Source: an uncultured delta proteobacterium
GTDB taxonomy: Bacteria; Desulfobacterota; RBG-13-43-22
Reading direction: 5' to 3'
Length of the DNA: 64,000 bases
Assembly: GCA_963711835.1 (NCBI GenBank)
Contig: CAVQFQ010000004.1
Location: 160,001 to 224,000, forward strand
Below, one piece after another: positions 1 through 64,000 of this stretch (position 1 is the first letter of the stretch; every line of letters begins with the position of its first letter). The notes below the pieces were generated by a model that saw nothing but the letters and a program-made list of their open reading frames with translations, was not told the DNA's origin and did not search any database. The translations under genes were made by a program, and so were the position numbers.

Positions 1-521
1 CTTGCTCCGTCGAGATGGACCGAAAGCCCCTTTGACCTGGCCAAGCGGGAGATCTCGACGATGTTTTCTATCGGATAGATGCTACCGCCCCCTCGGTTAT
101 GGGTATTTTCCAGACAGACCAGCCTTGACACCGGGAAGTGGTGATCAAACGGCCTGAGCGCCTCTTCGACCTGGGAGGCCTCCAGAATTCCTCGAACGCC
201 AGGGAGGCAAAAAAACTGAACACCGGAGAGGGCGGCGCCGGCCCCGCCTTCAAAATTGTAAGGATGGGAAGAAGCCTCGAGGATGACCTCATCGCCGGAC
301 TGGGTCTGGGACTTGATGGCCAACTGATTAGCCATAGTCCCGGAAGGCACGAAAAGTGCCTTCTCCTTACCGAGCATCCGGGCTACTTTTTCCTGAAGGG
401 CATTGATGGTCGGATCTTCCCCAAAGACGTCGTCGCCAACTTCAGCCTCGGCCATGGCTTGGCGCATGGCCGGTGTGGGTTTGGTGACCGTGTCGCTTCT
501 AAGATCGATAAATTCTTTCAT
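1..521 (-). CDS. ltaE: Low-specificity L-threonine aldolase (5' part; runs off the window)
   Basis: Not in the ORF track. Manual translation from ATG 521 gives [69 protein letters not shown], with the DLRSDT and PSGTMAN signatures. Confidence 0.92.
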
Positions 522-572
522 GCTATCTCCGGGTTGGAACTATGGGGACAAATAACTAAACCCTCTGATGCC

Positions 573-1406
573 CTACAATCTGGCATTCATCCATTCTATT
601 ATGCAGGTCAAAACCTGCTTTTTCTCCGGTTCATTGTGAACTTCGTGGTAAAAGCCCTCCCAGATTTTTAGGGTGCAGTATTCCCCCGCTTTTAAAGCAA
701 ATTCACGGCTTGCTTGAACAGAAGTCAACAGGTCGGCGCTGCCGTGCATGAGGAGCAAAGGCAGGGGGAACTCAGCGGCGTGATCTAAGGCCCATTTGCC
801 GGTCCTTAGAAGATCGATCCCCAATCGCGCCGAAATGCGGTCGTGGACCAGGGGATCGCTGGTGTAGAGCCGTACCACCTCCGGATCACGGGAGAGGCCC
901 TGTAAATCAAGCCCGTTGGGCATGGAAAAGGCAGGCCACAGGACAGCCATGGTTTTTCCGACCGCCACCTTCAAGACCGGCGGGTCGAAGGCCGGCTTGA
1001 GGGCCGGGGCGGTGGCAATAACTCCGGCTAACCGGGGTTTACGGCGCAGAACGAAATTAATGACGAAATTTCCCCCCAGGCTGTGGCCGTATAGAAAGCA
1101 AGGCCGGTTGGGGTATTGCCGGGCGGCCTCCTCGAGCAGGCGAGCAATGTCATCCATAAAGGCCTCGTAAGAAGGTCCATACCCGCGCTGCCCGGGCGTC
1201 TTGCCGTGCCCGCGCTGGTCGTAGGCCAGGGTGACATACCCGGCCTGTTCAAAGGCCTCTGAAACGTGCCCATAGCGCCCGCTGTGCTCGCCCAGACCAT
1301 GCACCAGGCAAACAACGGCCTTCGTCGGGTCAACCTCCGGCTCCCATCCCTGAGCATAGATGGGTATTCTGTCCCCTGTTTTCCATTCGAATTCAAAGTG
1401 TCTGAT
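573..1406 (-). CDS. Alpha/beta hydrolase, lysophospholipase/monoglyceride lipase family
   Basis: HGLGEHSGRY, DQRGHG, GHSLGG nucleophile elbow, C-terminal YHEVHNE. Family-like sequence extends upstream of the ORF-track start (1304) to an ATC at 1406 preceded by GAGGAGG. Confidence 0.88.
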   Translation of the reverse strand: MRHFEFEWKTGDRIPIYAQGWEPEVDPTKAVVCLVHGLGEHSGRYGHVSEAFEQAGYVTLAYDQRGHGKTPGQRGYGPSYEAFMDDIARLLEEAARQYPNRPCFLYGHSLGGNFVINFVLRRKPRLAGVIATAPALKPAFDPPVLKVAVGKTMAVLWPAFSMPNGLDLQGLSRDPEVVRLYTSDPLVHDRISARLGIDLLRTGKWALDHAAEFPLPLLLMHGSADLLTSVQASREFALKAGEYCTLKIWEGFYHEVHNEPEKKQVLTCIIEWMNARL

Positions 1407-1581
1407 AGGGCCCTCCTCGGTTGCGCATCCCTTTTTAAAATTCGCAGTCTTGTTTCAAGAAGATTTCATTCGAGAGGGACAGTATAAAATAGGGACTACG
1501 CCAGGGGCAAGGAGAAAACGATAAAAGCCCTTTTCCTGTGGCCGGCACAACTGTTCTCCCGCTGCCCAAGAATCAGGTAAC

Positions 1582-1610
1582 TTGACAAGCAAGCTTCAAC
1601 ACCATAAAAT
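1582..1610 (+). promoter_or_regulatory. Sigma70-type promoter for the TA cluster
   Basis: TTGACA (1582-1587), 17-nt spacer, TAAAAT (1605-1610), just upstream of the ATG at 1644. Confidence 0.7.
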
Positions 1611-1643
1611 AAAGCTACTTTTTTAATTCTTGAGGAAAATAAT

Positions 1644-1856
1644 ATGGATATGAAATTAACGGCTGTTTTTCAAAAAGTTCCGGAGGGATATATTGGCTTC
1701 GTTGAAGAACTCCCGAGAGCGAATACTCAAGGAAATACCCTTGAAGAAGCCCGGGCAAACCTTCGTGAAGCTGTTCGTCTTGTATTGGGAGCCAACCGCC
1801 TTCTCGCAGAGGGGTCAGTTCAAGGGTCACGAAAAATCTCAAAAGAGGAGGTTTAA
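1644..1856 (+). CDS. HicB-family antitoxin (no adjacent hicA)
   Basis: GYIGFVEELPRANTQGNTLEEARANLREAV matches the HicB xPGxxTQGxTLEEAxxNLxEA pattern. Confidence 0.85.
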   Translation: MDMKLTAVFQKVPEGYIGFVEELPRANTQGNTLEEARANLREAVRLVLGANRLLAEGSVQGSRKISKEEV

Positions 1857-2093
1857 TTGCAAGTTGAAAATCTAATAAATCGAATAACAGCAAGCCCCGA
1901 GGTGTTGGTCGGCAAACCGATCATTCGGGGGTTGAGAATCTCAGTTGATCAGATCTTAAAAGCACTGGCAGGAGGAATTACGGTTGAGGAATTACTGGAG
2001 GATTATCCTGAATTGGGAAAAGAAGACATCCAGGCAGCTTTGCTTTATGCTTCAAACCTAATAAATGAAGAACGGGGGTTTGCCATCAGCTAA
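1857..2093 (+). CDS. DUF433 protein (VapB45-like antitoxin)
   Basis: RITASPEVLVGKPIIRGLRISV...LLEDYPELGKEDIQAALLYA. Confidence 0.88.
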   Translation: MQVENLINRITASPEVLVGKPIIRGLRISVDQILKALAGGITVEELLEDYPELGKEDIQAALLYASNLINEERGFAIS

Positions 2094-2112
2094 GATTCCC
2101 GAAGGATTGAGC

Positions 2113-2169
2113 GTGAAATTTTTAGTCGAGGTCGGGGTTGGCAAGAAGGTTGATGAGTTCATAAATTAA
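2113..2169 (+). pseudogene. Truncated DUF5615 (VapC45-like PIN) toxin remnant
   Basis: GTG-MKFLVEVGVGKKVDEFIN* directly after DUF433; resembles the MKFLVD N-terminus of DUF5615 proteins but stops after 18 codons. Confidence 0.6.
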
Positions 2170-2205
2170 TCGGTTTTTAGTTCATAGTAAAAGGGGTGAA
2201 ACTTT

Positions 2206-2415
2206 ATGATTTACCGGATCGTTATTGAAAAAGGGGAAGACTTCGGATATGTGGCCCATTGCCCTGCCATACCGGGATGCCATTCCCAAGGTGAGACAAT
2301 GGATGAGGCCATAGAAAATATAAAAGATGCGATTCGGGGCTGTGTCGAAGCTTTGGATGAAGCCTTGATTCCCCCCACGACCCAACAACTTACCTTCGTT
2401 GAAGTTTCCGTGTAA
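2206..2415 (+). CDS. hicB: HicB-family antitoxin
   Basis: GYVAHCPAIPGCHSQGETMDEAIENIKDAI; stop overlaps the hicA start (TAATG). Confidence 0.9.
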   Translation: MIYRIVIEKGEDFGYVAHCPAIPGCHSQGETMDEAIENIKDAIRGCVEALDEALIPPTTQQLTFVEVSV

Positions 2416-2645
2416 TGTCTCCTTTGCCTTCGATATCAGGTAAAGCCGCTATAAGGGCCTTCCAAAAAGCCGGTTGGGAAATTAAAAGAATTGGCAGTTC
2501 GCGGCATGTAATCATGAAAAAAGAAGGATCAATAATAACCCTGTCCATCCCGGATCATAGAGTCCTCGATCGAGGTTTGCTGAGATCCCTTATTCGAGAC
2601 GCCTTTCTTTCAGTGGAAGAATTTTGTGAGTTCTTGCAGGATTAA
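2415..2645 (+). CDS. hicA: HicA-family mRNA interferase toxin
   Basis: LPSISGKAAIRAFQKAGW...SSRHVIMKK...LSIPDHRVLDRGLLRSLIRDAFLSVEEF. Confidence 0.9.
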   Translation: MSPLPSISGKAAIRAFQKAGWEIKRIGSSRHVIMKKEGSIITLSIPDHRVLDRGLLRSLIRDAFLSVEEFCEFLQD

Positions 2646-2713
2646 TTGATCGACTACATCCTCCTGACGATCACCTCAAACTCCCCATCCTCTTCATTCT
2701 CCGGCAAAAAAGA

Positions 2714-2766
2714 AGCGCAGCAAGGGATCCCGCCCTGATAGCCCCGCGGAAAGGCCGGCCAGGCCC
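2714..2766. repeat. 53-bp direct repeat, copy 1
   Basis: 48/53 ungapped identity to 3607-3659. Confidence 0.9.
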
Positions 2767-2879
2767 TGGCCTTGACTCCCTGGGAGTATGCTGATAAGAG
2801 GAGGGGTAAGGGCAATTCGTCCCAGGTGGATCGCTGAGCCTTTTTCAGCAACCTCTTAAGAAATCGATTGAGCCTTATC

Positions 2880-3566
2880 ATGACCGAACCTCAATTTGAA
2901 TCCTTAGATCAGATGGCCGAGACCACGGCCTCGGCCTTGTCTCAGACCTGTGCCCATTTCGCTTTCGAACTGTTTCAAAAGGCACCCTTCCGGCGGGAGG
3001 CCCGGTTCGAGAAGCTAAATCAGGTGGAGCAGGACCGGATCTTTAATGAGTTGGTTGTGGCCCACCTGGTTCTCACCATGCTCATCCTGGAGGCCCCGGA
3101 TCTCCGAGTTGCCCAGGAGTTCCACGGTTATCTCAGGAATCTGAACCAGAAAATCCCCAAGAGCTATGTGGAACAGTTAAGTACCCTGGGGGTGGAAGCC
3201 GAATATCTTAAGGACTGGGATAAGCTGATTGCCCTGCGCTACGAAGAATACGCCCGGGACCGGCATGAGGTGCGGGCCGCGGCCATGGAGCTTGAATCGG
3301 CGGAAAAACCTCTTGATCTGGAGGATCTGTCCAAGATCCAACTGCTCGTTCCGGTTCAAGCCGTGGCCATTGGCTGTCACCACCATATCTGCCGGGGAGA
3401 GACCCAGGGGCGGGATGACTTATTCAAGGTAATCCTGGAATCGTTGTCGCAGTTCTATGTCCAATTCCGAGTTCGATTCGAGGGCGGCAAGATCACCCCC
3501 TTGACCCGGGCCAAAGTGGCCTTGAAAAAAGCCATCCGCCGGAAAAAGAAGAAAAAGAAAAAATAG
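2880..3566 (+). CDS. Hypothetical helical protein with C-terminal poly-Lys tail
   Basis: 228-aa ORF with protein-like composition, GCHHHIC motif, ends RRKKKKKKK; no family recognised. Confidence 0.7.
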   Translation: MTEPQFESLDQMAETTASALSQTCAHFAFELFQKAPFRREARFEKLNQVEQDRIFNELVVAHLVLTMLILEAPDLRVAQEFHGYLRNLNQKIPKSYVEQLSTLGVEAEYLKDWDKLIALRYEEYARDRHEVRAAAMELESAEKPLDLEDLSKIQLLVPVQAVAIGCHHHICRGETQGRDDLFKVILESLSQFYVQFRVRFEGGKITPLTRAKVALKKAIRRKKKKKKK

Positions 3567-3606
3567 GCGTCATTGGTAAGATCCTTTCCTTTGTCTACAG
3601 ACCCAT

Positions 3607-3659
3607 AGCGCAGCAGGGAATCCCGCCCTGGTAGCCCCGGGGAAAAGCCGGCCAGGCCC
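3607..3659. repeat. 53-bp direct repeat, copy 2
   Basis: 48/53 ungapped identity to 2714-2766. Confidence 0.9.
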
Positions 3660-3785
3660 GGATCTGCTTGACCTTGCAAATTCTTGCCTAAGCCTGTGGA
3701 CCTTGTAAGGGGATTAAAGTAAAGGTTCACTTAAGGCCCATTTTATAATAGGATTAAGTTAAAATTTTGAAGGGAGGAATTAACC

Positions 3786-5284
<1,499 letters not shown>

Positions 5285-5395
5285 TCAAAGGATACCCATT
5301 TCTTAGAGGTATAGAGCATTATAGCCGTAACCAAAGCAGCGAGTCACTACCAGCCTGTCGAATCTTGTCAGTTACAAAGAAGATTTGAAAGTCTT

Positions 5396-5448
5396 TTTGC
5401 CACGGACCCACGCAGACAAAAGTGGACGATTATTTTTGCCTGTTCGAC
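5396..5448. repeat. Solo arm of the MITE-like element at 35822-36025
   Basis: 47/53 identity to the reverse complement of 35973-36025; all differences are transitions. Confidence 0.85.
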
Positions 5449-5484
5449 ATATTTCTTGGAAAAAAGTCAAACCAAGCCAAATGG

Positions 5485-5676
5485 TTATAGGGTTGGTTCG
5501 GACTTCCCGGTAAAAAAGTGGATCAAAAAGTCGCAGTCTTTGGGGGAGAGATCAAAATTTTTACCGGCCTCCTCTATCAGCGTGACCAGGGATGCCCCAG
5601 GGGCGGATTCCCGCTGTTCGCTGATCCAGCGGACGGCCTTGCGCAGGATGGAGCCTTCAGGCAACTTAACGGTCAT
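5485..5676 (-). CDS. Small conserved hypothetical protein
   Basis: PEGSILRKAVRWISE...LIEEAGKNFDLSPKDCDFL; purine-rich AAAGGAG upstream. Confidence 0.7.
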   Translation of the reverse strand: MTVKLPEGSILRKAVRWISEQRESAPGASLVTLIEEAGKNFDLSPKDCDFLIHFFTGKSEPTL

Positions 5677-5761
5677 AAGCTATTCGGGTTCTCCTTTACC
5701 AAGAATGGGCCGGATCCCAAGACCCGGATAGGTTTCAACAACATGGGAATCCTTGGACCTT

Positions 5762-5789
5762 CAGGCCATCGGCCTTAGCCGATGGCCTG
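5762..5789. repeat. Perfect 12-bp hairpin downstream of the enoyl-CoA hydratase
   Basis: CAGGCCATCGGC-ctta-GCCGATGGCCTG; no U-tract. Confidence 0.7.
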
Positions 5790-5792
5790 TGA

Positions 5793-6557
5793 TTAGGCTT
5801 CCTTCCAAACCGGTTTCCTCTTATCCAAAAAGGCCCTCAGGCCTTCTTCGGCATCCCGGGTCTTCATCAATTCTTTCAGATAGATCTTCTCGATGGCCTG
5901 CAGCCCCTGTTCAGCCGGGTCCATCAACCCGGCCAGGAAGGCCTTTTTGGTCAGGGCCAGGACCAAACCGCTTAAGGGTAAAAATTTTTCTAAAAATTTT
6001 TGGAGCTCTTCTTCCAGTTGGTCAGCCGGGACGACTTTATTGATCAGCCCCAGTGAAAGGGCCTCCTGGGCCTTAATGGTTTCTCCGGAGAGGACCAGCT
6101 CCAGGGCCTTCTTTCGAGCCGTCAGCCGGGGAAAAATTAAAGCGGCTATAGGCGGGAAGACGCCCACCTGAATTTCGGGCTGTCCGAATTTGGCCTTTTC
6201 CGAGGCAATCACCAGGTCGCAATACAAGGCCAGTTCACAGCCCCCCCCCAGGGCCGCGCCCTGGACCGAGGCCACGGAGACAGCCGGTAAGGCATCCATA
6301 CGCCGGAAGATGCCGTGGAAGACTTCAATCATTTCCTCCACCTGGTCCCCCAAATGCTCGCCCACATCCACCCCGGCGGAAAAGGCCCTGCCGGCAGCCT
6401 TAAAGAGCAAGAGTTTTATTTTTTCATTTTTTAAACCATCCAAGGCCTGGTTGATTTCTTTCATCATGGCGATGTTAAGTACATTGAGCGGTTCCCGGTT
6501 CAAGGTAATAACGGCCAAGCCGTCTTTCAAATCGGTTTGAATGTGCTGATACGACAT
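5793..6557 (-). CDS. Enoyl-CoA hydratase/isomerase, resembling cyclohexa-1,5-dienecarbonyl-CoA hydratase (Dch)
   Basis: FSAGVDVGEH, ALGGGCELA, FGQPEIQVGVFPP, IEKIYLKELMKTRDAEEGL. Confidence 0.85.
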   Translation of the reverse strand: MSYQHIQTDLKDGLAVITLNREPLNVLNIAMMKEINQALDGLKNEKIKLLLFKAAGRAFSAGVDVGEHLGDQVEEMIEVFHGIFRRMDALPAVSVASVQGAALGGGCELALYCDLVIASEKAKFGQPEIQVGVFPPIAALIFPRLTARKKALELVLSGETIKAQEALSLGLINKVVPADQLEEELQKFLEKFLPLSGLVLALTKKAFLAGLMDPAEQGLQAIEKIYLKELMKTRDAEEGLRAFLDKRKPVWKEA

Positions 6558-6603
6558 GTGCTCCTCCTTATGAATTCTTTTTTCTTTTCTCTTCGATCCC
6601 GGA

Positions 6604-7690
6604 TTACTTATTTTTCAACCATAAAAAGGCTTCGATAAAGGGATCAAGGCCGCCGTTGAGGACCTCGTCCACATTCCCTATTTCCAACTGGGTCCTGTGG
6701 TCCTTGACCAGGCGATAAGGGGCCAGGGTATAGGAACGGATCTGGCTTCCCCAGGCAATCTCGGCCTGGCCCTCGTGGATGCTCTTCTTCTTTTCCTCTT
6801 TTTTTTCCATTTCCTGCTCGTAAAGCCTGGACTTTAAGACCTTGAAGGCCATATCCTTATTTCGATGCTGGGACTTCTCGTTCTGGCATTGAACCACAAT
6901 GCCCGTCGGAAGATGGGTCAGCCGTACGGCCGAACTGGTTTTGTTGACATGCTGCCCCCCGGCACCGCTGGCCCGGAAGGTATCTACCCGGACATCGGCT
7001 TCGTTTATTTCGATCAGGATATCGTCTTCTATCTCGGGATAGACAAAAACCGAAGCAAACGAGGTATGCCGCCGCCCTCCGGCGTCAAAGGGAGAGATGC
7101 GGACCAGGCGATGGATCCCGGTCTCGGAACGCAGATAGCCGAAGGCATATTTCCCTTCCACGGTAAAGGTCACGCTTTTAAGACCGGCTTCATCCCCGGG
7201 CAGGCTGTCAATGATCTCGGCCTTAAACCCTCGCCGCTCGGCCCAACGCAGGTACATGCGCAGCAGCATTTCAGCCCAGTCCTGAGCCTCGGTCCCTCCG
7301 GCGCCGGCATGGATGGCCATGATGGCATTATTGATATCCTCTTCCCCGGAGAGCAGTTTATTGAATTCCATCCGGGATAAAAGCTTTCCCAGTTCCTGCA
7401 AGCGGACCTGGACCTCTTTCAAGGTTTCCTGGTCCTCTTCAGCCACAGCCAAATCATGCAGGATCTCGGCCTCTTCCAATCGGGTCCGGGTCTGCTCCCA
7501 TTCCCCCAGAATTTGATTTAGTTTTCCCCGTTCCTTCAACAGCACCCTGGCCTGGTCGGGATTCTCCCAGAAATTTTCCTGGCCGACCGCCTTTTCCAGG
7601 GCCATCAATCGCTCCCGTTTGGCGGACAGGTCAAAGATAGTCCCCCAATTTCAACAATTTCTCTTTGGAGCGGTTGATTTCTTCTCTCAT
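6604..7690 (-). CDS. prfB: Peptide chain release factor 2 with programmed +1 frameshift
   Basis: MREEINRSKEKLLKLGDYL then CTT TGA C at 7630-7636; the shifted frame contains SPF and GGQ; 361 aa in total. Confidence 0.97.
7630..7646 (-). promoter_or_regulatory. prfB autoregulatory frameshift site
   Basis: GGGGGACTATCTTTGAC: internal SD-like G-run followed by CUUUGAC. Confidence 0.93.
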
Positions 7691-7764
7691 TTTAATAATC
7701 CTTTCTCTTGAAATGGCATCGCGGGACACCTTACTGGAAGCAAGGGGCTGTTTCTGGATGACCT

Positions 7765-9318
7765 CTACTTGTTGGCGAGCCGCTTCCTTCGCTTGATCCA
7801 GCGCCAAGCCCCCCAAAAATAGATCAGGGTGCAGAACAGGAGGATAAGATCTCCGTAACGGGTATAAAAGCTGAGCCCCGGACGCAGGGGAATTATAGCA
7901 TGAATCCCTCCCCTTTGAAACAGGGGATAGGTCTGGCGAATACTTCCGGTTGAATCAATAAAGGCGCTTATTCCGGTGTTGGCGGCCCGGGCCACCCAGA
8001 CCCGGTTTTCAACGGCTCTGAAGGTCAGCATGGAAAGGTGCTGAAAAGGGGCGGAAGTCCTGCCGAACCAGGCATCGTTGGTCAGGTTGACCAGCAGGGT
8101 GCAGCCCTCCTGTTTTAAAGCCCGGCTCAGTTCAGGGAAAATGGTTTCAAAACAGATCAAAACCCCTACCTTCCCCTTGGGAAAGGATAGTCCGTAGCAC
8201 CCTTCCCCCGGACTGAAATCCCCAATGGCCTGGACCATTTTTCCCACAAAAGGCAAAAACCTTTTCAAAGGGACATATTCCCCAAAGGGAACCAGGTGGA
8301 CCTTGTCATAAAAACTTATTCGTCCTTCCGGGCTTAAAAGATAGGCCCGGTTATAATACTGGATTTGTCCCTGCCGATGCCCGAAAGCCGGACTCCCGAA
8401 TAAAAGATGACTCCCGGTTTCTCGGGTCAGATCAAAGAGCCGGGGAGTAAGACGATTTTCATTTAAAAAATAAAAGGGAACGGCTGTTTCCGGCCAGATC
8501 ATAAGGTCTGAATCAAGATCGTCCTTTAGAGAAAGGGCCCGGTAAATCCGGATGGTTTGTTCCTGAAAGGCCGGATCCCACTTCAGAGACTGGTCGATAT
8601 TGCCCTGGAGAACCGCTACCTTGGCGGTCTCGGCGCCCTTATCCTTTTCTTTTTGCAGGGTCATGGACTGGAACCCAAAACCAAGGACCAGGACTACCAG
8701 CCCCCCGGTAAAAAGAATTTCTCTCCATTTTTGGGACCAGGACCGAGAGGCAGAGCCGGCCAAAAAACATTGAAACAGGGTTTGGTTAACCAGGACAATC
8801 AAGAAAGAAATACCTAAAACACCGGTTATTTCAGTTATCTGAATGATAGGCAACCAATTATATTGAGAATACCCCAATAAGGCCCAGGGAAAACCGGTCA
8901 GCAGTTTAGCCCTGAGACCCTCCAAACCCACCCAGACGGCCGGGGCCCAGAGCAGGGAAAAGAAGCTGTTGGCCGGGAACAAACCCCAGAGCCAAGCGAA
9001 GGCTCCCAGATAAAGGGCCAGGTAAAAAACCATCAAACATAAAATGGATAAACTGGTCAGGGTATTCAGGCCCCCGTAGTAGCGCATGGAATGGGTGACC
9101 CAGTAAAAAATCCCGAACCCGGAAACCAGGCCGGCCAGAGTACCCAGCCGAAACCGTCTTGGGCCAGATTCCTGTTCTATGGCTTTAAAAAATGGAAGGA
9201 AGGCGAACCAGGCCAGGAAAGACCAGGAGATTTTCGGAAAGGAAAGGATCAATAAAAGGGAGCCGGCCAGCAACAGACCGCAGGCTCGGAGATCTTTATT
9301 CCGTAAAGAAAGGGCCAT
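7765..9318 (-). CDS. lnt: Apolipoprotein N-acyltransferase
   Basis: TGFPW, QGNI, WPET, KVHLVPFGEY, ICFE, TNDAWF, RAANTG. Confidence 0.96.
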   Translation of the reverse strand: MALSLRNKDLRACGLLLAGSLLLILSFPKISWSFLAWFAFLPFFKAIEQESGPRRFRLGTLAGLVSGFGIFYWVTHSMRYYGGLNTLTSLSILCLMVFYLALYLGAFAWLWGLFPANSFFSLLWAPAVWVGLEGLRAKLLTGFPWALLGYSQYNWLPIIQITEITGVLGISFLIVLVNQTLFQCFLAGSASRSWSQKWREILFTGGLVVLVLGFGFQSMTLQKEKDKGAETAKVAVLQGNIDQSLKWDPAFQEQTIRIYRALSLKDDLDSDLMIWPETAVPFYFLNENRLTPRLFDLTRETGSHLLFGSPAFGHRQGQIQYYNRAYLLSPEGRISFYDKVHLVPFGEYVPLKRFLPFVGKMVQAIGDFSPGEGCYGLSFPKGKVGVLICFETIFPELSRALKQEGCTLLVNLTNDAWFGRTSAPFQHLSMLTFRAVENRVWVARAANTGISAFIDSTGSIRQTYPLFQRGGIHAIIPLRPGLSFYTRYGDLILLFCTLIYFWGAWRWIKRRKRLANK

Positions 9319-9391
9319 CAGGTTGAGTTATTCTCGGTTCAGGTTCGATTGGCTCCCTTGGGAGGCCCCTTTTATATCCGCAGAATGGCGT

Positions 9392-9991
9392 CTAACCGAC
9401 CCGATCTTTCTGGTAATAGGCCAAATAACGAAAAACCCGGGCCAGGTAGTTACGGGTGTCCTTGAAAGGGGGGATTCCTTTATGGCGGGAAACCCGGCCG
9501 GGTCCCGCATTATAGGCTGCCAGGGCCAAGTGCTGGTCGCCTTCAAAATTTTTCAGCAGGTCCCGCAGATATCGAACTCCCCCGTCGATATTATACTTGG
9601 GATTAAAAGGATCCTTGACCCCTAATTCTCTGGCGGTGATAGGATCTAACTGCATCAGTCCTATGGCCCCCTTGGGGGAAATGGCCCAGGGATCGAACTG
9701 CGATTCGGCATGAATCACAGCCTTGACCAGGGCCGGATCTAAGGAATACTTGCGGCAGGCGACCTTGATCCAGTGATCATACGTGGAAACAGAATCTTGT
9801 AGTTCCTGGTAGGTGAGGGCTGGAGAAGCAGCCTTCTCTTCCTTTTGAATGGTCTCCCGGATGGTTCCATCCAGGCCCGGGCTGTTCTCCAGTTGGGCCT
9901 GGGCCGGACGGAAAAAGAAAGACCCGACTAAGCTCATGACCGCCAAAATAAAAATCCCGATATAGGGATATCTTTTTTTTAAGTACCACAT
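9392..9991 (-). CDS. Lytic transglycosylase (SLT domain)
   Basis: AVIHAESQF, SPKGAIGLMQL, ALAAYNAG; N-terminal hydrophobic segment. Confidence 0.9.
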   Translation of the reverse strand: MWYLKKRYPYIGIFILAVMSLVGSFFFRPAQAQLENSPGLDGTIRETIQKEEKAASPALTYQELQDSVSTYDHWIKVACRKYSLDPALVKAVIHAESQFDPWAISPKGAIGLMQLDPITARELGVKDPFNPKYNIDGGVRYLRDLLKNFEGDQHLALAAYNAGPGRVSRHKGIPPFKDTRNYLARVFRYLAYYQKDRVG

Positions 9992-10312
9992 AACAACCAC
10001 CACCCTCTTTACTTCTTTGTCTGCTTAGCCTGCTCCTCCGGATAGGCGGGCAGGGCAACCAATCAAAGGAGAGCAGACCAAGGATCAGGGGAAACATCAG
10101 GTTTTGTACCAGACTCAGGTAGGTTCGCTGGCTATTCATTAGGAATCCCCAAAAGGTTTTTTTGAAGGGTTAATTATACCCCATTAGTCAGAAAAAAGTC
10201 AATCCTTATTTACCTATTTTTCACAAGTTCACTAATACATGTACCCATATTTATTTGGATCTATTCGGAAAAACGGACTGATGGCGGAAAGGATAAGTCG
10301 GCTGAACCGGTC

Positions 10313-10990
10313 CTAACGGGTCCGGTAACCGCAGCGTTTATCGGCTTTAAGCATAAGTTCCGTCAATCGTTGCTCCAGTTCCAGACGCAAGGCCTCCAAC
10401 TCCGCTTTGGAACAATCCTCAGGAACTTCCAGAGGGGGGGCATAAGAAACCTGGACCTCAGAGAAGGGTAAAGGGATCATGGTCTTATCCCAGCTTTTTT
10501 CCAGGGTCAGGCAATGCCTGGCGGACCAGATGGCCGGCAGGATAGGGAGGCCGGTTTTTTGGGCCAGGATGAGCAGACCTTTCTGTGCCCGGTAACGGGG
10601 ACCTTGAGGTCCATCCAGGACGGTGGAACACAACCGGGTCCCGCCCTTGATGTCTTTTATCATTTGAAGCAAGGCCCTTTCCCCTCCCCGGGTGGATGAA
10701 CCCCTGACCGTCTTAGCCCCGCATTTCTCGGCAAACCGGGCCAGGTAATCGCCGTCACGGCTTTGACTGAACATAATCAGGGGATGAAAAGAGCCGTAAA
10801 AATAAGAAAAGAATATGGCGGCCCGGTGCCAGGAGGTCCCGATAAATGAGCGGGTACCCAAAAAAAATTCCCGATGAAGATCCGGTTCAAGGATTTTAAT
10901 TCGACAGCTACCGAACCAGGTTTTTAGGATGAGATGGGCGGCGGCAACCAGGCTTTGCAGACCGATCTCTCCCAGCCCGGCTGAATTCAT
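10313..10990 (-). CDS. DUF374 / lysophospholipid acyltransferase-like protein
   Basis: WH, SQSRDG, RGSSTRGG, DGPQGP, SWDKTMIPLPFS. Confidence 0.85.
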   Translation of the reverse strand: MNSAGLGEIGLQSLVAAAHLILKTWFGSCRIKILEPDLHREFFLGTRSFIGTSWHRAAIFFSYFYGSFHPLIMFSQSRDGDYLARFAEKCGAKTVRGSSTRGGERALLQMIKDIKGGTRLCSTVLDGPQGPRYRAQKGLLILAQKTGLPILPAIWSARHCLTLEKSWDKTMIPLPFSEVQVSYAPPLEVPEDCSKAELEALRLELEQRLTELMLKADKRCGYRTR

Positions 10991-10996
10991 GGGGAT

Positions 10997-11407
10997 TTAT
11001 TGTTCTCCTTTTGGAAAGGGGATCTTATAAAACTCCACCCCTTCTCGTTTTAAAACCTCTTCCTCATCGGCGGTGGAAGTGCCGCGGATATTCCTTTTAT
11101 CATTTACGCCGTAATGCATCTTTAAAGCCTCTTTGGCGAAATCGGTTCCGACTTCCTCGAACTGCTCTTCGATAATCTTTTGTATTTGTTTCCATTTATT
11201 TTGAGGGGTTTCGCCCTCTTCAACCTTTTCAGGAACCCGGGAACGGCGTTTAATGGTCACCGGGGACAACAACTGGCTGATTTGGTTATCCTCACACAGC
11301 GGGCAATGAATCTCCCCGGCCGCCCTTTGTTTTTGAAAGGCCTCGCTGTTGGCAAACCAGCCCTCAAATGAATGCTCCCGGGAACATCGTAACTCCAACA
11401 CCATCAT
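10997..11407 (-). CDS. DUF1178 family protein
   Basis: C..EHSFEGWF, CPLC, FEEVGTDFAKEALKMHYG, RNIRG. Confidence 0.9.
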   Translation of the reverse strand: MMVLELRCSREHSFEGWFANSEAFQKQRAAGEIHCPLCEDNQISQLLSPVTIKRRSRVPEKVEEGETPQNKWKQIQKIIEEQFEEVGTDFAKEALKMHYGVNDKRNIRGTSTADEEEVLKREGVEFYKIPFPKGEQ

Positions 11408-11469
11408 AGGGTTGACTTACCTCTTATGGTAGACCTAAAATCAAAGGAATAATCCTTGTTCTCTGAAGA

Positions 11470-12249
11470 TCAGATGAACCCTTCTTCGAACAACTCCCGC
11501 AAGACCTGGCGGATGGGCAATCCTTTTTCCACCAAAGCCTGCTGGCCGTAATTCATATTGGCTTCCAGGACCAGCCAGCCTTTATCAGGACTATGGCACA
11601 GATCAAGGCCGACGTCATCAAAATTGCAGAGCCGGGTCAAACGGCCGGCAAATTCCAGGGCGGCTTTGGGAATATTTTCAAAAGCCACGGAAGCCCCCTG
11701 GGCCAGATTACTCCGGAACTCCCCGGTCCGGGCGATCTTCCAATAGGCTAAAATGATTCGATGTTGGATCAGGATAACCCGCAGGTCTTTCACCAGGGGA
11801 ATATATTCCTGGATATAGGCTACGGCTGAAAGGCGCAGGTAGTGATTCAACTCCTCTTCGTTATGGACCAAATAAACACCCTTTCCCATGGAAGAGCCCC
11901 TGGGGATCTTGGCAATAAATGGAAACGGAAACTCCTCCGGGATAGCCTTTTTCTGGTGTCCGAAAAAAATCTTGGTCCTGGGATGGGGGATACCCAAAAG
12001 CTGGAAAAGGGCCGTCTGTCTGATCTTGTCTCCTGAATAGACATAACTTTCCCGGCTGGGAAATATTTTCTTTCCCAGGGTTATAAAAAGATCCACATAG
12101 AATTTCGTGGGGTAATAGACCTTTTCAGCCTCCCGGATAAGCCTTTTTTCTTCCTCGTCATAGTCGTCAAAGTTGGGCAGGGCCCGCAGGACCCGGACCC
12201 CCGGACATTCCCGGAATCGATGGCTGAAAGCTATGCGTTGTCCTTTCAT
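11470..12249 (-). CDS. RimK-like ATP-grasp ligase
   Basis: DKIRQ, GSSMGKGV, YIQEYI, DLRV, FRSNLAQG, LEAN. Confidence 0.85.
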   Translation of the reverse strand: MKGQRIAFSHRFRECPGVRVLRALPNFDDYDEEEKRLIREAEKVYYPTKFYVDLFITLGKKIFPSRESYVYSGDKIRQTALFQLLGIPHPRTKIFFGHQKKAIPEEFPFPFIAKIPRGSSMGKGVYLVHNEEELNHYLRLSAVAYIQEYIPLVKDLRVILIQHRIILAYWKIARTGEFRSNLAQGASVAFENIPKAALEFAGRLTRLCNFDDVGLDLCHSPDKGWLVLEANMNYGQQALVEKGLPIRQVLRELFEEGFI

Positions 12250-12271
12250 AGGCAGCGGAGCCTGACCCTAA

Positions 12272-13066
12272 TTACCGTATGATGGAACGACCGGGATAAT
12301 AACCCGCTTTAACAGTCACATTCGGACCCACCAGACATCCCGGACCCAAGAGGGTCCCGGGATTGGTAACCGAATTGCAGCCGGTTTCCGTCCTATCACC
12401 CATGATGACTCCCAATTTCCTCAGGCCCGTGTCAACTTGTTTTTTCTGGTAGATAATTTTAATGGAACCCCTGATCATCTTTAAGTTGGCCAACTTGGTT
12501 CCGGCCCCCAGATTGCAGTCTTTTCCCAAGACGCTATCCCCGATATAGGCAAAATGGCCCGCCTTGGCCCCGGAAAGCATTACGGCGTTTTTCATTTCCG
12601 TAACATGGCCTACCACACACCCGTCGCCTACCAGACAACCTCCTCTTAAATAAGCCCCTTGACGGACCTCGGTCTGCCTTCCGATAAGGGTTGGACCTTG
12701 AATAAAGGCCCCGGGCTCCACCACGGACCCTTCACCGATAAAGATCTCTTTCCCAGCCAGGGTAACGCCGCCATAGATGACCGTGGCCCCGACTAATTCC
12801 TGATTCTCGAAAACCACCTTGCTCGTCCCCTTGGTAGCTTCTCCGGGAATGAAGGTGAATCCGTCCTCCAGGACCTTCCCCTTATAAAGGACCACCATCT
12901 TGGATAGGTAAGGGCCTTGCTGAAGGATTTGCCCCACATTGGGTACCAGTCGTTCCCCAAGGTAGGATTTAATCCGGGGCAAGACTTCCCAGACCGATTC
13001 CACCCCTTTAAAGATCTCGGCATGCTCCCAATCTACAATATCAAAAAAAAGTCCCGGTTGAAACAT
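12272..13066 (-). CDS. GlmU-like left-handed beta-helix (hexapeptide) transferase, lacking a full nucleotidyltransferase domain
   Basis: HFAYIGDSVLG..CNLGAGTKLAN, TGLRKLGVIMGD, GCNSVTNPG. Confidence 0.8.
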   Translation of the reverse strand: MFQPGLFFDIVDWEHAEIFKGVESVWEVLPRIKSYLGERLVPNVGQILQQGPYLSKMVVLYKGKVLEDGFTFIPGEATKGTSKVVFENQELVGATVIYGGVTLAGKEIFIGEGSVVEPGAFIQGPTLIGRQTEVRQGAYLRGGCLVGDGCVVGHVTEMKNAVMLSGAKAGHFAYIGDSVLGKDCNLGAGTKLANLKMIRGSIKIIYQKKQVDTGLRKLGVIMGDRTETGCNSVTNPGTLLGPGCLVGPNVTVKAGYYPGRSIIR

Positions 13067-13100
13067 AGTGGCTTACGACCTCGATTGTAAAAATTTGTCT

Positions 13101-13880
13101 TTACCAGAGATAGCGGACCGGAACCCCCCGGTCCTTTAAATAGGCCTTTATTTGACGGATGGTATAGGTCCCGTAATGGGTCATGGAGGCGATCAGGGCC
13201 GCATCGGCTTTAGCCTCCTTAAGAACTTGGCCAAGGTGCTCGGGGGCCCCGGCCCCGCCGGAGGCAATGACCGGGATGGTCACCGCCTCGGAAATGAGCC
13301 GGGTCAAGGCCATTTCGTAGCCTTCCCGGGTTCCATCGGCATCTATGGAGTTCAAACAGATTTCACCGGCGCCCAAACGCTCGGCCTCCTGGGCCCACCA
13401 AAGGGCATCGATACCGGTAAAAGTCCGGCCGCCCTGAATGACCATTTCATACCCGGAAGGGATGGCCCTGGAAACCGCCACCTTTTTGACGTCCATACCC
13501 AACACAACGCACTGACTCCCAAAGGCCTTGGCCCCTTCCTGGATGAGGGCCGGGTTCCTGATGGCGGCTGAATTGACGCTGATCTTTTCCGCCCCGGCCA
13601 GGAGCACCTGGCGCATCTCTTCCACACTGGCAATGCCTCCCCCCACCGAAAAGGGGATAAAGATCTCTTCGGCCACCCGGCCAACCACCTCAATCATGAT
13701 GCCCCGCTGCTCAGCCGAGGCGGTGATATCATAAAAAACCAGTTCGTCGGCCCCTTCCTCGTAATAGAACCGGGCCATCTCCACCGGGTCCCCGATGTCG
13801 ATATTATTCTTAAACCGGATGCCCTTGGTGGTCTTGCCTTCGCGGACGTCCAGACAGGGAATGATGCGCTTACTCAGCAT
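13101..13880 (-). CDS. hisF: Imidazole glycerol phosphate synthase cyclase subunit
   Basis: [33 protein letters not shown]. Confidence 0.97.
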
Positions 13881-14508
13881 CACGGCCTTCCCATTCCGAA
13901 AAGGCTTTCAACAGTCCCAGGCCCGGCGGTCCGCTTTTTTCCGGGTGGAATTGAAGAGCGATGAGGTTCTTATAGGCCAGGGCCGATGGAAAATCGATCC
14001 CGTAATCGGTCTTACCCAAAATCATACTTTCCTCTCCGGGCGAGGGAAAATAAGAATGGACAAAATAAAAAGCCATTTGGAGGAATCGTTCCGGGACCGC
14101 CGGATGTTTCCGGGTCCAGTCCACAGTGTTCCAGCCCATATGAGGTATTTTTAAAGGCCGCCCTTCCCGATCCGAAAGAGGATCGGGGAAGCGAAGGACC
14201 TGCCCGGGAACAAGGCCCAGACAAGGGGTCCGGTTTTCCCGGCTGAACTCCAGAATCACCTGGGTGCCCAAACAAATGCCCAGAAGAGGCCGGCCGGAAA
14301 GGAAAAAGTCCTTTATGGCCCGGTCCAGGCCGGTGCTCTTCAGGTTTTTCATAGCTTCACCGGCTGCCCCCACACCGGGGAAGATGACTCTTTCCGAGGC
14401 CCGGATCAGGGCCGGATCGCCGGTAACTCGGCAGGGGATCCCCAACTTCTTCAGAGCCCGCTCCACGCTGGTGAGGTTCCCGGCTTTATAATCTATGATA
14501 CTGATCAT
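13870..14508 (-). CDS. hisH: Imidazole glycerol phosphate synthase glutaminase subunit
   Basis: PGVG, GICLG, PHMGWN, YFVHSY, QFHPEKS. Confidence 0.97.
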
Positions 14509-14541
14509 GATCTGGTTGTTATCAGTTCCCTTTTCTATTTC

Positions 14542-16287
14542 CTAACCTGTTAGGCCTGCCGAACCGCGGCCCTTATCAGAAACAGGTCCTGACCGGTTTT
14601 CCTCAATCCCCGGAAAGAGCAGGATGAATTCAGCTCCTTTCCCGGGATGGCTTTCCACCCTGATCAATCCCCCATGATCGGAGACTATTTTTTGGACAAC
14701 GCTTAACCCTAAACCCGTTCCCTTTTCCTTGGTAGTAAAGAAGGGCTCAAATACCTTGGCTAACTCGTTGGGGGGAATGCCGGGGCCGTTGTCTCGAACG
14801 GTGAGCTCTACCCACCCCCGGTAAGGGTCGGTGTCCTGTTTCCGGGCCCCTATCCGAATAAGACCGTCGTCCGGAACGGCCTGGAGGGCGTTGATCAGGA
14901 GATTCCATAATACCTGGGAGAATTCCCCTTTGGCAATCTTTAAATGAAGAGGCGGTTCCACGGCCACCTCCCATTGAATGGAGGCCGGAAATTTTTTATT
15001 TTTTTTAATCAGGGTGATCGTATCATGAATGAGTTCTATCAGGTCGAAGGAGGCCACCGGGGTCTGGGCCGGCCGGGCAAAGGTTAGAAAGTCAGCCAGC
15101 AGGGTGTCCAGTTTGTTGACTTCCCGGGAGACGATTTTTAAAAGCCGTTCTCCGCTTTCACTGCCTTTGATTTCATCGGTCAGGACTTGGATGGAACCGC
15201 TGATGGAAGCCAGGGGATTACGGACTTCGTGGGCAAATCCGGCCACCATTTGCCCCATCAAAGCCAGTCGGTCCACTTGGCGGAATCGTTCCTCCATGGC
15301 TTTAATCTGAGTAATATCCTTAAAAGACAGGATGCCGCCGACCCCTTGGGAGCGGAAGTCGTTGACCCGGATCATCGAAAACCCCAACCGCAGCGATTGG
15401 CCCCGGGGGTTCCGATAGAGGATCTCAAAACGTTCCGGTTCAGAAGCCCCATTCTTCTCGAGAGGCCTTTCCAGTTCCGCTGCAATCTTCCCCACCGGCT
15501 GTTGAATTATCTCAGGGGAAGACAGGCCCAGAACCTTCTCTCCGGCCGGATTAATGCTCAGGACCAGGCCTTTTTGATTCAGGGTAATGATGCCGAAATC
15601 CAGATTTTCAAAGATAACCTTGTTTCTCTCCTCCAAGTCATTCAGATCCCTTTTCTGGGATTCGATCTGACTGGATTGCTTCCGGGATTCCTCGGAAAAA
15701 AGGCTGGCCAGATAACCGACGAAAAAAAATCCGGCCCCATTCAAACCCAGTTGATAAAGATAATAATGGAAGGAATAGGGCGAAACCTTGAAGGTCGTGC
15801 CGGGATAAAAGGGGATCAACCCCCGACCTTGCAGCAGCAGGAGGAGCGCATACCAGAGGCTGACGTATAAGGCGGTCAGGAGACCGCCCCGGCGGTAGAA
15901 AAGCGTACAGGCCCCCAGGATAACGAGGAAATAAAGATAGGAGAAAAAGCTCTCAATGCCCCCGGTAAGGTACACCGCAGCAGTTACAAAAAAGCCGTCC
16001 ATGAGGACCTGGAAGATAGCCAGCCTCCTGACCGATCGGCTCCGGAAGAGGATGACCAGATAGAGAAGGGAGAAAAAATATTGCAGGGCAATCCAAAAAT
16101 ACAGTTTGGGGAAGGAAATGGAAGACAGGGGGCTGGTTTCCTTTTGCTGCAAAAACACGGTCAGCAAAAGGATAAAGGAAACGAAAACCAGTCTCCACAA
16201 GATAAGTCCATTCGTTTTTTGGAACAACCCCGGATCGGATCGGGAGCCGGTTTCCAGCCGCTCCGGGGGCCGACCGTTTCCTGTCAC
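14542..16287 (-). CDS. pilS: PilS-like membrane sensor histidine kinase
   Basis: Multi-TM N-terminus, PAS region, AHEVRNPL, NLLINA, DNGPG, FFTTK..GTGLGL; directly downstream of pilC. Confidence 0.85.
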   Translation of the reverse strand: MTGNGRPPERLETGSRSDPGLFQKTNGLILWRLVFVSFILLLTVFLQQKETSPLSSISFPKLYFWIALQYFFSLLYLVILFRSRSVRRLAIFQVLMDGFFVTAAVYLTGGIESFFSYLYFLVILGACTLFYRRGGLLTALYVSLWYALLLLLQGRGLIPFYPGTTFKVSPYSFHYYLYQLGLNGAGFFFVGYLASLFSEESRKQSSQIESQKRDLNDLEERNKVIFENLDFGIITLNQKGLVLSINPAGEKVLGLSSPEIIQQPVGKIAAELERPLEKNGASEPERFEILYRNPRGQSLRLGFSMIRVNDFRSQGVGGILSFKDITQIKAMEERFRQVDRLALMGQMVAGFAHEVRNPLASISGSIQVLTDEIKGSESGERLLKIVSREVNKLDTLLADFLTFARPAQTPVASFDLIELIHDTITLIKKNKKFPASIQWEVAVEPPLHLKIAKGEFSQVLWNLLINALQAVPDDGLIRIGARKQDTDPYRGWVELTVRDNGPGIPPNELAKVFEPFFTTKEKGTGLGLSVVQKIVSDHGGLIRVESHPGKGAEFILLFPGIEENRSGPVSDKGRGSAGLTG

Positions 16288-16314
16288 TGGCTGATCCTCC
16301 TTTTTAGGGCCGAT

Positions 16315-17523
16315 TTATCCGCTGATGGCCTCGGCCATTTTAAAGATGGGCAGGTACATGGCAATAACCAGACCCCCCACCAAGCCTCCCAGAATGACCA
16401 TTAAAATGGGTTCCATCATGGAGGTCAAGGTGTTAACAGCGGCATCCACATCATCATCGTAAAAATCAGCGATCTTATTGAGCATGGTATCCAATTCCCC
16501 GGAAGCCTCCCCGACCTGGATCATCTGGGTTACCATGGGCGGGAAGACCCCGCTTTCGGCCAGGGGCTCCGAAATGGTTTTCCCCTGGCTGATGCTCCCC
16601 CGGGCCTTGATAATGGCTTTTTCGACCACCTTGTTGCCGGACGACTTGGCCACAATGTCCATGGCTTCCAGGATCGGAACCCCGCTGCTGACCATGGTCC
16701 CGAAGGTCCGGGTGAATTTGGCCACGGCCACTTTGCGCATCAAGGGGCCGAAGATGGGAACCCGCAGCGTCAAATCATCCAGGATATGCTTTCCTCTCTC
16801 GGTGCGGTAAAACCGCCGCAGGAGAAACAGCATCACCCCAAAGCCGGCCACCAGGAAAAAAAAGTTTTCGGTCACCAAGCGGCTTAAGCCGATGACAAAT
16901 CGAGTCGGGGCCGGTAAGGCGTGGCCGAATTCGGCAAACATTTTTTCAAAAACGGGTATAACGAAGATCAGAATAATAGCCATTACAATAATGGCCACGC
17001 TGATGATTACCGCGGGATAGACCAGGGCGCCCTTGACCTTTTTTTTAAGCTTGAGGGTTTTTTCAATGTAGCTCGACAGACGGGTGAGAATAACATCCAG
17101 AACCCCGCCCATCTCACCGGCTTCAACCATATTGGTATACAATTCATTGAATATTTTTGGGTGTTTTTTCAGGGCTTCCCCCAGGGACTGCCCGCTTTCC
17201 ACATCTCCTTTTATCCGGGAAATGACCTTATGAAAAGCCGGGTTTTCCTGTTGTGCGGCCAGGATATTTAAACATTGGACCAACGGCAGGCCGGCATTGA
17301 TCATGGTGGCAAACTGGCGGGTAAAAATGACCACGGTTTTTTCAGGGATTTTGCGCCGGAAGGAGAATTTGGTTAAGGGTTTATCCCGTTTTTCCTGAAT
17401 CCGGACCGGAAATATCTGTTGTCTCCGAAGCTGGAGCCGGGCTACGGCCACATTTTCAGCCACCAATTCCCCTCTTTTTACTTCACCCAACTTTGACTTC
17501 CCTTCCCAGGTATAAGTCGGCAT
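16315..17523 (-). CDS. pilC: Type IV pilus platform protein
   Basis: FTRQFATMINAGLPL, AGEMGG.L, GEASGELD, MYLPIF. Confidence 0.95.
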   Translation of the reverse strand: MPTYTWEGKSKLGEVKRGELVAENVAVARLQLRRQQIFPVRIQEKRDKPLTKFSFRRKIPEKTVVIFTRQFATMINAGLPLVQCLNILAAQQENPAFHKVISRIKGDVESGQSLGEALKKHPKIFNELYTNMVEAGEMGGVLDVILTRLSSYIEKTLKLKKKVKGALVYPAVIISVAIIVMAIILIFVIPVFEKMFAEFGHALPAPTRFVIGLSRLVTENFFFLVAGFGVMLFLLRRFYRTERGKHILDDLTLRVPIFGPLMRKVAVAKFTRTFGTMVSSGVPILEAMDIVAKSSGNKVVEKAIIKARGSISQGKTISEPLAESGVFPPMVTQMIQVGEASGELDTMLNKIADFYDDDVDAAVNTLTSMMEPILMVILGGLVGGLVIAMYLPIFKMAEAISG

Positions 17524-17597
17524 ATCCTAACCCTTATCTTCTCCGTTTTGGTTCCAGCGAAGTCCTTTTCGAATTCCTGTCTTCGGGACCCGGCCTT

Positions 17598-19304
17598 TTA
17601 TTGGTCCTCATCCTTATCGGTAACCCGCAAAATTTCTTCCAGGGTCGTAACGCCATTTCTGACCTTCTGGATTCCGGCCTCCCTCAAGGTAACCATCCCA
17701 TCGGCTCGGGCCGTTTTTTTGATTTTCGCGGCCGAGGCCCTTTCAAAGACCATTTCTTTCAGGTTGGTGAAAAAAGGCAGGACCTCATAGATGGCCAGGC
17801 GGCCCCGGAAGCCGGAAAAATTACAGCTTGGACACCCGGTCCCCTCCCAAATTTCATGCTGGGCTGGATCCAGATGGAATTCATTTAAAAGATCCGAAGT
17901 CTTTTCCACCCTTCTTCGGCACTGGGGGCAAATCTTTCGCACCAGCCTCTGGGCCACCACTAAGTTGATGGAGGAGGAGACTAAGAAGGGCTCTATGCCC
18001 ATATCCAGCAGACGGGTGACCGAAGCCGGGGCATCATTGGTATGAAGGGTGCTCAAAACCAAGTGCCCCGTCAGGGCGGCCTTAATGGAGATCTCAGCCG
18101 TTATGGCATCTCGAATTTCTCCTACCATAATAATATCAGGGTCTTGGCGCAGAAAAGCCCGGAGGACATTGGAAAAACTCAGGCCGATTTCCTCATGGGC
18201 CTGAACCTGATTGATGCCGTACATATAGAGTTCCACCGGGTCCTCCACGGTGGAGATGTTTTGAGTCGTTTTATTCAGCTCCTGTAACGTGGAATAGAGG
18301 GTCGTGGTCTTGCCGCTTCCGGTCGGCCCGGTGACCAGAATCATGCCGTAAGGTTTATGAATCGCCTCCGAATAGATCTGCAGGGCCTCGGCCTCAAAAC
18401 CCAACAATTCCAGATTGACCTGAAGGGTGGATTTGTCTAAGAGCCGCAAAACGACCTTTTCCCCAAACAGGGTCGGCAAGACCGAAACCCGAAAGTCCAT
18501 TTCGCTGTCCTGCCCGAAGCGCAATCTTAAACGGCCGTCCTGAGGCAGCCTTCTCTCGGCGATATTCAGATTGGACATGATCTTTAATCGGGAAATGATG
18601 GCATTTTTGAGGGCCGTAGGCGGCGTCATGATTTCATAGAGGACCCCGTCGATGCGGTATCGAACCCGGAAAGAGCGTTCGTAGGTCTCAAAATGGATAT
18701 CGCTGGCACCCCGCTTGATGGCATCGATCAGGAGCAGATTGGTCAGCTTGACCACCGGGGCCTCTTTTGCAGCCACCTCCAGGTTTATTTCATCCAGTTC
18801 CTCTTCGGGCGGGATGAAATCCACCTCCAGTTCTTTAAAATCTTCAAGGGCTTGGCTTAAACTGGAGGTATGCTGGTAATGGCTGTCAATGGCTTCTTTC
18901 AGGCTTTTGTCCGGGGCCAAAAAGAGCTGGATGTTGCTGCCGGTCAGGAATTTAAGATCGTCCAGGGCATAGATATTGGAGGGATCGGAAATAGCCACCT
19001 TTAAGTGGGGACCGTCTTTTGAAATCGGCAGGATCTCATATTTTCTGGCAATGTGGGCCGGAATCAGTTCCAGCAGGGTCGGATCCGGTATGATGCTGGA
19101 AAGGTCAATCATGGGCAACCCGAAGTGCTTGGATAAAAAGTAACTCAGTGTTTTCTCGTCTATAAATCCTTTTTGGACCAAGAGGGCGCCGATTTTTTGC
19201 CTGCCCCCCATGCGCTTTTGCTCGGCCAGGGCCTCCTCCAGCTGTTGGGAGGTAATTTTTCTCTCCTGAAGCAATAATTCCCCGATCCGGCGGCTTTTAA
19301 ACAT
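17598..19304 (-). CDS. pilB: Type IV pilus extension ATPase
   Basis: N-terminal MshEN-like RIGELL motif, GASDIH, GPTGSGKTT, RQDPDIIMVGEIRD, TGH..STLHTND, two CxxC. Confidence 0.95.
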   Translation of the reverse strand: MFKSRRIGELLLQERKITSQQLEEALAEQKRMGGRQKIGALLVQKGFIDEKTLSYFLSKHFGLPMIDLSSIIPDPTLLELIPAHIARKYEILPISKDGPHLKVAISDPSNIYALDDLKFLTGSNIQLFLAPDKSLKEAIDSHYQHTSSLSQALEDFKELEVDFIPPEEELDEINLEVAAKEAPVVKLTNLLLIDAIKRGASDIHFETYERSFRVRYRIDGVLYEIMTPPTALKNAIISRLKIMSNLNIAERRLPQDGRLRLRFGQDSEMDFRVSVLPTLFGEKVVLRLLDKSTLQVNLELLGFEAEALQIYSEAIHKPYGMILVTGPTGSGKTTTLYSTLQELNKTTQNISTVEDPVELYMYGINQVQAHEEIGLSFSNVLRAFLRQDPDIIMVGEIRDAITAEISIKAALTGHLVLSTLHTNDAPASVTRLLDMGIEPFLVSSSINLVVAQRLVRKICPQCRRRVEKTSDLLNEFHLDPAQHEIWEGTGCPSCNFSGFRGRLAIYEVLPFFTNLKEMVFERASAAKIKKTARADGMVTLREAGIQKVRNGVTTLEEILRVTDKDEDQ

Positions 19305-19443
19305 AAGAGGTCACTTTCAGTAAAATAGTGATGGAGTCCCGCTTCAGCGGTCTTAGCGCCTGCATATTATTCTTTAAAATAACTTGACATTTTAAAATAA
19401 AATATTATAAATTAAAAAATTTTAAAGAAAGGGGGTGATACCC

Positions 19444-19725
19444 ATGGACTGTACCACGGTAAAAACCGGAACCGCTTGCACCTTCATGAGCCCCAACGGG
19501 TGCTCGTTTAATGGAGGATCCTGCTATCCCATTGTCGAAAAATGTCAGGGCTGCGACCGGGTAAAGGATTTCAGCAGCGGGCCCTTTTGCCTTTCCTATC
19601 CCGACCCTTCCCTTAAATGGAAGCTGGGCAACTGCAATTTGGCCACCAACCTGAAACCCAAGGCCCCGGCGCAAAATACCGCCAAGATCAATCCGCTGAA
19701 GGCCTCCAAGCGTAGTGCCCGATAG
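19444..19725 (+). CDS. PxxKW-family cysteine-rich protein
   Basis: 8 Cys, PSLKW, C-terminal KINPLKASKR; TTGACA at 19384 and GGGGTGA SD upstream. Confidence 0.85.
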   Translation: MDCTTVKTGTACTFMSPNGCSFNGGSCYPIVEKCQGCDRVKDFSSGPFCLSYPDPSLKWKLGNCNLATNLKPKAPAQNTAKINPLKASKRSAR

Positions 19726-19756
19726 CCTTTTTTCCCCCTCCGAAATCTCAACCCGA

Positions 19757-19802
19757 TGCTGCTGTGAGCCTTCCTGCATGCGCAGGAAGGCTCACAGCAG
19801 CA
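19757..19802. repeat. Perfect 21-bp stem-loop between convergent genes
   Basis: TGCTGCTGTGAGCCTTCCTGC-atgc-GCAGGAAGGCTCACAGCAGCA. Confidence 0.9.
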
Positions 19803-19806
19803 GGGC

Positions 19807-20997
19807 TTACCATTCCTTCAAGGTCTTTTCCAAACGATCCATCCCCTTTTCAATTAAAGGGAAGGCGGTGGCATAAGAAAAACGGAGACAACCGTCTTCT
19901 CCGAAGGCCACCCCGGGGACCACGGCCACCAGGGCTTTTTCAAGCAAATATTCGGATAGATCCAGAGAATTTGAGATAGTCCGATCTCCCGCTCGACGCC
20001 CGAAGAAGTTCGAAAAATTCGGGAAGATATAAAAGGCCCCCTGGGGCAGAGAAGCCTTGACACCCGGCAGGGCCCCTAACCGCCGGGCGATATAGTTCCG
20101 GCGCCGGTCAAATTCCAGGTTCATTTCCTGGATGAAATCCTGAGGCCCTTTCAAGGCCGCCAGGCTGGCTTTTTGAGCGATGGAAGTCGGATTGGAGGTG
20201 CTGTGGCTCTGAATGGTGGTGATGGCCCCGATAACCGCTTTAGGGCCGGCGACATAGCCTATCCGCCAACCGGTCATGGCATAGGCCTTGGAAACCCCGT
20301 TCACGATCAGGGTACGCTCCTTGAATTCAGGTCCCAGCATGGCCATGTTCCAGAAAGGCAGCCCATCAAAACGTATTTTATCATAAATATCATCGCTGAT
20401 GACCGTTAGGTCCTTTTCCAGGATAATCTTCCCCAGGGCCTTTAATTCCCCCTGGGAATAGACCGAACCCGTAGGATTGGAAGGACTGTTGAGAATAAGG
20501 GCTTTGGTCCGGGGGGTAACGGCTGAAGCCAAATCCTCAGGCGTTAACTTGAAACCGTTTTCTTCTCTGGTGGCAATGACCACCGGATCAGCCCCGGCCA
20601 GTTCGATCATGGGCGGATAGGAAACCCAGTAGGGGGCCGGTACCAGGACCTCGTCACCGGGGCCCCAAAGGGCCTGGGCAATATTATACAGGGCGTGTTT
20701 CCCGCCGCAATTAACGACCACTTCATTCAGGGTAAAGGTCAGGCCCAAGTCTTCCTGGAATCTGAAAATAACCGCTTCCTTGAGTTCATCGAACCCCCCG
20801 ACCGGGGTATACTTGGTAAACCCATCCCGCAGGGCTTGAATGGCAGCCTCTTTGATATGTTCGGGGGTATCAAAATCGGGCTCCCCCACCCCGAAGCTGA
20901 CAATATCGATGCCCGCCCGTATCATGGCCTTGGCCTTGGCATCCACGGCCAGGGTCAAGGAAGGTTTTATTTGCCGCACCCGTTCGGCTAATTCCAT
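19807..20997 (-). CDS. aspC: Aspartate aminotransferase-type PLP aminotransferase (class I/II)
   Basis: GEPDFDTP, NSPSNPTG, SDDIY, SKAYAMTGWRIG. Confidence 0.88.
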   Translation of the reverse strand: MELAERVRQIKPSLTLAVDAKAKAMIRAGIDIVSFGVGEPDFDTPEHIKEAAIQALRDGFTKYTPVGGFDELKEAVIFRFQEDLGLTFTLNEVVVNCGGKHALYNIAQALWGPGDEVLVPAPYWVSYPPMIELAGADPVVIATREENGFKLTPEDLASAVTPRTKALILNSPSNPTGSVYSQGELKALGKIILEKDLTVISDDIYDKIRFDGLPFWNMAMLGPEFKERTLIVNGVSKAYAMTGWRIGYVAGPKAVIGAITTIQSHSTSNPTSIAQKASLAALKGPQDFIQEMNLEFDRRRNYIARRLGALPGVKASLPQGAFYIFPNFSNFFGRRAGDRTISNSLDLSEYLLEKALVAVVPGVAFGEDGCLRFSYATAFPLIEKGMDRLEKTLKEW

Positions 20998-21061
20998 ACA
21001 GCCGCACCTCCTTTATTTTTCTCCAACCAAACGTCGCCTTAATACCAACCTGTATTATAAT

Positions 21062-21826
21062 CTAATCGGAATCCAATTGGGTTCCTTTTTTCAGATGAAT
21101 AAAAAATTCTTTATTCCCTTTGGCCCCCAGAAGAGGGGACTCGACCAACCCGAGAACCTCCAAACCCAGGTCTTTAAAAAAAACGGTTAACTCCTCGACC
21201 ACCTGGGCCTGATCCTCCGGATTTCGAACAATCCCCCCTTTACCCACTTTGCCTTTGCCCACTTCGAATTGGGGTTTTATCAGGGCCACGATGGATCCGG
21301 TGGACCTGATGAGCGGAAGCAAGGCCGGGATCACCAGTTTCAAAGAAATGAAGGAGGTATCCACTACCGCCAGGTCCGCCGTCTCACCAACCTCCTGCGC
21401 CTCCAAAAAGCGGACATTTTTCCGTTCCAGGACTCGAACCCGGGGATCCTGCCGGACCTCCCAGGCCAGTTGTCCGTATCCCACATCAACGGCATGGACC
21501 CGCTTGATACCCTTCGTAAGAAGGCAGTGGCTAAATCCTCCGGTAGAGGCCCCGATATCAAGGGCCACCTTACCGCTGACCGCCAGGTTAAAGGCCTCCA
21601 GGGCCTTTTCCAATTTTACCCCGCCCCGGCTGACATAAGGGGATTCCGGTCCCTTCACCTCCAGCGCCGCTTGAGGATCCACCGCCCGACCGGGTTTATC
21701 CATGGCCTGCCGGTTGACCAATACCTTTCCGGCATAAATCAAGGCCTTGGCCTTCTCCTGACTGGAGGCCAAGCCTCTTTCGACTAACAATCGATCCAGG
21801 CGAATTTTAGGACTTTTTATGGGCAG
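21062..21826 (-). CDS. tlyA: TlyA-family rRNA methyltransferase (start uncertain, overlaps dxs end)
   Basis: RLDRLLVERGL, YVSRGGVKL, DIGASTGGF, LIKPQFE, GNKEF. Confidence 0.92.
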   Translation of the reverse strand: MPIKSPKIRLDRLLVERGLASSQEKAKALIYAGKVLVNRQAMDKPGRAVDPQAALEVKGPESPYVSRGGVKLEKALEAFNLAVSGKVALDIGASTGGFSHCLLTKGIKRVHAVDVGYGQLAWEVRQDPRVRVLERKNVRFLEAQEVGETADLAVVDTSFISLKLVIPALLPLIRSTGSIVALIKPQFEVGKGKVGKGGIVRNPEDQAQVVEELTVFFKDLGLEVLGLVESPLLGAKGNKEFFIHLKKGTQLDSD

Positions 21827-23735
21827 CCACCTCTTCCTGTAAGACGTGGAAAATTCCCTCCCCATCCAGGCCATAGAGGTTCCGGATCTTTTTAGGAGGT
21901 CCCTGCTCCACAAAATGATCCGGGATACCCAGAGAACGAACCCGGATCCCCCGGCAGCCCAATTGATGCAAGCGCTCCATTACCCCGCTTCCAAAACCAC
22001 CTTGGATCATATTTTCCTCAACGGTAACCAGCAGGGAAAATTTTTCATTCAAGGAAGCCAGCATAGCATCATCCATGGGTTTAATAAATCGGGCATTGAT
22101 GACTGAGGCCGTTTGACCTTGAAGGGCCAGGCGTTCGGCAGCCTCCAGGGCCGGATACACGCTCTGGCCTACGGCCAGGATGGCCAGGTCCTCCCCTTCC
22201 CGAAGCCGCTCCCATTGGCCTAAAGGGACCGGTTGAGGATCCCCAAGGAGTGAGACCCCCAACCCGGGGCCCCGAGGGTACCTGATGGCCACCGGTCGAT
22301 TATAGGCCAGGGCGGAAAAAAGCATATCCCGCAATTCCTTTTCATCTTTCGGGGCCAGGATGGCCAGATTCGGCAGGGGTCTGAGATAAGACAGGTCGAA
22401 AAGCCCCTGGTGCGTGGGACCGTCTTCGCCCACGATACCGGCCCGGTCCAGGGCCAGGATAACCGGCAGATTGGGCAGACAGACATCCTGGATAATCTGG
22501 TCATAGGCCCTTTGAAGAAAGGTGGAATAAACGGCCAGCACCGGTTTCAATCCTTCCAGGGCCAGGCCGGCGGCAAAGGTAACGGCATGTTGTTCGGCGA
22601 TCCCCACGTCAAAAAACCGCTGGGGAAACCGCCGGGCAAAGGCGGTCAGGCCGGTCCCTTCCCGCATGGCGGCGGTAATGGCCACCACCCGAAAATCCTT
22701 CTCCGCCAACTGAACCAGGGTCCGGCCGAAGACCTCGGTATACGAAGGAGGGCCGCTGGTTTTGGTGAGGCTGGGGTCCTCGGCCTTGACGTCAAAAGGG
22801 CCCACCCCGTGGAAAAAAGTCGGGTTTTTCTCCGCCGGCGGAAACCCCTGGCCTTTACGGGTCAGGACATGGACCAGGACCGGGGCCTCTATGTGGCGGA
22901 TATTTTCCAGGGTCTCAATCAGGGCCTCCAGGCGATGGCCCTTGATGGGTCCGACGTAATCAAAGCGCAAGGCAGCGAAAAGCATCCCCGGGGTAAAAAA
23001 ACCGGTAAAGGAGTCCTCGCTCTTTTTGGCCCACTGCAGGATATTTTCACCGATCCCCGGGATCGATTTAAAGAAGGATTCCATCTCCCGCTTAAACTGG
23101 ATAAATCCCTTGCCGGTCAGGCGTTTGCTCATAAAGGAAGATAAGGCCCCCACATTGGGGGAAATGGACATCTCGTTGTCGTTTAAAACCACGATCAAAT
23201 CCTTGTTAAGATGGCCGGCCTGGTTCAATCCTTCAAAGGCCTCCCCGGAAGTCAGGGAGCCGTCTCCGATAACGGCGATGATCTTGGCCTTTTCGCGCAT
23301 CAGCTCTTTGGCCGCGGCCAGCCCCACCCCTACGGAGATGGAATTTCCGCTGTGGCCGGTGTCGAAGACATCATGGGGACTTTCTGCCCGCTTCGGGAAA
23401 CCGCTTAAGCCTCCAAAAGTCCTCAGGGTGGGGAACTGCTCCCTCCGGCCGGTTAAGAGTTTATGGGTATAACATTGGTGGCCCACGTCCCAGATAATCT
23501 TATCCTGAGGGCTGTTGAAGACATAATGAAGGGCAATGGTTAATTCCACCACTCCCAGGTTGGGGGCCAGGTGCCCTCCGTTCTTAGCCACCGTCTCAAT
23601 GATTACCGAGCGGACCTCCTGAGCCAGTTCCTTGAGTTCCAGGATGGAAAGGTTCTTCAGGTCAGCCGGCCCTAAGATCCGGTTCAGTATTTTTATCGGT
23701 TGGTTAACGACGGACAATTTATCTTCCTGAATCAT
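21807..23735 (-). CDS. dxs: 1-deoxy-D-xylulose-5-phosphate synthase
   Basis: GGHLAPNLG, WDVGHQ, IGDGS, GIAEQH, DRAGIVGEDGPTH. Confidence 0.97.
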   Translation of the reverse strand: MIQEDKLSVVNQPIKILNRILGPADLKNLSILELKELAQEVRSVIIETVAKNGGHLAPNLGVVELTIALHYVFNSPQDKIIWDVGHQCYTHKLLTGRREQFPTLRTFGGLSGFPKRAESPHDVFDTGHSGNSISVGVGLAAAKELMREKAKIIAVIGDGSLTSGEAFEGLNQAGHLNKDLIVVLNDNEMSISPNVGALSSFMSKRLTGKGFIQFKREMESFFKSIPGIGENILQWAKKSEDSFTGFFTPGMLFAALRFDYVGPIKGHRLEALIETLENIRHIEAPVLVHVLTRKGQGFPPAEKNPTFFHGVGPFDVKAEDPSLTKTSGPPSYTEVFGRTLVQLAEKDFRVVAITAAMREGTGLTAFARRFPQRFFDVGIAEQHAVTFAAGLALEGLKPVLAVYSTFLQRAYDQIIQDVCLPNLPVILALDRAGIVGEDGPTHQGLFDLSYLRPLPNLAILAPKDEKELRDMLFSALAYNRPVAIRYPRGPGLGVSLLGDPQPVPLGQWERLREGEDLAILAVGQSVYPALEAAERLALQGQTASVINARFIKPMDDAMLASLNEKFSLLVTVEENMIQGGFGSGVMERLHQLGCRGIRVRSLGIPDHFVEQGPPKKIRNLYGLDGEGIFHVLQEEVAAHKKS

Positions 23736-23737
23736 GG

Positions 23738-24652
23738 CTAACGATCACGGGTTAGGACGTAAGAACCCACCTCCATTAAGGGGATGGCCCTTGGGCCGAA
23801 AGGGCTCAAGGCCTGGTTGGCCTGGGTCAGCAATCGTTCCGCCGCCTTCCGGGAACCATCCAAACCGACCAGGGCCGGGTAGGTGGCCTTTTTCCGCCGG
23901 GCATCGGTCCCGATGCCTTTACCCATCAGGTGGGCCTGGCCTTCCACGTTCAAGAGATCGTCTTTGATCTGGAAAGCCAGCCCAATTCTTTGGCCGAATT
24001 GCCTCAAGGCCCGCAGGTCCCCGGCCTTCCCTCCTCCCAGGATCCCGCCGCAAACCACTGCGGCCGCTATCAGGGCGCCGGTTTTATGCTGATGGATAAA
24101 ATTAAGAAAGGGGAAAGCCACCTTTTTCTTTTCCCCTTTAAGGTCCGCCTCCTGTCCGGCCACCATGCCTTGGATGCCGGCCGCCCGGGCGATTTCCCGG
24201 ATGACGGCTATCCGCTTTTCAGCCGGGACCGTCTTCATCACCTCCCGGCGGCTTAAAAGGGCAAAGGCTTCGGTCAGCAAGGCATCTCCGGCCAGGATGG
24301 CCGTAGCCTGGCCGAATTTTTTATGGCAGCTCTGCTGGCCTCTCCTGAAATCGTCGTTATCCAGGGCCGGGAGGTCGTCATGGATCAGAGAATAGGTATG
24401 GATATATTCAAAAGCGCAGGCCGCCGGCAGGGCCGTGACCCAGCGCCCGCCCACCGCCTGGCAGGCCAGGAGGCACAGGAGCGGCCTCAGCCGTTTCCCT
24501 CCGGCGAAGAGGCTGTATTCCATGGCCCAATGAACCCGGTCAGCGTATGGGCCGGGTTTCGGAAAGTACCGGCGCAAAGCCTCATCAACCCGTTTCTGAT
24601 AAAGAGCCATTTTGGGGGGTGCGGCACCAGCCAAGTTATTCCTCTTCCTCAT
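23738..24652 (-). CDS. ispA: Farnesyl/geranylgeranyl diphosphate synthase
   Basis: GGKRLRP, HDDLPALDNDDFRRG, KTGAL, FQIKDD; xseB-ispA-dxs order. Confidence 0.93.
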   Translation of the reverse strand: MRKRNNLAGAAPPKMALYQKRVDEALRRYFPKPGPYADRVHWAMEYSLFAGGKRLRPLLCLLACQAVGGRWVTALPAACAFEYIHTYSLIHDDLPALDNDDFRRGQQSCHKKFGQATAILAGDALLTEAFALLSRREVMKTVPAEKRIAVIREIARAAGIQGMVAGQEADLKGEKKKVAFPFLNFIHQHKTGALIAAAVVCGGILGGGKAGDLRALRQFGQRIGLAFQIKDDLLNVEGQAHLMGKGIGTDARRKKATYPALVGLDGSRKAAERLLTQANQALSPFGPRAIPLMEVGSYVLTRDR

Positions 24653-24872
24653 CCAAAGGAAAGGGCTGGGTTTTCAGACTCCCGTCCTCGGACTTGATCA
24701 GCAACTCCACCTTCTTCTGGACCTCGGTCAACTTCTGGGAACAGAGTTTCGAAAGACGCATCCCCTCTTCAAAAAGTTTGAGAGACTCCTCCAGGGAGAG
24801 ATCCCCGCCTTCCATCTTGTTGACAATGGCTTCCAGTTTCTTGAAGGCCTCTTCAAATCGTTCCTTTGACAA
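24636..24872 (-). CDS. xseB: Exodeoxyribonuclease VII small subunit
   Basis: FEEAFKKLEAIV..LSLEESLKLFEEG. Confidence 0.95.
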   Translation of the reverse strand: MSKERFEEAFKKLEAIVNKMEGGDLSLEESLKLFEEGMRLSKLCSQKLTEVQKKVELLIKSEDGSLKTQPFPLDEEEE

Positions 24873-26232
24873 AATCCAACTCCTCCTTCTTGTGGGTCTT
24901 CTCTACCCGGCAATCCATTTCGCCACGGGCCAGGATTACCCGGATGGCCTGTCCGGGCTGGACCGCCTCGGCATCTTTTACTAGTTTCAAACCGGGCAGG
25001 GTTTGGGTCAAGGCATAGCCCCGCTCCAAAACATTCCAGGGACTAAGGGCCTGAAGGGCCTTTCCCTGGGTCTGGAGACCCATCCCCAGTTTGTTGATTT
25101 GCTGGGCCATGAGATGCTTCAACCTGGTTGTGGTCAGCTCCAGATGGCTTTGGTTTGTCCGGACCTGAACCAGAGGATTCAGTCCCAGGATCCTTTCCCG
25201 GACCCAGCGAAGTCCATCGGTTCGGTTCCTTAGATGGATGACCAATCCTCTTCGAAGTCGTTCTGAATGATCATCCAGCCGCAGGGCCAGGTCGGCCAGA
25301 CGCCGTCTGGGATCCCCCAACCGTCTTTGGAAATAGTGCAGTTTTTCCCAGCGAAAACGCAGGGCCTGTTTCAATCGATAGGCCAGCCGGTTTTCAAGGT
25401 CTTCAATTTTTTCCTCCCATTCGGCCTGGGGACGTATCAATAATTCAGCGGCCGCTGAGGGCGTGGAGGCCCTGAGATCGGCTGCGAAATCAGCTATCGT
25501 AAAATCCACCTCATGGCCGATAGCTGAAATAACCGGAATGGCCGATGCCGCAATGGCCCGGGCCACCCGTTCTTCGTTGAAGGCCCAAAGATCCTCGAGT
25601 GAGCCGCCTCCCCTGGTCAGGACAACCACCTCAAGGCCCAGGGAAGACCGGTTCAACATGGATAGGGCCTGGGCAATCTCATGAGAGGCCGTCTCCCCCT
25701 GAACCAGGACCGGAAAAATGAAGACCTGAATGTTCTGAAACCGGCGGTAGAGGACCCTCAAAAAATCCCGGATGGCCGCCCCGCTGGGCGAGGTGACCAC
25801 GGCTACGGTGCGGGGAAGTTCGGGGATCGGTTTTTTCCGGGCCTCATCAAACAGCCCCTCATCCAGGAGGCGTTGTTTCAGTTTTTCAAAGGCCAGCTGA
25901 AGGGCCCCCCAGCCTTTCAACTCCATCCTCTCCAGTATGATCTGGTATTCTCCCCGGCCGGCATAGACGCTCAAGCGGCCCTGGCAAAGGACCTGAAGGC
26001 CATCTTCCGGCAGGAAACTCAAAGAACCCTGGCTGGACTTGAAAAAAACGACCCGGATCTGGCTGTTGGCGTCCTTTAAAGAGAAATAATAGTGGCCGCT
26101 GGGGGGGACCCGAAAATTGGAGATCTCCCCCTCTAACCAGACCAGGGGAAACTCCTCTTCAAGCAGGTCCTTGATCTCCCGGGTCAGTTCGGAGACCGTA
26201 TAGATTTTTTGCTCGTAGTCCGTCCGGGTCAC
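24853..26232 (-). CDS. xseA: Exodeoxyribonuclease VII large subunit
   Basis: GEISNF, SGHYYFSLKD, RGGGSLEDLWAFN, IGHEVD, LERGYA. Confidence 0.96.
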   Translation of the reverse strand: MTRTDYEQKIYTVSELTREIKDLLEEEFPLVWLEGEISNFRVPPSGHYYFSLKDANSQIRVVFFKSSQGSLSFLPEDGLQVLCQGRLSVYAGRGEYQIILERMELKGWGALQLAFEKLKQRLLDEGLFDEARKKPIPELPRTVAVVTSPSGAAIRDFLRVLYRRFQNIQVFIFPVLVQGETASHEIAQALSMLNRSSLGLEVVVLTRGGGSLEDLWAFNEERVARAIAASAIPVISAIGHEVDFTIADFAADLRASTPSAAAELLIRPQAEWEEKIEDLENRLAYRLKQALRFRWEKLHYFQRRLGDPRRRLADLALRLDDHSERLRRGLVIHLRNRTDGLRWVRERILGLNPLVQVRTNQSHLELTTTRLKHLMAQQINKLGMGLQTQGKALQALSPWNVLERGYALTQTLPGLKLVKDAEAVQPGQAIRVILARGEMDCRVEKTHKKEELDFVKGTI

Positions 26233-26586
26233 TTTATCAGCCGCTTTCAGAACTCAAATCCCCCCTGAAACCGTTCCTAATCCCAATCGGTTGGGGGGAT
26301 TAACCTGATATATCGGTCCGTTTGGCCGATTCCTAAACTAATAAAGTATTATAACTGGAAAGGCGCCAAAATTCAAATGATTTCGCTTTATGAAGTGACC
26401 TCAGTGTTTCACAAAGTTTGCACGCTGGGGCAGATACAAGAACAGAATTCTGGACAGCCGACAAGCCCCTTTGACAGACCGCCCTTCAAGCCAATGCCTC
26501 CTGGGTGAAATGGATCGGTGAGTTCAACTGACTGGAATACTACGGAGATTTTTTGGGTTCGGTTTTGAGGAATCGAGAGTCGACAA

Positions 26587-27495
26587 TCAGGATGCAAAGA
26601 AAATAAATCCCAAATTCCGGAATTGAGAATCCTGTCCATTGCTTTCAACTTCCCGACAATCAAAAATTACCGGGACATTCTGTTCACCGGCCAGGGCCTT
26701 TATCCTTTCGAAAATTCCCGGGGACAGGCGTTCCATTGAGAACCTCCGCCTGCAAACGCCGCAGGTATAGCTTAAGTTGAGTACATAGGCATCGACGACC
26801 CCTTCCAGCAGGCTCAGAGCCGAGGGAGAGGCCAGGTACGGGTAATTCCAAGCCAGAGGGACCTGCCAATCATCCGGCGCCTGCCTCAAGAATGTAAAAA
26901 TGGACGGCAAGGATCCTTCAAGGTTTCCGCCATTAAAATACAGGAAGCGGACTTCTCCCCTATTGAGCTTTTTCCAAAGATGATGATCCAGGATGGCCTC
27001 AAAATCCGCTTCCCGATCAGGCACTGTTTCTTTTTGACAGGAACGACAGATAGCTACTGAACCGGCCAGGTTGATAATCCAGGCCGGGGACAACGGCGAA
27101 TCCGGGCTCTTGGATATGGAAACGTCCGATATTTTTGCCTGCCAGCCTGCACCGCAAATGCTTGATTCCCACCGGGTCCGGTCCGACCAGCATAGCCGCC
27201 AACACAAAGAACAGTTCTTCAAAAAGTGATGGAGGATCTCGATTTTCAAGTCCAGGAGCGAGGCCTCCCCCTTCCTGCAGGAGGTCAAACCTATTTCCGA
27301 ACGAAATAAGGTCATCAACTCATCATGAAGGTCCAAAAGCACATGCAGCGATTTACTTTTAATTTTTTTCAGACCGAGGCCGCAGGTTATTCTCTTGATT
27401 TCTTGGAATCGGGGCAGATTTTTAAAAGGCGCTCCATTTTTCAGGCAGCGCCTGGAAAACGGTCGGAGTAGGTCAATCTCTGCTGACTTCTTCAT
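26587..27495 (-). CDS. Degenerate PflX-like protein (radical SAM superfamily relative, incomplete CxxxCxxC)
   Basis: SLLDLKIEI..LKNCSLCWRLC..R....ICG and LLEGVVDAY resemble PflX; the cluster motif reads GSVAICRSCQ; ATG 27495 has GGAAGGA upstream. Confidence 0.6.
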   Translation of the reverse strand: MKKSAEIDLLRPFSRRCLKNGAPFKNLPRFQEIKRITCGLGLKKIKSKSLHVLLDLHDELMTLFRSEIGLTSCRKGEASLLDLKIEILHHFLKNCSLCWRLCWSDRTRWESSICGAGWQAKISDVSISKSPDSPLSPAWIINLAGSVAICRSCQKETVPDREADFEAILDHHLWKKLNRGEVRFLYFNGGNLEGSLPSIFTFLRQAPDDWQVPLAWNYPYLASPSALSLLEGVVDAYVLNLSYTCGVCRRRFSMERLSPGIFERIKALAGEQNVPVIFDCREVESNGQDSQFRNLGFIFFAS

Positions 27496-27589
27496 GGGTT
27501 CCTTCCCCCGGATAAAAAGGGAAGGCAGGGCCGAGATGGCCCTGCCTGGTGAGTCGCCAGATAACACTATTTTTTAATCTTCAGCCCGA

Positions 27590-28303
27590 TCACTTGCTTC
27601 TTTCATTCGGGTTAAAAAACCATCTGGGCCCTACAATCTTCATGTTAGTACCCGAACTGCTGCAGATTCTCTCCAACACTTTAACTGGACCTGGAACAAT
27701 TCCAATACCTGGATAAGGAAAATTATAAAAATCGACCGTCTCCACGTTCGTCTCCGTGTCGCTTCTAAGCGCTAAGATATTACCCATGGTGCCGAGAAGT
27801 TGGCCCTTCGAGCGAACACCATTTATCACCATATAAAATTCGGGGGGGTAAGGAGGTAAAGTGAAAGGGCCCGCTGATGGATCAATTCTACAGTCGCCCT
27901 CGCCTTCAGTCGACAGATCATGGTTGACCTTGTAGGTTCCCCGGCATTCCATGTCGTACTGGGACACGGGGGATTTCAAAGGGGCCGTACTACCGACGGG
28001 ATCGTGGGTCAAGGACAGAACCTGCCCCCGAAAGGTATATCCTCCGTGGCCGTCATAGGAAGTGACTCCCTGGGATGAGCCACTGACCATAACCGAGGTC
28101 AAACCCGGTGGGTCAGGGTTGCGGTTTAGGTCCTGATCAAAATTCCCGTAGGCCGAGGCACAGACGAAGGACATATTCGACGCGTAGTCCCCGGTGAGCA
28201 GTCTGTTCAAGTCCCACGCCCCGGCCGGGGCGGCAATAAACACAGCCAAGAGCGCGATGGCGGCGGTAATAAAGCAAACCTTTATTCCTTTTATTTTATT
28301 CAT
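27590..28303 (-). CDS. Secreted hypothetical protein, beta-rich, 4 Cys in the mature part
   Basis: Signal peptide MNKIKGIKVCFITAAIALLAVFIAAPAGA; AAAGGAG SD. Confidence 0.75.
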   Translation of the reverse strand: MNKIKGIKVCFITAAIALLAVFIAAPAGAWDLNRLLTGDYASNMSFVCASAYGNFDQDLNRNPDPPGLTSVMVSGSSQGVTSYDGHGGYTFRGQVLSLTHDPVGSTAPLKSPVSQYDMECRGTYKVNHDLSTEGEGDCRIDPSAGPFTLPPYPPEFYMVINGVRSKGQLLGTMGNILALRSDTETNVETVDFYNFPYPGIGIVPGPVKVLERICSSSGTNMKIVGPRWFFNPNERSK

Positions 28304-28376
28304 GATGCTCTCCTTTCATAAGTCCATCTAAGGTTACTGGTATCCAACAACTCCCCTGCCGACACAACCAAGCCCC

Positions 28377-28616
28377 TCACCTCCTTTCCTCTTCCCTCCG
28401 AGGGTGCGTCATATTGTCATTTATAAATGTCCCTTTTTCTGGAGAATCGGCATCTGCCGATTCCCCGGGTGAATTTAAGATTTCCCAGAGCTCATCATAA
28501 CTCTGGAAGGCTTTTTTCCCCTTTTTCCCTGTCTCAAGCACGACCCCTACCAGACTTTTGGGATGGTCCTTCTCAAAGCGGTAGATCCGGATGATGTAAC
28601 TGGCGACAAAGTTCAT
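28377..28616 (-). CDS. Small hypothetical protein (SYIIRIYR...LVGVV...AF.SYDELWEIL)
   Basis: 79-aa ORF with GGGG SD-like sequence, co-oriented between the regulator and the secreted protein. Confidence 0.7.
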   Translation of the reverse strand: MNFVASYIIRIYRFEKDHPKSLVGVVLETGKKGKKAFQSYDELWEILNSPGESADADSPEKGTFINDNMTHPRREEERR

Positions 28617-28734
28617 ACTGTGCCCCCAAGAAAAGAACCAACAGGCCTTCTTCGCCTAAATCTGCGGATCCCCGGAAGACCTGACGGATGATATTTTTGG
28701 TTTTAAATATAGAATGAATTATTCTTTTGTTTCT

Positions 28735-28768
28735 TGAATAACACGGGGGTTGTTACAGATATGGTACG
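28735..28768 (-). promoter_or_regulatory. Candidate SARP-type operator/promoter
   Basis: Minus strand reads cGTACCA-tatct-GTAACA (11-bp period), then 10 nt, then TATTCA; no TTGACA. Confidence 0.45.
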
Positions 28769-28823
28769 GATTGGGGGGGGATAAAAATTTTGGAGGGGGT
28801 TCGAAAGAGTTATTTTACCGTTC

Positions 28824-31800
28824 TTATGGCGCAGAAGCCAGCAGGCTGTCCCGTATGGCCCTGGTTTTAGCGGCGGGTGCGATATCCAGTTCCTTTTTGA
28901 GCCTTTTCTCAAAACTTTTGTATAACGACAGGGCCTCGGCCTTCAAATCCAGGTTCCGGCAGCAGACCATGGCTCCCTGGCAGAACTCCTCGGCCAGGTT
29001 GTCGACCTCGAGGCCTTTCTGATAACATTCCCGGGCCTTTTCCCACTCTCCGTCTTTGCTCCAGTAGGAACCCAACTTTTCCACCCCGCGCAGGAACTTG
29101 CTGCGCAGCCTTTCACCGGCAGCCAACAGCCAGGATTCCTCCATCTCCCGGCCCATAAAATAGCCCTGGTAAAAACCGACGGCTTTTTCCAGAAGCGGAA
29201 CAGCGGCCCCGGGATCGCATCCATCGGCCTCTCCCAAAAGCCGTTCAAAGGCCCAGGCATCGATCCAGCAAAGGCGATCGTCAAGAGACACCCGCCTTTC
29301 CCTGACCTTAACCGTATCCTCCCTCCCGGCGAGGCTACGGAGACGGTGCAGGGTGGTCCTCAGCGACTGGAGTGCCGCATCGCCATCGGCCTCCGGCCAG
29401 AGGGCATCGGCCAGTTCCTCATCCCGGGTGCCTCTGACCCCGGCGGCAATCAGGGCCTGGAGCAGTTCGAGGGGCTTTTTCTGGGCCTTGCGGGAAAAGC
29501 GGAGGGGCTGCCCATCTTTATAAATGACGAATTGCCCCAAGGTAGTCACCTTCAGCGGCCAGGGCCAATTTTCCAGATGGACCGGAGGATTTTCCGGCAC
29601 CAGTCTTCTCCGGCGGATGATTTCCTGGACGTATTCCACCTCGATCCCCTCTTCCAGCGCCTTCTGGCAGAGAAAGGCGGTATCGGCCGGACAATCAATG
29701 AAGGTATTCAATAACCTCGCTTCTTTCCCCAGGGCCAACGCCTCCCGGAGAGACCTGAGGCCCTTGTTTTCCTCCCGGTTCTTGAAGGCCAGATGGGCCT
29801 GCTGCAGCCGGGCGTTGAATTCCAGGAATAGGCTCTTGATCTGCCGGGAGGAGGCCAGGCCCTGGGAAAGGTATTCCCGGGCCTTGTCATCCTTCCCGCA
29901 ATGATTCAGGATGGCGGCATTCAACAGATAGGCGGACCCGATAATGAACGGAGCGCCGGTGTCGATCGCGAACGCGAAGGGCTTGTTCCCCATGGATAGC
30001 CGCCTGATCGTATTTCCCGAGAATAAGTTCTTCTCTGGCTAAACCGACATAATATATGTTTTGATCACGGGTGGCCATTGCCTTGTTTTCCATTCCCGGG
30101 CTGGTCATGGAAGTGGATAACCGGTTAATGAAAAGGCCCGCCTTTTCGGTGTCATTCATATTCAGTGAATTCTGAATGGCGTGGAACAGTATAAAATCGT
30201 CCAGAGAATGAAACCCCAAGGCTCGAAAAAACTCGAGACCCTCGTGAACGGACTTCTGGCATTTTTCAGGGAAACCCGCCACCTCAAAAAACAATGCCTC
30301 TCCCGAGTAGCCCCAACCACGAATGGGCGACCGAATTTCCAGGGTCTGCGTCAGTGCGCTGAGCATTTCCAGCGCCAGGGTGGCCTTATCAAAACGGCCG
30401 GTGTAGACTCCATAAAGCACCAGATGGAATAGAAGCATCATTCTTTCAGTTTTAAATTCAGGGGCCTCCGTCAGGGCCAGAGCGCGATCCGCCCATTGTT
30501 CTATCTCCGGATGACCCGACTGTCTCTGGGCCAACGCCGAAAACATGGACGTTGAAACCAGAGCCCCTATCCAGGGAGAAGGAAATTCCTGGAAGGGATC
30601 CCGGATATGAAGTTTAAGTTCATCAATCCAACGGTCCAATTGATCATACCCTTTAATGCAGTGAATGATGACCCGAATGACACTGCTCCAGGCCAGCAGC
30701 ATCCCTGCTATCTCCCCCTCTTGCTTGAATTTTTCATAAGACCGCTCCAGGAAATCACGGCTTAAAAGCAGATCAAGAAAACTCCCCGCTGCCCCTTTCC
30801 AGAAAAGAAGCCAGGCATCCTGTTCAATCAGATCGCTTGGCAGCCCGTCCAACCATTCGGCCAGCAGATTGAGCCTTCCCTGCAACGACAGGGTCGAAGC
30901 CTGTTGGAGGATGATCCGTTTCATCATTTCCCGGTCCTCGGCTTCCCGGGCCAAAATAAAGGCTTCTTCGATCTGTCCGGCTGTTTCCAGCAGATGAACG
31001 GCCCTCCGGTTTAAGTCCATGAACATATCCGGAGAGAAATGCACCTTAGCCTGCTTTCGCAAAAAGGTCCTGAACAGGGGGTGATACTGGTAAACCGGCT
31101 CTTTTAGGGATCGCTGATCGATGAAATAATTGTTCCGCATTAACCCGGCCAGGATGGAACCGGCCTGGGCAAGGCCGCTCAGCGTTTCCGCCATTCCGAC
31201 GGTCATTTGAGGCAGGATAGCCGTCCGGAGGAGAAAATCTTTTGTCTCCGGACTGGTTCGGTCGAAAATCTCCTTTCCAAAATATTGGATGATCCCCTCC
31301 TGGGAGGTATCACCAACTTTCCCGGGGAAGATCCCCTGCCTGAGGCCTTGCAGTATCAGGATCAACCCGGCCGCCCAGCCGTCAACCAAAGCGTGCAGCT
31401 GCCGAATCGTTTCCCCTGGAAGATCCCGATCGGGTCTCAATCTGACGATCTCCACCGATTCTTCCAAGGTCAGGCGCAGATCTTCCCAGGTCAATAGAGC
31501 CAATTGTTGATTCGCCTGGAGCCTGATCCATGATGGAGGGGGGGCGCCCCGGCTGATCAGCACCAGGTGCATGCCCGGGGGGAGTTCATTCACCCCCAGC
31601 AGAATGACCTCCTGGACTATCGAATCCTCCGGAATGAACTGGAAATTGTCTAAAACCAGAACCGTGCCGGGTTTTAAGCTGCTGAAGGCTTCCTTGAAAA
31701 AACGCCGGGCAAAGGCAGGTATGTCCTGGAGATATTCCGGAGTTAACAGGGACAGGGGTTTTTTTCGACGGGGATAGGCCTCGTTAAAAGAGGACCCCAG

Positions 31801-32055
31801 GTGGTAGAAAAAGGTGGCCGGGTCCTTATCGGCCTCTGCTACCTGGTACCAGAGGTTGGGAATTCTCCGGTCTTGCAGATAGGAACTGACCAGGGTCGTC
31901 TTGCCGCTGCCTGCCGGCCCGGAGACCCAGATGACCGGCCCGTCTTGAAAACGGTCCAGTCGCTCAAACAACCGCTCCCGGAGAACGGCTTTCCGGATGA
32001 CCGGCCGGCTGCCTCTTCTTGGAGAGATCCTTTTGGAGGAATTATTAACAGGCAC
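28824..32055 (-). pseudogene. MalT-like STAND ATPase-TPR-wHTH-BTAD (SARP-type) regulator with one +1 frameshift near 29976 (real or sequencing error)
   Basis: GPAGSGKTT, VLVLDNF, GWAAGL, YQYHPLFR in 29887-32055; TLGQF, LADALWPE..LRTTLHRLR and BTAD helices in 28824-29993. Removing one base joins EQAL to AFAIDTGAP, giving 1076 aa. Confidence 0.85.
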
Positions 32056-32147
32056 CTCCCTTTTATTATTTTTGTCAGGTGAGGCGGTTGTTCAATAATT
32101 CAAAGACATCTTGGAATGATCTTTGTCGCCTTCTTGCCATAGTCTAA

Positions 32148-32582
32148 TCATGTATTCAATCGTCCATGACGGCCGCGATTTAATTTTTTGATTGTAATAA
32201 CACCTTGAAGCTGAAAAAGTTCGGGGTCTCCAGTCACAAGGATAGCCCCAAGTTGTTTGGCTTCAGCGGCGGCAAAGGCATCGGCATAAGAAATGGCATA
32301 ATCCATTTTAAGGGCGGCCGCCGCCAAAACCGTTTTGTCGGTCGCCGGACGGATGGTTAAAGGCAGTCGATAAATGTTTTTTAATGTATCCTCGGCCTCG
32401 TTTCGACCTTTTTCTTTCCCGATCCGATAATAAATTTCCCCTACATTAATGATGGAAATGAAAAGATCCGCCTTTCGATCCAGGCCTTCTTGAAGCAGTT
32501 TACGAACTTGCGAGGCAGCCGGTTCTTCCTTCTGGAGCAGGGCCAAGAAAGCCCAGGCATCAAGAAGATAGATTTTGCTCAT
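32148..32582 (-). CDS. vapC: VapC-family PIN toxin
   Basis: YLLDAWA, NVGEIYY, SYADAF, LVTGDPE. Confidence 0.9.
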   Translation of the reverse strand: MSKIYLLDAWAFLALLQKEEPAASQVRKLLQEGLDRKADLFISIINVGEIYYRIGKEKGRNEAEDTLKNIYRLPLTIRPATDKTVLAAAALKMDYAISYADAFAAAEAKQLGAILVTGDPELFQLQGVITIKKLNRGRHGRLNT

Positions 32583-32811
32583 GTTGAATCTCTTGCCGGT
32601 GTTCTTTTTCTAAGGCACCAAGCAAGTCCGTCCCCGAATACCGTCCGTACAATTGATCAATCGGGGAAGACGCCGAGATCAATTCCAAGACAATTTTCTT
32701 TTCAACAACCTCAACGTGAAATTGAGTCCCGGTGCCCAAGGAAAGAGTCCGACGAATAGTCTTAGGAATGATCAGTTGTCCTTTTGATGAGAGTTTAGCT
32801 GTTAAAGCCAC
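32560..32811 (-). CDS. AbrB/MazE/SpoVT-family antitoxin
   Basis: AKLSSKGQLIIPKTIRRTL; overlaps the vapC start. Confidence 0.9.
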   Translation of the reverse strand: MALTAKLSSKGQLIIPKTIRRTLSLGTGTQFHVEVVEKKIVLELISASSPIDQLYGRYSGTDLLGALEKEHRQEIQHEQNLSS

Positions 32812-32825
32812 TTTGTTTCTCCACT

Positions 32826-32872
32826 TCTTACTTTTTTAACAAAATAGTAAGATAATTCCCCGGGCTTGTCAA
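32826..32872 (-). promoter_or_regulatory. vapBC sigma70 promoter with overlapping palindromic operator
   Basis: TTGACA (32872-32867), 17 nt, TACTAT (32849-32844); inverted repeat TCTTACT-N13-AGTAAGA at 32826-32852. Confidence 0.75.
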
Positions 32873-32957
32873 GACCTAAAATATCCTTCCACTATTATCT
32901 CCCTGGTAACATTTATAGGCAGAAATGCCGGCGCAGTCGGTATTTCTGCCTATGGTC

Positions 32958-33779
32958 TTACCTTTTCAAGGCCCGGGCATAGGCCAAGACGGCCTGGACA
33001 TAATTATCGCAGTGGTTGTAGGCGTACAGGGCTTCCTTCTTCTTAGCCGAATCCTTCAGGGACCATCCGAACGACTTCAGGTAATTGGCCATGCTGGCCA
33101 AGGCATCGGTCAGATTGTCGAGGTCCACGATCCCGTCGTCGTTTCCATCCACACCATATTTTACATAGGAGGAAGGCACAAACTGAGGAAGGCCGAAGGC
33201 CCCGGCCCAGGAACCCTTGATGGAGAGTGGATCCCTGTTCTGCTCCCGGGAAAATCGAAGCAGCTGCCCCAGTTCCTCTCCGGCCCAGTCGGAACGCCGG
33301 TTTTCAATCAGGGCCATGGTCAGCAGGCTGTTGAATATGGGAGTGTTTCCCACAAACCGGCCGAAGTTGGTTTCGATTCGGAGGAGAGCCACCAGGACCT
33401 CCCGGCCCACCCCGTAGGCAGACTCGATCTTCCCCAGTATATGCCGGTTGTCTCGCATTACGTTTTTCCCCTGTTTCACCGATATTTTGGTGAGCAGTCC
33501 GAAACGCCGACTGGTGTAATCCAGCCCCTTACCCCTCCGCTCGACAATCTCCGGGTAGAGCGTCACCCGGGGATCAGAAAAAACCCGAGCGAGGTCCTCC
33601 TCCGACAGGCCACGCGCTTTGAGCCTTAATAGAAGATCGTCCAGCCTTCCGTTATCAGCCGAAACCGGGGCCGCCAGGCCGGCGGTGTAAGCGGCGATGA
33701 GCAGAAAAACGCTCAGGCAAAAACCCGCGATGTGGGAACCCCCCAGCCGATTTAAATAAGTCTGAATTTTCCACTTCAT
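32958..33779 (-). CDS. mltB: Lytic murein transglycosylase B family
   Basis: IETNFG, GSWAGAFGLPQFVPSSY, DGNDDG.VDL, SMANYL, YNH; ATGA overlap with oppF. Confidence 0.88.
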   Translation of the reverse strand: MKWKIQTYLNRLGGSHIAGFCLSVFLLIAAYTAGLAAPVSADNGRLDDLLLRLKARGLSEEDLARVFSDPRVTLYPEIVERRGKGLDYTSRRFGLLTKISVKQGKNVMRDNRHILGKIESAYGVGREVLVALLRIETNFGRFVGNTPIFNSLLTMALIENRRSDWAGEELGQLLRFSREQNRDPLSIKGSWAGAFGLPQFVPSSYVKYGVDGNDDGIVDLDNLTDALASMANYLKSFGWSLKDSAKKKEALYAYNHCDNYVQAVLAYARALKR

Positions 33780-34738
33780 GTCGCCTTGATCTCCTCAAAG
33801 AGCAGACAGCGGACACGGTGAGATGAAGAGATGTCGGTGAGAGGAATGGAACCCTCCCGGCATTTCTCCATGACTTGCGGGCAGCGGGAGGCGAAGCGGC
33901 AGCCCGGGGGCGGGTCAACCGGAGAAGGCGGCTCGCCCGGCAGGTGATGGAGGCCGCAGGGCCTGGAAGGATCCAGGGAAGGGATGGAGGCGAACAGGGC
34001 CTGGGTATAAGGATGCAGGGGTTGGGCGAATAGTTCCTCTGTAGGCGCCTCTTCCATGACCTGGCCCACATACATGACCAGTACCCGGTCGGCAATGTGG
34101 CGCACCACCGACAGGTCGTGGGCCACGATAAGATAGGAAAGAGAGAATTTTTCCTGAAGCTCTTCCAGCAGGTTCAGGATCTGGGCTTGTATTGAAACGT
34201 CCAGGGCCGAAACCGGTTCATCACAGACAATGAACGACGGCCCCACGGCCAGGGCCCGGGCAATGCCGATCCGCTGCCTCTGGCCCCCGGAAAATTCGTG
34301 GGGATAACGCGACCCGTCTTCCTGGGAGAGCCCGACAATATCCAGGAGCTCCCCTACCCTCTTCTCCCTTTTGGGTTCGCCCATGATGGCCAATCCCTCT
34401 CCGACGATATCCACAACCGTCATCCTTGGATTGAGGGATCCGAAGGGGTCCTGAAAAACGATCTGCATTCTCCCTCGATATTCTTTCAATGATTTCCGAT
34501 CAAGACCGGCAATATCATGGCCTTCAAAGAGGATGCTCCCCGCCGTAGGACGCAGTAGTCTGACCAGGCACTTGCCCACCGTGGTCTTGCCGCAGCCGGA
34601 TTCCCCAACCAGGGCCAGGGTTTCTCCCTTCCCGACCGAAAAGGAAACCTGGTCCACAGCCTTGACGTATCCGGCGGCACGGCCCAAAAGCCCGCGCTTT
34701 ACGGGAAAATACATTTTCAGGTCTTTGACCTCAAGCAC
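33776..34738 (-). CDS. oppF: Oligopeptide ABC transporter ATP-binding subunit (OppF/DppF)
   Basis: GESGCGKTT, FSGGQRQRIG, DEPVSALD, GCRFASRCP. Confidence 0.9.
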   Translation of the reverse strand: MLEVKDLKMYFPVKRGLLGRAAGYVKAVDQVSFSVGKGETLALVGESGCGKTTVGKCLVRLLRPTAGSILFEGHDIAGLDRKSLKEYRGRMQIVFQDPFGSLNPRMTVVDIVGEGLAIMGEPKREKRVGELLDIVGLSQEDGSRYPHEFSGGQRQRIGIARALAVGPSFIVCDEPVSALDVSIQAQILNLLEELQEKFSLSYLIVAHDLSVVRHIADRVLVMYVGQVMEEAPTEELFAQPLHPYTQALFASIPSLDPSRPCGLHHLPGEPPSPVDPPPGCRFASRCPQVMEKCREGSIPLTDISSSHRVRCLLFEEIKAT

Positions 34739-35780
34739 CCTTCCCTGCCTCTCCTTTCCCCGTGTCTCCGCATCTCACCCTCTCCGCGTCTCCCGTCCCC
34801 CGGGTCCCTCCTTCTCCGCAACGCACCCAGCAGGCGCAACCATGGCCCTTGTCAACTTCTACCAAGGGCGGTTCTTCCGTTCGGCATTGCTCGATGACCA
34901 GAGGGCAGCGGGTGTGGAAGCGGCATCCCGGGGGAAACCGCGTCGCTGAAGGGACGGCCCCGGCAATGGTATGAAGACGCCGACCGCGCTCCGCCCGGCC
35001 CGGCAGGCTCTTAAAAAGCCCCTCGGTGTAGGGGTGCAGAAAAGAAGTAAAGATCGAACGGCAGGGACCGGACTCCACCACCTGGCCGGCGTACATGACC
35101 GCCACTTCGTCCGCCATCTCGGACACGATACCCAGATCATGGGTAATGAGCAGGACGGCCGTGCCGCTCTCGGCCTGGAGGTCCTTGATCAGTCGCAATA
35201 TGCCGGCCTGGATGGTTACATCGAGGGCCGTCGTCGGCTCATCGGCTATCAGCAGGTTGGGTTTGAGGCACAAGGCCATGGCGATCATCACCCTTTGCTT
35301 CATGCCGCCGGAAAGCTGATGCGGGTATTGCTGCATCCGCTGGCGCGGGGCGGAGATCCCGACTTTGGCCAGATATTCCAGGGCAATCTTACCGGCCTCC
35401 CCCTTGCCCATGCCGGTATGGACACGCACGGCCTCCATGATCTGCCCGCCGATGGTGAAGACCGGGTTCAGGCTGGTCATGGGTTCCTGAAAAATCATCG
35501 AGGCCAGGCGGCCTCTGATATCGCGCAGCTCAACCTCGGGAAGGGAGACTATTTCCCGGCCTGATAAGGTTATTTTTCCGCCGACAATCCGGCCCGGGGG
35601 CGAAGGAATCAGCCTCAGGATGGAAAGGGCCGTAACCGACTTGCCGCAGCCCGATTCGCCGACCAAACCGATGGTCCGGTTTTTCCCCAGGCTGATCGAG
35701 ACCCCGTCCACCGCCCTGGCCACGCCGTCGCCGGTGTAGAAGTAGGTCCTCAGGTCTTCTATTTTCAGTACGGGTTCCAA
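34731..35780 (-). CDS. oppD: Oligopeptide ABC transporter ATP-binding subunit (OppD/DppD)
   Basis: GESGCGKS, LSGGMKQR, DEPTTALD, GCRFHTRCP; low-complexity C-terminal tail; start approximate. Confidence 0.9.
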   Translation of the reverse strand: MEPVLKIEDLRTYFYTGDGVARAVDGVSISLGKNRTIGLVGESGCGKSVTALSILRLIPSPPGRIVGGKITLSGREIVSLPEVELRDIRGRLASMIFQEPMTSLNPVFTIGGQIMEAVRVHTGMGKGEAGKIALEYLAKVGISAPRQRMQQYPHQLSGGMKQRVMIAMALCLKPNLLIADEPTTALDVTIQAGILRLIKDLQAESGTAVLLITHDLGIVSEMADEVAVMYAGQVVESGPCRSIFTSFLHPYTEGLFKSLPGRAERGRRLHTIAGAVPSATRFPPGCRFHTRCPLVIEQCRTEEPPLVEVDKGHGCACWVRCGEGGTRGTGDAERVRCGDTGKGEAGKGA

Positions 35781-35821
35781 TCGCTTCTGTCGGCCTCTCA
35801 AAAAAAAGGAAGAGAAAATAC

Positions 35822-36025
35822 TTTGCCACGGACAAAGACTGGACAGGGTGGCGGTCCACTGAGGCGGACCGCCACCTTAATCGCCAGCGCCTTTGGCGCA
35901 TATCAGGTTCTTATGCGAAGCGATGGCCTGTTTTGCCTGTTCATTAGCCTGCCCCGTAGGCATTAATACAGGGTCGAACAGGCAAAAATAATTGTCCGTT
36001 TTTGTCTGTGTGGGTCTGTGGTAAA
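35822..36025. mobile_element. MITE/REP-like element inside the opp operon
   Basis: Imperfect inverted ends TTTGCCACGGAC...GTCTGTGGTAAA; internal GGTGGCGGTCC/GGACCGCCACC and TTTTGCCTGTTC/GAACAGGCAAAA stems; arm repeated at 5396-5448. Confidence 0.7.
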
Positions 36026-36030
36026 AAAAC

Positions 36031-37026
36031 TCACCCCTGTCTCAGGCGCGGATCCATAGCGTCGCGCAGGGCATCCGCAAAAAGATTAAAAGCCAGCACC
36101 AGCACGAACAAGAAGATCGAGGCCCCGGTCAGGTTCCACCAGATGGCATTGGGCAGTTCCCGGTCGGCCATCATGATCATCCTGCCCCAGCTCCCTGTTC
36201 CCGGCTCCACCCCGATACCGATGTAGGTCAGCACGGTCTCGGACATGACCAGTGAAGAAAAGTCCAGGGTCATCTCAATAATGACCAGATATAAGACATT
36301 GGGCAGGATATGCCTGAAAAGCAGCCGCAGATCCCCGGCCCCCAGGGCCCGGGCGGCCTCGATGTACTCCATGTTCTTGACCTTAAGGGTCTCGCCCCGG
36401 ATGAGCCGGCAGAGGCCCACCCAGGAGGTAACCCCAAGGGCGACGCAGAGCTGCCACAACCCCCGTTCCATCACCATAAGCATGGCGATCAGCAGCAGGA
36501 TGCCCGGAATGGAAGAGAGCACCTGATAGATGTACTGGATCAGGTCATCCACCCAGCCGCCGTAATAACCGGCCAACAGCCCGAGAAGGATGGCAAAGAA
36601 AACAGCCACCAGCGAGGGAACGATCCCGATGATGAAGGCCGTCCTCACCCCTTTGAGGGCGTTGTAAAGCACATCCTCCCCCAGGTTGTTGGTTCCCAGC
36701 AGGTGACGCGACTTCAGTGAAAACTCCTGGCGGTTGAGGACGCCTTTTTCAGCCAGGGGAGGCGAATAGGAGCGTTCGACCTCCTTCTGAAATAGGGCGT
36801 CAAGGACGGTCCGATTCCACTTGAGGCCGCCGGCACCTTGTTGTGGCAGAGGTATCGAATCCATAAGGGCGACCAGAGCGAAGAGACAGATGACGCAGAA
36901 ACCTGCCCAGGCCAGCCTGTCTTTCCTGATCCGCTTTGTGGCAATTTTTAGATGTGATTCCGCCAACTCCGTTTTACCTCTTTTGCGCCCTTTGCGCCTT
37001 TGCGGTGGAATATGCTTTTCATTCAA
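36031..37026 (-). CDS. oppC: Oligopeptide ABC transporter permease (OppC/DppC)
   Basis: HLLGTNNLGEDV, EYIEAARALGA, HILPN. Confidence 0.9.
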   Translation of the reverse strand: MNEKHIPPQRRKGRKRGKTELAESHLKIATKRIRKDRLAWAGFCVICLFALVALMDSIPLPQQGAGGLKWNRTVLDALFQKEVERSYSPPLAEKGVLNRQEFSLKSRHLLGTNNLGEDVLYNALKGVRTAFIIGIVPSLVAVFFAILLGLLAGYYGGWVDDLIQYIYQVLSSIPGILLLIAMLMVMERGLWQLCVALGVTSWVGLCRLIRGETLKVKNMEYIEAARALGAGDLRLLFRHILPNVLYLVIIEMTLDFSSLVMSETVLTYIGIGVEPGTGSWGRMIMMADRELPNAIWWNLTGASIFLFVLVLAFNLFADALRDAMDPRLRQG

Positions 37027-38002
37027 AGGCCACCCGGGGATCTACCAGGGTGTAGCTGATGTCCGTCAGGATGCTGCCGGCAATGTAAAGCAGTGAATAG
37101 ATATAAACCAGGGTCCGAATGACCGGATAATCGTGATTGTTGATGGCGTTGAGCATCAGGTTGCCCATGCCGGGAATGCCGAAATACATCTCGAGCAGCA
37201 AGCTCCCGGTGATAAGAAAAGGGATGGAAAGCACGGTGACCGTCAGGATGGGGATCATGGCGTTCTTGAGCACATGTTTAAAAAGCACCCCCTCCTCGCT
37301 TACCCCCTTGGCCAGGGCGGTGCGGACATAATCGGCCCGCACCTCATTGAGCATGACGGTCCGATAGAACCGGACCCCTCCTCCCAATCCGGCGGCCACG
37401 GCCAGGATAACCGGCAGGAGTACGAACTTCCAGGCCCCGGCGCCGAATTCATAACCGTAGATGGGGAAGTATTTGAACACAACCGCCAGCAGGTATTGGC
37501 CGACGATGATGTAATTCAGAATGACGATGCTCATCAGTATGACACAGATAAATAAGGCCAGCCGGTCGATGTACGTGCCGCGGTAAAAGGCAATAAAAAG
37601 CGCAATAGGCAAGGTCACCAGGATAGAGAGCAGGAAAGCCGGAATGGTGATCGTCAGTGAAGGACCGATCTTCTGCTTCAATAGGTCGCTCACCTGTTCA
37701 TGGAGATAATCCGATTTGGGGAATTTAAAGAGTAAAAGCTCTTTCATGTGATTCCAGAAGCGGCTGTCGAAGGCCTGAATGCGGCCGTCCTTTCCGGGTT
37801 TAAAATTAAAAAAGAGGGGCTTGTCCATGCCGTGGGCCTTGACCCAGGCCGTGACTTGCTTCTCGGTCGGGTTCTTTCCAAGCTGTTTCCGGGCGATCGC
37901 CTCGGGTGAGGCGAAGACATTGAAAAGCAGAAAAGTAACCAGGCAGACCCCGATCACGGTGGGAATGGCCAGCAGCAGACGGCGGATGATATAGGTCAGC
38001 AC
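37019..38002 (-). CDS. oppB: Oligopeptide ABC transporter permease (OppB/DppB)
   Basis: YIIRRLL, DYVRTALAKG, HVLKNA, DISYTLVDPR. Confidence 0.9.
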   Translation of the reverse strand: MLTYIIRRLLLAIPTVIGVCLVTFLLFNVFASPEAIARKQLGKNPTEKQVTAWVKAHGMDKPLFFNFKPGKDGRIQAFDSRFWNHMKELLLFKFPKSDYLHEQVSDLLKQKIGPSLTITIPAFLLSILVTLPIALFIAFYRGTYIDRLALFICVILMSIVILNYIIVGQYLLAVVFKYFPIYGYEFGAGAWKFVLLPVILAVAAGLGGGVRFYRTVMLNEVRADYVRTALAKGVSEEGVLFKHVLKNAMIPILTVTVLSIPFLITGSLLLEMYFGIPGMGNLMLNAINNHDYPVIRTLVYIYSLLYIAGSILTDISYTLVDPRVAFE

Positions 38003-39946
38003 TTACTTCCTCCTTCTTCGATAGGTCAGCACCATGGCCGGGATTGAAATGGCCAGCAGCAGCAGGGCGGCGTAGAGCAGGATCCTCACGTTGGGCCGGT
38101 TTTCGGCCTCCCGGTAGGCCCGCCTCATTTCCGGATCAATCCGGATATACTTCCGGTAGTTGCCGGAGATGCTGTGGGACTTGCCGTTTTTTACCCAGGC
38201 CTGGCGTAAGACATAGGAGGGGGAATGAATATTGAAGATCCAGGGGCACTCCTCGACCACGATGGCCACCATCTTCCGGATCACCGCCTCCCGCTCCGGC
38301 GTGTTTTCCATGATCTTCATCTGCTCGTAGAGGCGGTCGTATTCCGGATTGGCAAAGGAAGAACCGTTCGGGTTGGGGGGGGCGTTGGGGCCGTAGAGCA
38401 GTTGAAGAAAGTTTTCCGGGTCGGGATAATCGGCATTCCAGCCCAGGGAAAACATCTGGAAGGTCCCTTTGTGGCTTCGTTCCAGGTGCTGAGACCAGGT
38501 ATTCACCTGGAGCTTCATCTTGAGCCCGAGCTGTTCAAAACAGCGCATGTCGAAGGTGGCCACCTCACGGGCCCGGGTGGAGTCGGACCCTATGTCATAG
38601 GTCAATTCCAGCGGTTTGCCGGTCTTGGGATCAATCCCTTCTGGATAACCGGCCTTGGCCAGAAGCTCCCTGGCCTTGGCCGGGTCATAGGCTTTATAAG
38701 GATTTCTCAAGGTCGGATCGTAGCCGAAAATACCCGGGGGTAAGGGTCCCTGGGCGTTGATGGCCCGGCCGTTCAGGAAGATCTGGTTGTACAGGTCCGT
38801 ATCATAAGCCAGGGACATGGCCTGGCGCAGATATTTGTTCTTTCCCAAAAGGGGGTCGCGCATGTTGAAGGCCAAATAAAAGACCGATAGTTCGCTGGCG
38901 ATTTCGAGCGAGATCCCCTTTTTGACGAATCGGTCCGAAAGCTCCAGGTTTTTGGTAACCACCTTGTCGAACTGCTCCTGGGGGATCCCGGATGCATCCA
39001 GATAACCCTGGAGGAAAAGAAGCCAGACCGGCTGGCCGGCGGATATGATGGTGTACCAGACCTCATCCAAAAAAGGCAAGTGTTTACCGGCGTCGGCCAG
39101 GAGGCCTTTCTCCCGGTCGCCCGGAGCGCCGCTTAAAGGATAAGTTTCCTTTCTGAAGCTGGGGCTTCTGTCCATGATGATCCGGTGCTGCCGCTTCCAC
39201 TGTTTGAGCCGGTAAGCGCCGGTCCCGACCGGATGGCGGGAAAAGCCTTCCCGCCCAGGGGCGTTGTAATAGTCCACCGCTTCCCTGGCCACCGGAGCGG
39301 TGTAAGGCATGCTCATCACATAAATAAAAGCCGGAAAGGGCTCGGTCAAGGTGACTTTCAAGGTCTGGTCGTCAAGGGCCTTCAGCCCTTCGATCTCCCA
39401 GACATAATCCGCTTTCCCGGCCGCGACGGCCCGGTTGAAAAAGGCATCTAACCCTTTTATTTTGCCCGAAACCAGCCAATAGCCGGTGGATTGAACCGCC
39501 GGATCAGCCAGTCTTTTAATGGCATAGATCACATCATCGGCGGTCACGCGACGCCCCCTGCCTCCCGGGAAACAGGGATCATCCTGGAAAAAGATGTCCG
39601 GCCTCAATTTGAATTGATATTCCATCCTGGCCTTTTTGACCCTTTTCCCTTTCTCCTGCACCTCCTCGTAAAAAATCCGCTTCTCCGGAAAGGCGGCCGC
39701 CAGGGCCGGTATAACCGTGTAGGGCCGGTCAAGGTAGGCGTTCTGAAAAAGAGAGTCGTATATCTGGCAGAGGATCTCGGCCGAGGTGGTGTCGGAAACC
39801 TGCGCCGGATCAAGGGTCCTGGGGTCTTCGCCGAGGGCGGCGTAGCCGATCAATTTTCGGTCTTCCGGAGGATAGGGGTTGTTTCCGCAGGCCTGGACAA
39901 AGGCCGTCAGCATTAAAGCAAGCCATAAAATTCTATTTTTTTTCAT
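38003..39946 (-). CDS. oppA: Family 5 solute-binding lipoprotein with C-terminal TM helix
   Basis: Lipobox VQAC, TLDPA, PVGTGAY, GWNADYPDPENFL; hydrophobic C-terminus followed by RRRRK. Confidence 0.88.
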   Translation of the reverse strand: MKKNRILWLALMLTAFVQACGNNPYPPEDRKLIGYAALGEDPRTLDPAQVSDTTSAEILCQIYDSLFQNAYLDRPYTVIPALAAAFPEKRIFYEEVQEKGKRVKKARMEYQFKLRPDIFFQDDPCFPGGRGRRVTADDVIYAIKRLADPAVQSTGYWLVSGKIKGLDAFFNRAVAAGKADYVWEIEGLKALDDQTLKVTLTEPFPAFIYVMSMPYTAPVAREAVDYYNAPGREGFSRHPVGTGAYRLKQWKRQHRIIMDRSPSFRKETYPLSGAPGDREKGLLADAGKHLPFLDEVWYTIISAGQPVWLLFLQGYLDASGIPQEQFDKVVTKNLELSDRFVKKGISLEIASELSVFYLAFNMRDPLLGKNKYLRQAMSLAYDTDLYNQIFLNGRAINAQGPLPPGIFGYDPTLRNPYKAYDPAKARELLAKAGYPEGIDPKTGKPLELTYDIGSDSTRAREVATFDMRCFEQLGLKMKLQVNTWSQHLERSHKGTFQMFSLGWNADYPDPENFLQLLYGPNAPPNPNGSSFANPEYDRLYEQMKIMENTPEREAVIRKMVAIVVEECPWIFNIHSPSYVLRQAWVKNGKSHSISGNYRKYIRIDPEMRRAYREAENRPNVRILLYAALLLLAISIPAMVLTYRRRRK

Positions 39947-40220
39947 TCTTACCCTTTAGACAACCCCAGAAAAAAGACCCCCCGGTCCCTGTTGGTCACT
40001 ATTATTTTGAGACCCTTAATAAATAATGACCTTAGGGCTTGATTATCTTTTTTAGATTTGTTGAATATAAAATAGGGAGGTAATGGGGGTCAAGGGGAAA
40101 GATTTGGGCCTTGAGCAAGGAAAGCCGGGCTTAAGGAATCCCAAGGGCTGAAAAGGGCGGCCTGTTGTTTTCGCTTGATTAGTATGGTATGGGTCAGAAA
40201 CGGAATCCGAAACAGAGGAC

Positions 40221-40976
40221 ATGGCCATGCCCGTTCAGGTAAAATTGGATCACCTTACCATTGTGCTGCATCAACCCCGCTTTGCCGAAAACATCGGCTC
40301 CACGGCCCGGGCAGCCTGGAACATGGGGCTGACTCATTTAGCGGTGGTCAATCCCGAAGATACCGACTGGGAACGGATGACCAAGCTTTCAACCCATGTG
40401 GCCCGGGGACTCCTGGAAAAAATGGAGGTCCATACTTCCCTGGCCGAGGCCCTGGCCCCGTATCAGTTTATCATCGGCACAACGGCCCGATTGGGGGGAC
40501 AGCGAAAAGAACTCATCACCCCGAACCAGGCCGCCCAAAAAGTCCGTTCCCTGGGAAACCGGAACCGGGTGGCTCTCCTTTTCGGACCGGAGAACCGGGG
40601 CCTCAGCAACGAGGAATTGCGTTTTTGCCAGACCGTGGTAAATATCCCGACCGCTTCCGAGAGTTCCCTCAACCTGGCCCAGGCCGTATTGATCCTTTGT
40701 TATGAAATCCTTCTGGCCCTTCAGGAAGAGAGTCCCGAACCCGCCCTCCCGCCTCTGGCAACCTCCTTTGAACTGGAGGGAATGTATCGGCATCTTTCCG
40801 AGGTGCTTCAGATGATGGATTTTCTGGATGACCAAAACCCCGAACTCTGGATGATGAGCCTGCGACGATTTTTTGCCCGCACCGGCCTTCACTCGAACGA
40901 GGTCCGCCTGATACGCGGGATCTGCCGCCAACTGAAATGGTTCGTCACCAACCAAAGGGAACAAAAATCCGAATGA
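40221..40976 (+). CDS. trmJ: TrmJ/LasT-family SPOUT RNA methyltransferase
   Basis: ENIGSTARA, FGPENRGLSNEEL, SLNLAQAV. Confidence 0.85.
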   Translation: MAMPVQVKLDHLTIVLHQPRFAENIGSTARAAWNMGLTHLAVVNPEDTDWERMTKLSTHVARGLLEKMEVHTSLAEALAPYQFIIGTTARLGGQRKELITPNQAAQKVRSLGNRNRVALLFGPENRGLSNEELRFCQTVVNIPTASESSLNLAQAVLILCYEILLALQEESPEPALPPLATSFELEGMYRHLSEVLQMMDFLDDQNPELWMMSLRRFFARTGLHSNEVRLIRGICRQLKWFVTNQREQKSE

Positions 40977-41020
40977 ATTCTTTTTCCATAATTTTTTGCC
41001 CGTTCTTAATCCTGGGCCTA

Positions 41021-41049
41021 TCGCCTCACGCCTTACGCCTTACGCCTTA
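41021..41049. repeat. Short tandem heptamer repeat (CGCCTTA)
   Basis: tcgcctca-cgcctta-cgcctta-cgcctta. Confidence 0.85.
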
Positions 41050-41063
41050 TGCAGGGGACCTAT

Positions 41064-41885
41064 ATGCCCGAACTGCCTGAAGTCGAAACCATCGTCCGAA
41101 CCCTGCGCCTCTATCTGATTGGAAAAAAAATCCGTTCCATAGAGGTGATCACCCCTAAAATCATTCGCAGTCCCCTGCCCCTGGCGCTTCGAACCCTTAA
41201 ACAGGCGACCATCATCGATATAAAGAGAATCGGGAAGATGATCCTGATTCTGTTAGACCCCCCTGCATCTCTGGCCGTCCATCTCAAGATGACCGGTCAG
41301 CTCCTGCTTCAGCCGTCTGAGACCCCAGTAGATAAACATACCCATGTCATATGGACCCTGGCCTCCTCCGGAAAGCAATTGCGTTACCGGGATGTCCGCA
41401 AGTTCGGGTTCCTGCTCTGCTCATCCGAGACAGCGCCTTCAGAGATCCCTGTCCTGAAGGACCTTGGGCCGGATCCTTTTGAAATCTCCGCCGCCCAATT
41501 TGCCCGGATCCTTAAACAAAAAAAAAGGGCGCTCAAACCGCTGCTGTTGGATCAGACCGTAATCAGCGGCCTGGGAAATATTTACGTGGATGAATCCTTG
41601 CATCTGGCCGGGATTCACCCCCTAACCAAAGCCGGCACCCTTTCCCCACCGGAGGCGAAAAAGCTCCATCACATCATTCGAAAGGTCCTGCGCCGGGCTA
41701 TTCGGAGCAAAGGATCCACCCTGCGTGATTTTCGCCGACCGGACGGAAAGGCCGGAAGTTATCAGAACCGTCATCAGGTCTATGGACGTGAGGATGAACC
41801 CTGTCTTAGCTGCGGCCGGCCCATTAAAAAAATTCGGGTCGGCGGCCGGGGCACGCATTTCTGCCCCTCCTGTCAAAGGAAGTAA
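41064..41885 (+). CDS. mutM: Formamidopyrimidine-DNA glycosylase
   Basis: MPELPEVE, HLKMTG, GLGNIYVDE, C-terminal zinc finger. Confidence 0.96.
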   Translation: MPELPEVETIVRTLRLYLIGKKIRSIEVITPKIIRSPLPLALRTLKQATIIDIKRIGKMILILLDPPASLAVHLKMTGQLLLQPSETPVDKHTHVIWTLASSGKQLRYRDVRKFGFLLCSSETAPSEIPVLKDLGPDPFEISAAQFARILKQKKRALKPLLLDQTVISGLGNIYVDESLHLAGIHPLTKAGTLSPPEAKKLHHIIRKVLRRAIRSKGSTLRDFRRPDGKAGSYQNRHQVYGREDEPCLSCGRPIKKIRVGGRGTHFCPSCQRK

Positions 41886-41944
41886 TAAGCTTTAAATTCT
41901 TACATCTCTTAGTCCGAGAATTTATCTCTAACTTCCCAAAATTA

Positions 41945-42137
41945 GGTGTAGGGGGATCCTATTTTTTATGTTGTCCAAAGGGTGACTAAGAGTCCCTAAT
42001 CCGGCCCGAATAACTAAGTTTATTTTATAGCAGGGCATTCACCCCAGCCCATTTCCAGCTTGGGTGTAAGCCTGTCCCGCCAGGCGGGACTCATGGCTTG
42101 GGGGTGGACAATTTAAAAAATAGGATCCCCCTACACC
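41945..42137. mobile_element. 193-bp MITE-like element with 33-bp terminal inverted repeats
   Basis: GGTGTAGGGGGATCCTATTTTTTAtgTTGTCCA matches the reverse complement of 42105-42137 at 31/33; internal GTCCCGCC-a-GGCGGGAC hairpin. Confidence 0.75.
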
Positions 42138-42187
42138 ATTTCATCAGGACTTTAAAAAAATTTCAAATATCTTTGGTTAGTTTTTGG

Positions 42188-42215
42188 TTGACGAATCCTT
42201 TCCCGGGGGTATAAG
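42188..42215 (+). promoter_or_regulatory. Candidate sigma70 promoter of mdh
   Basis: TTGACG, 16 nt, TATAAG. Confidence 0.5.
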
Positions 42216-42272
42216 TTTTTAAAAAAAGTCACAGGCGAAGTTTAACAATTTTTTTTCGAAGGAGAGTCCGTC

Positions 42273-43208
42273 ATGAAACATAAGATTACCGTAGTCGGTG
42301 CCGGAAATGTAGGAGCCACGGCCGCGCAGCGGGTTGTGGAAAAGGAACTAGCCGATTGTGTCTTGATCGACATTTTGGAAGGGGTGCCCTTCGGCAAGGC
42401 CCTGGACCTGGCGGAAGCCGCCCCCATCGAGAAGCACGATGCCAAACCCATTGGGGCTAATGACTACGAAGCCACCAGGGATTCGGATGTCATTATCGTT
42501 ACGGCCGGCATTCCCCGAAAACCGGGTATGAGCCGGGATGATCTTCTATCCACCAATGCCAAAATCATGAAGGCCGTGGTCAGCCAGGCGGCTAAATACT
42601 CCCCAAAGGCGGTCCTGATCATCGTCAGTAACCCCCTGGATGCCATGTGCCACGTAGCCTATGAAGCCAGCGGCTTTCCCAAGAACCGGGTTCTGGGCAT
42701 GGCCGGGGTCCTGGACTCAGCCCGCTTCCGGACCTTCATCGCCCAGGAACTCAACGTTTCCGTGGAAAACACCCATGCTTTCGTTCTGGGAGGTCACGGC
42801 GACACCATGGTCCCCCTGCCCCGCTATTCCACCGTAGCCGGTATCCCCATTACCGAATTGCTGGATCAGGCCGCCATTGACCGCCTGGTAAAGCGCACCC
42901 GGGACGGCGGGGCCGAGATCGTCGGCCTGCTCAAGACCGGCAGCGCCTTTTACGCTCCGGCCTCCGCGGCCGTTGAAATGGCCGAGGCCATACTGAAGGA
43001 CAAAAAAAAGATCCTGGCCTGCGCCGCCTATCTGACCGGCGAATACGGCATCAACGATTTGTTTATTGGAGTTCCGGTTAAATTGGGACGGGACGGCATC
43101 GAGCAGATCATCCAGATCAAGCTGACCCCCGAGGAAGACGCTGCCCTCAAAAAATCAGCCGAAGCCGTCAAGGGCCTGGTGGAGGCCATGAAAAATTTGG
43201 GAGTCTAA
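42273..43208 (+). CDS. mdh: Malate dehydrogenase (LDH-like)
   Basis: [29 protein letters not shown]. Confidence 0.96.
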
Positions 43209-43234
43209 CCCGGAGATTCTTAATCATTCATCAG

Positions 43235-43336
43235 TATCGTTCAAAAGTTTTGGCACTGGCGCATTATTGCCTGACTAGGGGACCGGGGGTCTTCCAATGG
43301 GTATTAGAAATATAATGCCACAACTTTTGAACGATA
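43235..43336. mobile_element. About 100-bp MITE-like element with 21-bp inverted repeats and flanking 8-bp direct repeat
   Basis: TATCGTTCAAAAGTTTTGGCA...TGCCACAACTTTTGAACGATA (20/21); CATTCATC at 43225-43232 and 43339-43346. Confidence 0.7.
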
Positions 43337-43357
43337 TCCATTCATCGGGTTATTCCG

Positions 43358-44851
43358 ATGTCCGTTAAAAAAAAGGTTATCCTGGCCCTGGACCAGGGCA
43401 CTTCCAGTTCCAAAGCCTTCCTAATCGACCGGCAGGGCCGGGTAGTAAGCCGCGCCGCACGGGCTTTTCGTCAGATCTATCCCCGACCGGGATGGGTGGA
43501 GCATGACCCGAAGGAGATCTGGAGCAGCCAGATCCGAACCGCCCGCGAAGCCGTCAAACGGGCCGGGGTGCAGGCCGAGCAGATTGCCGCCCTCGGTATT
43601 ACCAACCAGCGCGAAACAACCATCCTCTGGCACCGGGAGACGGGCCGGCCGGTCCATAACGCCATTGTCTGGCAGTGCCGTCGGACCGCTGAGCGCTGCG
43701 AGGAACTGAAAAGCCGGGGTTTTGATCGATTCATTAAAGAACGCACCGGCCTGGTAACGGATGCCTATTTCAGTGCCACCAAGGTCGAGTGGCTTCTCCG
43801 GGAAGTACCCGGCCTGCGCTCCATGGCGGAGCGGGGAGAAATCCTTTTCGGCACGGTGGACTCCTGGCTGATCTACAACCTCACCGGGGGCAAACGGCAT
43901 GTCACCGATTATTCCAACGCCTCCCGGACCCTGCTGTTTGACATCCACCGTCGTCAGTGGGATGAGGACCTTCTGAAAGAATTCAGGATCCCGCCGGCCA
44001 TGCTGCCGGCCGTTATCGAATCCAGCCAAGTGGCCGGAGAAACTACCCCCGGCCTGTTCGGTTGTCCCCTGCCCATAGCCGGAGTGGCCGGCGATCAGCA
44101 GGCGGCCCTCTTCGGACAGACCGGCTTCCGGCCCGGGCAGGCTAAAAATACCTACGGCACCGGCTGCTTTATGCTGCTCAATACCGGAGGCCGGGCCGTT
44201 CCTTCCAAAGACCTGCTGACTACCATTGCCTGGGTACTGAATGGCAAGGCCGTCTATGCCCTGGAGGGCAGTGTTTTTATTGCCGGAGCGGCCATCCAGT
44301 GGCTGCGGGACGGCCTGGGACTTATGGCCAAAGCCGCTGACAGTGAAGCCCTGGCCGCCTCGGTCCCTGATTCGGGAGGGGTCTACTTCGTGCCGGCATT
44401 TGTCGGATTGGGGGCCCCCTACTGGGATCCCTATGCCCGGGGCACGATTGTGGGTCTGACCCGTGGCTCCCATCGGGCGCATCTGGTCCGGGCTGCCCTC
44501 GAAGCCATTGCCTACCAGACCCGGGACGTGATCGAAGCTATGAAACGGGATTCGGGAATAGCCTTGCGGGTCTTAGGAGTGGACGGCGGCGGCGCGGCCA
44601 ATAACTTCCTCTGCCAATTCCAGTCGGACCTGCTCGGTTGCCCGGTTGAAAGGCCTGCCGTTGCCGAGACGACGGCCCTCGGAGCGGCCTATCTGGCCGG
44701 TTTGGCGGTGGGATTCTGGGGCGGCCTGGCCGAGATTGCCCGGAATCATCGGGTGGGAAAACGGTTTAGGCCGGTTATGCCGGCCTTTAAGAAAGAGCAA
44801 CTCTGCCAGGGCTGGTCCCGGGCCGTGGAACAGGCCCGCTCCCGCTACTAA
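43358..44851 (+). CDS. glpK: Glycerol kinase
   Basis: [45 protein letters not shown]. Confidence 0.97.
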
Positions 44852-44944
44852 TAAGTGCAAAATAGTAAAGATTCATTTCTTGGTTGCCAGGAGGCTTTTT
44901 CTGGAGACCTTGGCGGGAGGGGGCCGTTTTTTCCCAAATAACCC

Positions 44945-46516
44945 ATGCCGAAAACCAAACCTATCGAGCTCAACCAACAATTCCAGCGAGCCCTGGCCTT
45001 GATGGAGAACACGAACCATCATCTCTTTCTTACCGGCAAGGCCGGCACAGGCAAATCAACCCTGTTGGAGCATTTTCGGGCCATTACCCGCAAGCGCCTG
45101 GCCGTCCTGGCTCCCACCGGGGTGGCCGCCCTCAATGTTCATGGCCAAACCATCCATTCCTTTTGCGGTTTTCGGCCCGATATCTCCCTGGACAAGGTCA
45201 AGAAAATCCGGAATAAAGAGAGCATCCGGGCTCTGCTTTACAAGGAGCTGGACACGGTCATCATCGACGAGATCTCCATGGTCCGGGCCGACCTCCTGGA
45301 CTGTGTGGAAAAATTCCTGCGCCTCAACGGCCCTCAATCGAAGAAGCAGTTCGGAGGGATCCAGATGATTTTTATCGGCGATCTCTACCAGCTTCCTCCG
45401 GTAGTCCCCTCGGGGGAGAAAGATATTTTCAAGGTTCAATATGAAACGCCTTATTTTTTTTCGGCTCATATTTTTAATGATCCGCAATTCGATATGGAGT
45501 TCATCGAGCTCGAAAAAATTTACCGTCAGACCGACGAGAATTTTATCGGGCTGCTCAATGCCATCCGGAACCGCTCCATTACGGATGCGGATCTGTCCCT
45601 TCTGAACCAAAAATATGACCCTGAATTTAACCCGCCCGAAGAAGAATTCTATATCCACCTGACCAGCACCAATGACCAAGCCTACCGGCGAAACCGGGAA
45701 AAACTGGCTCGGCTTCCCGGGAAGACTCAGGCCTACCAGTGCCTCATCAAGGGAGACTTTGACCAATCCGCCTTTCCAACCGATAGGGTACTGGAATTGA
45801 AACCAGGGGCCCAGGTTATGCTCCTGAACAACGACGCCCTGGGCCGCTGGGTCAACGGTTCCATCGGCAAGGTGGCCAAAATCATCCGGCGGGCAGGGGA
45901 AGAGGATGTCATCCGGGTGGATCTGTCCCGTCACCGCGGCCTCGAGATCACGCCTTATATCTGGAAGATCTTTAAATATGCCTATGATGAACAGGCCCGG
46001 AAAATCACCTCCGAACCGGTGGGCTCCTTCACCCAATATCCCCTCAAGCTGGCCTGGGCCATCACCATCCATAAGAGTCAGGGCAAGACTTTCGACAAGG
46101 TGGTCCTTGATATCGGGCGGGGAACCTTTGCCCACGGCCAGGTCTATGTGGGGCTGAGCCGCTGTACCCGTCTGGAAGGCCTGGTTCTGCGCAAACCCAT
46201 CCAACGGCATCACATCCTGATGGATTATCAGGTGGTCAACTTCCTGACCCGTTTTCAGTATAAAAAGGCCCAGGAAAAATTTTCCTATAAGGATAAAGTC
46301 AGGATGATCGATGAAGCCATCGCCGCCGGCCGCCGGCTTGAGATCGCTTATCTCAAACCCGATGACACCAAGTCCCGCCGCTGTATTGAGCCTCAAGCCA
46401 TAGAGATGCTGGAGTACCGGGGAAAACGATTTGAAGGCCTGCGCGCCTTCTGCCTGGAGCGCCGCGAGCTCCGTCACTTCCGCATCGACCGGATGCTTGA
46501 GGTCAAGCTGGTCTGA
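44945..46516 (+). CDS. Pif1-family SF1B helicase with C-terminal WYL domain
   Basis: GKAGTGKS, APTGVAA, DEISM, GDLYQLPPV, QYPLKLAWAITIHKSQG, QVYVGLSR; C-terminal AIAAGRRLEIAY..SRRCIEP..AFCLER.ELRHFRIDRM. Confidence 0.9.
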   Translation: MPKTKPIELNQQFQRALALMENTNHHLFLTGKAGTGKSTLLEHFRAITRKRLAVLAPTGVAALNVHGQTIHSFCGFRPDISLDKVKKIRNKESIRALLYKELDTVIIDEISMVRADLLDCVEKFLRLNGPQSKKQFGGIQMIFIGDLYQLPPVVPSGEKDIFKVQYETPYFFSAHIFNDPQFDMEFIELEKIYRQTDENFIGLLNAIRNRSITDADLSLLNQKYDPEFNPPEEEFYIHLTSTNDQAYRRNREKLARLPGKTQAYQCLIKGDFDQSAFPTDRVLELKPGAQVMLLNNDALGRWVNGSIGKVAKIIRRAGEEDVIRVDLSRHRGLEITPYIWKIFKYAYDEQARKITSEPVGSFTQYPLKLAWAITIHKSQGKTFDKVVLDIGRGTFAHGQVYVGLSRCTRLEGLVLRKPIQRHHILMDYQVVNFLTRFQYKKAQEKFSYKDKVRMIDEAIAAGRRLEIAYLKPDDTKSRRCIEPQAIEMLEYRGKRFEGLRAFCLERRELRHFRIDRMLEVKLV

Positions 46517-46644
46517 CTCCTTATTTTTTGGGACAAACTCTATTTTTATCAGCGCTTATTCCAATGGTGCCTGATGGACGGTTTTGATTTTAATAGACAT
46601 CGATGTTGGAAAGGTTTCGGAAGTTGCAGATTTGAGGCAGCCAG

Positions 46645-46670
46645 GGAAAAGGGCTTGCCTTTTCCTTTTT
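46645..46670 (+). terminator. Possible intrinsic terminator after the helicase
   Basis: GGAAAAGG-gcttg-CCTTTTCC followed by TTTTT. Confidence 0.45.
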
Positions 46671-46689
46671 AATCTTATAAACAGTGGCC

Positions 46690-47442
46690 ATGGAAGGTGT
46701 AAAAGCCATTGGCTTTGATCTTTTCAACACCCTGATCACGGCCGACCCCGCAGCCTTGCGTGAGGCCATCAGCCGTCTAATCCGCAGCTTTGGCGAGAGC
46801 GGCCTGGACCTGGATCCAGAGGCCTTTAAAAAGCCCTACCGGGAAGCAGCCATACGGTTTATCACGGAAGCCAGAGCCGAGGGCCGGGAGACCCATAACC
46901 GCTTCTGGATCAGCGCCGCCTTGACTTCACTGGGCCATGAGATCAAACCTGAAGATCCCCGTATCGCCAGGGCCGTGGAGGCCTATTTTTCAGCCTTCTT
47001 CGATTACTGCCATCTTATCCCGGGAACGAAGGAAATGCTGGCAGAGCTCCAGGGGTATTTCCGTCTGGGATTGCTCTCCAACTTCACCCATGCCCCGGCA
47101 GCCAAAGGGCTGGTCGAATATTTGGGGCTGGCCCCCTATTTCGACACGATACTCATATCGGGGGAAATTGGTTATCGAAAACCCCACGCGCTTGTTTTTG
47201 AACTCCTGGTGAAAAAACTCGGACTTGAAAAATCAGCCGTCATTTATATAGGCGATGACCCTGAACCCGACATCCTCGGGGCACAGGGGGCCGGAATAAG
47301 GCCGGTTTGGATGACGTATCTGCGCGATCACAACCTGCCCGTTATGCCCAGCACCGTTACCGGTCATGAGGGCATGGTCGATGACGATATCCCCCGAATC
47401 TCGGAATGGAATGACCTTTTTACCCTTCTAAGGATCAGGTAA
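46690..47442 (+). CDS. HAD-superfamily hydrolase
   Basis: FDLFNTL, LSN, RKPH, IGDDPEPDI.GA. Confidence 0.88.
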   Translation: MEGVKAIGFDLFNTLITADPAALREAISRLIRSFGESGLDLDPEAFKKPYREAAIRFITEARAEGRETHNRFWISAALTSLGHEIKPEDPRIARAVEAYFSAFFDYCHLIPGTKEMLAELQGYFRLGLLSNFTHAPAAKGLVEYLGLAPYFDTILISGEIGYRKPHALVFELLVKKLGLEKSAVIYIGDDPEPDILGAQGAGIRPVWMTYLRDHNLPVMPSTVTGHEGMVDDDIPRISEWNDLFTLLRIR

Positions 47443-47450
47443 TTACCCTC

Positions 47451-48707
47451 TTAGGAAAAGGTTTGTTTTGGTACGCAAAGACTGGCGTTTAACAAGAGGT
47501 GAACTCTGGCCTGAGGACCTTTAATAGCCAGGGCCTGGTTTACAGCTTCCTGAAGGTCAGGCATAGGTTTAATAAAGGTTTGGGAGAGGAAATCGGAATC
47601 CAGATCGGTAATCCCCCAGATCCGGCCGCCGTTATGGATGAACCTTACATTGCGGAGAATACGGTGAAAACCCAGTTGGTAGGCCTGGTAAAGCATGGTC
47701 CTGGCCTGGGCCGGATCGCCGGCCTGGATCAGCAAATCCTGAAATTCCTTTGGCCCCGGACCCTGGGGGCATTGCATGACCAGAATCAGGATCCCGTCCT
47801 CCTTCAAGGCCATCTTGCCGTGCTCAATCGGTTTCTGAGATTGGTAGAAATCAATGTCCATGGGTGGCTGGGCCACGCTGATCAAAATATCGGCCTTCTC
47901 CTTAAAAGGGACGGTAAAGTGTTCGTCGGCCTTCTCAGCCGCCCGGACCAGCGTTTCTTTGATGGAGCCGGCATAGGCGGCAACTAACCGGTGGGCCGGT
48001 GTCAGAACCAGCATCAGCGAAAAAATGGGCGGCCGGAGCAGCAATCCCAGGGCCTCTTCCTGGTCTTCATGCACCGGGTTGCCGGACAAGGCCAGGGGTT
48101 GGGCGCCCGCTTCCATGGCCAGGGAATGATTGGCGACGATCGAAGAATACCCGGCCACGCCGGGGAGGAGGGCCTTCCGGCCCCCGGTATATCCGGCGAA
48201 ATAATGGGGTTCCACCGACCCGATAACCAGGAGACGGTCGGCCATCATAATCGCCTGGTTGATCAGGACCCGGGTGCCGCGGGAGGTCTCGCCTAAAAAT
48301 ACCATGCTCCCCTCCTGGCGGCAGTCGTGAAACCGAACCCGGTCTTTGATTCTTTCCCAGAGGCTGCCGAAAATCTTTCGGCAGCCTGCTTCCCCCGGGG
48401 GCCGATGGACCCCTCCGGCTACCAGGACCTGAAAATTATGAGACCGGATTTCCGGCCAGAGAAATTCCAGGATCCTTCCGCTCGGGGTGGGCCGGGTCTC
48501 ATCATTGACCAGGATAAGTAGAAAACGGCTTCCTCTTAGAAATTCCTGCAGGCCGGGGCTGTCCAACGGGTTTTGCAGGGCCTGATCCAACCCTTTTTCC
48601 CAGGAGATCTCTTCACCCTCATTGGGAGATAAGCTTTCTCCCCAGTTGGTCTCAGGTATCTCAAGGGGCACACTGACGTTGCCGTAGGGAACGCGCAGGG
48701 ACTTCAT
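47451..48707 (-). CDS. larA: LarA-family nickel-pincer-dependent racemase/epimerase
   Basis: DETRPTP, GVHR, EPHYFAGYTGGRK, NH, YQSQK. Confidence 0.85.
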   Translation of the reverse strand: MKSLRVPYGNVSVPLEIPETNWGESLSPNEGEEISWEKGLDQALQNPLDSPGLQEFLRGSRFLLILVNDETRPTPSGRILEFLWPEIRSHNFQVLVAGGVHRPPGEAGCRKIFGSLWERIKDRVRFHDCRQEGSMVFLGETSRGTRVLINQAIMMADRLLVIGSVEPHYFAGYTGGRKALLPGVAGYSSIVANHSLAMEAGAQPLALSGNPVHEDQEEALGLLLRPPIFSLMLVLTPAHRLVAAYAGSIKETLVRAAEKADEHFTVPFKEKADILISVAQPPMDIDFYQSQKPIEHGKMALKEDGILILVMQCPQGPGPKEFQDLLIQAGDPAQARTMLYQAYQLGFHRILRNVRFIHNGGRIWGITDLDSDFLSQTFIKPMPDLQEAVNQALAIKGPQARVHLLLNASLCVPKQTFS

Positions 48708-48727
48708 CAAAACATCGGCCTATGGGT

Positions 48728-49057
48728 TCAGGCGGCCCTTCGGGTCTTTTTCTTCAACCGGCCGATGCGGCGTCTTAAGCGATCGGTCATTTTAGGGTCC
48801 TTTTTCTCACCGGCCTCCAGTTTTTTAGCCCGCAACTCGTTAATCTTCTCTTTTAATTCCCTCATGGAACGGTCGCCTTTCTTAGCCGGTTTTTCCACCA
48901 GGCCGCGGGCCTTCCTGATGGCGGCCAGGACTTCTTCCTTGTTCATGCCGTGGACGCCCGAGATCTCCGGAATCGTTAAGGCCACCTCCCGTAATTCTTT
49001 GGCGGTCATTTTTTCCAACGGTTTTTCTTTCTTATCGGCCTTCTCTTTCTTACCCAT
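48728..49057 (-). CDS. Small basic Rho N-terminal-like domain protein
   Basis: LEKMTAKELREVA..ISGVHGMNKEEVLAAI; no ATPase domain. Confidence 0.8.
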   Translation of the reverse strand: MGKKEKADKKEKPLEKMTAKELREVALTIPEISGVHGMNKEEVLAAIRKARGLVEKPAKKGDRSMRELKEKINELRAKKLEAGEKKDPKMTDRLRRRIGRLKKKTRRAA

Positions 49058-49071
49058 ACCTTTTCTCTCCT

Positions 49072-49836
49072 TTAGGCTTTTTTCGATTCAATCGCTTCGG
49101 CGAGTTTCATAAATGGTTTAAATAAATCAATCGGGATCGGGAAGAGGGTGGTGGAATTATTCTCCGAAGCCACTTCCCGTAAGGTCTGGAGATAGCGAAG
49201 TTGAAGGGCAACAGGATGAGCCTCAATGATGGCCGCGGCATCGGCCATTCGGGAAGCGGCCTGGAATTCCCCTTCGGCGTTGATGACCTTGGCCCTTCGT
49301 TCCCGCTCGGCCTCGGCTTGCTTGGCCATGGCCCGTTGCATCTCCTGGGGCAAATCGATCTGTTTAACTTCTACGACAGACACTTTAATTCCCCAAGGGT
49401 CGGTATGCATATCCAAAATCTCCTGGATCTCCGTATTGACCTTTTCCCGCTCCGAAAGGATCTTATCCAGTTCAGCCTGGCCGCAGACGCTTCGCAGGGT
49501 GGTCTGGGCCAATTGGGAGGTGGCATAAAGATATTGCTGAACTTCGATTGTGGCTTTTACGGCGTCCATGACTCGAAAGTAAACCACGGCATTCACCTTG
49601 ACCGAGACATTATCGCGCGTAATGACATCCTGAGCCGGAACATCCATGGTCACCGTCCGCAAATCCACTTTAATCATTTTATCAATAATGGGAATCAGGA
49701 TAATCAACCCCGGTCCTTTAGCCCCCAACACCCGTCCCAGGCGAAAAATTACTCCTCGTTCATATTCGTTTAAGATACGTATGGCACTGCTTAAGAAAAA
49801 AATCCCCAACACGATGATGATGGCTAAGGTATACAT
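49072..49836 (-). CDS. SPFH/stomatin (slipin) family protein
   Basis: [50 protein letters not shown]. Confidence 0.93.
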
Positions 49837-49946
49837 AACACGCTCCTTTTTTCCGCCCAAAACGCAGTCGGCTGCCGGGCCCCCCTTTTAAAAAAGGGAT
49901 TTAACAGGGTTAATGGTTCCGGGGAAACCGCTCCCTAAACCACCAT

Positions 49947-51365
49947 TTAAACCTCGGACTTTTTCCGGACCTTCAAGAGAAGCCGTTCAATACCCGAAAC
50001 CTGGATGACCTCCCCAGGTTCGATGACCTCATCAGACTGGGCATTCCAGATCTCGCCATGGACAAAGACCTTTCCCGGCTGGGCCGGGGTGATCCGGTTT
50101 TTAACCCTTCCCAATTCGCCGATGAGGCCTTCATCCCCGGTTTGAGGCTTCCTGAAATAGGCCTGGACGGCCATGGAAATGATCAGAATGAAAAATCCTG
50201 AAATAAGCACAATAGAAGGGATCATGACCTGGTAGGAAACCCCCGCCTGACCCTCCCCTGTTTTGAAGAGCATCAAAGAACCCAGAGTTAAGGCGACAAT
50301 GCCGGCCACGGTCAGGAGACCGTGACTGATAATCTTGATCTCGGCGATAAAAAAAATAATCGCCAGAATAATCAACAGAATCCCGGCATAATTGACCGGC
50401 AGGGTCTGCAAGGCAAAAAAGGCCAGGATGATAGAGATCCCGCCGATCACCCCCGGAAAAATGCCTCCGGGATGAATCAGTTCGAAAAAGATCCCCATCA
50501 TCCCCAGCATCATCAGGCCATAGGCGATGTTGGGGTCGCCAATGGTGCGAAGGATCCGGTCCCTGAAATTCTCCTTCAGATAAACCAGCGGCAGGCCCTG
50601 GGTCTGAATTACCTTGGGGTATTTGGAGGTCGTTACCTGCCGGCCGTCGAGTTTCTGCAGCATCTCCGGCAGATCCTTGGCCATCAAATCAATGACCTGG
50701 AGTTCCAGGGCCTTCTCGGCCGTTATGGATTCACTCTTTAGAACCGCACTTTCAAACCAGTCGGCATTGCGCTTTCGTTGTTCGGCGATGCTCCGGACAT
50801 AGGCCACCATGTCCTTTTCCACCTTCTGAGCCATGGTCTTGTCGATGTCTTTGCCGCCGATCTGCACCGGATGGGCCGCCCCGATATTGGTCCCCGGGGC
50901 CATAACCGCCACATCCGCGGCCAATACGATCACCACACCGGCTGAAGCCGCCCTGGCCCCGCTGGGGGAAACAAAAACGATGACCGGGAGCTGGGCGTTC
51001 AAGAGACTTTGGACTATGGAGCGCATGGAGGTATCGAGGCCTCCGGGGGTATCGAGTTCTATCACCAGGGCGGCGGCTTTATCCCGCTCCGCCTTGGCCA
51101 GACTCCGGCCTACGAATTCAGCCACCTGGGGATTGATGGAACCGGCAATAGAGAGAACATAGATGGCGGGTTTGTCGGCAGCCCAGGCTTTAACACCGGG
51201 GGAACAAAAGGCAAATAAAAAAATCAGGCCCGAGAGGAAAGCCATGGAAAACCTACAGGCAAACGAGGCCTGATGAACAAGGCCGGATGAACCGAACCTG
51301 CTCTCCGTCGAACGCTGATTGCCGGTGGCTGACTGCAGCCGGCTATTTTTACGCTGTTGGTTCAT
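49947..51365 (-). CDS. nfeD: Long-form NfeD membrane-bound serine protease (start uncertain)
   Basis: LDTPGG, AASAG, PGTNIGAAHP, TM region, GKVFVHGEIWNA; adjacent to SPFH. Confidence 0.92.
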   Translation of the reverse strand: MNQQRKNSRLQSATGNQRSTESRFGSSGLVHQASFACRFSMAFLSGLIFLFAFCSPGVKAWAADKPAIYVLSIAGSINPQVAEFVGRSLAKAERDKAAALVIELDTPGGLDTSMRSIVQSLLNAQLPVIVFVSPSGARAASAGVVIVLAADVAVMAPGTNIGAAHPVQIGGKDIDKTMAQKVEKDMVAYVRSIAEQRKRNADWFESAVLKSESITAEKALELQVIDLMAKDLPEMLQKLDGRQVTTSKYPKVIQTQGLPLVYLKENFRDRILRTIGDPNIAYGLMMLGMMGIFFELIHPGGIFPGVIGGISIILAFFALQTLPVNYAGILLIILAIIFFIAEIKIISHGLLTVAGIVALTLGSLMLFKTGEGQAGVSYQVMIPSIVLISGFFILIISMAVQAYFRKPQTGDEGLIGELGRVKNRITPAQPGKVFVHGEIWNAQSDEVIEPGEVIQVSGIERLLLKVRKKSEV

Positions 51366-52062
51366 GGTAAAACCTTCTAACTTTTTTAAGATCTTCCCAG
51401 GCTTCTTTTTTAGCCTCAGGATTTCGGAGAAGATAGGCCGGGTGATAGGTCGCAATGAGCGGAATCCCTTGAAAAGTATGGGTCTTCAATCGCATTTGGG
51501 AAATCGGTTCCTTCGATTGAATTAAGGTCTGGGCGGCGCACTTACCCAGTGCCACCAGCAGCACCGGCCGGACCATTCGAATCTCCTCTTTAAGATAAAA
51601 TGAGCAGGAATGGACCTCATCCTCCTGGGGAGTGCGGTTTTCAGGCGGCCGGCATTTGACCACGTTGGTGATATAAACCTCTTCCCGGCGCAGCTCGATG
51701 GCCTTCAGCATCCGGGTCAGAAGCTGCCCGGCCGCTCCCACAAAAGGATGTCCCTGTTGATCTTCCTCAAAACCAGGCCCTTCGCCGACCCAAAATAAAG
51801 CCGCCCGTTCCGGGCCGAGGCCGGGGACCGCCTGGGTCCTGTTTCGGGACAAAGGGCACTTTCGACAGGCCCGGACTGCCTGGGCTATTTGCGGCAGGCC
51901 GGTAAAGAGGGTCTTCTCCTGTCCTAAGGTTTTAAGAAGGCCCCGGGCCTTTTCAGACAGGGGCAGAAAATGCCGTCCCCGCTGTTTCTCCAGGGCCATT
52001 ATTTCTCCGAGTTGAGCGGCCGCCTGGCCCAGGGTTAGGGTGTCGGAGGCGGGGGTGATCAC
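51349..52062 (-). CDS. Uracil-DNA glycosylase family 4
   Basis: CRKCPL, GEGPG, PFVGAAG, NVVKCRPP, TYHPAYLLR. Confidence 0.93.
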   Translation of the reverse strand: MITPASDTLTLGQAAAQLGEIMALEKQRGRHFLPLSEKARGLLKTLGQEKTLFTGLPQIAQAVRACRKCPLSRNRTQAVPGLGPERAALFWVGEGPGFEEDQQGHPFVGAAGQLLTRMLKAIELRREEVYITNVVKCRPPENRTPQEDEVHSCSFYLKEEIRMVRPVLLVALGKCAAQTLIQSKEPISQMRLKTHTFQGIPLIATYHPAYLLRNPEAKKEAWEDLKKVRRFYHEPTA

Positions 52063-53264
52063 GGCCTCTTCGACCTTTTAATCTTTACGATAGTGTCGAG
52101 AATGAAATGGGCCACTTCATCCTTGGTCAGTATGGGCAGGGATTTTGTCCTCCCATCGGGAAACAGAAGCAGAACCTGATTGGTATCACTGCCGAATCCG
52201 GCCCCGGTTTGCCCGATAGGATTGGCGACAATCAGGTCCAACCGTTTCTCTTTAAGCTTTTGCTGGGCATTCTTCAGGAGGTCTTCGGTCTCGGCCGCAA
52301 ATCCTACCAGAAATTGGGCCTTTTTCTTTTGACCCAGTTGGTAGAGGATATCCGGATTCTGGACCAGGGAGAGATGCAAAGCCGACGGCCTTTTCTTGAT
52401 TTTTTGGGGGGCGAAAGTTTCCGGACGATAGTCGGAAACCGCCGCTGCCTTAATGACGATCGAATTCGAAGGAAATGCCTTTAAGACTTCCTTTTCCATT
52501 TCCAGGGCCGTATTGATGCGGAGGAGCCGCACCCCTGCCGGAGACTCTAAATGGGTAGGTCCGCTGACCAGGGTCACCTGAGCGCCTCTCCTCCGGGCGG
52601 CCCGGGCCAAAGCAAAGCCCATTTTCCCGGTCGAGGGATTGCTGAGAAATCGGACCGGATCCAGGGGCTCCCGGGTGGCCCCGGCCGTAACCAGGACCTT
52701 TTCTCCCTGAAGATCCTGGGGTGAAACAAGGGTCAGGATCTCCTCGAGGATGGACTCCACCTCCGGCAAGCGCCCTTTTCCTTCCTGGCCGCAGGCCAAA
52801 AGGCCTGAGCCGGGCTCCAGGAGAACCCGGCCCCGGTCCCTGAGTCCTTTCATATTGGATTGGACCAGGCTATTCTCATACATCTTGACATTCATGGCCG
52901 GGCAAAAAAGTTGGGGTGCCGGAGAAGCCAGAAGGAAGGTGGAAAGGAGGTCATCACCGATCCCATGGGCCGCCTTGGCGATCAGATTGGCCGTGGCCGG
53001 GGCCAGGACAATCAGGTCGGCCCATTCCGCCAACTGGATATGATCCATGGCCCCCGGACGGTAGGCATCAAAAAGATCGGTATATACCCCCTGGGCTGTC
53101 AGGGCCTGGAAGGTCAGGGGGGCTATAAAACGCTGGGCATTCCGGGTCATGACTACAGCCACCTCGGCCCCGGCCTCAGACAGCCGGCGCAGCAGTTCCA
53201 CGGCTTTATAAGCGGCAATGCCTCCACTAACGCCCAGTACGATATGTTTATCCTGGATTCCCAT
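52059..53264 (-). CDS. coaBC: Phosphopantothenoylcysteine decarboxylase/ligase
   Basis: [44 protein letters not shown]. Confidence 0.96.
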
Positions 53265-53310
53265 GAGTAACGGCGATCCTCATTGTTAAAAAGAGCGGTG
53301 TTGTATTGCC

Positions 53311-53802
53311 CTAGGCCCCATTCTGAGTCGGGATGACCCAGACTTCGACCCTGGTATTAAACATGCTTTCCTCGATGGTAATAACGCAACGTTTGTTCTT
53401 TTTTTCAAACAGCAAAACGGTTTTAGGAGGGAGTTTGAAGTAGCCTTTTAACTGCCAGTTGTCCTTGGCCATACTGTCCTTGAAAAACGATACGATGGAA
53501 TTGACCTGCACATAGCCGTCTAAGGCCAGGACCCCGGCTACCAGGCTGGGGGTCTGGAAGACCCGGGACTTTTTTGAATCCAGCGTCAGCTCGTTGGGGA
53601 TCTTCACATCTTCAAAATCATAATAACGGGCATCGGGGCGGTCTGATTTTTTAGCCCCGATCTGGGGTGCCGAGGGAACCGGGGTGGCGGTCGATTCTTT
53701 CTTTTGCTCCTGGACCACACTTCCGCAGCCGAAGAGGAAGCCTGCCAAACCCAGAATCAATATTACCAGACCCATGCCTTTTGCACATTTACTCAATACC
53801 AT
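53311..53802 (-). CDS. Hypothetical lipoprotein
   Basis: Lipobox LFGC; YYDFEDVKIP..MAKDNW; AAAGGAG SD. Confidence 0.75.
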   Translation of the reverse strand: MVLSKCAKGMGLVILILGLAGFLFGCGSVVQEQKKESTATPVPSAPQIGAKKSDRPDARYYDFEDVKIPNELTLDSKKSRVFQTPSLVAGVLALDGYVQVNSIVSFFKDSMAKDNWQLKGYFKLPPKTVLLFEKKNKRCVITIEESMFNTRVEVWVIPTQNGA

Positions 53803-53975
53803 GTTCCTGCTCCTTTCTAACAGTCAAATTTAATTAGTGTTTTTTAGATAGCAGCCGACCCTCAATAAGGGCAAACTTCTTAAATTACTTATCATTCTCC
53901 ATCAGGGAAGTCAAGCGAAACCGATGCTTATGGTCTGCCGATTTAAAAAAGGGTTGTCCGGTAAGAATTGCGGAT

Positions 53976-54018
53976 TTTCGACCCTTTCCGCCGCGGCGGA
54001 CTCGACTCCTTGAATCCT
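53976..54018. repeat. REP-like palindrome TCCGCCGCGGCGGA among degenerate octamer repeats
   Basis: ttcgaccct-ttccgccgcggcgga-ctcgactcc-ttgaatcct. Confidence 0.55.
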
Positions 54019-54058
54019 GGATCATCGCCAGCTTTTTTGGAGATGATCCAAATTTTCT

Positions 54059-54700
54059 CTACCAAGTCAATCCGTGAACAACTCCGTGGCAGCGGCAGGA
54101 GGTGCCGATAAAAAAAGGGGGTCGGGCCCTCAAGACCTCTTCTCTTATCCTTTTGAGTTCCTTAAAAGGGTATCCCCCCACACCGGGAGCCAGTTGCCGG
54201 CTTTCGATGATCTTCAAGCTGCCTTGCCTCAACTTTTTTTGGGTTAAATGCTTCCAGAGAGGCAGGACCCTTTTCTCTTGGGTCAGGAAACAAAATCGTA
54301 AGGGGGAAGGGCAATTATCCGGACAGGTAAAAGAGGCCCTGCTCAGATAAAGTCCTTTCCCCATCTTTAGGGCAAAAGGCAGATCCGAGCCTAAGACTTG
54401 GGGCGGAGAAATCGTCTTGACCTTTTTGGGTTCGGGGAAATTCAAGACCAGCCATTTCCAGGCCAGGTGGATCGGCAAAGAAGGGATGATCCAATCCGTA
54501 TTTTTTATGGCCTCCTGGTACTGAAATAGAAATTCGGGTCCGTCATGCAAAACTCGGATACCGGGGTGAGGTCCCTCCTCAAGCAAGGCCTTGGGGTTGG
54601 AATCCACGATCCAGATCCTGGCCCTCGGCCAGAGTTTCATCACCCTGGGCAGGGCCAATTTCCCGAATTTTCCGAATCCGACAATAAAGACCTGGGTCAT
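54059..54700 (-). CDS. Hypothetical protein, Rossmann-like N-terminus and Cys-rich C-terminus
   Basis: VFIVGFGKFG; CPDNCPSPLRFC; SRQLAPGVGGY; TSCRCHG. Confidence 0.75.
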   Translation of the reverse strand: MTQVFIVGFGKFGKLALPRVMKLWPRARIWIVDSNPKALLEEGPHPGIRVLHDGPEFLFQYQEAIKNTDWIIPSLPIHLAWKWLVLNFPEPKKVKTISPPQVLGSDLPFALKMGKGLYLSRASFTCPDNCPSPLRFCFLTQEKRVLPLWKHLTQKKLRQGSLKIIESRQLAPGVGGYPFKELKRIREEVLRARPPFFIGTSCRCHGVVHGLTW

Positions 54701-55539
54701 GGGCTGCTTCTGGGGAAGATCCCCAATACCGTCGGGAGCTTGGCCGCTCGATCCGGTGAAAAAAATCGTGCCGGCTCCAGGCTATTGCCCTGGCCTTCGA
54801 AGAGGTATTTGAACTGTTTTAATTGGATCTGCAACTGGGTGCGCGTCCCTCCATCCAGGTTGAGCACCAGCTCCAAACCGAGCGGAAGCTCCTTGAGATA
54901 ATGGCCCAGTCGGTAGAGAGTAAAATAGGGTTTTTCGGTAATGATCAGGTAGAGGATTCCCTGGCGGTCCCTGGCCAGGATGGTCCGGTTGGCTTGAAAG
55001 CTGCTCTCATTCACCCGGACCCGCCCCTTGGGATCCAGCAGGATGGGAAAGGATTGGATTCCCTGCTCGTAGGAGGCCATGAGCTGCTCGCTCTGGGGAT
55101 CTTTCAGGTCGATCAGGGTGGCCTTGGGCAGGGTCTCAAACCCTTTCTTAGGCTCGGCCAGAAACATCCCTTTCATCGCTTTGTTGTTGTAGGGACCGAT
55201 AAAGGTTCCATTTACCAGGATCCTTCCAGCCGGCAAAAAATTCTCCTGATAAAATCCCCCGTTGCACAGGATGGGCGCCCCGGTGGTTTGTTGCCATTCT
55301 TTCAGGGTCTTGGGCTCCCGGTTAAAAAAAACTCGAAAGGCCCAGAGCTCCGGTTGAAGGCGGAGGATCACCAGGGTGTCTAAAAGGGTCTCCCGGTTCC
55401 GGACTTCCCAGCGATAAAATGAAAGTCCGGGTGCCGGTGTATTCCAGGGGACTGAGGGAAGGGGCGCCTTATCTTGAGAAAAAGCACCGGCCTGGAGAAC
55501 CAACAGAAACAGAGGTAGCAGGGCAATGACACGTTTCAT
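54697..55539 (-). CDS. Phosphodiester glycosidase (NAGPA/DUF2233) family exported protein
   Basis: Signal peptide, NGGFY, NRT, LNLDGG. Confidence 0.8.
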   Translation of the reverse strand: MKRVIALLPLFLLVLQAGAFSQDKAPLPSVPWNTPAPGLSFYRWEVRNRETLLDTLVILRLQPELWAFRVFFNREPKTLKEWQQTTGAPILCNGGFYQENFLPAGRILVNGTFIGPYNNKAMKGMFLAEPKKGFETLPKATLIDLKDPQSEQLMASYEQGIQSFPILLDPKGRVRVNESSFQANRTILARDRQGILYLIITEKPYFTLYRLGHYLKELPLGLELVLNLDGGTRTQLQIQLKQFKYLFEGQGNSLEPARFFSPDRAAKLPTVLGIFPRSSP

Positions 55540-55572
55540 AAGGTGAAAGGGATGGGCAAAGAAATAAAAATA

Positions 55573-55648
55573 TGGAGGCGGCAACCGGACTCGAACCGGT
55601 GAATAACGGTTTTGCAGACCGCTGCCTTAGCCACTTGGCTATGCCGCC
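55573..55648 (-). tRNA. tRNA-Cys(GCA)
   Basis: GGCGGCATAGCCAAGTGG...CTGCAAA...GGTTCGAGTCC...GCCGCCTCCA. Confidence 0.96.
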
Positions 55649-55672
55649 TTCTTTTTGGGGGAAGAAATGAAT

Positions 55673-55747
<75 letters not shown>

Positions 55748-55757
55748 TCAAAAATAA

Positions 55758-55786
55758 AATGTAGTTCAAAAAGGGGATTTTGTCAA
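55758..55786 (-). promoter_or_regulatory. Sigma70 promoter of the tRNA pair
   Basis: TTGACA, 17 nt, TACATT, 10 nt upstream of tRNA-Gly. Confidence 0.7.
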
Positions 55787-55810
55787 AGGAAAAATTGATC
55801 GCCCGGCGGG

Positions 55811-56386
55811 TCAGCCTTTGGCCCCTTTATCCATAATCATCGAATAATATTGATAAAAATAAATCAAACCCGACCAGATGGTCAAGACCAAGGCTATCCA
55901 GAGCAGGATCAACCCCCAGAAATGAAAGTCGATATTAAAATAGGTGTAGTGGAGCATCAAGGGGATGAGAGCCAGGGCCTGGAAAAAAGTCTTGCCCTTC
56001 CCCCAAGCAGAGGCCGCCATGATTTGGCCTTTGCCGGCCAGGACGGCCCTGAGCCAGGTAACCGCGATCTCTCTGGCAATAATCAGGAACCCCATCCAGG
56101 CCTGGACCCGGTCCAGGTCGATAAGCATGATCAGAGAACCGCCGATCAGCAGTTTATCGGCCAGAGGATCCAACAGCTTTCCGACCCGGGTGACCAGATT
56201 TTTCTTTCTGGCGATGAAGCCATCCAGCCAGTCGGTCAAAAAAGCCGCTGAAAAAGCCAGGGTGGCCCAGAAACTGGAACGGGGCTTGCCGGTATCAAGT
56301 AGGAAAAGGATCAGCGGGATGGAGGCGATGCGCAGGGAAGTAAGGGTATTGGGGATGTTAAGAAACGAAGGGTTGAGAGCGGCCAT
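55811..56386 (-). CDS. pgsA: CDP-diacylglycerol--glycerol-3-phosphate 3-phosphatidyltransferase
   Basis: NIPNTLT..R, TDWLDGFIAR, GKLLDPLADK, GKGKT..Q. Confidence 0.94.
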   Translation of the reverse strand: MAALNPSFLNIPNTLTSLRIASIPLILFLLDTGKPRSSFWATLAFSAAFLTDWLDGFIARKKNLVTRVGKLLDPLADKLLIGGSLIMLIDLDRVQAWMGFLIIAREIAVTWLRAVLAGKGQIMAASAWGKGKTFFQALALIPLMLHYTYFNIDFHFWGLILLWIALVLTIWSGLIYFYQYYSMIMDKGAKG

Positions 56387-56401
56387 TAATGGATTTCAAT
56401 C

Positions 56402-57067
56402 TCACCTGGATGAAACCATTGGGACTTTAAGACGATTATAGAGTTGGGTCACTTTTTGGACATAATTTCTGGTTTCCAGATACGGCGGGATGCCGCGATG
56501 GAGATTGACCTTTTCCGGACCGGCATTATAAGCCGCCAGGACCAGGGGCAACTCGTTGTTAAACAGGTCCATAAGATACCGCAGGTAGCGGGTTCCGCCG
56601 TGGATATTTTCTCCGGGATGGAAAGGGTCGCTTACCTGAAGATCCCGGGCGGTCTGAGGCATCAGTTGCATCAGCCCCTGGGCCCCTTTGGGAGAAACAG
56701 CCGAGGGATTAAAGTTGGATTCCACCTGAATGACGGCCTGGATCAGTTTGGGATCGACCCCGTAGGATTGAGAAGCCTCGCTAATGTGGTTTTCAATGAA
56801 AGGCAGTTCGGCCTGGCTGGCTTTAACCAGGGGAGGAAAAGAAATTTTACGGTTGGCCCGGCCGGGTCCGGGAGACTGGCTTTTCTGGTATTCCCGCAAA
56901 TAGAGACGGTATTTGGTCTCGGTCGGGACATTGGTAAAGTGGATCACTCCCCCGTCGTCTTCGAATCGGTAAATATCCCCCTGGACCGGATCCGGGACTC
57001 CGGCAACCAGGAGCCCGAGGCTGAGAAACCAGAAAACGCTTCCGGATAGGGAGGATCGTCTCATCAT
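56402..57067 (-). CDS. Lytic transglycosylase (DUF4124-like + SLT)
   Basis: DIYRFEDDGGVIHFTNVP; AVIQVESNF, GAQGLMQL, AAYNAG, ETRNYV. Confidence 0.9.
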   Translation of the reverse strand: MMRRSSLSGSVFWFLSLGLLVAGVPDPVQGDIYRFEDDGGVIHFTNVPTETKYRLYLREYQKSQSPGPGRANRKISFPPLVKASQAELPFIENHISEASQSYGVDPKLIQAVIQVESNFNPSAVSPKGAQGLMQLMPQTARDLQVSDPFHPGENIHGGTRYLRYLMDLFNNELPLVLAAYNAGPEKVNLHRGIPPYLETRNYVQKVTQLYNRLKVPMVSSR

Positions 57068-57717
57068 TACTTTTTCCCCGGAATCTTTTCCCAATCCTCC
57101 TTAAAGCGCTTAATCCCCATATCCGTTAAGGGATGATGGGCCAACTGCAGGAGGACCTTGTAGGGTATGGTAGCAATATCGGCCCCCATGAGGGCCGCCG
57201 ACAGGATGTGCATCGGATGGCGAATCGAGGCCACGATGATCTCGGTTTCGTACCCGTAATTATTATAGATCTCCACCGTCTGGTTAACAACCTCCATCCC
57301 CTCCTGGGATATGTCATCCAGCCTGCCCACAAAAGGGCTGACGTAACTCGCACCGGCCTTGGCCGCCAACAAGGCCTGGATAGGGGAAAAGATCAGGGTC
57401 ACATTGGTCGGAATGCCGAGGGAGGATAATTTCTTGACCGCCTTGAGTCCTTCCGGGTTCATGGGGATCTTGACGGTAATATTTTTGTGAATCCCGGCCA
57501 GAGACCGGCCTTCTTTGATCATTTCCGGAGCCGACTCGGAAATCACTTCGGCATTGACCGGCCCGTCAACCAGTTGACAGATTTTTTTAATCAGTTCCCT
57601 GGGCCTTTCCTTTTCCCTGGAAAGCAGAGAAGGGTTGGTGGTAACGCCGTCAACTAATCCGAGATCTACGGCCGCCTCAATCTCTTTGAGGTTGGCCGTA
57701 TCAATGAAAAATTTCAT
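57067..57717 (-). CDS. tal: Transaldolase (TalC/FSA subfamily)
   Basis: [18 protein letters not shown]; NAEV (Glu) and SPFVGR (Phe) point to transaldolase rather than FSA. Confidence 0.9.
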
Positions 57718-57744
57718 AGCTACCCCTTTTTAGAACCCTTCCGG

Positions 57745-58017
57745 TCATTCGGATGAAGGGTCGGTCTTTTTAAGGACTTTTTCTTTATAATGGTCCCGGC
57801 AGGCGGGACTGCAAAAATATTCCTTTTTTCCCCCCTCCAAATGCAGGACCAGGGAACGGCCTTTAGGCACATAGACCTTACAGACCGGATCCTCGACCAT
57901 TTCATCCTGAATTTCTCTGGGAGGGGCCTTCCTGGGGATCGTCTTAAACCAAGAGCTTCCCCGCAGAAGCCGGATAATGACATAAACAACAACAAAAATT
58001 ATAATCCATCTGAGCAT
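57745..58017 (-). CDS. YHS/TRASH-domain small membrane protein
   Basis: N-terminal TM; MVEDPVCKVYVP..YFCSPACR. Confidence 0.85.
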   Translation of the reverse strand: MLRWIIIFVVVYVIIRLLRGSSWFKTIPRKAPPREIQDEMVEDPVCKVYVPKGRSLVLHLEGGKKEYFCSPACRDHYKEKVLKKTDPSSE

Positions 58018-58040
58018 GGTTGTATAGAAAAATGTTCCAA

Positions 58041-58537
58041 TCAATCAGGCATTTTTATCAAACCATTGTCCGAGGAAGACAAGGCTTCCCTCAATTCGGC
58101 TATGGTCCGCTTCAAAACCGGATGGCGGTAATCCGGGGCGATCTCGGCCATCGGTTCCAGGACAAATCTCCTTTTAACCATTTCCGGATGAGGCAGGGTC
58201 AAAAAGGAGCCATTCAGAATCAGCCGGTCATAACACAAAAGATCCAGGTCGATCACCCGGGGTCCCCATTTTACGGTCCGGCGGCGTCCCATGGCCTTCT
58301 CGATGCCCAGCAGTTGCTCCAATAGTTCTTCCGGGGCAAGGTCCGTTTCGACCAGCACCACCCCGTTGATAAACCACTCCGGATCCTTCAGACCGACCGG
58401 TTCGGTCAAATACCAGGAAGACCGTTTGAGCAGGGTAATCCGGGCCTGGTTCTTGAGCCGGTCCAGGGCTTCCTGACAATTTTTTTTTTATCTCCCCGAT
58501 TGGAGCCCAGACCGATAAAGGCCGGATAGGTCGCCAT
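58041..58537 (-). pseudogene. folK: FolK pyrophosphokinase with a frameshift in an A10 run (real or sequencing error)
   Basis: MATYPAFIGLGSNRGD from ATG 58537; A10 at 58480-58489 (A11 restores a 165-aa frame); downstream YLTEP, FINGV, WGPRVIDLDLL, LPHP. Confidence 0.9.
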
Positions 58538-59706
58538 TAAAAGCCCACTTTCTTCAGACGGGCTACGGCCTCTTCCAGCCGCTCTTCGGGCACGGTCAGG
58601 GAAATCCTGAAATACCCTTCACCCGGATCGCCGAAGCCGTTTCCCGGCGTAGTAACCATGCCGGCCTGCTGGAGAAGGTGGAGGGTGGTCCGGGTCGAAG
58701 TATAGCCCGGGGGGACTTCGATCCAGAGATAAAAAGTGGCCTTAGGAGGCTCAACCTTGAGTCCGATGGACCTCAGGCCTTGAACCATCAGGTCCCTACG
58801 GGCTTGATAGACCTTCCGCAGGCGCTCCAGACCATCCTGGGGGCCGTTTAGGGCCTCTATACCGGCGCACTGGATGGCTTGAGCGGCCCCGGAATCGATG
58901 TTGCTCTTGACCTGGCTCAACCCTCCGATCAATTCCTTATTTCCCACGGCGAAGCCTATCCGCCAGCCAGTCATATTATAGGTCTTGGACAGGGAATGAA
59001 ATTCAAGGCCTATATCCTTGGCCCCCGGGATCTCCAAGAAACTCATGGGCCGGTAGCCGTCATAGGATATTTCGGAATAGGCGGCATCATGGCAGACCAT
59101 GATCCGGTGTTCCCGGGCGAATTGAACCACGTTTTCAAAAAAATCCCTTCCGGCCACAGCCGCCGTGGGGTTATTCGGATAGTTGATATAAAGGAGCTTG
59201 GCCTGGTTGGCCGTCTCCTCAGAAACAAGGGATAAATCAGGAAGAAAGCCGTTTTCCCGGAGCAGGGGAAGGAAATGTGAGCGGCCGCCTGCAAAAAGGA
59301 CCCCGGTAAAATAGACCGGATATCCCGGACTGGAGACCAGAGCCAGGTCTCCCGGATTGATAAAGGCCAAAGGAAAATGGGCGATGCCTTCTTTCGATCC
59401 GATCAGCGTTACCACTTCGCTATCGGGGTCCAGCGCCACCCCAAAGCGTTGCCGATACCAGCCGGCTACAGCCCGGCGAAAGTCGTTCATCCCAGAATAA
59501 GAGGGATAACGATGGTTCTTGGGCTCCCGGGCGGCTTGAGCCAGACGATCCAGGATAGGAGCCGGAGTGGGCAGGTCCGGGTCCCCCACGCCCAGGTCGA
59601 TGATATCCACGCCCTTAGCTTGGACCTCGGCCTTCAGGCGGTCGATTTCCATGAACAGGTAAGGGGGAAGTTGTTTAAGACGATCCGACCTCTGAATCCA
59701 ATCCAC
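58537..59706 (-). CDS. dapL: LL-diaminopimelate aminotransferase
   Basis: LPPYLF, GDPDLPT, GSKEG, YPNNPT, HSLSKTYNMTGWRIG; lies within the dap/lys cluster. Confidence 0.85.
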   Translation of the reverse strand: MDWIQRSDRLKQLPPYLFMEIDRLKAEVQAKGVDIIDLGVGDPDLPTPAPILDRLAQAAREPKNHRYPSYSGMNDFRRAVAGWYRQRFGVALDPDSEVVTLIGSKEGIAHFPLAFINPGDLALVSSPGYPVYFTGVLFAGGRSHFLPLLRENGFLPDLSLVSEETANQAKLLYINYPNNPTAAVAGRDFFENVVQFAREHRIMVCHDAAYSEISYDGYRPMSFLEIPGAKDIGLEFHSLSKTYNMTGWRIGFAVGNKELIGGLSQVKSNIDSGAAQAIQCAGIEALNGPQDGLERLRKVYQARRDLMVQGLRSIGLKVEPPKATFYLWIEVPPGYTSTRTTLHLLQQAGMVTTPGNGFGDPGEGYFRISLTVPEERLEEAVARLKKVGF

Positions 59707-59726
59707 GGTAAAACTCCTTTTCAATA

Positions 59727-59760
59727 GGCTATGAGCTATCAGCTATCAGCTTAGAGCTAA
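59727..59760. repeat. Short tandem heptamer repeat (AGCTATC-like)
   Basis: ggctatg-agctatc-agctatc-agcttag-agctaa. Confidence 0.8.
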
Positions 59761-59761
59761 T

Positions 59762-60520
59762 TCAAACTACAAAATTGACCAGTTTCCCGACATTTTCTAT
59801 CTGAATTTCAATGGTGTCCCCTTGTTTCATTGGGCCGATCCCGGATGGGGTCCCGGTGGAAACCACATCGCCGGGGTGTAAGGTCATGATGTTTGAAATA
59901 AACCGGATCAGAAAAGGTATGGAAAAAATGAGTCGGCTGGTACGGGACGACTGGCGCCGCTCACCGTTCAAGTAGGCTTCCACAGCGAGGTCGCTGGGAT
60001 CAATATCCGTGGTCAGGTAGGGACCGATGGGGCAAAAAGTGTCAAAACCCTTGGCCCGGGTCCATTGCCCGTCTTTTTGCTGAAGATCACGTGCGGTTAC
60101 GTCGTTCAGGCAGGTAAAACCAGCCACGTAATCCAAGGTATCCGCCTCGGCTACCTGTCGGCAGGTCTTTCCGATCACTACGGCCAACTCGGCCTCGTAA
60201 TCCACCCGGGCTGAAGCCGCCGGATAAAGAATCTCTCCCAGATGCCCGATGATGGCGGTTGGGGGTTTGATGAAAATAACGGGTTCATCCGGAATGGCCA
60301 GGCCGACCTCTCGGGCATGGTCCTGATAATTGAGGCCCAGGCAGACAATCTTGGTCGGCTGGGAGGGCGGAAGAAAGGTGATCTCCTCAAAGCTGAATAA
60401 CTGGCTGGTCCCCTGATAAAAACCGAAAGGTGTCCCTTCGATTCTTTCCACGGTATGTTCCCCGACCAGAATCCCATAGTACGTCTCTTTTTGATAGCGG
60501 AATCGGAGGAAGGATCGCAT
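59762..60520 (-). CDS. Fumarylacetoacetate hydrolase family protein
   Basis: KIVCLGLNY, DYEAEL, NDVTARD, KGFDTFCP, TGTP. Confidence 0.92.
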   Translation of the reverse strand: MRSFLRFRYQKETYYGILVGEHTVERIEGTPFGFYQGTSQLFSFEEITFLPPSQPTKIVCLGLNYQDHAREVGLAIPDEPVIFIKPPTAIIGHLGEILYPAASARVDYEAELAVVIGKTCRQVAEADTLDYVAGFTCLNDVTARDLQQKDGQWTRAKGFDTFCPIGPYLTTDIDPSDLAVEAYLNGERRQSSRTSRLIFSIPFLIRFISNIMTLHPGDVVSTGTPSGIGPMKQGDTIEIQIENVGKLVNFVV

Positions 60521-60526
60521 AGCCAC

Positions 60527-61333
60527 CTACCCTTTCAACCCCAGGACATCCTGCATATCATAGAGACCGTTGGGTTGTCCCAGAATCCAACGGGCGGCCC
60601 GTAAGGCCCCCCGGGCAAAGGTATCCCGATTGTGAGCCCGGTGGGTAATTTCTAGGCGTTCACCCATTCCGCCGAAGAGGACGGTATGTTCGCCTACGAT
60701 GTCGCCGGCCCGGAAGGTCTGGATACCTATTTCATCGGGATTCCGCTCTCCGATGAGGCCTTTCCTTTGGTAAACGGCCGCCTTATCCAAATCCAGGCAG
60801 CGGGCCTGAGCCAGGATTTCGGCCAATTTCAAGGCCGTTCCGCTGGGGGCGTCCTTTTTCATCTTGTGGTGTATTTCCAGTATCTCCATATTGTACTCTT
60901 CTCCCAGGGTCGCGGCGATTTCCTTGACCACCTTAAAAAGCAGGTTTACACCGATACTCATATTCGGGGCCAGCACACAGGGAACCGAACCGGATAAGGC
61001 CTTGACCTCTTCCATCTCCTGCCCGGTAAACCCGGTACTGCCGATAACGATGGGTTTTTCCTTCCTAGCGGCCAGGCGCAGGTTTTCAAGAGAAGCCGTA
61101 TGAAAAGTAAAATCGATAATGACCTGGCCGCGCTCGATGATTTCCTCCAGCCCGGGGACAATGAGCAGGTCCATTTTCCCCAGACCCAGCCATTCCCCGA
61201 GGTCCCGGCGGACAGCAGGGTGCCCCTCCTTTTCAACGGCCCCGGCTACCTCCATATCCCCGCTTTCAACGATAAGAGGAATGATCCTTCCTCCCATCCG
61301 GCCTCCGGCACCGGCCACCAGGGTTTTTATCAT
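60527..61333 (-). CDS. dapB: 4-hydroxy-tetrahydrodipicolinate reductase
   Basis: GAGGRMG, IDFT, EIHHKMKKDAPSGTA, GEHTV, FARGA. Confidence 0.97.
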   Translation of the reverse strand: MIKTLVAGAGGRMGGRIIPLIVESGDMEVAGAVEKEGHPAVRRDLGEWLGLGKMDLLIVPGLEEIIERGQVIIDFTFHTASLENLRLAARKEKPIVIGSTGFTGQEMEEVKALSGSVPCVLAPNMSIGVNLLFKVVKEIAATLGEEYNMEILEIHHKMKKDAPSGTALKLAEILAQARCLDLDKAAVYQRKGLIGERNPDEIGIQTFRAGDIVGEHTVLFGGMGERLEITHRAHNRDTFARGALRAARWILGQPNGLYDMQDVLGLKG

Positions 61334-62181
61334 AGGTCCCTCCTTTCCTTATCCTCCCAGGCTTCAGGAAAAACCCGGCCTTCAAAAATCAGCTCGACCT
61401 CTCCTTCCAGATAGGCCTGGTCAATCGATTGACCCGGTTTGCCTTCCAGGTAAACGGTCAACCGTTCGCCACCCCTGGTCTGAACCGGGATAGGAGGGGT
61501 AAGGTTATGTCTCAGGTAGGCCAGGGAGGCCGCGGCCACCGCCCCGGTGCCGCAGGCCAGAGTCTCCCCTTCCACGCCCCTTTCATAGGTGCGAATCGAA
61601 AGCACCCCCCCCTCTTTGATCTGGACAAAGTTCACGTTGGTCCCTGCCGGTTGGAACTGGGAATGGAAACGGATCAGGGGGCCCAGGGTCGGCAGATCAA
61701 TCGCCTCCAGATCCTCGACCCAGACCAGGGCATGGGGTACGCCGGTATTGATGAAATCCACGGACTGGAAATCCTGATTCAAAGAGAGGCCTTGATCCAA
61801 ACTCCAGCCTTGGGGAGGAGTCAATTGGATCTTAACTCTGGCCCCGTCCACCCAGGCCCGGATCGGCCCGGCCAGGGTTTCAAAGGTCATCTCTTTTCCG
61901 GCCAGGCCCCGGAGAAAGGCATAACGAGCCACACAGCGGCCCCCGTTCCCGCACATCTCGGCCTCGCTGCCATCGGAATTAAAAAAACGCCACTTGAAAT
62001 CGGCCCGGTCCGAAGGTCCCACCAGGATCAGGCCGTCGGCTCCCACCGAAACCCTCCGGCGGCAAAGGGCCCTGGCCAGGAAAACCATCCGGGAATCGGA
62101 GATCTCTCCGGATCGGTTATCGATCAGGATGAAATCATTTCCCGAGCCGCTCATCTTGGTAATGTTCAGGTTGGTCAGCAT
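61330..62181 (-). CDS. dapF: Diaminopimelate epimerase
   Basis: GSGNDF, EMCGNGGRC, TGVPH, ERGVEGETLACGTG. Confidence 0.97.
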   Translation of the reverse strand: MLTNLNITKMSGSGNDFILIDNRSGEISDSRMVFLARALCRRRVSVGADGLILVGPSDRADFKWRFFNSDGSEAEMCGNGGRCVARYAFLRGLAGKEMTFETLAGPIRAWVDGARVKIQLTPPQGWSLDQGLSLNQDFQSVDFINTGVPHALVWVEDLEAIDLPTLGPLIRFHSQFQPAGTNVNFVQIKEGGVLSIRTYERGVEGETLACGTGAVAAASLAYLRHNLTPPIPVQTRGGERLTVYLEGKPGQSIDQAYLEGEVELIFEGRVFPEAWEDKERRDL

Positions 62182-62186
62182 ATTTT

Positions 62187-63443
62187 TTATTTCAAATGCT
62201 CCGGAATTCTTTCCAGCGCGATCAGTTGGGCATAAGTCTCTCTTTTCCGGATAACATGAAAGGTCCGTCCCGAAACCAGGACCTCGGCCGCCCGGGGCCG
62301 GGAATTATAATTGCTGGACATGACAAACCCGTAAGCGCCGGCACTCATTACGGCCAACAGGTCCCCCGGGGCTGGCAGGGGCAGAAAACGGTCTTTGCCC
62401 AGAAAATCCCCGCTTTCACAGATAGGGCCGACGACATCGGCCTGGATTTTCGGTCCCCGGCGGCGGACCACCGGCTGGATGTAATGGTAGGATCCATACA
62501 ATGAAGGCCGGACCAGATCATTCATGCCGGCATCAACGACAATAAAATTCTTCTCCCCTCCTTTTTTGACATACAGAACCTTGGTCATCAAGATGCCGGC
62601 ATTCCCGACAATGACCCGCCCGGGCTCCAGAATCAGGGTAAAGGGAGCACGTCCCAGGGCCTTGATGACCGACCGGGCATACTCCCTGGGATGAGGCGGC
62701 TCCTCCTGATCATAGGTAATGCCCAGCCCTCCCCCCAGATCGACATACTCAATCCGTATATCCAGGATTTCCAGTTGGTCAATCAATCCCTTTAGTTTCT
62801 GAATGGCTTCAAGAAACGGGGAGGTCAGCAGCAACTGGGAGCCGATATGGCAATCCACCCCTATGACCTTCAGGTGGGAAAGCTCCTTGGCCAGGCGGTA
62901 CTCTTCCAGGGATTGTTGGATATCAATGCCGAATTTATTTTTCTTTAATCCGGTAGAGATATAGGGATGGGTTTTAGGATCAATGTCCGGATTGACCCGA
63001 ACCGCAATAGGGGCCTTTTTCTTCATCCTTCCGGCGATCTGGTTTATAAAACGCAGTTCTTCAGGCGATTCGACATTCAGCAACAAGATTCCTTGGTTTA
63101 AGGCATACCGGATCTCTTCCTCGGTCTTACCCACTCCCGAGTAAACGATCCGTTCCGGCGGGATGCCTGCTTTTAAGGCCCGGTACAACTCTCCTCCGGA
63201 CACAATATCCGCTCCGCCCCCCAAACGGGCGAACAGGCGCAGAAGACTCAGGTTCGAATTGGCCTTTTGGGCATAACAGGTCAGATGGGCAATCCGGGAA
63301 AAGGATTGGTCGAAGGTCTTGAAATGATGTTCTAAGGTGGCCTGGCTGTAAATATAACAGGGGGTCCCTACCTGCCGGATAAGATCGGGAAGGGGGATTT
63401 CTTCGGCAAATAACAGGCCGTTATGATACTGAAAATGATGCAT
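62187..63443 (-). CDS. lysA: Diaminopimelate decarboxylase
   Basis: YAQKAN, HIGSQ, DLGGG, EPGR, GPICESGD, SNYNSR. Confidence 0.97.
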   Translation of the reverse strand: MHHFQYHNGLLFAEEIPLPDLIRQVGTPCYIYSQATLEHHFKTFDQSFSRIAHLTCYAQKANSNLSLLRLFARLGGGADIVSGGELYRALKAGIPPERIVYSGVGKTEEEIRYALNQGILLLNVESPEELRFINQIAGRMKKKAPIAVRVNPDIDPKTHPYISTGLKKNKFGIDIQQSLEEYRLAKELSHLKVIGVDCHIGSQLLLTSPFLEAIQKLKGLIDQLEILDIRIEYVDLGGGLGITYDQEEPPHPREYARSVIKALGRAPFTLILEPGRVIVGNAGILMTKVLYVKKGGEKNFIVVDAGMNDLVRPSLYGSYHYIQPVVRRRGPKIQADVVGPICESGDFLGKDRFLPLPAPGDLLAVMSAGAYGFVMSSNYNSRPRAAEVLVSGRTFHVIRKRETYAQLIALERIPEHLK

Positions 63444-63454
63444 CGGACTTCACC

Positions 63455-64000
63455 TTAGGGGTTAAAAATGAGCTCGATTTCTTTGGAACGCGGCCCCTCG
63501 GTCCGGGCCGGGGGAACACCGACGGCGCTGATGGAATAAAAATAAACCCTTCCCGGCACGACCGGACGGTCCTCAAAAATAGGCTCGGTGAGGGGATCTT
63601 TGGTCAGGCGTCTGGGGGACTTTTCCCCTTGGGTCCGCCGGTAAACATGGTAGCCTTTTACCGCGGCCGAATCGGCCGCCTGCCATCGAATCTGGACCGC
63701 GGCAGCCAGGGAGACGGCCACCATTTCCTGGATCGTAGGCAGGGATACCAGAGGCTTAAAAAGCTCGGTTTTTTCTTCCGAACCTTCGCTTTCCAGGAAG
63801 TTGCCGTTGATACGTCTGACGGCTTTGACCTGATAGCTGTAAGCCATTGCTTCCTGCAAGCCCTTGTCCAGAAAACGGGGTGATTCAAGGGGCTGCTCGG
63901 CCACCCTTTCCCAGGCCTTTTGAGAGCTCCGACGGTAGAGGGCATAGCCGGCCAATCCTTCGGCCGCTGACCCGTCGACTAAAGAGTTCGGGGGAATCCA
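63455..64000 (-). CDS. Fibronectin type III-repeat protein (3' part; start outside the window)
   Basis: Two GYxxYRR...F.D.....YxY.V.AV repeats. Confidence 0.7.
   Translation of the reverse strand, partial: WIPPNSLVDGSAAEGLAGYALYRRSSQKAWERVAEQPLESPRFLDKGLQEAMAYSYQVKAVRRINGNFLESEGSEEKTELFKPLVSLPTIQEMVAVSLAAAVQIRWQAADSAAVKGYHVYRRTQGEKSPRRLTKDPLTEPIFEDRPVVPGRVYFYSISAVGVPPARTEGPRSKEIELIFNP

What the first reader, a model, noticed from the sequence alone, without database searches (positions are those of the whole stretch)
2714..3659. 53-bp direct repeat whose five differences are all synonymous in a hidden Cys-Cys peptide frame
Seen: 2714-2766 and 3607-3659 differ at offsets 10, 13, 25, 34 and 40, all in one codon phase. 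On the minus strand both encode AWPAFPRGYQGGIPCCA with changes GCC/GCT, CCG/CCC, TAT/TAC, ATC/ATT and CCT/CCC. Copy 1 continues SFLPENEEDGEFEVIVRRM*, copy 2 MGL*. Both sit just before CTTGAC and bracket the 2880-3566 gene. Copy 2 has no canonical in-frame start. Inference: purifying selection on an unannotated peptide or gene fragment, now perhaps a recombination anchor for cassette capture at this hotspot. I cannot name the protein.
Basis: partly seen in the sequence, partly recalled or inferred. Interest (0 to 1): 0.7.

Follow-up and report, generated by a model that had tools for sequence, protein, structure and literature searches.

The report
Dead enzyme-gene tails bracket swappable cassettes
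The repeat is two leftover scraps from the end of a predicted enzyme gene that is not found whole in this genome, and they likely act as recombination handles for swapping small gene cassettes beside toxin-antitoxin genes, a familiar kind of genome turnover rather than a hidden peptide.

Summary
The repeat is real as described; five all-synonymous changes arise by chance in 0.9% of simulations. The peptide is residues 277-293 of an unannotated ~312-aa family predicted to have the acyl-ACP reductase/TAD fold (Z 17-18, next 10), and is exactly its most conserved 17-residue block. Copy 1 runs on to the native stop (2654-2779); copy 2 is the block alone. No whole gene was found in this genome or the 20 others of its class; four hold 3' remnants. 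The remnants are pseudogenes: 5 of 12 carry frameshifts or changes at invariant residues, 5 of 12 lack an in-frame start. Relatives show one-, two- and three-remnant forms with flanks swapped at the block, so the copies are different coding-derived alleles, likely shuffled by homologous recombination as in Rhs tip arrays. No RNA structure or nearby integrase was found. Side finding: 31 of 72 intact genes elsewhere sit directly before a 7TM histidine kinase. Ordinary mechanism, undescribed gene family.

The parts
2654..2779 (-). Remnant 1: last 41 codons and native stop of a ~312-aa predicted AAR/TAD-fold oxidoreductase gene (residues 272-312); contains repeat copy 1 (2714-2766), Cys-Cys codons at 2717-2722
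   Evidence: 86% DNA identity over 132 nt and 88% protein identity over 41 aa to the intact gene in L142
3607..3661 (-). Remnant 2: internal fragment, residues 276-293 (the most conserved block), Cys-Cys codons at 3610-3615; no in-frame start; reads into MGL*
   Evidence: 87% over 54 nt to L142 gene
3662..3735 (-). Amidase-side flank, possibly a heavily decayed older part of the same parent gene
   Evidence: the homologous flank in L161 aligns to parent sequence (P 0.003, one of 9 flanks tested); the window's own version does not reach significance (P 0.095)
3577..3606 (.). 30-nt junction between the 2880 gene and remnant 2, shared with L160
   Evidence: 39 of 40 nt identical to L160; 9-14 of 30 matches to seven native gene tails, P 0.02-0.5, inconclusive
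2880..3566 (+). 228-aa cassette gene of unknown function; with one repeat copy it forms the 893-bp unit missing in L159 and L161
   Evidence: no Pfam or NCBIfam family; Atlas best 0.89, hypothetical clusters only; 78-83% homologs without the remnant in G003, G011, G016, G020
2798..2860 (.). Degenerate right end of a ~140-bp non-coding element with terminal inverted repeats (MITE-like), present elsewhere in the genome
   Evidence: 5 further matches at E <= 0.0013 in G000; full-length copies with matching ends in C13, C18, C21
2206..2645 (+). hicB-hicA toxin-antitoxin pair, tail to tail with remnant 1
   Evidence: PF15919 E 5e-12, PF07927 E 2e-12
1644..2093 (+). HicB/UPF0150-like gene and DUF433 gene, further hotspot cassettes (DUF433 absent in L161)
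3786..5284 (+). Amidase gene, conserved right border of the hotspot; split by a frameshift near 4170
   Evidence: PF01425 in both pieces
573..1304 (-). Alpha/beta hydrolase (Hydrolase_4) gene at the left side of the hotspot; deleted in L161
   Evidence: PF12146 E 1e-70

Best explanation
The two copies are pseudogene fragments of the most conserved block of a ~312-aa gene predicted to encode an acyl-ACP-reductase-like enzyme, and they likely work as homologous-recombination handles that add, drop and exchange the small cassettes lying between them. Shown: parent family, block position, decay of sister remnants, one-, two- and three-remnant forms, swapped flanks. Inferred: the intact gene travelled through these toxin-antitoxin hotspots; displacement insertions and deletions left 3' fragments from several different intact alleles, which is why copies differ only at silent positions; because this block is the one stretch all alleles share at about 85-90% identity, crossovers concentrate there, so an 893-bp unit (2880 gene plus one copy) can loop out or in, and the block is refreshed while neighbouring parent-derived DNA decays. 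Whether the window's two-copy form arose by insertion into, or is ancestral to, the one-copy form is not resolved.
For: Parent: 60 longer proteins among 201 candidates, 425 representatives at E <= 0.001; the 17 codons are the best-conserved window of the 53-row alignment (0.85 against 0.52 overall). No other part of the gene in G000. 4 of 21 class genomes match the C-terminal profile, all as 3' pieces. Decay: among 12 remnant cores, 4 change family-invariant residues (G007, L151, L157, L160 c1) and 3 have frameshifting deletions in or beside the block (L157, L160 c1, L161), 5 distinct in all; 5 have no in-frame start. Shuffling: L160 has two copies round the same gene, L159 and L161 one copy and no gene; contigs in runs X1 and X3 (two studies) show a third remnant piece, and one in X1 the one-copy form. 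The 5' flanks (amidase side, MITE side) and 3' flanks (HicA side, other) occur in all four combinations. Window c2 and L160 c2 share a junction 39/40 identical and a gene at pS 0.15, yet their cores are at pS 0.40, pN 0 (binomial P 0.03); window c1 against L161 pS 0.32 beside HicA pS 0.09 (P 0.03). 8 of 10 remnants that end at the native stop have a toxin-antitoxin gene next. A partner methyltransferase-like gene leaves the same kind of duplicated 3' remnants (L143, L167, L168).
Against: No recombination event or circle was observed directly. The third core-versus-neighbour comparison is not significant (window c2 against L159, pS 0.24 beside amidase 0.29, P 0.77), and the three pairs were chosen after seeing the data. 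The longest perfect run between the two window copies is 13 nt, short for RecA (recalled: about 25-30 nt minimum), so events should be rare. Intact donor alleles were found in 0 of 21 class genomes, only on metagenome contigs (L142, L143), which makes frequent refreshing hard to supply. The 15 of 28 four-gamete site pairs inside the cores could come from recurrent mutation. Metagenome contigs can be mis-joined at repeats. G005 holds mid-gene fragments without the block, so the block is not the only piece that survives.
Confidence: 0.68

Rival explanations
1. Inert relics: the fragments are what deletion leaves next to selected toxin-antitoxin genes; two alleles came side by side through long-range replacement of the whole hotspot, and the block itself plays no recurring part.
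For: Remnant lengths vary (111-228 nt against L142); my searches needed the block, so short remnants pile up at its edge by ascertainment; G001 shows an internal deletion and G005 mid-gene pieces; other junctions in L161 overlap by only 5-6 nt.
Against: All four flank combinations and one/two/three-copy forms meet at the block; cores are more diverged at silent sites than their neighbours in 2 of 3 pairs; the L062 remnant, found through its intact neighbour and not through the block, also begins at the block's first codons.
Confidence: 0.17
2. Attachment scars of a site-specific recombinase acting in trans that targets the conserved codons of this gene, as e14 does in icd, each cassette bringing its own replacement 3' end.
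For: Three different 5' flanks (window c1/L160 c1, L160 c2, G007) join at gene position 814 and three more within 15 nt; silent-only differences are typical of icd/icdC (PMC13626634, passages).
Against: No intact 5' gene in the four genomes with 3' remnants; nearest tyrosine recombinase about 69 kb away (serine recombinases not searched); among 101 loci scanned no intact gene had a displaced copy of its own 3' end downstream (L062 has one upstream, L143 has whole paralogs); no single crossover point explains the core alleles; no relative in the viral collection.
Confidence: 0.08
3. A translated Cys-Cys peptide kept by purifying selection (metal- or redox-binding), one intact copy per locus.
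For: 5 cores of the amidase-type locus (window c1, c2, L159, L160 c2, L161) differ by 3-7 silent and 0 amino-acid changes; copy 1 lies in a 75-codon open frame.
Against: No start in window c2 or L159; the 75-codon frame is closed by a stop and a frameshift in L160; upstream frame and C-terminus differ in every copy. The residues are those of an enzyme's predicted active-site loop.
Confidence: 0.04
4. A structured RNA or terminator for the convergent toxin-antitoxin and cassette genes, kept for its shape.
For: Most neighbours are tail to tail with the remnant; one terminator-like hit at 2719-2734 minus.
Against: All 8 folds are no better than shuffles (z +0.4 to +2.1); 12-sequence consensus folds have unfavourable covariation terms with 1 of 8 and 0 of 13 pairs showing a two-sided change; terminator-like hits are fewer than in shuffles (2 against 4.0).
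Confidence: 0.03

Closest known systems
Rhs C-terminal displacement arrays (Jackson et al. 2009, PMC2935791; passages read) and the homology-anchored array model for Vibrio T6SS immunity genes (PMC5361080; passages read)
   Same: Strings of dissociated gene fragments of variable length, each holding the conserved core, proposed to excise and insert neighbouring genes by homologous recombination through circles, without an integrase.
   Different: Here the core is the 3' active-site block of a predicted metabolic or signalling enzyme; the cargo is unrelated toxin-antitoxin and unknown genes, not alternative tips; no intact gene heads the array in this genome.
icdC, the displaced icd C-terminal pseudogene flanking E. 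coli prophage e14 (PMC13626634; passages read)
   Same: A coding-derived 3' fragment as a direct repeat that differs mostly at silent sites and recombines to delete what lies between.
   Different: No intact partner gene, no prophage, no tyrosine recombinase within about 69 kb.
Cyanobacterial acyl-ACP reductase (AAR, PDB 6jzq/6jzy/6jzz; TIGR04058) and the CarI terminal amidation domain (TAD, PDB 9e4s; 10.1101/2024.10.28.620694, passages read)
   Same: Predicted two-domain fold over nearly the whole length (Z 17.3-18.0, rmsd 3.6-4.5, 255-276 aligned), glycine-rich dinucleotide loop and invariant cysteine near the C-terminus at the start of a short helix.
   Different: 12-16% identity, no NCBIfam or Pfam family above cut-off, stand-alone and shorter, Cys-Cys rather than one Cys, and often followed by a 7TM histidine kinase.

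Membership tests
Rhs-type displacement array (works like) | Repeated dissociated core fragments of variable length from closely related alleles, separating different cargo | tested here: met
   remnants of 54-228 nt at 70-90% to L142 with different neighbours; up to three pieces in one contig
Rhs-type displacement array (works like) | Intact gene at the head of the array | tested here: not met
   no 5' part in G000 (89% complete), G001, G007, G015; L062 has intact gene and remnant, remnant upstream
Rhs-type displacement array (works like) | Circular intermediates carrying core plus cargo | tested here: inconclusive
   no circle joint in contigs of 4 runs of related strains; contigs drop rare forms
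icdC-type attachment scar | [quoted passage not shown] | tested here: not met
icdC-type attachment scar | Integrase in or beside the insert | tested here: not met
   7 PF00589 matches in G000, nearest about 69 kb away; none among the ORFs of the insert; serine recombinases not searched
icdC-type attachment scar | One fixed crossover point | tested here: inconclusive
   three flanks join at gene position 814, but core alleles do not split at one point
Integron cassette array | attC-like conserved hairpin with covariation | tested here: not met
   (folded with RNA parameters only)
Integron cassette array | Adjacent integron integrase | tested here: not met
Acyl-ACP reductase (TIGR04058), parent protein | Score above the family cut-off | tested here: not met
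   no TIGR04058 match for P0008 or P0013 at E <= 0.1; none in G000
Acyl-ACP reductase (TIGR04058), parent protein | AAR two-domain fold with Rossmann glycine loop | tested here: met
   predicted model pLDDT 93; Z 17-18 against next 10; G179, G182, G185 at least 90% conserved in 126 rows
Acyl-ACP reductase (TIGR04058), parent protein | Catalytic cysteine in register with AAR Cys294 | tested here: inconclusive
   C291-C292 invariant in 53 rows and at a helix start in the model; the tools gave no residue-level superposition, and sequence profiles did not list AAR among their shown hits
Acyl-ACP reductase (TIGR04058), parent protein | NADPH-dependent reduction of acyl-ACP to aldehyde | not testable with these tools
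   needs an assay
Terminal amidation domain (TAD) | C-terminal domain of an NRPS module | tested here: not met
Rfam RNA families | Match at gathering score | tested here: not met
   only two tRNAs elsewhere in the window

The most novel reading that the evidence does not exclude
A recombinase-free, integron-like cassette system in which the active-site codons of a dead enzyme gene have been co-opted as the spacer: the block is kept coding-perfect by gene conversion from intact alleles in other sediment bacteria, is selected as the exchange point for toxin-antitoxin cassettes at two separate loci in three genera, and its living parent is an undescribed AAR-fold signal synthase paired with 7TM sensor kinases across Patescibacteria and other phyla.
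Probability: 0.15. Interest if true: 0.62.

Novelty: new variant of a known kind. Interest (0 to 1): 0.32.

Why it matters
It shows how a silent-only repeat can mimic selection on a hidden peptide when it is really a pair of fragments from different coding alleles. If the anchor model holds, conserved active-site codons of a lost gene can organise toxin-antitoxin cassette turnover without any integrase. The more lasting lead is the parent: a widespread family without a Pfam or NCBIfam name, with the AAR/TAD fold and a frequent 7TM histidine-kinase neighbour, which makes a lipid-signal synthesis and sensing role directly testable.

Tried and rejected
tRNA/Rfam: nothing at the repeat. RNA structure: rejected. 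Promoter role of CTTGAC: the sigma-70 scan found no site at either copy; not shown either way. Pfam/NCBIfam gave no family above cut-off for the parent or the 2880 gene; PDB sequence searches gave only generic Rossmann-loop hits or nothing; profile comparison with the 370-aa neighbour in L143 was weak (probability 5.7%). Viral collection: 52 pattern hits, none confirmed. Test that the 30-nt junction is a decayed native tail: inconclusive; of 9 upstream flanks only L161's resembled the parent. Read laying used contigs of related strains (share of words at most 0.24), so it shows alternative arrangements but no rates; the RNA run X16 gave short pieces only and says nothing about expression. The letters at those contig junctions were not seen. 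Look-ups of earlier findings by sequence and by relatives returned nothing. Paper searches for this family or arrangement (listings and abstract starts only) found no description; the library lacks most subscription papers and no supplements were read, so absence from print is not shown. Rows dropped before counts: L158 (near-identical to L157), L156 (contig edge), L133 and L138 (possible duplicates of loci already counted), L062 remnant (found later, not among the 12 cores); 8 of 80 genome loci were not counted as intact.

Full report
Observation. The 53-bp direct repeat is at the stated places with five differences, all third-position and silent in one minus-strand frame. It occurs twice in the 3.9-Mb, 89%-complete genome. 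Random five-base changes are silent in some frame in 1840 of 200000 trials, so the pattern needs an explanation.

The parent gene. The 75-aa open frame over copy 1 found 7 short proteins sharing only its C-terminal half. One of these, searched against longer proteins, gave 60 hits among 201 candidates, mostly 280-350 aa; a profile found 425 representatives at E <= 0.001. The repeat's 17 codons are residues 277-293 and are the best-conserved 17-residue window of the 53-row alignment (0.85 against 0.52 overall), holding invariant P279, F281, P282, Y285, I289, P290, C291, C292. No Pfam or NCBIfam family passes its cut-off. The predicted structure (pLDDT 93.4, pTM 0.90) matches the CarI terminal amidation domain and cyanobacterial acyl-ACP reductase far above anything else (Foldseek E 9e-8 and 2.4e-5; Z 17.5, rmsd 4.4, 276 aligned and Z 17.3, rmsd 3.6, 257 aligned, next Z 10.1; Z 18.0 for 6jzz). 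In both known enzymes a cysteine at a helix start beside the nicotinamide is, or is proposed to be, catalytic (10.1101/2024.10.28.620694, passages); C291 starts a short helix in the model, so the repeat likely encodes the active-site loop, though I could not superpose residues.

What the window holds. Copy 1 is the last 41 codons and stop of this gene (2654-2779; 86% to the intact gene in L142); copy 2 is the block alone; no other part is in the genome. Of the 21 genomes of the class, 4 match the C-terminal profile, all as 3' pieces, a fifth has mid-gene fragments, and none has the whole gene; among 401 genomes drawn from the phylum one full-length member was seen. Intact close alleles exist on metagenome contigs L142 and L143, each followed by toxin-antitoxin genes.

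Not a living peptide. Among 12 remnant cores, 4 change family-invariant residues and 3 have 1-, 2- or 5-nt deletions in or beside the block, 5 distinct remnants in all. Five have no in-frame start before the previous stop, two have only the parent's own Val codon, and the 75-codon frame of copy 1 is closed in the 93%-identical locus L160. Against this, five cores at the amidase-type locus differ by 3-7 silent and no amino-acid changes, which selection on a peptide would also give; the lack of a conserved start or end makes that unlikely. RNA structure is not supported.

A shuffling point. L160 has two copies round the same gene; L159 and L161 have one copy and lack the 893-bp unit. Contigs of related strains show the one-copy form (run X1) and, in two studies (X1, X3), the gene flanked by block pieces plus a third remnant 307 letters away. 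Amidase-side or MITE-side 5' flanks combine with HicA or another 3' flank in all four ways. Window c2 and L160 c2 share a junction (39/40 identical) and a gene at pS 0.15, but their cores are at pS 0.40 with pN 0 (P 0.03); window c1 and L161 give 0.32 against 0.09 (P 0.03); the third pair is not significant (P 0.77). In L161 the DNA just upstream of a perfect core is a recognisable but decayed piece of the parent (P 0.003, one of nine flanks tested). These points fit crossovers and conversion confined to the one block that all alleles share. Of 10 remnants ending at the native stop, 8 have a toxin-antitoxin gene next. A methyltransferase-like partner gene leaves similar duplicated 3' remnants, so the process is not special to this gene. 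Limits: no event was observed, the longest perfect run between the window copies is 13 nt, intact donors are rare in the class, metagenome contigs can be mis-joined at repeats, and my remnant searches were biased towards pieces holding the block.

Site-specific alternative. Three flanks join at the same gene position, as attachment scars would, but there is no intact partner gene, no tyrosine recombinase within about 69 kb, no displaced 3' copy behind any intact gene in 101 loci scanned and no viral relative.

Comparison and verdict. The arrangement works like Rhs tip arrays, where core fragments of variable length are proposed to excise and insert neighbours through circles (PMC2935791, passages; PMC5361080, passages), and looks like icdC (PMC13626634, passages), while failing the membership tests of both on the missing intact gene. 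The mechanism is known in kind; the parent family appears unnamed in the libraries and papers searched (supplements not read). The livelier lead is that 31 of 72 intact genes from other lineages lie directly before a co-oriented HisKA_7TM kinase; a signal-synthesis role is my inference from recalled synthase-sensor pairs and is untested. Interest 0.32.

Noticed in passing
L063-L136 (genome loci): Of 72 intact parent genes, 65 have a downstream ORF within 600 bp; 32 of these form one cluster and 31 of the 32 hit HisKA_7TM (29 above cut-off), several with GAF and kinase domains; many records are titled Patescibacteria/Saccharibacteria. Others are followed by methyltransferase-like genes. Suggests an undescribed enzyme-plus-sensor cassette.
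   Followed up: partly
window 3786-5284: The amidase gene is split by a frameshift near 4170; contigs of all four laid runs have one base fewer at 4169 or 4173, and the gene is whole in L161 and G015, so the window has either an assembly error or a recent pseudogene.
   Followed up: partly
window 2798-2860: Right end of a ~140-bp element with terminal inverted repeats, several copies in G000 and relatives, often just upstream of genes. Relation to MITEs noted earlier in this genome not tested.
   Followed up: partly
L143:1-7539: Cluster of two methyltransferase-like genes, a 370-aa Rossmann protein, two intact parent paralogs and a 383-aa distant paralog, interleaved with toxin-antitoxin genes and a duplicated 3' remnant of the first methyltransferase gene.
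   Followed up: partly
L152:105-926: The C-terminal 57 residues of the parent are fused in frame to a pentapeptide-repeat-like N-terminus that is duplicated on the same contig; real fusion or mis-assembly not determined.
   Followed up: no
P0061: Parent domain fused behind a fatty-acid desaturase domain, recalling (from memory) the hydroxylase-plus-reductase layout of plant CER1/CER3.
   Followed up: no
window 2880-3566: The 228-aa gene has no family and sits in different neighbourhoods in G003, G011, G016, G017 (fragments) and G020, often beside nucleotidyltransferase-like toxin-antitoxin genes.
   Followed up: partly
window 21419-21494: tRNA-Pro called by ARAGORN but not listed by Rfam at gathering score.
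   Followed up: no

Follow-up and report, generated by a model that had tools for sequence, protein, structure and literature searches.

Organisation of the locus

We analysed a 64,000-nt stretch of DNA (the window) from an uncultured delta proteobacterium (GCA_963711835.1, contig CAVQFQ010000004.1, positions 160,001-224,000). Four minus-strand genes, all co-oriented, lie between vapBC and a gene that we take, from its translation, to be xseA. The vapBC flank was identified by PIN and MazE/AbrB domains. The four genes encode a regulator, a small protein, a signal-peptide-like protein and a PflX-like protein (Table 1). Our ORF and domain calls bear out this quartet, which had been described in a sequence-only reading. 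Also borne out were a MalT-like ATPase/TPR protein that ends in wHTH-BTAD and not LuxR, a GTACCA-N5-GTAACA repeat between the regulator and the small gene, the two genes that follow, and the degenerate state of the PflX-like protein. As an observation, the earlier reading stands for the core cassette and falls for the regulator as one ORF of 1076 aa. As an interpretation, it stands for linkage and variable cargo and falls for membership of the PflX-like gene. The outcome that would have refuted it, small-protein homologues unlinked to BTAD regulators together with a repeat not conserved upstream, did not occur.

Table 1. Features of the locus, in window coordinates
Feature	Position	Strand	Basis or remark
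PflX-like gene (degenerate radical-SAM derivative)	26587..27495	-	likely start ATG 27495
Terminator-like hairpin	27513..27547	-	10 pairs plus pyrimidine tail; matching hairpin 3' of cargo in L003 and L004
Signal-peptide-like protein, 237 aa	27590..28303	-	predicted eight-stranded beta-barrel; lineage-restricted cargo
Small protein gene, 79 aa	28377..28616	-	ORF; ~45-residue conserved core, variable tail
Predicted weak extended -10, TG-n-TATTCA	28735..28743	-	operator spacing kept in relatives
Predicted operator, two 11-bp direct-repeat units	28751..28772	-	motif conserved in relatives
A/T tract upstream of operator	28782..28791	-	T-rich in relatives
Regulator 3' ORF, 389 aa	28824..29993	-	sensor end, OmpR-type wHTH, BTAD (SARP module)
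Region with the single extra base (+1 frameshift)	29970..29983	-	comparison with relatives
Regulator 5' ORF, 722 aa	29887..32055	-	MalT-type STAND NOD, Walker A/B, arm, most of TPR-like sensor

A MalT-type switch with a SARP-type output

The regulator begins with a P-loop NOD, containing Walker A and B motifs, that is homologous to MalT and places the protein in the MalT clade. This region matches NF003420 (E 1e-56, residues 20-417) and the MalT chain 8bob (E 8e-28). The 5' ORF scores 192 bits on NF003420, below the MalT equivalog cut-off of 537, and NB-ARC scores 16.3 bits, under its cut-off of 23.5. At the C-terminus a wHTH is followed by BTAD, as in a SARP module. The BTAD match is clear (PF03704, 70.6 bits; cut-off 22.1). 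The wHTH matches PF00486 weakly and the alignment with AfsR agrees. No LuxR/GerE HTH was matched at the C-terminus in the domain search. Conservation is lowest in the sensor (34%, versus 51-58% for NBD, wHTH and BTAD), and this region looks swapped in the relative L003 (p-AU 6e-6). At E<=1e-10, and with distant forms counted, 69 of 401 genomes of the phylum carry the family. A paralogous STAND-BTAD gene is present on contig C21 of the same genome; a search found no small-gene match and no strong operator near it.

The regulator is not a single ORF of 1076 aa, nor is it intact in the window, because one extra base splits the gene in two. The gene spans 3x1077+1 bases, and the final ~27 residues of the 5' ORF are out of frame. 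Five close relatives are one base shorter at this place. The copy in the assembly is therefore either mis-assembled or recently inactivated. In sequencing runs, at most 0.11 of words were present, and the contigs obtained represent relatives, not this strain. Two of these contigs are one base shorter across the region, in agreement with an uninterrupted frame in relatives. A frame-change scan of matched genes flagged 2 of 17 bins, both in the regulator region. Since no other gene was flagged, true inactivation has to be weighed; we lean slightly towards mis-assembly.

A conserved direct repeat downstream of the regulator

The sequence GTACCA-TATCT-GTAACA is found at 28767-28751, ~55 bp beyond the regulator stop. 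As at SARP targets, the direct repeats are 11 bp apart and stand just before a -10, here placed by conservation. The adjoining A/T tract is possibly UP-element-like. Generic repeat finding did not pick out the operator, and a sigma-70 scan called no promoter at the site. A loose version of the pattern has six matches in the genome, and the repeat by itself would say little. Its conservation in relatives sets it apart from a chance match. De novo motif discovery gave an LL of 611, versus 103-121 in shuffled controls. The motif was present upstream of the small gene in 57/64 loci and in 37/39 independent metagenome loci left out of motif building, compared with 0/300 random windows. It lies downstream of 26/44 close-clade regulators versus 0/11 distant regulators. 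Where the small gene is divergent (locus L124), the operator moves along with it.

The strongest operator match in the genome scores 26.2 bits and the second best 17.1. With one strong site, the operator appears to be local, not global. Hence, a multi-site regulon was rejected, and "regulon", the term used in the sequence-only reading, is too strong.

The invariant GT dinucleotides of the operator are spaced 11 bp. Provided that the conserved TA is -12/-11 (the assumed -10 position), the T's of these dinucleotides occupy -38 and -27. AfsR residue R92 reads bases at -38 and -27 (PMC10936776). An acidic residue at the position equivalent to R87 pairs with an operator G in 22/22 cases; otherwise, the count is 7/59. 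This pattern, noticed by eye before the test, comprises three independent pairs (sign test p 0.25), and covariation between recognition helix and operator is suggestive only.

The small protein and the variable cargo

The small protein has a core of three strands plus a helix. Its family counts 3,604 relatives, without a Pfam family, and the gene is under purifying selection (dN/dS median 0.15). In 50/63 loci, and in 30/34 independent metagenome loci, a BTAD regulator is encoded no more than 4.5 kb upstream of the small gene. The small protein had been proposed as a partner of the regulator. Linkage to the regulator class holds; an obligate partnership does not, since 15/44 close regulators have the gene downstream and 12/44 keep the repeat without it. 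A further 17/44 have neither downstream. On the tree, presence of the small gene switches at least 9 times. The small gene also occurs without regulator and operator, beside a receiver-like gene in L053 and as an upstream copy in L123.

Neither fold nor sequence searches of the PDB turned up a significant match for the small protein, which is not proof of a new fold. Its best likeness, to a dsRBD/HicB-type fold, is at noise level (Z 3.4, rmsd 2.2, 46 aligned), and the best Foldseek E was 0.99. Matches in the ESM Atlas are unnamed clusters, all under 0.9 (0.89, 0.87, 0.86), and serve as leads only; their commonest taxa are Pseudomonadota, Thermodesulfobacteriota and Chloroflexota. The window's small protein does not match DUF7889 (PF25417), a 50-position family. 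Among 45 relatives, two match it under the 27-bit cut-off (best 23.4 bits), both divergent. Across 201 genomes, the sole DUF7889 match is a small gene of the cassette family, and our literature search found no function for DUF7889. Fusions to longer proteins number 4 among 7,989 scored candidates; a receiver domain and a Usp domain are among the rare fusion partners. Two fusions, with ADC and with a 1016-aa surface protein, resemble read-through into cargo; we set both aside. Viral contigs gave one weak locus out of 56 pattern matches. Hence, there is no support for a phage element.

The next co-oriented gene is signal-peptide-like, by a crude hydrophobicity test, in 38/49 loci and 30/36 independent metagenome loci; the genome baseline is 379/1617. 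These cargo families are mostly unrelated between loci. Non-secreted cargo also occurs, namely AMP-binding, 4Fe-4S, ADC and FMN-reductase genes. The cargo in the window gave a barrel match with Z 13.7 and rmsd 2.0 over 120 residues, although soluble barrels also reach Z 9-11. The C-terminus of the cargo, where a membrane-embedded outer-membrane barrel would carry an aromatic signal, is a variable polar tail.

Comparison with known systems

Most of what is known about SARP-type activation comes from actinomycetes, where the module is N-terminal. Among Gram-negative STAND activators, MalT has received the most study. Our literature search found no description of a cassette like the one reported here. 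The closest parallel in output is AfsR, a large SARP of Streptomyces coelicolor, at the afsS promoter. Overall sequence similarity is weak (E 0.004). The wHTH-BTAD module is shared, and the DNA- and polymerase-contact residues are conserved: the regulator has identical residues at the positions aligned with AfsR Q48, E68, D71, W74, E76, R87, T88, R92 and R94. In both systems, a weak -10 is preceded by two 11-bp repeats whose inferred register is the same. Both combine a STAND NTPase with TPR and have a small gene as target. The domain order is opposite. The SARP is N-terminal in AfsR, according to an excerpt of bioRxiv 10.64898/2026.09.02.748808, and C-terminal here. The large-SARP order (N-terminal SARP, central NB-ARC, C-terminal TPR) is reversed. 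The NOD of AfsR is NB-ARC whereas that of the window regulator is MalT-like, the repeat sequence differs, and the window target adds a variable secreted cargo.

With MalT of Escherichia coli and the LAL proteins, the regulator shares an N-terminal STAND NOD, an arm, a helical sensor and a C-terminal DNA-binding output. That output is a LuxR HTH in MalT/LAL but wHTH-BTAD here. Compared with MalT, the window regulator has a hypervariable sensor and one adjacent cassette as target. Protein inhibitors, MalY among them, control MalT (PMC10427625).

Proposed mechanism and alternative explanations

Directly observed are the anatomy and linkage of the genes, a conserved repeat at a conserved spacing, cargo that varies, and selection on the small gene as coding sequence. 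On this basis, we propose that the locus encodes a ligand-triggered MalT-type/SARP activator of adjacent secreted cargo, acting via the conserved repeat. We give this reading a probability of roughly 0.7. An intact regulator likely senses a ligand through its variable helical sensor. By analogy with MalT and AfsR, the ligand would trigger ADP/ATP switching and oligomerisation, and two SARP modules would bind the two repeats. Like AfsR, the bound regulator would recruit RNA polymerase and activate the weak promoter. The small gene and the secreted-cargo gene would then likely be switched on.

The small gene is the first of the predicted transcript, whatever the cargo type, and is optional. Its product could act in the cytoplasm as a feedback modulator of the regulator; this is the most speculative part of the proposal, and we hold it tentatively. 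Alternatively, the circuit is as proposed and the small protein either is co-induced and binds nucleic acid or polymerase, or provides a docking domain to other signalling proteins. The dsRBD/HicB-type likeness, the receiver- and Usp-domain fusions, the L053 copy and the dispensability of the small gene in 12/26 operator-bearing loci speak for this. However, the fold scores are no better than noise, and most copies follow one regulator class with any cargo. We rate this alternative as a serious possibility, short of an even chance.

The PflX-like gene had been counted in the regulon. It is likely a passenger outside the cassette. "PflX" is the label given in the sequence-only reading and kept here; Pfam names an intact relative just Radical_SAM. 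Elsewhere in the genome, a radical-SAM protein is 26% identical over ~200 residues. The ORF keeps the N-terminal Cys cluster and has an extra N-terminal region, while the first Cys of CxxxCxxC is replaced and the C-terminal part is missing. It is not an intact radical SAM protein, and a Pfam search found no match. A true fourth member, making or modifying the inducing signal, is conceivable insofar as the gene shares the cassette's orientation both here and in L003, where it is 80% identical, and its nearest other relatives (44%) also adjoin STAND-BTAD genes in two genomes. However, we consider this improbable. The terminator-like hairpin stands ahead of the gene, and its Fe-S/SAM motif is broken. 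Only 29-36-aa remnants are found in L004, L146 and L148, the relative in L141/L142 is convergent with the regulator, and no such gene was found 3' of the cargo in the remaining loci.

The regulator could also be a repressor that blocks the promoter until a signal frees it; the overlap of the repeat with the predicted -35 and spacer speaks for this. Repression is very unlikely, as AfsR activates from the equivalent binding place (PMC10936776). Moreover, the regulator retains the polymerase-contact residues D71 and E76, and the -10 is weak, with no consensus promoter called. Least probable is a separate host-encoded OmpR/PhoB-type regulator with the STAND gene as mere neighbour: such regulators likewise read 11-bp-period repeats near -35, the operator unit presumably resembles OmpR-family boxes, and 17/44 close regulators lack the operator, but the single strong site per genome lies beside the regulator, 0/11 distant regulators have it and its bases follow the adjacent recognition helix (with weak phylogenetic support).

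Beyond the activator that we favour, the locus may exemplify a widespread, undescribed plug-and-play class of one-component systems. Sensors would be exchanged by recombination, and each operator would be self-specific, with a readable residue-to-base code, ahead of an inserted surface or secreted gene. A new family of several thousand small proteins would bind the switch directly as built-in feedback regulators, with receiver and Usp fusions feeding in other signals. We regard this joint reading as less likely than not.

Implications

The regulator family joins a SARP-type output with a MalT-type STAND switch. A predicted operator, promoter and target come with it; hence, the family is directly testable in a laboratory strain. 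It would open a way to study how adhesin-like, protease and solute-binding proteins are controlled in uncultured Desulfobacterota and Nitrospirota. An unnamed small-protein family of >3,600 clusters also gains a context, and the operator flags the start of cargo genes otherwise unannotated. If operator switching is true, the cassette would be an undescribed sensor-to-secretion system, its repeat kept in many uncultured bacteria.

Layout of the locus and state of the regulator gene

On the minus strand, the gene order is vapB/vapC, regulator, 79-aa ORF (the small gene), 237-aa ORF (the cargo), PflX-like ORF and xseA. The repeat GTACCA-N5-GTAACA, claimed from sequence alone to separate regulator and small gene, is present there. 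Both flanks are ordinary. By translation, 21807-26232 encodes dxs, ispA, xseB and xseA; 32958-35801 encodes an SLT_2 lytic transglycosylase and peptide ABC ATPases.

Features of the regulator locus
Feature	Coordinates	Strand
vapB/vapC	32560-32811, 32148-32582	minus
Regulator 5' ORF, 722 aa	29887-32055	minus
Regulator 3' ORF, 389 aa	28824-29993	minus
Repeat GTACCA-N5-GTAACA	28767-28751	minus
Small-protein ORF, 79 aa	28377-28616	minus
Cargo ORF, 237 aa	27590-28303	minus
PflX-like ORF	end at 26587	minus

The regulator had been read as a single 1076-aa ORF, and no such frame is present. The gene spans 1077 codons plus one base, and this extra base splits it in two. In an alignment with six relatives, five well-aligned sequences are one base shorter than the window near 29970-29983. 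Hence, the sequence-only reading had silently read through a frameshift. Among related loci L001-L042, nineteen have a regulator frame that runs unbroken for about 1,070-1,130 codons, and in two more the frame ends at 948 codons. The window's copy is frameshifted, either by assembly error or by recent inactivation. Regulators with both ends present are broken in four of nine loci from one assembly series versus one of 21 from the remaining assemblies, so the family is subject to assembly indels. Among 17 matched gene bins of the window's genome, however, the regulator region alone shows frame changes.

The regulator joins a MalT-like switch to a SARP module

The 5' part of the regulator matches MalT (NF003420, E 1e-56; PDB 8bob, E 8e-28) and has intact Walker motifs. 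The 3' part matches BTAD (PF03704, E 2e-19). Its wHTH aligns weakly with AfsR (E 0.004), and AfsR residues Q48, E68, D71, W74, E76, R87, T88, R92 and R94 are identical. In the accessible part of PMC10936776, T88 and R92 are base readers, while D71 and E76 are polymerase contacts required for activation.

In a set of 18 intact relatives, identity averages 53% in the NBD, 49% in the WHD-arm, 34% in the TPR sensor, 58% in the wHTH and 51% in the BTAD. Regulators of loci L003 and L004 share 81-89% identity at both ends and only 28% in the TPR. NBD and SARP trees group L003 with L004-L006 (support 100); the central region rejects this membership (p-AU 5.9e-6), the group having been named after the identities were seen. 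The L003 sensor looks swapped, with a chimeric assembly as the less likely alternative. The L007 regulator (3551-6745) is a second apparent mosaic, its SARP part grouping with L011/L012 and its NBD and centre with other clades. At L018:3912-5897, an open 661-codon frame joins NOD to wHTH-BTAD and the whole TPR sensor is absent; it is accompanied by a small gene and an operator of perfect consensus. Such a frame may be a variant that is constitutively active, or the result of assembly collapse. The window's genome also encodes an intact 1099-aa STAND-BTAD paralogue (L074; G000:C21:282671-285970), divergent from a lipoprotein-like gene and with no small-gene match.

A conserved predicted operator precedes the small gene

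When unseeded EM was run on 57 upstream regions, it recovered two 11-bp units in tandem at LL 611, compared with 121 and 103 for a pair of shuffled controls. Sites of at least 12 bits precede 57 of 64 training genes, a circular count, and, in the independent set, 37 of 39 genes once 15 of 54 with short flanks are excluded, versus 0 of 300 random windows. The repeat is thus conserved upstream of small genes; a lack of such conservation would have counted against the original proposal. In the window's genome this predicted operator is the sole strong site (26.2 bits; next, 17.1), with 14 sites above 14 bits.

In each unit, GT is 99-100% conserved across 94 sites; a T tract lies ahead, and TG then TA follow at a fixed distance. 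Of 27 sites at regulator-picked loci, 10 have TG plus TA at the conserved offset, and no other single offset has more than one. We infer that the TA represents -12/-11, which would place the two unit T's at -38 and -27. With the -10 so assigned, they coincide with the afs-box bases that AfsR reads, as the accessible part of its description has it.

Among 81 regulator-operator pairs, a G occupies at least one half-site in 22/22 cases with Glu or Asp at the R87-equivalent recognition-helix position and in 7/59 with other residues. The pairing would fit an acidic residue recognising the C opposite the G. The acidic state changes at least six times on the tree; the covariation, noticed before being tested, has only three independent pairs on strong branches (p 0.25).

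Loci L018, L019, L035, L055, L180, L193, L207, L209 and L211 contain VapC/PIN homologues (36-41% to the window's VapC). In several of these loci they sit between regulator and operator, a spacer that seems to be an insertion hot spot. In L011, L012 and L017, a gene lies between regulator and small gene; its start resembles a FadL-like outer-membrane transporter.

The small gene is common but optional

The small protein has 82 close relatives and 3,604 by profile (6,265 candidates). The window's copy has no Pfam or NCBIfam match; two of 45 family members match DUF7889, both under cut-off. Median dN/dS is 0.15 (98 sequences, 439 unsaturated pairs) and third codon positions are the most variable, patterns that indicate a protein-coding gene. 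Its modelled fold comprises three strands plus one helix (pLDDT of the core 66-81 by block), and a structural search with it gave no significant match. Of 401 genomes of the phylum, 23 contain the protein; most of L001-L042 are labelled as MAGs of Deltaproteobacteria, Thermodesulfobacteriota or Nitrospirota.

We counted linkage in L001-L072 (64 small genes after near-duplicate removal, window's own included) and in an independent metagenome set, L145-L222 (54 small genes; 78 loci from 228 confirmed stretches). Within the 4.5 kb upstream, 50/63 and 30/34 small genes, respectively, have a regulator. Those flanked by less than 1.5 kb counted solely when a regulator was seen (1 and 20 genes excluded), so these counts tilt toward positives. 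Recurrence beside BTAD regulators, as earlier suggested, is borne out. Tandem small genes or whole cassettes occur in L007, L026, L051, L060 and L155/L156.

The SARP part matches 69 of 401 genomes. For the reverse count, 30 listed loci and 40 chosen regions gave 44 close-clade regulators, each with at least 1.5 kb downstream, and 11 distant ones. Downstream of the 44 are a small gene in 15, an operator in 26, both in 14, an operator only in 12 and neither in 17. The last class takes in L124, where both elements lie upstream in divergent orientation, and L112, judged by eye to carry a frameshifted remnant. None of the 11 distant regulators has either element downstream. In many operator-only loci (L105, L111, L113, L125, L126, L130) the operator leads directly to a signal-peptide gene. 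Hence, the core is regulator-operator-cargo, and the proposed small partner is frequent rather than constant. On a tree of 45 rows, presence of the small gene changes at least nine times (shuffled data give a mean of 13 and a minimum of 8). By eye, distant-clade regulators at L144 (~7500-7750) and L143 have other 11-bp tandem repeats; L144 also has a weak small-protein homologue (20.7 bits) divergent upstream.

Cargo is variable and mostly signal-peptide-like

The gene after the small gene is co-oriented in 49/58 (L001-L072) and 36/38 (L145-L222) cases. By a crude rule, 38/49 and 30/36 of these are signal-peptide-like, against a background of 379 among the 1,617 ORFs of four contigs from the window's genome. 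Among 59 hand-picked downstream proteins, 30 match nothing and 29 match Pfam, including FG-GAP/cadherin, fn3, PEP-CTERM, collagen, beta-helix, beta-propeller, RHS, S8 and M12 proteases, and DctP and family-5 solute-binding proteins. Variable cargo therefore stands as proposed, but not uniform secretion, since some matches are cytoplasmic enzymes. Signal-peptide proteins of ~160-175 aa, often tandem and without Pfam match, recur in L010, L012, L015, L017, L019, L026, L034, L051 and L069, and are perhaps one unnamed family.

Relatives of the 237-aa protein occur in 8/20 same-family genomes and 0/40 others. It is predicted to form an eight-stranded beta-barrel (mean pLDDT 75.5, 8 sequences; structural match Z 13.7, rmsd 2.0, 120 aligned), which may be either membrane or soluble. 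Downstream lies a hairpin of 10 pairs that ends in a pyrimidine tail (folding z-score only -1.8; about -4 in L003 and L004). The PflX-like gene, formerly counted in the cassette, is behind this hairpin, is intact in L003, survives as a 29-36-aa remnant in L004, L146 and L148, and is convergent with other regulators in L141/L142. We treat it as a peripheral passenger. Its product lacks the first Fe-S cysteine and the C-terminal part. At L142:3971-10796, two tandem distant-clade STAND-BTAD regulators are convergent with a degenerate PflX-like gene.

A proposed mechanism

By analogy with MalT, as far as the accessible parts of PMC10427625, PMC4381067 and PMC6468293 describe it, ligand at the sensor would open the NOD, and ATP-bound oligomers would bring a pair of SARP modules to the two repeats. 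Like AfsR, these modules would then recruit sigma-70 polymerase to a weak promoter, giving a transcript that spans small gene and cargo and terminates at the hairpin. Tentatively, feedback modulation is the likeliest role for the small protein, since it is first in the transcript, cytoplasmic, cargo-indifferent and optional.

Small domains overlap or are fused to a receiver-like domain at L053:1504-2036 (neither operator nor regulator nearby) and in fusion protein P0083. At L108 the operator is directly followed by a Usp-like gene, and fusion protein P0086 joins a similar Usp domain to a small domain. These rare fusions may point to a signalling module.

Large SARPs have been described with an N-terminal SARP in the accessible parts of bioRxiv 10.64898/2026.09.02.748808 and PMC12692060. 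In the literature covered, mostly titles and abstract openings, neither a C-terminal-SARP MalT family nor this cassette is described, and looking it up by sequence or by place gave no hit. The predicted operator and variable cargo are well supported. We conclude that the cassette is a real, apparently undescribed variant of the STAND transcription activators.
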